Shown: positions 1 through 24,020 of the stretch, piece after piece
How the letters are laid out: each line of letters opens with the position of its first letter
Position numbering within the stretch: position 1 is the first letter of the stretch
The notes under the pieces: generated by a model
Databases searched by the model: none
Seen by the model: the letters and a program-made list of their open reading frames with translations, nothing else
What the model was told of the DNA's origin: nothing
Position numbers and translations under genes: made by a program
Origin: Psilocybe cubensis
Taxonomy: Eukaryota
NCBI GenBank assembly: GCA_017499595.2
Contig: JAFIQS020000014.1
Coordinates: 248,001 to 272,020, forward strand
DNA: 24,020 nt
Reading direction: 5' to 3'

Positions 1-706
1 CTCACGAGCAGCCCCGCCTATGCGCGATGCTGCTCCCCCACGTGTACTTAATCACTATAATATCTAATTTGTATTTTCGAGCACTCTGTACGCCCGAGCG
101 CGAACAGAGTGCCTCCGTCGCTATTCCAAACTGTTTCTCGCGAATCATTGGACAAGTTTCATGACCCTTGGGCGCCTATCAAATCGTCACGGCGTCCACA
201 CGCACCTACCATAACTCTTCCATGACAGTCGAAGAAAGAACTAACATCATGTCCTTGAATGTCCTTAAATGTCTTGGAGAGTCGAATGCACCACAGCAAA
301 TGCTCAGTGTTCAGTGCAACGCACATCATGCAAGCGCTTATTATAATGCTCAGCAGGTGCGAGGCCGGTGAGGCTATAGCACCTGACAACGCCCATCAAT
401 CACCCCTGTCTCATCTCAGGTCTCCGGTCACGGGCACGCTTACATACACCGGCACCTCCGCTTCCCCTGTACCTTTCCTCTCCTCGAGGCTCGAGGGCTG
501 GAGAGTCGAGTCACCATCTCCATCTCTAACCTATCTTCGACGGCTGGTCCAGAGAAGTTATCCGTTTCGATTTTTCTTGGAAGCGTTGACCGTTTCCCGG
601 ATATTCGAATTGCGAAAAAACATTAACGCCCGGCGCGTTTTTCTTTTTTTTGCTTGTGACCTACACCTACCCTGACGCCAGGTGCGCTGGTTTGTGATTC
701 CTAACG

Positions 707-3370
707 ATGAGAGTGGGAATGGGATGTGTTATGTGAGTGCTGTACTTTCGTTTGCCAGCATTTCGTCCGCGATCGCCATCATCGACAGCTTTTACTACTT
801 CCACTACCATTTGCCCCCTAGTACCGTTACCTTCTCTCTAACCTTCTCAATGCTCTCAGGAGACCACTATACAATTCCTCAAAATCAAACTTAAAGTCAC
901 AATCTCAATCTACGCCCAAATCCAAATGTACAACCCATATACTGACGAAACTAACGACCTCCTTCCTCTTCGCACTAATACTCCTCTTCCTCTTCCTCCC
1001 ACTCACATCCGCGCTCATCTTAACCGTCCAACCACTCACGCTCACCGGCACACCCACACTCGTCGGCTGGACGCTCGAGCCCTCAGATGCCGACACGCAG
1101 ACCTTGGCCGACGCAGCGGGGGTGTTCGACTTGCGGTTCGTGCAGAATGATGCGGATGTTGGGCTTGCACTTCCTGGCGTGCAGACGCAGACGCAGGATG
1201 GTCAGCAGGATGGGGGGCAGAGTGGGACTGTGATGGTTACGTTCCCGCAACCTGGGTGAGTTTGCGTTTGTGCTGCTTCTTGTATTGGAGTTGGGAGTCT
1301 TTGGCCTCGTCGCTGCATCGCTGACTTTGCAAAATTTTGTTTTATTTTTGTGGAGTAGGAACTATACCCTCAAAGCCGTCAGTGGGTAAGCCGCGGTCCT
1401 TTGCCATACTCTACAGCGCTACTGTATCCCGTATACTTACCTTTTCCATTTCTCCTCGCGGAGCCCCAGCAACACGCTCATCGGCACGAGCAACCTCGTC
1501 GAAGCTGTGAACGCTACGACCGTCTTGCCTACGGTTACAGTCACCTTGTGAGTTACATCCTACATCCTACATCCTATCTACTCTCTTTTGTATATGGTTG
1601 GTCAAACCCTGATCAATGATTGTTGGTAGTACGACGACGACGCTTGGCAGTGCGACTGCGAACTCTGATACAAGTGCGAGTTCGAGGTGTGTACTAATTT
1701 ATTACACTGATACTGACAATACCATTAACCTTACCTATCTGCGTTTCCCTTCCATTTCCATCCATCCTCGAATTCAACATTCGAATCGATATCGCCTACA
1801 ACGCACATATCTTACACCACCGTCCAGAACCCCGCCCCCCAACCACAACCGCAGCTCACCTAACATCCCCGCCATTGTCGGCGGCACGATTGGCGGCCTT
1901 CTTCTCCTTGCACTCTGTGGTGTGCTTTATGTATTTATGTCCCGGCGCAGGAGGAGGATGGCGACGGAGGCGCGAAGGAGGACATTTCATCGGGATATGA
2001 TGGTGCAGCGCCGCGCGGGTGGTGGTGGTGGTGCGGGTACGGGGTTGGTGTCGCAAGGACCGGGTGTTGGGGGTGGGGGTGCCGCTCCAACTGCGAATGG
2101 GAATGTAAATGTCAATGAGGAAGGGAGCCGTGTAGGAGACGAACCTAGGCACGATATACCAGCACCCGCGCCTCCCGCTCTATTACCTCCAGCAGACCCG
2201 CCCGTACCCACAACCCGCGCATCGGACCTACCCTGTGTCCTCCCCGCACTTTCATTCTGGTCATGGACAGGAACAGGCTCCAGCTCGATCTCTATCGCAG
2301 GAGGGAACGATTCCAGCGACGTCGAGTCGCAATCCCAATCCATCTCCCGCGGTCTTTCTAGCGCCAACGATATGGAGCGCGGGTTTGCTGGTGCAGGGTT
2401 TCCCGGGAACCTTGGAATCGCATCAGGGCTCGGCCTTGCACCAGGAGGGGGCACCACAACGGATCGCGGGATACCGTCTATCAATGGGAGAGCACCGCCG
2501 CTGGGTACAGGACACATCGTACCCTCGCCCAAGGGCCCTCGTGGACCAGCGAAGCATGGGGGTGCAGCGGACGGCGATGTGTACACCCCTGCTCAGCCGA
2601 CGCCGTTTGTTTCGCAGCTTCCGTTCCAGAGCGTGTCGTCGCCACAATTGCCCAATTCAGCTGCAGCTGTAGCGACACCACCAACATCAGCTACAGTCGC
2701 TCTCGCACGTGCGCAGACGACTACAGGCGCGTCAGGCACTAGCGCGACGCCCAAGAGAGGCCGCGGCAACTCGATCACGCGCGCCGTCACCTCGCGCCCG
2801 GCCCGCCTCCCCACCGCCCTATCCTCTCTCACCATCCCACCTCCATCCCCCATCTCATCCATACCCCCCTCTCCCAGCATCCCCATAACCCCGACCGTCC
2901 CACCCAACGCGCCCCCGCGCACCCAGCGCCAAGCCGAGATCGCCGCGCGCATCGACATGCTCTCCGCGCAGATGGTCGAGGTCGTGCGTGCGCAGCGCGA
3001 CGCGCGCGCGGGGCGGTTCGATGCGGCGCGCGAGGGGAACAGATGGAGTATGCGCGAAGATGGGAGTGTCGTGCTCTCTCCTGTGTCGCCGCAGTCTGGG
3101 TTTGGTCCTGTGGTGTCTCCGACGGGGACGGGAGTGAGGGCGAGTGTCGGCGGCGCAACGATGAACACGACAACGACGACGATGACAAATTCGGAGACGG
3201 CGACGACGACGAGCGGATCGGTGAGCACTGTTACGATGGCCAGGTACGATGCTGTTCTGGCGGAGATGCAGAGGGAGATGGTGTGGCTGCGCGACACGGA
3301 GCATTCAGCGTGGGCGATGGGCCTTACGGAGGTGCGCCCGCCTGGCTGGGCGCGATATATGACGCCGTGA
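707..3370 (+). CDS. Single-pass type I membrane protein (hydrophobic N-terminal signal, small extracellular beta domain, Ser/Thr-rich stalk, TM helix, long Pro/Ser-rich cytoplasmic tail); Mid2/WSC-like architecture
   Basis: Hand-built model: exons 707-732, 860-1255, 1359-1385, 1470-1547, 1630-1686, 1828-3370 (2127 nt, open frame, GT..AG introns). Hydrophobic stretch FLFALILLFLFLPLTSA; TM IPAIVGGTIGGLLLLALCGVLYVFM followed by RRRRR. The start could be ATG 707, ATG 719 or the split AT|G at 731/860. Confidence 0.8.
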
Positions 3371-4013
3371 GCATAGAAACGAAGGTTGTAGCTGGAGGTT
3401 TGGAGGGGTTGATTTTGTACTTGTTCGACTTTGTACTGTACTGTATACTGAAGTACTGACGATTTGATTATGAGGATGGATTGTGTTTGTTGGTGCGTTT
3501 TATGAAGATGGTGTTGGAGGATAAAATTTTTAATTTATCTCATCTCTCGTATGCAAATTGTGTTGGGTGTATTAATGAAAGGCCAAGTAAATGCGAGAAG
3601 ATATAGAAATCTATAGAACACCCATGAGATCCACTCTTGATAAGTTGATATTAAGTCTCCAAAGTGTGGGTAGCTTCAAAAGATTTGTGCTGGTTTAGAT
3701 GATGTCCCGATGTTGGATGACCTCTTAAACATGAATTTTGAGCGCTTAACATAAGATAGAACCCCAACTGCCAAACGTCAAATTCTTGTCTTTTCTCACA
3801 CAAAGTGCAGTAGCTACTTAAATACAAATGATCTTTATACAATCGTCCCCTGAAATTTGAATGAACGTGCGTAATAGTACACTATATACAACAATGTCCG
3901 TAGTATACACAACCTTAAATTGTTCACCTCTCTTTAAATCCAGCAACAATCCTCCTCGAGAACCTTAGCGTTACATCTCAAAGGAAAGCTCAACCTCCAA
4001 ACCAACCCCATGC

Positions 4014-5760
4014 TCAAACCTCATACGAATATTCAAACGGCAGCGTCTTCTCCCCATTAGCATTGTTCTTCCCCTTGCCCTTCCCAATTCCCTTCCCAAT
4101 CCCAATGCCCTTCGTCCTCTCCTTCTCCTCCGCCCCCCAAGGCTCCTCCGGGGCGGTATGGAACGACACCACCACCTCGCCGCCCGTCGTCGTGTTCGTC
4201 GCGTGTGTCCGGGTCCCGCTGCGGTTCTGCGACTGGTATTGGAATTGTAGGCCCGAGAGCTTGGATAATACTGGAGATACGGATTTGGTGCCTCCTACAG
4301 TCGGGCAGAGTACGGTGTGCGCGATTATGAGGGTTGGTGTCATACCCTACCACCATAACAAAGAAAAAGCGTAAATAAAAACTGGGAAGCAAAATAAAAA
4401 CAAAAAAACAAAAACACGCACCGCAGCGAAAATGAGCACGAACGATACGTAAGTATTGGCGTTCGCCACGGCCGACCCGAACGCATGCGGGCTCATCACG
4501 GACAACAGCGTCGTGATCGCGCTTACGAGGAGCACGAGCGCGTACACCGCGCCGGACTCGATGCACAGCACACCGACGCGTGCGAACCACGCGCCTATCC
4601 GCGCTAGCACCTTCCTCGGCGCGCTCATCGGCTTCGACGCCGCTTTCCCTTTCATTTTCTCTGGTGGAGATGCCGGGAAGTTGCTAGAGTCCACCTGCGA
4701 TAAAGACGACGCAGCAGAGTTGCAGACCAATCTATACCAAATCAAAAACGCCGTGATCGCCGTAGCCCCGAGCGACACGAACGCAGCGGCCGCTTTCGCA
4801 TTTCCCGCTGTGTTCCCGGCGCTCGTCGCGTCCAGCTCGTCCAGCAGCGCAAACTGCTGCGCGAGGGCGGTCGCCTTGGGGAGAGTCAATTTATTATGGG
4901 TGATGGTTGATAAAATGGCGGTGATGTTCGAGGTGATGCGCGCTGTGAGGGCGTGGGAGATGGAGGAGAGGACGGTGCTGGTTATGAAGAGGGCTGGAGG
5001 GGAGGTGGTAAGCGGTGTTAGAATTTGGAGCAGCTGATTGGAAGTGTGTTAAACTAACCTGTTTCTGCGACCAGCAGGCCGAGAGGGATGAAGATGATAC
5101 GCAATGACTGCCCCCATATCATATAACATCTCCATATCTACAAAGCGCATAAATAAAATGAATAACCAACACCCAACACCAAAAAAGTGTCAATCTCACC
5201 AAAAATCCATCGGCCAACACAACCGCCATCCAACCCATCACCTGCCCGAGCGCCCATACGCTCTGCGACCCGCCCGTAAGCACCGACAGCACAATGCTCA
5301 GCCGTGTGTCACCGTTGGTGACGACGGCCAGATTGAGCGCGTACCACGCGACGATGCACTGTGTGCCGCAGAATATGTAGAGCAGTGTGAGTGCACATGT
5401 CACCGCGCGGCGCGCTCTGGAAAAGGGGATTCGCGTCACTTAATATGTGCAATGCGATTAATACCAATTTCCTCGGAACATGGGGCACGGAGGCGGACGT
5501 ACTGTAGAGGTATAATGTACCAGCATAGACCATCGTGTATAGCCCTACAGACCGCAAAATCTCAGTCCGAGACGGTAGGTTTATTACTCCAGTTGCACAG
5601 TACCAATTAGAAAGTTGAACAGCATCGCAGAGTTCAGGCAGGCGCTGATAATGCCTTCTTGGACATCGGTCTGGAAGAAACCCAGTGGAGAAGGTGCCGA
5701 CTGGGATGGAGACGGTGAGGAAGAGGGAGAGGGAGACGAGGAACTATCTGTGCCAGACAT
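4014..5760 (-). CDS. Multi-pass (about 7 TM) membrane protein of an agaricomycete-expanded family of unknown function
   Basis: Exons 5760-5604, 5544-5503, 5438-5200, 5137-5059, 4993-4422, 4346-4014 (1422 nt, open frame). Family-type motifs LNSAMLFNFLIGLYTMVY, LADGFL|IWRCY, IESGAVY, GMTPTLII. The model joins ORF-track pieces 5119..5439, 4347..4889 and 4014..4343. Confidence 0.82.
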
Positions 5761-7488
5761 GATAGGGTCGGACTAATCAGAATCCCAGGGGAGGGGGAGG
5801 GGGGCAACAGGCAAACCAGGAACGACAAGAAAAAAAGGAAGCCTATCCATATTCCAAACGTCCTCTCTATATGTATAACACATACGAGTATGGATTCAGG
5901 CTATCAGCGAAACATATCCGCCTCATCATCATTCATTCATTATCGCCGTCGCGACTTGTAACGATACGCCTCAGAATTGGGAACGCGAGCCTCTCCCACG
6001 TCTTTATTTTCGCGTCATTGCCATGGGAGTAGATCACGTTGTTCCGCGCACTGAGCCTTCCCCGTCTCTACACGCCCTATCTCCTCCTGCGACGTCACGG
6101 TGCTGCGTATATGTGTTGCGCACGTTGGGTGGATACGCGGAGATGATCACTTTGACTGAACAGTGCTCCTGGATCGTACTGACGGGTCGCTGATTGAATG
6201 TGTCTTCCTTCTTCCCGTCATACTCTATCGGATCTGTGATGACGACGACGAACAGACTCCAGTGATCACCATCGTAGTTCATTGTGCACATTTGAATTCA
6301 GTCTGAGAGGATAAATATAGGTCTTGATATTGTGCATCAATCATAGCGGATACCAGGAGGATACTAACGAAATTGTATCGAAGCTATGCATGCAGATAGC
6401 TTTGAATTAAGGCCTTCTCGGTTACATGACATTGTCAATGGAGTGTGGGGGAAATCTATGGTATTCATACAGTCTATCAGAAGAAAGAATAAGTATGTTA
6501 CATTGAATCCCCCTTGACCGTCTGATCCAGGACTGATGTATTGACAATCTATCGTCAGACTCCCAAGAAATAAAACGTGATGAGTATTAAACATGACTTT
6601 TACTTTGTTTCGAACTTCACAGCTTCATGTAGCTTGATACTCCCTCATAAAAGCTGTGGCCATGTTGTCTGAAATGATACTCCCACTGCTGGCACTACGA
6701 GCTATTACGAGTTGCAATATCAAATCAACTCACCATGGAAGTGAGTTGCTCGGCGACTACTTCTCGACGGCCTGCACTTACTTGCTTTTCACCAGGAGCT
6801 CCCTGTATTTGACCTACTGGTGGAGATGGAGGATTCGTGGGAAGCTCCCCTATATGCATGTCCAGATTTGGCGTATTTGAGGCCTAAAAGCCGTGATTTC
6901 ATTGTCCATTTTTGGCGGACTTGAGGGGGATAAAACCAATTTAGGCAAATAGTTCGTAAAATCTGTGGCAAATCAAACTACAAGTGATCCGAGTGATCCG
7001 TAGAGGCGAAAAGCTTACCCATTTGTCAGGTTTGTCAGGTTTATTGTCCAATTCGGGAATTTTAAATCCAAAATCCCCCGGATTTCAGGGGAAAATCGAG
7101 GACCGTATGTCTGAAAAATTGAGGTCAGAGGCGACATGTCTATAGGAGCGCTTCCCGGGGCCTATACATAGGGACCTTTCAACTATGCAAGGTACCACCG
7201 TTTCGGGATAAAAACGAATATAAAATAAGTTAAAAGGTGCAGGTATAGATTCTTACATTAAGCCAGCCTGTATTTCTACCCACATCCAAAGCTATCAGGC
7301 GCCTCCAAGGTCCAGTATTGGTCTTTTTGGGAAACGCCGTATTCCAATACAATCCAACGAGTTTAAATTTACTTAAACAAAAAGGAGCGCAGTCCCCGGG
7401 CTGGTGTCATATTTTGAGAATTCAAAGGCGACGGCAATACAAGGCGACCGATAGCACACCAAGTCCTCCAACTCCAATGCATCCCTGA

Positions 7489-9003
7489 TCATCGTCGTCG
7501 TTGCGTGGGCGGCGGGGGTGCAAGTTCCGATCTCATTGGGGACTCAAACGGGGGCCGAGCCTGCGTTTGAACCCACTCGAGAACGTGTTGCTGTGCTTGC
7601 GAAACAGGTTGCGTCGGCGACTGAGACGGATACGGATTTTGTAGCATCTGGTGAAGTGGCGAGTTTATTGGAGGTAGATTGGCCTGTTTCGTTGATGGCC
7701 GTGGGCCCTTCGGAGAGGGCACAATGTGGCCCGTCCCGAGCGCTGCTTTAGGATGGGTGAATGCATAGCCCGTGTCTACGCCCGCTGAACCAGCCCCGAA
7801 TTCTCCCTCCCAGCCAAGCTTCTCAACGTCAGTACCACGCGTAGATTCGCCATCCACCAACACAGCTCTGTTGTCTGTGGTATGGAGGTGGCTTCCGCGG
7901 TTCGATCCCTTCTTGGAGCCAAAGATTGAGGATCCAGGTATCCATGTCGATGGTGGTGATCTCGGTACCCGGTGCTGGACCATCAAGTCTCGGTCGAAGG
8001 TAAGCCGCTTCATGGTAGTTTGCCGCCGGCGTCGGAAAAAAATGAGAAGGAAGATCAGGAGGCTCAGACCAACAAGTCCACCTATGACACCGCCCACTAT
8101 GGCAGCTGTTTTGTAATGGCTACCCTTGTCGTCAGGTTGTCTGTAAAAAGGAATTCTCAGCACGAGTCCATATGAGTTCAATGGTATTTGGGGGGTTTAG
8201 AAGAGATAATAGCAGAATCCAGATGACGGTCATAGAAACATACGGGACAAGTGTGGACGGTCCATTGGACATATTACTTGTAGTGAAATCGCAAAAAAAG
8301 AAGAGGTGGTATATCAAAGATAGTGATTCCTCTCGTATATCAGAGGTTGGTGGGTTCGGCGATGGGCCGATAGATATACCATCGCCACCGCAGTACTCCA
8401 ACGTAAACCAATTTAGAAAAGATACTTACTCGGTTACGGTGCACTGACTTCTTGCAATAGTTTTGTCCCTTAATAATCGATTTGAGACATGGTCCTCATT
8501 TCTCACTATGAAATAGGCTACTCGTACCCTTGAACAGCAGTGAAGGTGTGGGTTCTAACCAACAGCAAGAAAAATGTTGTATCAGTAAAACTAAAAATTT
8601 ATAATAGGCTATAAAGAGCAATACAGATGTTTGAACGAAGAGCGAACCACTCACCCAGTTTGATTAAATGTTATATTAAAGTGGCCTTTTTGGTCGTGAA
8701 GATGTACGACTTTGGCAAGATGTGGTTTCTTAGTTTTTTGGTGCACAAAAGATATGTTGACCAATTGGCTCCCATCTTGGTGTTCATTGTGGTCAACCCC
8801 CCATCCAATTTTGATATTTGTGTGAACGGGAACTGTAGAATCAAGCTTGATATGGAAGCAGGAGACACTGGAAAAGAGGTAGAAGTGCAAAGAAATGAGT
8901 CTGCAGCACAAAAAGGTCAAGGTCAACGATTTGATTCCAAAACGTTAAAAACGGGTGTACAATGTTTATGATGTAGGATTACTCACAATAGTAACCATTT
9001 CAT
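7489..9003 (-). CDS. Single-pass type I membrane protein, paralogue of the 707-3370 gene
   Basis: Exons 9003-8987, 8900-8655, 8554-8528, 8468-8430, 8276-8244, 8140-7489 (1014 nt, open frame). Spliced signal peptide MKWLLLLISLHFYLFSSVSC; TM AAIVGGVIGGLVGLSLLIFLLIFF followed by RRRR. Tail motifs TFDRDLMVQHR and LGTGHIVPSPKGPR are shared with the 707-3370 gene. Confidence 0.82.
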
Positions 9004-9519
9004 CCTTCCAGCACCAGGCGGAAACTGACAGAAGCGTGTAACCTGCACCACTAAGAACCAAAGAAAGATAAATCAACAACCGCACCAGGCGTCGACGTAG
9101 ACTTTTGAAGAAGACGAAGAGTGGCGTCAAGCTCTCCGACCCAGCGTTCGTCGATCGAAACAAAGAAGGGAGGAAAGTGGGTGGGATATCCGCAAACCTG
9201 CTTAGTTGATATCTGTGTTACACAGTTTCAATCTGGATATTGATGGATGGTTGTCAGCACACTTTGAAAGATCACAGCCTTCAACGTCTGAACATCCAGA
9301 GTGGAGATCATCAAAAGATGGCGAACCTGATGCTGACCATTCCTTAGACTCCATTCGAATGATAGTGGCATCGAAAAGAGGAGCGTTGTGCAGAGCACTG
9401 ATTGAAATGGTATTTTGTATTTTACTGGGAAACTGTATCATTGAGTGGAGGGGCATTGCAAAAGCACTTGTCAGCTAGTTCCGTTGTAAGCAGCAGATTA
9501 AAACAAAGTGTGTAAAATG

Positions 9520-9660
9520 AAACCTGGCACGACGTAACCTTACGTCTCCGGGAGGGCCGATGAATCGGCGGATTTCTTCCTACATTGAGACCGCCGGTAT
9601 CCTTCGTCCTTCCATGATGCCTGGACTCTTTAAGTGCCTGGACTCTTTAAGTCCAGGTTT
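9520..9660. other. Cluster of short hairpins and a 17-bp tandem duplication downstream of the Rep-helicase gene; candidate Helitron 3' terminal structure
   Basis: Hairpins GACGTAA-cc-TTACGTC (9531-9546), GCCGAT-ga-ATCGGC (9556-9569) and CCTGGACT-cttta-AGTCCAGG (9637-9657). Tandem TGCCTGGACTCTTTAAG at 9618-9634 and 9635-9651. Outer inverted pair AAACCTGG (9520-9527) / CCAGGTTT (9653-9660). Confidence 0.6.
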
Positions 9661-9708
9661 AGGGTGGTAGCATTTTTCTATAAAAGGAAATAGGTGGTCT
9701 CGTTCGGT

Positions 9709-12700
9709 CTAGATTGGTCTAGATTGTTCGACGTCGGACTTCGCTATGTTGTCCAGTCTGTTTAACTCGTTGCGCAGTTCTTCAGGTAACCGATTGTATA
9801 TTTTATTCTCAGGGAACCATCGTAGAACTAGTAATCCAGATATGGATTTTACTCTGGAGAGCATTACATATGCACCTTGACCTCTTGCCGTTAATAAATC
9901 AACAATTACCCTATCAAGTGTGCGACCTTGTCCTTTATAGTCTGTGTACGCATACGCTGGTATTAGTGGGACTTGTTTCCGTGTAAAGCTGTCAAACAAT
10001 TTGATATGCTTTTGGTATTTAACATCTATTGAAGTCGAAGAAGGGAAAATTGGAACAACATCTTTTTCTAGCCCGTCTACTTGTATTCCACAACCTTTGA
10101 CGTGTACATACACAGCTTTGCAGTATCGACGGTATTTCTCGTCCACTTCATATTTTATGTCTGTGACTATACCCTCAGTGCCATTGACTATTTTATCATC
10201 GAATGCAATGTTTTCTGTTATCATTACTTTCATTCCAATGAAAAGAGGTAGTTTTCCAAGGGCGTCGTTTGTTTTTGTTGAAGGTAGTCTCCATAATATC
10301 TGTTGGAACTCACCTGTAATCCTTTTTTTGTGTCTCTCATCTCGTGAATAGTATATATGTGGTGATATATTTGCTTTTGTTGAATGGTACTTGATTAGCT
10401 TGGCATTCAGGATGTCTCGTACGGCCTTGTTGCCTACAATGATAGGTGCATCTCTGAACAATGCTAGTGTTTTTGGATTAGAAGCCTGTTTCTGGATAAG
10501 TCTGTTATATATATAATGGTAATCTGACTGTTCATTGTCACTTTTAATATTGTTAATATTACTTCTGCAGAGGCCCAATCTTAGTCTATCAAGAAAAAGG
10601 GCATACTTTATGTCTCTTGCGTGTCTTTCGTTTTTGACTAGTTGTATCACTGTTTTTACTTGTCTCCATAGAAATGCGCCATTTAGTTGTGATGGTCCTG
10701 ACACGTTCCGAGCTTCTGCAAAAGACGGGTTCTTCACCAATTCATTTGCATATAATGGCTTTTGTAGAGGGGGTTTTAGTTGTGCGCAGTCGCCCATAAA
10801 TATTACATTAATTCCTCCGAATGGTTTATTGCTGTTAACGACGTCATCTCCTTTCCCTTGCCTAATTCTGATAGAGATTTCACTGAGGAATTTTGCGCTT
10901 ATCATTGAGGTCTCGTCTATTATTAAAGTTTTTATGTATTTCCAAATTTGAATTAGTTTAAGTTTATTGGGTTTTGCTTGTGACTGATTTGCATGAGATA
11001 CTATCAGTGAGTGTAGTGTTTGTCCTCCGATCAGCACTGCCGCTATTCCGGTCGGTGCTCCTAATAATAACTCATTCCTGCGATGCAAGCGCTCGAATAA
11101 CATAATCAGACATTTTATCAAATGGGATTTACCTGTACCGCCAACGCCTGCAATATGAATCAGCAACTGTTCCTTGTTGTCGGTTATGATATGGTTACCG
11201 ATGATTCGGAACGCCTTTAGCTGTTCTGGGTTATTTAAAAGTCCCATTTCTTCTGCGATGTTGTTCATGGTGTCAGTGTCTGTTATTGAATTGTAATTAT
11301 GACTTAAATCATACAAATCCTGGAGTATAGCTTGCTTGGCAATAGGTGCATAGTTCCCATTGCGATATCGTTTGGGTGGCGTAGTTATGTCGTCTGTGTC
11401 GGGTTCATGTAGCATTGCACGTTTTCTTTTTGATTTCATGATGGCGCGATGGCTTGCTAACAGATCATCCACTTCATGTGATGTTAGAGTTTGTTGGTTT
11501 ACTGGAACTGATTTTTGATATTCCGTGTCCACAGCAGTTTCCGTTGTATCCAGTGGGAGACACATGTCTAGAAATCTTGAAGTTTCCTCTCCTATGTTAT
11601 CTATGGAGTCGTGTAAGTTTGTTGTAAAGTCTTCGTTGGGGTTTTCAATGCATTGGAAGGGATCTGGAGAGTATACATCGTTAGGGTTGAGGGTGTCTGT
11701 ATTACCTTCCGTGTCTGTTAATATTATATCCTGTACTTCATCGGACACTACATCCTCGGATGTTTTTCCACGTCTGCGCTGCCTGTGTGCGTCGCGGGCC
11801 TCGCTACATTCTGTCAAAGCTTGCATGTTCTGTATGATGCGCGTGTGTTCTAGTTTCATTGATATCTCGTAGTTATGAAATGCGTCTGTCCATGTTTCTG
11901 ATGGGGTCTTTAAATCTGATATATCCCTCCACGGTTTGAAGAGGAGTAACATGTCCCTTGCCCAGTCATCTTTTAGTTGATCAGACTTCAATGGATTCGG
12001 AATAGAAGGGCCTAGTATAATTGGTATACAACTTTTTCTTCTGATTGTCATATAATGGGTGAAATACTCAGGGTGCTCGTCGTTTAAGAATGATCCTGGA
12101 CGTACTGCTGTTTCAATGTGTAACATTTCTTTGGTATACCGTTGTTTGATACCCCATGCTACAAAGTCATACAAACACAAATCTATGAATTTGTCGTTCG
12201 CTGGTCTTAAACAATAGTCCAGTCGTTGGTTGGACGCCGTTATGTCTCTGTCACCCATATTTAACTCAACTGACTCTTCGTTTTCTTGTTCGTTGGTATT
12301 GCTTACGTCGTCTAATGTGCTGTTGTTGGGCGTCTGATTGGATTTAGTGTGATGAGACATGCAAAACCTTCTTATACTGTGCCATTTGAGTATAGCAAAT
12401 TTGTGAGATGTGTAGTGGTCGCCTCCGCCTACTAGATAGCTCATTACTTGTGGTTGTGATATTTCCTGTCTGCCCATCATACTATTAACAGCTGTTATGA
12501 TGGCACCCACTGTTTGATTGTCTGATATTTCTGATTGATTTGCGGACATTTTGCTGTACGCTTTACTTACAGCATACGACAACGCGGCCATACCTGCATG
12601 AACTGGTAGAGATGCCTTTGTTATATAATCAGTAACATAGTACAAGAACGCTTTTGCTGCATCTCCTGACCCTACGAATTTAATGTCCATGTTGCACTGC

Positions 12701-15570
12701 AATAAGAATGATACTATATCAGTGTGTTGCGCTAATCTTGGATGGTGTCTGCGGAGTAGTATCTCTTTTGTTATTTCGTCTAATGTAGTCTTTTCCAAGG
12801 TCTGCCCATTTATACCCATTCTGCAATTATTGTCTGATTTGGATTGACCTCGTTCAAGGTATTTCCAGCACGTTGCTTGGTGCTCGTGCCATGCGTACTG
12901 ATGTAAGATTCGCTCCAGGAAGAAGTCGAACTCGAGCCAAAATTGGTTTATATCGGTATAATTTTGTGGGGAAGGTGATTGTATTACACCTGGATGAGGA
13001 TCACCTGTTTCAGTAGATAGTATTCGTCGGGGGTAATCGTTAGTCTGTTGTTCGGATCCTACTGAGTTTGGAAATTCACATTGAATTATAGATTCGATCC
13101 ACATGAACACTCTTGTTTGATAATGTATTGATCGGGTCATTTCATCGCGTAGTTTCTGGGGAGATAAGTGCCCGTGCAACCAAATCAGCATGTGGCAATG
13201 TAATGTTCCTTTACCTTGTGCCTCGACAGTACCGTAGTACGCTGTACATTTGCCGTATAAACCATTTTCCTCGCGCCCGTATCGTAATATGACGTTAATG
13301 AAGTTGTTTATCATTAGGTCAAAAAAACGTGCACATCCTGAAGGGTTCCGTGCTGCAAAGAGTGATCTTCTCCATTTCGTCCAGTCCTCTCCTCGTTCGA
13401 TACTTTCCAATGAAATATCCTCACCCGCTAACAGACGTACGATAGGGTTGTCCACGTCAGACGGGTTGATAGTGATGAATAGTGTTGGTGTTCCTTTATT
13501 ATTAATCAATGCCCTGATTTGGTTACGTAGAGTTAGTTTGTAGCCATCGCTCCCGGGTACGTGTTTTGATACCAGTCTGATCGAAGACAGTAGTCTAAAA
13601 GCTTCTTTTTCTTTTGTTTCTGTTGGTTTGTAATACGGATTTTTCTCACATTCTTTGGTTAAGTGACTTAACATGTCTAAATCGATATTTAACAGTTCGT
13701 TAGCTATTTTCTTGTGTGACGATTGGGATACCGAGAAACGTAGACTCTGGGACACTAGTGCCTTCCGACATATGTTATAGAAAATAAACGCGAATTCTGG
13801 GTCTTTCGCAAACGGGCTGTCGTCTACTAAAAGAAGATGTTTGAGTTGTTCCTCCATGCTTATTTTAATCTTTCGTCCGGGATGGTAAAACCCTCCGATA
13901 CCCCAAGGGTCCAGATGGGGGAATAACCATGTCAAGATCGATGGATTTTGAAAGTCAGGTACCATACTAGATCCTGTACCAGAAGCCAGGAATGGTTTCC
14001 CAGTGAGACATCTCTCCAAAGCAGTTGATTTCATAGTCAGGAATGCCTGTGGTGAGTTGTCTCCAGATGTATATCCTACATTTTCCATCAGTAATTCATT
14101 GTATAATTCGTCCTTTGAATTTTCATCCACATTTCGACATGTATAATCTGCGACGGCTGAGCTGATGGCGTCGTTATCGGTCATAGCGCCTATATGTACG
14201 GCGTGTGGTATACCCTCGTCTTTGTCGTTGTCAAACAAAAGTCTCATATTCTCTTCGCTGTACTCGGTGCTCGCAGAGTATTCTGGATTTTCGGTTAATA
14301 GAAAGTGTATTATTGTCTTTACCCTCGATCTTCGGACTAAGGTAGGTTTATATCTGTGAATGGTCTTACGGTTAGGTAGATCTTTACCGATGAATATAGC
14401 ACACATTGTGTCCCTTATCGTGTCAGACGCAGGTGGTATAACATTGTTCATGCGTATCACGTCTAGCGGTGATACTAGAACGTTTCCTCTTATACCTTTC
14501 CTAGCTCGACTCAACGTATTTTCGTTGTCGTCTTTGTCTTCTGTTTGTGTGGTGTGGTTCAATCTGCACGTGATTACACTGGACCGTGCTCGCGAACATA
14601 ACATCCTGTCGAAGATAGTTGAATGTTCTATCGCCGTCTTCACGGTTTCTGGTAAACTTTCAATTCCATAATACATCCAGTTACACAAAGCAAATTTAGG
14701 CATAGTGAAGGCCGCTAGTGCTTTGTCACATTTTGGACAGAGACATAGCTTGCCAATACGATCACGGTATTCCATGCCTTTATAATGCAGTATGGCCTTT
14801 CTGTAAATCTTGATATCATAAGTCTTAGGTAAAATTGAATCTGGCAAGTGTGGATTTTGTAGTAGATTCAGCTTGGTATTGTCTGGGTTTACCCATATAC
14901 AATCGCGCTTGAAAAACCTCAAAGCGCATGCCGCGCATACTACATTGGACAGTCTGTCCGTAGACATTTCTTGTTTCCATTCCCGTATAATTTTTAATTT
15001 TTCATCTTTCCCGATAGGTTTAAGATGATCTTCGTCGATGGGGACCGCTTTAACTCGATTGGGTTGCTGTGATTCTGTAATCGTATCCGCGCAGTCTATA
15101 CCAGGATTGTCTTGTGGTGGGTTGTTCAAATTTTCTTTGGCAACAGTTCGTCTTTCAAAATCGAAATTGCCACACCGTTCTTCGAAAATACTGAATATAT
15201 GTTGACGTGGTCTTGCCATGCATTTGAAAACATATATCAAGTTACTGCATTTGCTACTGCATTGGTGTTCAAATATCTTAGCGAATAGTTTGGGTTTAGT
15301 TAAACGGGAAAATTGTATGCCATGGGAATCGGCTATGGCTTTCATGTCATTCATAGTAAAATATCTGAACCAGAACATCAGTACAGAGATACTGACAGTG
15401 AATACGAGATTTGTAGTGTCATTTATGTGTTTTATAGCGTCATCATGATAAAGCCATATTGTGGTGAACTTGTAATATTCGTTGAAACGTAACACTTTAA
15501 GCTTTTCTACATATGGACGGCTATATTCGGGTTTGTACCTGTAGATATCGATATCTGAAATTTCGTCCAA
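9709..15570 (-). CDS. Helitron Rep-helicase transposase (N-terminal Cys-rich/DUF6570-like region, HUH Rep endonuclease, PIF1-family SF1B helicase)
   Basis: Uninterrupted 1953-codon ORF. Rep motifs LFITINP, VEAQGKGTLHCHMLIW (HUH) and YYVTDYITK (two catalytic Tyr). Helicase motifs GVGGTGKS (Walker A), IIDETSMI (Walker B), GDCAQLKP, YKGQGRTL and YVMLSRV. The ORF-track start is a TTG, so the true start is uncertain. Confidence 0.96.
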   Translation of the reverse strand: MDEISDIDIYRYKPEYSRPYVEKLKVLRFNEYYKFTTIWLYHDDAIKHINDTTNLVFTVSISVLMFWFRYFTMNDMKAIADSHGIQFSRLTKPKLFAKIFEHQCSSKCSNLIYVFKCMARPRQHIFSIFEERCGNFDFERRTVAKENLNNPPQDNPGIDCADTITESQQPNRVKAVPIDEDHLKPIGKDEKLKIIREWKQEMSTDRLSNVVCAACALRFFKRDCIWVNPDNTKLNLLQNPHLPDSILPKTYDIKIYRKAILHYKGMEYRDRIGKLCLCPKCDKALAAFTMPKFALCNWMYYGIESLPETVKTAIEHSTIFDRMLCSRARSSVITCRLNHTTQTEDKDDNENTLSRARKGIRGNVLVSPLDVIRMNNVIPPASDTIRDTMCAIFIGKDLPNRKTIHRYKPTLVRRSRVKTIIHFLLTENPEYSASTEYSEENMRLLFDNDKDEGIPHAVHIGAMTDNDAISSAVADYTCRNVDENSKDELYNELLMENVGYTSGDNSPQAFLTMKSTALERCLTGKPFLASGTGSSMVPDFQNPSILTWLFPHLDPWGIGGFYHPGRKIKISMEEQLKHLLLVDDSPFAKDPEFAFIFYNICRKALVSQSLRFSVSQSSHKKIANELLNIDLDMLSHLTKECEKNPYYKPTETKEKEAFRLLSSIRLVSKHVPGSDGYKLTLRNQIRALINNKGTPTLFITINPSDVDNPIVRLLAGEDISLESIERGEDWTKWRRSLFAARNPSGCARFFDLMINNFINVILRYGREENGLYGKCTAYYGTVEAQGKGTLHCHMLIWLHGHLSPQKLRDEMTRSIHYQTRVFMWIESIIQCEFPNSVGSEQQTNDYPRRILSTETGDPHPGVIQSPSPQNYTDINQFWLEFDFFLERILHQYAWHEHQATCWKYLERGQSKSDNNCRMGINGQTLEKTTLDEITKEILLRRHHPRLAQHTDIVSFLLQCNMDIKFVGSGDAAKAFLYYVTDYITKASLPVHAGMAALSYAVSKAYSKMSANQSEISDNQTVGAIITAVNSMMGRQEISQPQVMSYLVGGGDHYTSHKFAILKWHSIRRFCMSHHTKSNQTPNNSTLDDVSNTNEQENEESVELNMGDRDITASNQRLDYCLRPANDKFIDLCLYDFVAWGIKQRYTKEMLHIETAVRPGSFLNDEHPEYFTHYMTIRRKSCIPIILGPSIPNPLKSDQLKDDWARDMLLLFKPWRDISDLKTPSETWTDAFHNYEISMKLEHTRIIQNMQALTECSEARDAHRQRRRGKTSEDVVSDEVQDIILTDTEGNTDTLNPNDVYSPDPFQCIENPNEDFTTNLHDSIDNIGEETSRFLDMCLPLDTTETAVDTEYQKSVPVNQQTLTSHEVDDLLASHRAIMKSKRKRAMLHEPDTDDITTPPKRYRNGNYAPIAKQAILQDLYDLSHNYNSITDTDTMNNIAEEMGLLNNPEQLKAFRIIGNHIITDNKEQLLIHIAGVGGTGKSHLIKCLIMLFERLHRRNELLLGAPTGIAAVLIGGQTLHSLIVSHANQSQAKPNKLKLIQIWKYIKTLIIDETSMISAKFLSEISIRIRQGKGDDVVNSNKPFGGINVIFMGDCAQLKPPLQKPLYANELVKNPSFAEARNVSGPSQLNGAFLWRQVKTVIQLVKNERHARDIKYALFLDRLRLGLCRSNINNIKSDNEQSDYHYIYNRLIQKQASNPKTLALFRDAPIIVGNKAVRDILNAKLIKYHSTKANISPHIYYSRDERHKKRITGEFQQILWRLPSTKTNDALGKLPLFIGMKVMITENIAFDDKIVNGTEGIVTDIKYEVDEKYRRYCKAVYVHVKGCGIQVDGLEKDVVPIFPSSTSIDVKYQKHIKLFDSFTRKQVPLIPAYAYTDYKGQGRTLDRVIVDLLTARGQGAYVMLSRVKSISGLLVLRWFPENKIYNRLPEELRNELNRLDNIAKSDVEQSRPI

Positions 15571-15983
15571 CGCGTGAAATCGGAATTAATCCGTGTCAAT
15601 TTAAATTCATTTAATATCAAGTTTCAAGTTTAACCAGATTTGAATTGGATACAAGGTGACGAATCGAATTTTTCATCAGCGATAATTCCCATAGGTAAAA
15701 CGATTACTTACCGCGTTGCAGAGTCGACGCTTTCAACGACGATACCGTGTTTTGTGTGTTAATATAAGTGGTCTGCGTTGTGTAATTTGACAGATAGTTC
15801 TACTATAAGTTTTTGTAAGCGCTCACCATTCTTCAATATATCTGGAAATGGGTCTGTCGGGGCGTTGGTGTTGATTTTATCTGTTCTGGTCTTTTGTCTT
15901 ATTTAAATAGGGTGTACTCGTTTATATAGAGTTTTGTCTGTGTATGGTATCTGGTACTGTTACTGAAATTCGTTCAATGATTC

Positions 15984-16394
15984 TTTAATTGGGTCCAGTC
16001 ACGAACTGTTCATGTAACACCAAGTAGGCGACACTTTGTCCGCCGTGTGTTGTTATTTTGTTTGGTTGTCAGATCATATGAGTAATAGCAACTATCACGC
16101 TAACTAGTCAGCACTTTTACCCATCGTGGGAGGAAGTGTACGTGTTTATGTTTACGTGATGACGTATGCAAGTATTACTGTCACTTAGCTTGTGTTTAAT
16201 TGGGTCCAGTCACGAACTGCTCACGTAACACCAAGTAAGCAACACTTTGTCCGCCGTGTGTTGTTATTTTGTTTGGTTGTCAGATCATATGAGTAATAGC
16301 AACTATCACGCTAACTAGCCAGCACTTTTACCCATCGTGGGAGGAAGTGTACGTGCTTATGTTTACGTGATGATGTATGCAAGTCTTAGCTCGT
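15984..16394. repeat. Two-copy tandem duplication, period 211 bp, between the divergent Rep-helicase and R2-like genes
   Basis: TTTAATTGGGTCCAGTCACGAACTG... begins at 15984 and again at 16195. The copies differ by a few substitutions and by loss of ATTACTGTCA near the end of copy 2. Confidence 0.95.
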
Positions 16395-16508
16395 GTTGTA
16401 AGTGACGGTGTATTGCATTCTGAGTCTCTTTATGTGTAAACCGCGACGTAGATTTAAGGTCAGGTCGTCAGACAGAGTCAGTGTGCGCAAGTTCACAGCT
16501 CCATTGTT

Positions 16509-17822
16509 ATGGCGAATCTTGGTGAGCGCCTCAAATGTCGCGGTTTGTTGTGTTTGTAATGTTATGATAGAGATTCATAGGTTCTCTCCCGCTCGAATTC
16601 TTATTCTTGATGCGCAGGAGCGACTACTCGCTAAGGATTCGCGGCGTTTTGTTCTCTTTCCCATTCGGTACATTAAGGTGTTGTTGTTAATGTAACATTT
16701 TTTCCTTCGGGACTAACTTTGTTTGAATTGCCTTGGAACTGCCCTGTTCAGATTTGGAAAGCATACTTGCATGCTGTGACGACGTTATGGGAAGCACGTT
16801 GTGCTGGTTTATCACGTGACTCTAAGGATTGGACTGAGTGTCTGTCATTCCAACAACGATGCGGTGGCATCTTCTTTTTCAAACTTTCTATTGCTTCTCA
16901 TGGGATACATAAGCGACTATTGGATATAATCTCCAAAGAAATTACAGTCCCAGAAGCACATTGCTATTTCAGTTTCCAGTCGGTCAAGTGGGTGTGAATT
17001 TTTTATACATGGATTTATCTCAGGATTCGATTAACAACGTTCTAACAGTGAAAACGTCCACCAGGAGGCGATGGCCAAGATTACGCACGGTCTCACAGGA
17101 ATTCGAATGGACGATTGCGTCGATGAATGGGAACTCTTGCGTCCAAAGGAAAAATTTATGAATATTTGGACGAGATCTTCCGTGTATCCTTTCTCTGAGA
17201 GGTTGCTCGTTTTTATATTCATTCAAGGAATATTTGGTATTTCTCTGTCCCGGCTTCTACAATGGTTTTCTGGCAAAGATTACCTCCCAACTATGGTATC
17301 TACTTACACCCGGATCTTCAATGACAGGGAATGTCATGTAGACTTTGTCTCGCTGCTTTTTTATCATTTGAAAAGGCGTCCGTTAACCAGTTTTGTCAAC
17401 GAATTCGTCGGGACCATTGTTAAAATCGAAAAAAAATTCGGCAGTGGTATGATAATGGTTTGTTTTTTAATGGTCCGTGTCTGATTAGCATGCTGAATAT
17501 TATAGATTTGCTGGACCTTTCCGAGATAGACATTCCATTAGACGACCTGAATCGGTACGTGGAATGCAAAGCAGACGCCCTTCTGGTGTCTCTTGGGTAC
17601 AAGCAATTGTACGGTACATGTAACAAAGTATGACATTGTTCGTCTGAATTTGGGATTCAGTTGACGAGTTTTTAGGGGATCGATGATCTTATCCCTATCG
17701 TCCCTGGGGAACTGAAAGCTGGTTTTTTTCTCGAGGAGATGGCGCTGGCGTATATCCCCCCAACTATGGAAGACGCTATTTTAGACGGACAGTTCGGTAA
17801 TCATCTCCTTGACCTTTCTTGA
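16509..17822 (+). CDS. RNR2: Highly divergent ribonucleotide reductase small subunit (R2, ferritin-like) homologue; open frame but lacking the radical Tyr and three iron ligands
   Basis: Exons 16509-16521, 16571-16677, 16752-16987, 17049-17446, 17506-17627, 17676-17822 (1023 nt, 340 aa; alternative start ATG 16564). Colinear R2 motifs RRFVLFPI, IWKAY, LSRDSKDW, PEAHCYFSFQ, ENVH, FSERLLVF, HVDFVSLLFYHLKRRP, YVECKADALLVSLG. The symbol denotes the family, not the host's functional RNR2. Confidence 0.88.
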
Positions 17823-18129
17823 ACATGTTATATGGTTTATTCATACTTTTTGTTGATGTAATATCTATGTACCCGCTACTGAAGGGTAAATCCTAGACAC
17901 CGTGGAATAATACAACTTCCTGTTGAAATTAAACCCTTGTCATAGAGTTCTGGATGGGAAGGTGAATACTGTTTCATTCCAATTATCCGTCTGTGGTGAT
18001 TTTGCGCTCTTTAGACTGTATGCCCAGTATCAATCTCGGAAAACTCCAAGCGCGTGGCAATCTATCAGTTCATATTACTGTGACTATCCACCCAACCAAT
18101 GTCCACTTATTATGCTGTGACTAATGTAC

Positions 18130-18282
18130 TCCCACCCCGCGCCCGCGCAGGCGCAGGCGGCACAGCCCAAAGCACCTGAAAACGAGCTCTTCTCGTTCGA
18201 CTTCCACGCACCGTCTCTGGTGCAGAACACGGCTGTGATGGAGCAGCCGAAGAAAGACGTGAAGCAGAATATTTTGTCGTTT
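18130..18282 (+). pseudogene. Short fragment resembling the C-terminal low-complexity region of a fungal ArfGAP (Age2/SMAP-like)
   Basis: GC-rich island encoding PAPAQAQAAQPKAPENELFSFDFHAP...EQPKKDVKQNILS, similar by recollection to the DLFSLDFH...KKDVKQDILSLF motifs of fungal ArfGAPs. No ArfGAP zinc-finger domain nearby. Confidence 0.5.
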
Positions 18283-19119
18283 ACATTAATCAGCGTTTGT
18301 ACGCTGCCTCTGTTTTCTTGTGATTATGATAGACATTAAAATTTCATGTAGACTGTAGGTTGTACAGACTTTCTCATGCTTGGATTAGGGTATGTACCTC
18401 AATGGGTATCTTGGTATCGCTGTGCTTTTCTATACCGCTTCACTGGCGGACTCGTGTTACTCTAGGAGAAGATGGTATGTATGAAGATGTTCTACGCTTT
18501 TGGATGGACAAAGACAAAGAAGGCAACACACCCGACGCGTTGCAGGAGGTTATCGAGCATCTCATGTACCAAGGAAAGGCCTGTCCTCATCTATACTCGC
18601 TTGTTCTGAGGTTCTTGACCTCGACGCCGGAGCTGCTTAACCGACATCAAACTGGTTTGAAGGACATCCTGGAGCATATCGACGACGTGCAATTGATTCT
18701 CCTTGGGAGTCTTACAAGTTTTGAGTCGAAATGGAGTGGCGAGTGTCGGTTTAATGAAGCAATGGTTGATCAAGACGATCAAGGAAAGTAGGAGTGAAAT
18801 TCAGAATGTAAGTTTCCCTTTCTATTTAATCTGTTCGTTGTTTTTCCTTTCGTAGGATCAAGCTCTCACGAAATCGTATCGTCTGGAGATCGTTGACAGG
18901 ATAAAGCAATTTGCTGAATTGACAAACACAGAAGAGTCTCGGGTGTTCTATGACAAGGTGCTCCAGTTACATCGACCAGCTCGATCTTCCCAGCGTGCAC
19001 TTCATGTGTAACCGTTCTTATCATCCATGGTATGTATTGTGTGTATATCTTCTTCTGCGTGTCTTCTGTACGTGTATTCCTCTAATCGCCATTCGCTTGC
19101 TCGTAGGTACATCGCGGAC

Positions 19120-20261
19120 GGGCACTGGAAAATGTCAGTGCAATGTCAGTGCGGTCAGTGCATGTCAGTGCATACCACAGCAATGTCAGTGTAAACTGCA
19201 GTGATGTCAGTGCAGTGTCAGTGCATGTTTCAAATCATCTATAAATTGGTCAGGGTGTGTCAGTGCGTCCTGGGTTATGTTAGTGCGTTGGTTAGTTCAT
19301 CGTGTGGTGGCAAAGTTTTTACTTGTTAGATTGAAAGTCGTGGGCCGTGAGAAAGTTAACTTAGGGAGGATTAAAACATACAGTCTCGGAATTTATGGGC
19401 CAGACATGGCTAAATAACAAGATATAGAAGTAGACATATATTTTCTACATTTTCAAGTAATGATCCGGTGTACTAAATCAAGCATAGATGTTGGAAAATG
19501 AATGAATTATGCTGGAATCATTAGATAGACGCCTCAGAGTATCCCTGTGTATAAATGATCCAATATGCTTGTTTGACAATGATTTGGGATCATACTTGGC
19601 TGCAGGCGCAACAATGCTTTGAAATATTGGCCTTAGCTTGGGTGCGGTTTTTTAGTAGGGAGGACGTCCCTATGACACAGCTAAAAGGGAAAGGGAACTA
19701 GAAAGTCCCATCGGTGCATCCTAGTTGAGCAGGTCTTTGGGACAGTTGATGGACCAGAGGTAATTCATACCAGTCTACCTACCTACCATTGTGTTCTTCG
19801 TTTGAAATAAAAGATAACATGATTATAAGGTAAAAATAATGTCAGTGCATCGTCAGTGCACCATTACTGAAAGTCAGTTTATGTCAGTGCATGTGAGTGC
19901 ACCGTCAGTGCATGTGAGTGCATCGTCAGTGCATGTAAGTGCACCGTCAGTGCATGTCAGTGCACAGTCAGTGCAAATGCTTGGCGGTCAGTGCATGTGT
20001 CAGTGCATCAACTCTTGGCAGTCAGTGTTAAAATAATTCTAGGAGGATACTAGATTTCCAGACACTTAAAATCCGGTCAAAATCCATCTAAGTAATCCTG
20101 CAATAAACATAGTTTTATTGTATAGAAGTACAGACTTCAATTTTTTCACAAATCCTAAGTGATGTCAGTGCATGTCAGTGCATAGACATTATATTGTCAG
20201 TGAATGTCAGTGCCGACGTGCACTTACATGCACTGACATGCACTGACATTTCTTGTTGCCC
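19120..20261. mobile_element. Non-autonomous Mutator/Foldback-like DNA transposon, 1142 bp, 9-bp target-site duplication
   Basis: Perfect ATCGCGGAC at 19111-19119 and 20262-20270. Imperfect TIRs: left GGGCACTGGAAAATGTCAGTGCAATGTCAGTGC, right reverse complement GGGCAACAAGAAATGTCAGTGCATGTCAGTGC. No transposase ORF. Removing it restores the VPS11 frame YIAD|NEV. Confidence 0.9.
19134..20250. repeat. Three clusters of ~10-bp (T)GTCAGTGCA repeats inside the Mutator-like element
   Basis: Clusters at ~19134-19226, ~19838-20030 and ~20162-20250. The last cluster switches to inverted CACTGAC copies after ~20220. Confidence 0.92.
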
Positions 20262-21092
20262 ATCGCGGACAACGAAGTCGGTAATAACATGGAGATTTGT
20301 TTGAAGGGCGGTGGTGTTATACCAACGTCTGTCTGTCCGGAATGCGGTGAAGCTAATAGAGGAGTGTTTCACATGTTGCTTGACACAAATACTGTAGATT
20401 CACGTTTCGAAGGAATCCTCAGGGACATGGGCGTCACTGATCGAGTTTTCTACTGACACAGACAGTGTATCTCATGACAAACGTGGTCTTATATTTCTGA
20501 ACCTGGTGAAATGATAGTTTAAATAAATAAATGTCATATGCAATGAAGCTCATGTACTTTGTACTGAATCGCGAACGATCGCAAAGCAACCTCCATCAAC
20601 TTAAATAATTCCCGTGATTGAAAGGAAGTGGGTTTTGTGGTTTTTTTTTTAATCGCCAAATTTTGGCGCGTTGGGTCGTGTCTCTGCAACCATTTACATA
20701 AACTCATACGTTTCACGGTCAAATTCGGTCCGCTGATCCTCTTTTTCCTTGTGCAGTTTCCGTGTGGCAATGTTTTGTTTCACGAACTCTTTCGTTGTTG
20801 ACCCATGTATCGTTGCTTATGGTCTGCTTTTATATTGAGATAGCCTCCAGGCCTGTGTCTGTCCCGTTTGACTCTGTAAATACCCATTCTTTACTGTTTC
20901 GCTTTCCTTTAAATTTCTACGCTTGTTCTTCGTTGTATCGCTGCTATTGACCATTTTTAACAGTGACATCACTCCTAACCTATCTCTTACGTCTGCTGTG
21001 CGATTTGTCGTATTGTCGGAGGAGTTAGATGTCGACTCAGTCATTGGCGATAGTTAGTTGCCTGTTTGTGAAGTGTATAAGGTGCGTGTCTG

Positions 21093-21142
21093 TTTTTTTT
21101 TTTTTTTTTTTAGTTGTATTCTAATCCTCAATACCTGATTAT

Positions 21143-21192
<50 letters not shown>
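21093..21192. repeat. Two poly-T tracts (T19 at 21093-21111, T49 at 21144-21192)
   Basis: Read directly from the sequence. Confidence 0.95.
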
Positions 21193-21193
<1 letters not shown>

Positions 21194-21194
<1 letters not shown>

Positions 21195-21269
21195 CTACAA
21201 ATTGCTTAATTACATGCCTTACAAAATCCAATTTCATACCTACGAATTGCTTAATCCCATGCCTTACAA
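21194..21269. repeat. Imperfect 31-bp direct repeat, period 45 bp, abutting the long poly-T
   Basis: CCTACAAATTGCTTAATTACATGCCTTACAA (21194-21224) and CCTACGAATTGCTTAATCCCATGCCTTACAA (21239-21269). Confidence 0.85.
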
Positions 21270-24020
21270 CAATATTCAATAACATGCATTTTACCTCTCT
21301 GAAAAGTATGATTTGTATACTCTGCCAAACAGTCGTTGGCATTGCCGGTGTCGAACGGTGTCACCGTGAATTATAAAATAGGGGCATGTTTACTACTGAC
21401 GCTAATTCCAAACAAACGGACCGCGTCGGATTTGACTGCGGGCCCCAAGCATGATTTTTTTTCCACCATTTTTTCGAGGTCGATTGTCGTTCAGTCTCAG
21501 CGACATCGATCTCAGTACCACTAATCATCGTTTACGATATTGCACGCCATAGTCACTCCAAAAGCTTCATCATCAACCCTTAGAATCCTCAGAAGGGACT
21601 TTACTCGAACCGGCAAAAGATGATCGTCACTGTACAGGAAGGCTAGCACTTGTCTACCTAGACCTACCACCTTGCAACATATCATATCATATACACGTAC
21701 ACCGAGGCAACATCTTCGCAGGCCATATACTACAACAGCGACCGGGCAGTACCGTCATCTTCCGACACTTCCCCACCCAACACGAATATGAACCAGAACC
21801 GGAATCAGAAATAAATCCCATAACATTCGCTGACCCTCGTCGGCCCGACCTGTTCTACTATTACACTCCCGTTCCAATGCCATTCTCACCCGTGCTCCCG
21901 GCCTTCGCACTGTCATATTTTGATACTCTTCCCTGCTAGTGCTGTTGGCGGGGAGGGCTCCGAAGCATTGATTGGGTGGCTTCCTGTACAGACGACTGTC
22001 GAAGGAGGAGTGAAGGGAGGGGCAATACATGGAGAAGGGCAGGGTTCAGCGTTGGATGATTTCATAGGGAACGGTAAGTCTTGTATTCAATTTCCTCTCT
22101 GCTTGAGCGCGTAGAAAGTGCGGCGGGTGCGGTTTATGCTGCCCTGCACCCCACCCTTTCTGTTTATCTGAAAACAAGAAAATTCTTAACTGATACTCTG
22201 ATATCGATACGATGAAGCAACAGACAAATTTCTCTCGTTCCTGCACATCACCATCCAAACTGTACTTGAACAGGGACAAGACGATATTCGGAGAGATGCC
22301 GCTATTGCCCATGGGAATGGCTGGATGCATATTGGCGGTAGGTCTCTTTGCTTCCATTCCTTAAACCTATTTCAGTTCTTCGAACCGAGACCCCACTTAA
22401 ATACGGGTCAAAACTCATGTTTATTTCGCCTATGTATGTGCGGTGAATAGATCAGCGGAATATTCAAGTACTGGGACGCGTCGGTGATCCAGACGAAATC
22501 TTAGTGTCTGTGCTCGTGCAGGATGGAAAGGTGAATGATTCAATGATAATCTCTCTTCACGTCGCTCCCTTTAAAGCCACTTCCAATCATCCCCATATCC
22601 ATGACCGTATGCTGACCCAACAATTTTTCCCTCTCCAAACACCCAGATTGTACCAGGCACATACGATGCCATGCCTTCATATCTGATATGCACCGTCGAT
22701 GGTGTGTTGCAGTTCATTCTCGTGCTCGTTGGATGTCTTAGGGAAGTCTTGGTCCAGTCTTGGGCCGCTACTGCTGATGTAGACCAGGCGTATTCAGTGG
22801 GATGAGCACCTTAAACCTGGAGCCAAAAGCTGACGTGATTCGAAAATGTTGGTAACCGGACTTGAATGGCAAAGCGACGAGCGTGCCGCTGCAAATGGAA
22901 ATGTCCACTTCACCTTCAACCGTCACCATCACCACCACCCCTCTTCAAGGTTCCAACAAGACACCACCAGTCCCCTTCAAGGCTCTAAAAACATTTACAT
23001 GGACTCGAATCGTACGGTAGTATTGTTTCGACGGACAATATAAACGAGCTCTGCGCGGGTTAGTCTATATGGATGTGGGCTACACAACAGACACCAGCGG
23101 TACGTACCTGGATGTACTACAACCAACCATCGCTAACACATCCTTCAAAACTTCAACGATACACCCGCGTGGACTCGACCCGCGACCGTATACTGGACGA
23201 TAAACGGGTCAGTGTGTATAAATGGACACTGCAGACATATCTGGTATGCACCTGCATTACATACCAAACCACTCTCCCTAATACACTCAGAACACCGCCA
23301 ATCGTCTGTTCAGCGCCGTCCGGTCATGACTGACGGAGGTGTACCTGTATTATGTTAGTGATACTGGACTCGGTCTCTCAGCATGGCAGGTATACACCTG
23401 CATTCCATACCCTCAACACCCACTCAGAACCCTACCCGTTGAGTGTCTGTCGCCGTTTTCCACCACTGCTGATGGACTGTTCAGTTAGTCCACTTCACTT
23501 ACTATACTCGATAATGTGTGCTGCGCCGCAGCTTGGAAGTCGCGTCGGGAATGTCAAGGTTCGTGCAGATCAGCTGGTATAATTAATCACTATCTAGTCA
23601 CCCTACCCGTATCTGCTAATCCCACCAAGCACAGCAATTGCAGTGTCCTTCCACCCATCCCTCAACTGGTCAGACTGGGCTTGTTGGTGATGACGGTAAT
23701 CAGACGGAGATCCGTGTATAGGCAGTAACGTGTTTATTGACCTACAGGTGTGGATGCAAAGTCAATCATCATGCGAGGAGACAAAGGACGTATAGGGTAC
23801 GTATCTTTTCTACTGGTCATTCGGGTTAACGACGCGTCCCATGTTCAATAACACGCAGTTCGACTGTGAGTCGGGCGCGGTAGGCCACGTCGTATCCCAG
23901 TATTGTGCTGGGTGACATGTAAGAGGCTGAGACTCACCTGACCAGCATGCTAGCGTGGCGCGATCCGTCGTCAAGTGCATTCTCCGTGGGGTGCTCCTTG
24001 GACAACAGGTGTCGTGTCAG

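What the first reader, a model, noticed from the sequence alone, without database searches (positions are those of the whole stretch)
16509..17822. Helitron-associated, intact but catalytically rewired ribonucleotide reductase R2 homologue
Seen: a six-exon, stop-free 340-aa gene colinear with eukaryotic R2, about 1 kb from the Rep-helicase ORF. Aligned by eye to the class Ia R2 consensus (E. coli D84, E115, H118, Y122, E204, E238, H241): ASDG->ASHG (Asp->His, 16899-16901); ENIH->ENVH (kept); HSETY->HQEAM (radical Tyr->Met, 17071-17073); VEGIFF->IQGIFG (Glu->Gln, 17224-17226); RDEGxH->NDRECH (Glu->Arg, His kept, 17323-17337). Established: R2 is normally very highly conserved and needs the di-iron/tyrosyl radical, and yeast Rnr4 is a precedent for a ligand-deficient R2 that acts as a partner of active Rnr2. 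Inference: heavy divergence with no stop or frameshift and with all splice sites intact contrasts with the decayed VPS11 fragment next door and implies selection. The element may carry a domesticated pseudo-R2 that heterodimerises with host R2, titrates RNR inhibitors or otherwise tunes dNTP supply for rolling-circle replication. I know of no description of such a Helitron module, but cannot check the literature.
Basis: partly seen in the sequence, partly recalled or inferred. Interest (0 to 1): 0.88.

Follow-up and report, generated by a model that had tools for sequence, protein, structure and literature searches.

The report
Helitron-carried, radical-dead ribonucleotide reductase R2 gene
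A rolling-circle transposon of mushroom-forming fungi carries its own copy of the small subunit of ribonucleotide reductase, and in this copy the iron and radical site is gone while the gene itself has stayed whole.

Summary
Six GT-AG exons (16509-17822, +) give a stop-free 340-aa R2 homologue, identical to a protein annotated in Psilocybe cubensis. It keeps E120, H123 and H215. It has His for Asp, Gln and Arg for two Glu, and Met for the radical Tyr.

The Helitron link is real and goes beyond this window. The protein is identical at three or more loci, each with the same neighbouring gene.

In 9 of 15 assessable metagenomic loci holding relatives of the Rep-helicase, an R2 gene sits in the same place. 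It lies upstream of the Rep-helicase, head to head, with shared intron positions. Gymnopilus dilepis and one Logan contig show the same linkage.

R2 and Rep-helicase trees share 6 of 8 splits (1 of 20,000 label permutations does as well).

Some element copies keep every catalytic residue and evolve under dN/dS 0.12-0.18, like the transposase (0.14-0.21). Others, including this one, have lost them, in part independently, yet stay open, folded and alignable.

Best reading: an old Helitron cargo gene that has become a pseudoenzyme under relaxed purifying selection. How it acts, whether by binding R1 or host R2 or not at all, is untested. I found no description in print.

The parts
16509..16521 (+). 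R2-like gene, exon 1 (ATG + 10 nt)
   Evidence: Joins in frame to exon 2; the spliced CDS equals P0001
16571..16677 (+). R2-like exon 2 (N-terminal strand, ..RRFVLFPIRY..)
   Evidence: HMM columns 4-28; the intron after it (16678-16751) was recovered by the junction finder
16752..16987 (+). R2-like exon 3; holds W53 and His90 (16899-16901, in place of the Asp ligand)
   Evidence: Pfam PF00268 profile positions 12-89; alignments
17049..17446 (+). R2-like exon 4; E120, H123, Met127 (17071-17073, in place of the radical Tyr), Gln178 (17224-17226), Arg212, H215
   Evidence: PF00268 E=8.5e-15; ligand columns
17506..17627 (+). R2-like exon 5 (last core helix)
   Evidence: PF00268 profile positions 246-276
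17676..17822 (+). R2-like exon 6: C-terminal tail with Y318 and ..AILDGQF followed by 8 more residues, then stop 17820-17822
   Evidence: low pLDDT, as expected for a disordered tail; the tail is the best-kept part against the nearest relative P0068
15586..16508 (.). Head-to-head intergenic region shared by the Rep-helicase and the R2-like gene; holds a 194-nt tandem duplication (15984-16177, 16195-16388; 96%)
   Evidence: no ACGCGT box
9709..15585 (-). Helitron Rep-helicase ORF (stop to stop 1958 codons; first in-frame ATG at 15378; TAG stop at 9711-9709)
   Evidence: Helitron_like_N 3e-36, DUF6570 1e-24, PIF1 1.2e-22. HCH and GVGGTGKS motifs are invariant among 15 relatives. Relatives reach 66% identity
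9618..9657 (-). 3' end of the element: hairpin CCTGGAC-TTAAAGA-GTCCAGG, then CA; the last 17 nt occur twice in tandem (9651-9635, 9634-9618)
   Evidence: The left-flank contig of other strains stops at 9618. Contigs with other flanks start to match at 9635. Sequence
18124..18788 (+). Second passenger gene (P0002, 204 aa, no family found), repeated together with the R2-like gene
   Evidence: tblastn; consecutive accession numbers with P0001 at three loci, and fused to it at a fourth
19120..20261 (.). Nested 1142-bp high-copy non-autonomous DNA transposon: TIR GGGCA../..TGCCC, GTCAGTGCAT subterminal repeats, 9-bp target duplication ATCGCGGAC at 19111-19119 and 20262-20270
   Evidence: k-mer depth 4-8 times that of the neighbouring contigs in three DNA runs

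Best explanation
The 340-aa gene is the cargo R2 gene of an autonomous Helitron of agaric fungi. The ancestor of this Helitron family took up a eukaryote-type R2 gene of ribonucleotide reductase, introns included. It lies just upstream of the Rep-helicase on the opposite strand, and the two genes have been inherited together since (shown). In some lineages the cargo R2 still has every di-iron ligand, the radical Tyr and the radical-transfer Trp and Tyr, and it is as constrained as the transposase. It is therefore probably an active beta subunit that works with the host's R1, as the R2-only poxviruses do (inferred). In the lineage leading to this window, and in part independently in others, the Tyr and three of six ligands were replaced. 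The protein therefore cannot make the tyrosyl radical (inferred from established class Ia chemistry). Since then it has evolved about 2.5 times faster than the Rep-helicase, yet it has kept its reading frame, five introns, R2 fold, a predicted dimer interface and a recognisable C-terminal tail (shown). I read it as a pseudoenzyme under relaxed purifying selection that acts, if at all, by binding. The partner would be host R1 through the tail, or host R2 as a heterodimer (inferred, untested).
For: Mobile unit: P0001 is identical at three or more loci on 3 contigs, each followed by P0002; two more loci hold a fused and a truncated model. Rep-helicase and R2 contigs have like k-mer depth with 0 mismatches in three DNA runs, while the left flank differs (51-64 other letters) and stops at 9618.

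Recurrent module: R2 exons were found in 9 of 75 metagenomic loci fetched with the Rep-helicase profile. That is 9 of the 15 loci that hold the Rep-helicase N-terminus and at least 2.3 kb upstream, or 8 of 14 after merging L012 and L025. In every case the gene is on the opposite strand, 420-1730 bp from the Rep-helicase. Gymnopilus dilepis has CVT26_000571 (R2-like) and CVT26_000573 (Rep-helicase) on one 89,235-bp contig. P0068 and P0208 both list a contig of 18,868 bp.

Unit boundaries: L007 and L025 are 82% alike from about 135 bp beyond the R2 3' end to just after the Rep-helicase stop, with unlike flanks.

Descent: intron positions are shared at profile columns about 28, 107, 245 and 286. 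The tree holding all 12 Helitron-linked R2 together has a log-likelihood 11.2 higher than the free tree (p-AU 0.74). 6 of 8 splits are shared with the Rep-helicase tree, matched by 1 of 20,000 label permutations.

Selection: dN/dS is 0.12-0.18 for R2 L007/L025 against 0.14-0.21 for their Rep-helicase. It is 0.29-0.37 for the degenerate pair L013/L016 over 121 codons. P0001 and P0068 are 45% identical (21/47) at columns conserved in cellular R2, against 28% (29/102) and 26% (15/57) elsewhere (p=0.014). 0 of 20,000 shuffles are stop-free.

Fold: AF2 pLDDT 85.3, pTM 0.85; Foldseek against human RRM2 3olj_A gives TM 0.90.

Dimer: homodimer model score 0.42 against a best control of 0.00. The mark was reached by 21 of 30 solved one-chain pairs and 0 of 23 single chains. 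On eukaryotes it was reached by 17 of 29 pairs, but by only 1 of the 7 with no older solved relative. The runs agree in at least 77% of contacts and the partner's pLDDT is at least 83. R2 dimers are solved, so the pass may be from memory.

Precedent: poxvirus R2 forms hybrid complexes with host R1, and a radical-dead mutant is dominant negative (abstract of PMC2900304).
Against: There is no expression evidence. No listed holder of the stretch is on record as RNA, and the one presumed RNA run that was laid has contigs on the flanking host gene only.

The module is dispensable. 6 of 15 assessable relatives lack it, L016 has a frameshift and L013 lacks the segment with the E/H/Y motif. One P. cubensis copy is fused or deleted (P0003).

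The Mantel test on path lengths between the two trees is not significant (rho 0.32; 804 of 10,000 permutations).

No relative of this particular copy is close enough for a dN/dS of its own; the nearest is 32% identical.

The tail does not end in the canonical free aromatic residue: 8 residues follow ..DGQF.

The 5' end of the element in the window was not found, and the 3' end lacks CTRR.

The nine metagenomic loci come from three records with neighbouring ids, probably one campaign. Pairing P0068 with P0208 rests only on equal contig lengths.
Confidence: 0.6

Rival explanations
1. Dead cargo on its way out. After losing its catalytic site the gene has no function. It is open only because the last burst of transposition was recent and decay is slow.
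For: Loss or breakage is common in the family. 6 of 15 assessable elements lack R2, L016 is frameshifted and L013 has a gap. The fused P0003 copy exists. The rate is 2.5-3 times that of the Rep-helicase in the degenerate clades. There is no RNA evidence.
Against: The copy has diverged by about 1.2 changes per column on its own branch, and to 32% identity from its nearest degenerate relative, without one stop or frameshift in 340 codons and five introns. A neutral sequence would be expected to decay far more in the time the constrained Rep-helicase took to change by 1.15 per column. Degenerate forms are also open in Gymnopilus, Galerina, the Logan contig, L001, L008 and L020. Conserved columns are kept preferentially among degenerate pairs. 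dN/dS is 0.29-0.37 in L013/L016.
Confidence: 0.25
2. The value to the element lies in cis, not in the protein. The captured R2 gene supplies a bidirectional promoter, or a transcript, that drives or times Rep-helicase expression.
For: The head-to-head layout with a short shared intergenic region (420-1730 bp) is invariant in all 10 elements. RNR genes are cell-cycle and damage regulated (established knowledge; passages of PMC4245953).
Against: It does not explain coding-level constraint: dN/dS is 0.12-0.37 and the frames stay open. There is no ACGCGT box in any of the 9 R2-bearing intergenic regions, and CGCG is not enriched. The intergenic DNA is not conserved between subfamilies.
Confidence: 0.08
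3. It is still a working radical-generating subunit with an unusual cofactor, as in the class Ic or Ie type.
For: Three ligand positions remain (E120, H123, H215), His90 could bind metal, and Glu213 sits one residue after the lost Glu. W53 and Y318 of the transfer path are kept.
Against: The radical-bearing position is Met. By my recollection the known Tyr-less or metal-free classes keep either a full metal site or the Tyr. Here Tyr and three ligands are lost together. Sister degenerate copies carry different residues at these columns (L, I, C, H; Q/K; R/V/N/L), which does not look like a new conserved site.
Confidence: 0.03
4. An ordinary host paralogue of RNR2 that merely lies beside a Helitron insertion.
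For: It is annotated as 'ribonucleoside-diphosphate reductase small chain'. The 5' end of the element was not mapped in this window.
Against: Identical copies on three or more contigs. The same layout in 9 metagenomic loci, in Gymnopilus and in a Logan contig. Congruent trees. In L007/L025 the homology block covers both genes and then stops.
Confidence: 0.03

Closest known systems
Yeast Rnr4 (ligand-deficient R2 that pairs with Rnr2; PDB 1jk0, 1sms)
   Same: An R2-fold protein without a full di-iron site that has been kept as a gene. P0001 matches 1jk0_B at 122.8 bits, and its model matches 1sms_A and 1jk0_B. Yeast R2 is an Rnr2-Rnr4 heterodimer (passage of PMC4245953).
   Different: Not an orthologue: the Rnr4-like rows P0011 and P0017 form their own clade (97-99 SH-aLRT) away from the Helitron R2s. 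Rnr4 is a host gene, whereas this is transposon cargo. The lost residues differ (P0017 keeps the Tyr column). Pairing with an active R2 was not tested here.
Poxvirus R2-only strategy (vaccinia F4 and other chordopoxvirus R2)
   Same: A mobile genetic parasite that carries only the small subunit. Viral R2 forms hybrid complexes with host R1 to supply dNTPs, and a radical-dead R2 that still binds R1 is dominant negative (abstract of PMC2900304). The ligand-complete Helitron copies (L005, L007, L012/L025) fit this model.
   Different: A nuclear DNA transposon of 8-14 kb has a far smaller dNTP need than a virus. The window's copy lacks the radical site. No binding or activity data exist.
Captured genes of Pleurotus ostreatus HELPO1 Helitrons (capA-capF)
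   Same: Intact, intron-bearing passenger genes inside autonomous Helitrons of Agaricales, amplified with the element (passages of PMC4289320).
   Different: The cap genes lie downstream of the Rep-helicase and are of unknown origin and function. Here the passenger is upstream and divergent, has a clear enzymatic ancestry, is shared by many diverged subfamilies and co-diverges with the transposase.
RPA-like accessory gene of plant Helitrons
   Same: A DNA-replication-related host-type gene kept as a second gene of Helitrons (abstract start of PMC4683698 in the listing).
   Different: A different protein and a different kingdom. I saw only the start of the abstract.

Membership tests
RNR small subunit R2/beta (Pfam PF00268, ferritin-like) | Sequence match above the curated cut-off | tested here: met
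   146.7 bits against 33.6, profile positions 1-276 of 281
RNR small subunit R2/beta (Pfam PF00268, ferritin-like) | R2 helical-bundle fold | tested here: met
   AF2 pLDDT 85.3, pTM 0.85; Foldseek 3olj_A TM 0.90 (target-normalised), rmsd 2.0 A
Catalytically competent class Ia R2 | Six metal ligands (Asp, Glu, His, Glu, Glu, His) | tested here: not met
   3 of 6 kept (E120, H123, H215); His90, Gln178 and Arg212 replace the others
Catalytically competent class Ia R2 | Radical-bearing Tyr | tested here: not met
   Met127. 123 of the 156 rows aligned show the canonical E-H-Y-E-E-H pattern
Catalytically competent class Ia R2 | Radical-transfer Trp and C-tail Tyr; C-terminal R1-binding peptide ending in a free aromatic residue | tested here: inconclusive
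   W53 and Y318 align with the canonical residues (the tail alignment is weak). ..AILDGQF is followed by 8 more residues
Catalytically competent class Ia R2 | Homodimer | tested here: inconclusive
   Model score 0.42 against a best control of 0.00 (21 of 30 solved one-chain pairs and 0 of 23 single chains reach the mark). The runs agree in at least 77% of contacts and pLDDT is at least 83. The pass may be from memory of solved R2 dimers
Rnr4-type inactive partner subunit | Common descent with Saccharomycotina Rnr4 | tested here: not met
   Separate, supported clades
Rnr4-type inactive partner subunit | Heterodimer with an active R2 that it stabilises | not tested
   The host R2 of this genome was not available; no job was sent
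Autonomous Helitron | A single ORF with Rep (HUH, catalytic Tyr) and PIF1-type helicase | tested here: met
   H796-C797-H798, Y983/Y987 and G1480-S1487 are invariant in 15 relatives
Autonomous Helitron | 5'-TC / 3'-CTRR termini with a subterminal hairpin and no target duplication | tested here: inconclusive
   A hairpin lies at 9657-9637, but the end reads ..GGCA and not CTRR. The 5' end was not located and there is no terminal inverted repeat
Autonomous Helitron | Several near-identical copies at different sites | tested here: met
   Cargo proteins identical on three or more contigs; contigs with other flanks at 9635
Helitron cargo (gene inside the element) | Gene lies within the block shared by copies with unlike flanks | tested here: met
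   Met for relatives L007 against L025/L012. For the window itself it is inferred from co-repetition and equal depth

The most novel reading that the evidence does not exclude
A whole family of fungal Helitrons has carried a ribonucleotide reductase beta-subunit gene since its origin, as an auxiliary metabolic gene of a eukaryotic DNA transposon. The gene is as constrained as the transposase while it is active. It has turned into a radical-less pseudoenzyme in several lineages, in part independently, and is still kept. That would mean Helitron transposition depends on, or profits from, manipulating the host's RNR: first by supplying R2, later by a non-catalytic grip on R1 or R2.
Probability: 0.4. 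Interest if true: 0.85.

Novelty: new variant of a known kind. Interest (0 to 1): 0.75.

Why it matters
Helitrons are known to pick up host genes, but conserved accessory genes with a clear biochemical role are few. An R2 gene that co-diverges with the Rep-helicase and is under equal constraint would be the first nucleotide-metabolism gene known as a standing part of a eukaryotic DNA transposon. It would link rolling-circle transposition to dNTP supply in the way already known for large DNA viruses. The series from complete to radical-dead copies within one family is also a natural experiment in how an enzyme becomes a pseudoenzyme. It gives ready-made constructs for testing which R2 surfaces matter without catalysis. 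For genome annotation, these genes are currently labelled as ordinary RNR small chains.

Tried and rejected
- The whole genome of the window is not held, so other copies, a separate canonical RNR2 locus and the 5' end of the element could not be examined.
- RNA: no listed holder of the stretch is on record as RNA. The presumed RNA run X4 gave contigs only at 7512-9148 (a spliced host gene) and at the nested transposon, none on the Rep-helicase or the R2-like gene. This is no evidence either way.
- A direct search with P0001 found no relative in metagenome contigs (152 pattern matches, none confirmed) or in viral contigs (1 match, none confirmed).
- No P. cubensis Rep-helicase protein of 1076-3427 aa was returned, so linkage could not be read from accession numbers.
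- A terminal inverted repeat for the 3' end: no match of 12 nt or more anywhere in the window.
- Promoter capture with MluI-type boxes: ACGCGT is absent from all 9 R2-bearing intergenic regions.
- Mantel test on path lengths: not significant. I attribute this to unequal rates, and used shared splits instead.
- VPS11 identity of the neighbouring gene: nothing in Pfam, PDB sequences or the Atlas. A resemblance of 20262-20453 to a VPS11 C-terminus is only my recollection.
- dN/dS for L005/L007 and L001/L008 is saturated.
- A heterodimer job with a stand-in host R2 was not sent, because a pass would only mirror the solved Rnr2-Rnr4 structure.
- Earlier findings of this scan: two look-ups, nothing returned.
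- Supplements of the papers were not seen. The cap-gene tables of PMC4289320 might list an R2-like gene.
Full report
**1. What is in the window**

Reading 16300-18100 in three frames gives six coding pieces joined by five GT..AG introns of 48-74 nt. Joined in a script, they give 340 codons plus a stop, letter for letter P0001. That protein is annotated 'ribonucleoside-diphosphate reductase small chain [Psilocybe cubensis]'.

Pfam PF00268 matches the whole protein at 146.7 bits against a cut-off of 33.6. None of 20,000 shuffles of the CDS is stop-free, and the other two frames hold 11 and 19 stops.

- Asp to His90.
- Glu120 and His123 kept.
- Radical Tyr to Met127.
- Glu to Gln178.
- Glu to Arg212.
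- His215 kept.

Trp53 and Tyr318 align with the radical-transfer residues.

The AF2 model is confident (pLDDT 85.3, pTM 0.85) with a disordered tail from about residue 296. It superposes on human RRM2 at TM 0.90.

The neighbouring 1958-codon ORF on the other strand (9709-15585) is a Helitron Rep-helicase with Helitron_like_N, DUF6570 and PIF1.

**2. The gene is far from every cellular R2**

An exhaustive phmmer run over 1.84 billion representatives found 1575 relatives at E up to 0.001. Nothing outside P. cubensis exceeds 32% identity. The best-scoring named proteins are ordinary R2s of fungi and animals.

For scale, Agaricus R2 is 88% identical to Scleroderma R2 and 73% to zebrafish R2, but only 30% to P0001.

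**3. It moves with the element**

P0001 occurs unchanged under three GenBank accession numbers on 3 contigs. Each is followed by the next accession number for the 204-aa protein P0002, whose gene lies at 18124-18788. A fourth locus encodes a fusion of the two (P0003, with one substitution and an internal loss), and a fifth gives a shorter model (P0004).

I laid contigs of three DNA runs on 4021-24020:
- The Rep-helicase piece (9694-16060) and the R2 piece (16326-18627) have like depth and no mismatch.
- The contig of the left flank carries 51-64 differences, stops at 9618 and runs on into unlike sequence.
- Other contigs begin to match at 9635 with different letters before it.

The 3' end of the element therefore lies 75-92 nt after the Rep-helicase stop. 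It sits at a hairpin followed by a 17-nt unit present twice.

The contig break between the two genes coincides with a 194-nt tandem duplication. The 5' end was not found. A 1142-bp high-copy transposon with a 9-bp target duplication is nested at 19120-20261.

**4. The same module in other Helitrons**

Among the best 150 hits, four ligand-poor R2s stood out:
- P0068, from a Logan contig.
- P0129, Gymnopilus dilepis CVT26_000571.
- P0052, from Galerina marginata.
- P0001 itself.

They share derived features such as Ala plus a hydrophobic residue in place of Thr/Met-Tyr after the His ligand. They form a clade apart from other degenerate R2s: Rnr4-like, Cryptosporidium, Synchytrium and algal (SH-aLRT 97).

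P0129 lies two locus tags from a Rep-helicase (P0199, CVT26_000573) on the same 89,235-bp contig. P0068 and the Rep-helicase hit closest to the window's (P0208, 68%) both list a contig of 18,868 bp.

I then searched metagenomic contigs with a profile of 15 Rep-helicases. 494 stretches matched, 89 were confirmed and 75 loci were kept. tblastn and a profile scan of all six-frame ORFs found R2 exons in nine of these loci and in no others: L001, L005, L007, L008, L012, L013, L016, L020 and L025.

In all nine the R2 gene is on the opposite strand, 420-1730 bp upstream of the Rep-helicase ORF, as in the window.

Fifteen loci hold the Rep-helicase N-terminus and at least 2.3 kb upstream. Nine of them have R2, and six (L003, L006, L009, L010, L011, L015) do not. 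L012 and L025 are one locus (99.5% identity), which makes it 8 of 14. The nine come from three records with neighbouring ids, so they are probably one campaign.

**5. One unit, one history**

L007 and L025 are 82% alike from about 135 bp beyond the R2 3' end through the Rep-helicase. L024 and L025 stop being alike about 15 nt after the stop codon. Outside these limits the flanks are unrelated. The unit is thus about 7.7 kb and holds just the two genes.

Exon limits fall at the same profile columns (about 28, 107, 245 and 286) in the window and in the loci. A junction finder that reproduces the window's introns exactly finds in-frame GT..AG introns there.

Support for a single history:
- Holding all 12 Helitron-linked R2s together gives a better tree than the free search (log-likelihood +11.2, p-AU 0.74).
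- For 11 elements with both genes, 6 of 8 splits of the R2 tree recur in the Rep-helicase tree. Only 1 of 20,000 label permutations does as well.
- Against this, a Mantel test on path lengths is not significant (rho 0.32; 804 of 10,000 permutations), which I put down to very unequal R2 rates.

**6. From enzyme to pseudoenzyme**

L005, L007 and L012/L025 keep all nine key residues and are 61-64% identical to Agaricus R2. For L007 against L025, dN/dS is 0.12 (NG86) to 0.18 (YN00) over 304 codons. Their Rep-helicases give 0.14-0.21 over 1730 codons.

L001, L008, L013, L016, L020 and the four named proteins have lost various ligands. At the Tyr column they carry C, Y, L, H, M, I, L and L, so at least some losses are independent.

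State of the degenerate copies:
- L016 is frameshifted and L013 lacks about 50 columns.
- The cores of L001, L008 and L020 are open with usable introns.
- The degenerate pair L013/L016 gives dN/dS 0.29-0.37 over 121 codons, against 0.12-0.15 for their Rep-helicases.
- In the degenerate clades the R2 path is 2.5-3 times the Rep-helicase path (2.88 against 1.15 for the window and the Logan pair). In the complete clade the ratio is about 1.
- Pairs of degenerate proteins are more alike at columns that are conserved in cellular R2. For P0001/P0068 the figures are 21/47, 29/102 and 15/57 (p=0.014). For L001/L020 they are 29/58, 33/126 and 8/67 (p=1e-6).
- Between P0001 and P0068 the tail around Tyr318 is the best-kept stretch, about 13 of 26 positions by my count on the alignment.

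The N-terminal extension of cellular R2 is missing. About 80 residues precede the ..EPLL motif in Agaricus R2, against 20 in P0001 and 15 in L007.

**7. How it may work**

What is shown is descent, linkage, constraint, fold and loss of the radical site.

The ancestral role is inferred. A complete R2 without R1 fits the R2-only poxviruses, whose R2 forms hybrid complexes with host R1 (abstract of PMC2900304).

For the window's copy, catalysis as a class Ia R2 is excluded by Met127 and three lost ligands (established chemistry). A radical-dead R2 that still binds R1 is dominant negative in vaccinia (same abstract). A ligand-poor R2 can also serve as partner of an active one, as in yeast Rnr2-Rnr4 (passage of PMC4245953).

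A homodimer model passed its controls: score 0.42 against a best control of 0.00. The mark was reached by 21 of 30 solved one-chain pairs and 0 of 23 single chains. On eukaryotes it was reached by 17 of 29 pairs, but by only 1 of the 7 with no older solved relative. The runs agree in at least 77% of contacts and the partner's pLDDT is at least 83. It uses residues 32-35, 45-54, 87-90 and 111-140. R2 dimers are solved, so this shows likeness only.

Which partner the protein binds, and whether it is made at all, is open.

**8. Known or new**

Full-text searches for Helitron together with ribonucleotide reductase terms gave 12 and 77 papers. By their titles and abstract starts, none describes an R2 gene in a Helitron. 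Searches on Helitron accessory genes and on P. cubensis added none.

Castanera et al. 2014 (passages) describe intact passenger genes of unknown function downstream of the Rep-helicase in Pleurotus HELPO1. Supplements were not seen.

I therefore rate this as a new variant of a known kind: Helitron cargo, here with a defined enzymatic origin, family-wide conservation and a gradient of decay.

Noticed in passing
window 19120-20261: A 1142-bp non-autonomous DNA transposon with imperfect terminal inverted repeats (GGGCA../..TGCCC), arrays of GTCAGTGCAT subterminal repeats and a 9-bp target duplication ATCGCGGAC (19111-19119, 20262-20270). Its k-mer depth is 4-8 times that of the neighbouring contigs in three DNA runs. 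The 9-bp duplication suggests a Mutator-like element; that assignment is recalled, not tested.
   Followed up: partly
window 18124-18788 and 20262-20453: The second passenger gene P0002 (204 aa) has no family in Pfam, the PDB or the Atlas. An open 64-codon stretch with a CxxC motif follows directly after the nested transposon. It may be a further exon of the same captured gene, split by that insertion.
   Followed up: partly
window 15984-16388: A 194-nt tandem duplication (96% identity) sits in the shared promoter region between the Rep-helicase and the R2-like gene. It is where short-read contigs break.
   Followed up: no
window 9618-9651: The last 17 nt of the element (CTTAAAGAGTCCAGGCA on the element strand) occur twice in tandem at this insertion. 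Other copies seem to end after the first unit. The end is not CTRR.
   Followed up: partly
window 7512-9148: A host gene on the minus strand left of the element is covered by contigs of a presumed RNA run. These include a splice that removes 8901-8986 (CT..AC on the plus strand).
   Followed up: no
L009 8497-9201, L010 8514-9215, L003 about 8318-8569 (minus strand): In one R2-less clade of the Helitron family, the slot upstream of the Rep-helicase holds a gene of another, unnamed family. That family also occurs elsewhere in the flanks of several loci, which suggests the cargo slot is exchangeable.
   Followed up: partly
L012 14481-15968: L012 carries an insertion of about 1.5 kb in the Rep-helicase compared with the otherwise 99.5% identical L025.
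   Followed up: no
proteins P0057, P0158 (Ostreobium), P0138 (Cryptosporidium), P0136 (Synchytrium), P0076, P0150: Ligand-deficient R2 homologues turn up in several unrelated eukaryotes among the 150 best hits. Some carry the same Gln and Arg/Lys replacements at the two Glu columns. They do not group with the Helitron clade.
   Followed up: partly
L005, L007, L012 last exons: The ligand-complete Helitron R2s end in ..F-E-L (or ..FELYD) and not in the ..D-x-D-F end of the fungal and animal R2s aligned here. Even these copies may therefore dock on R1 differently.
   Followed up: no
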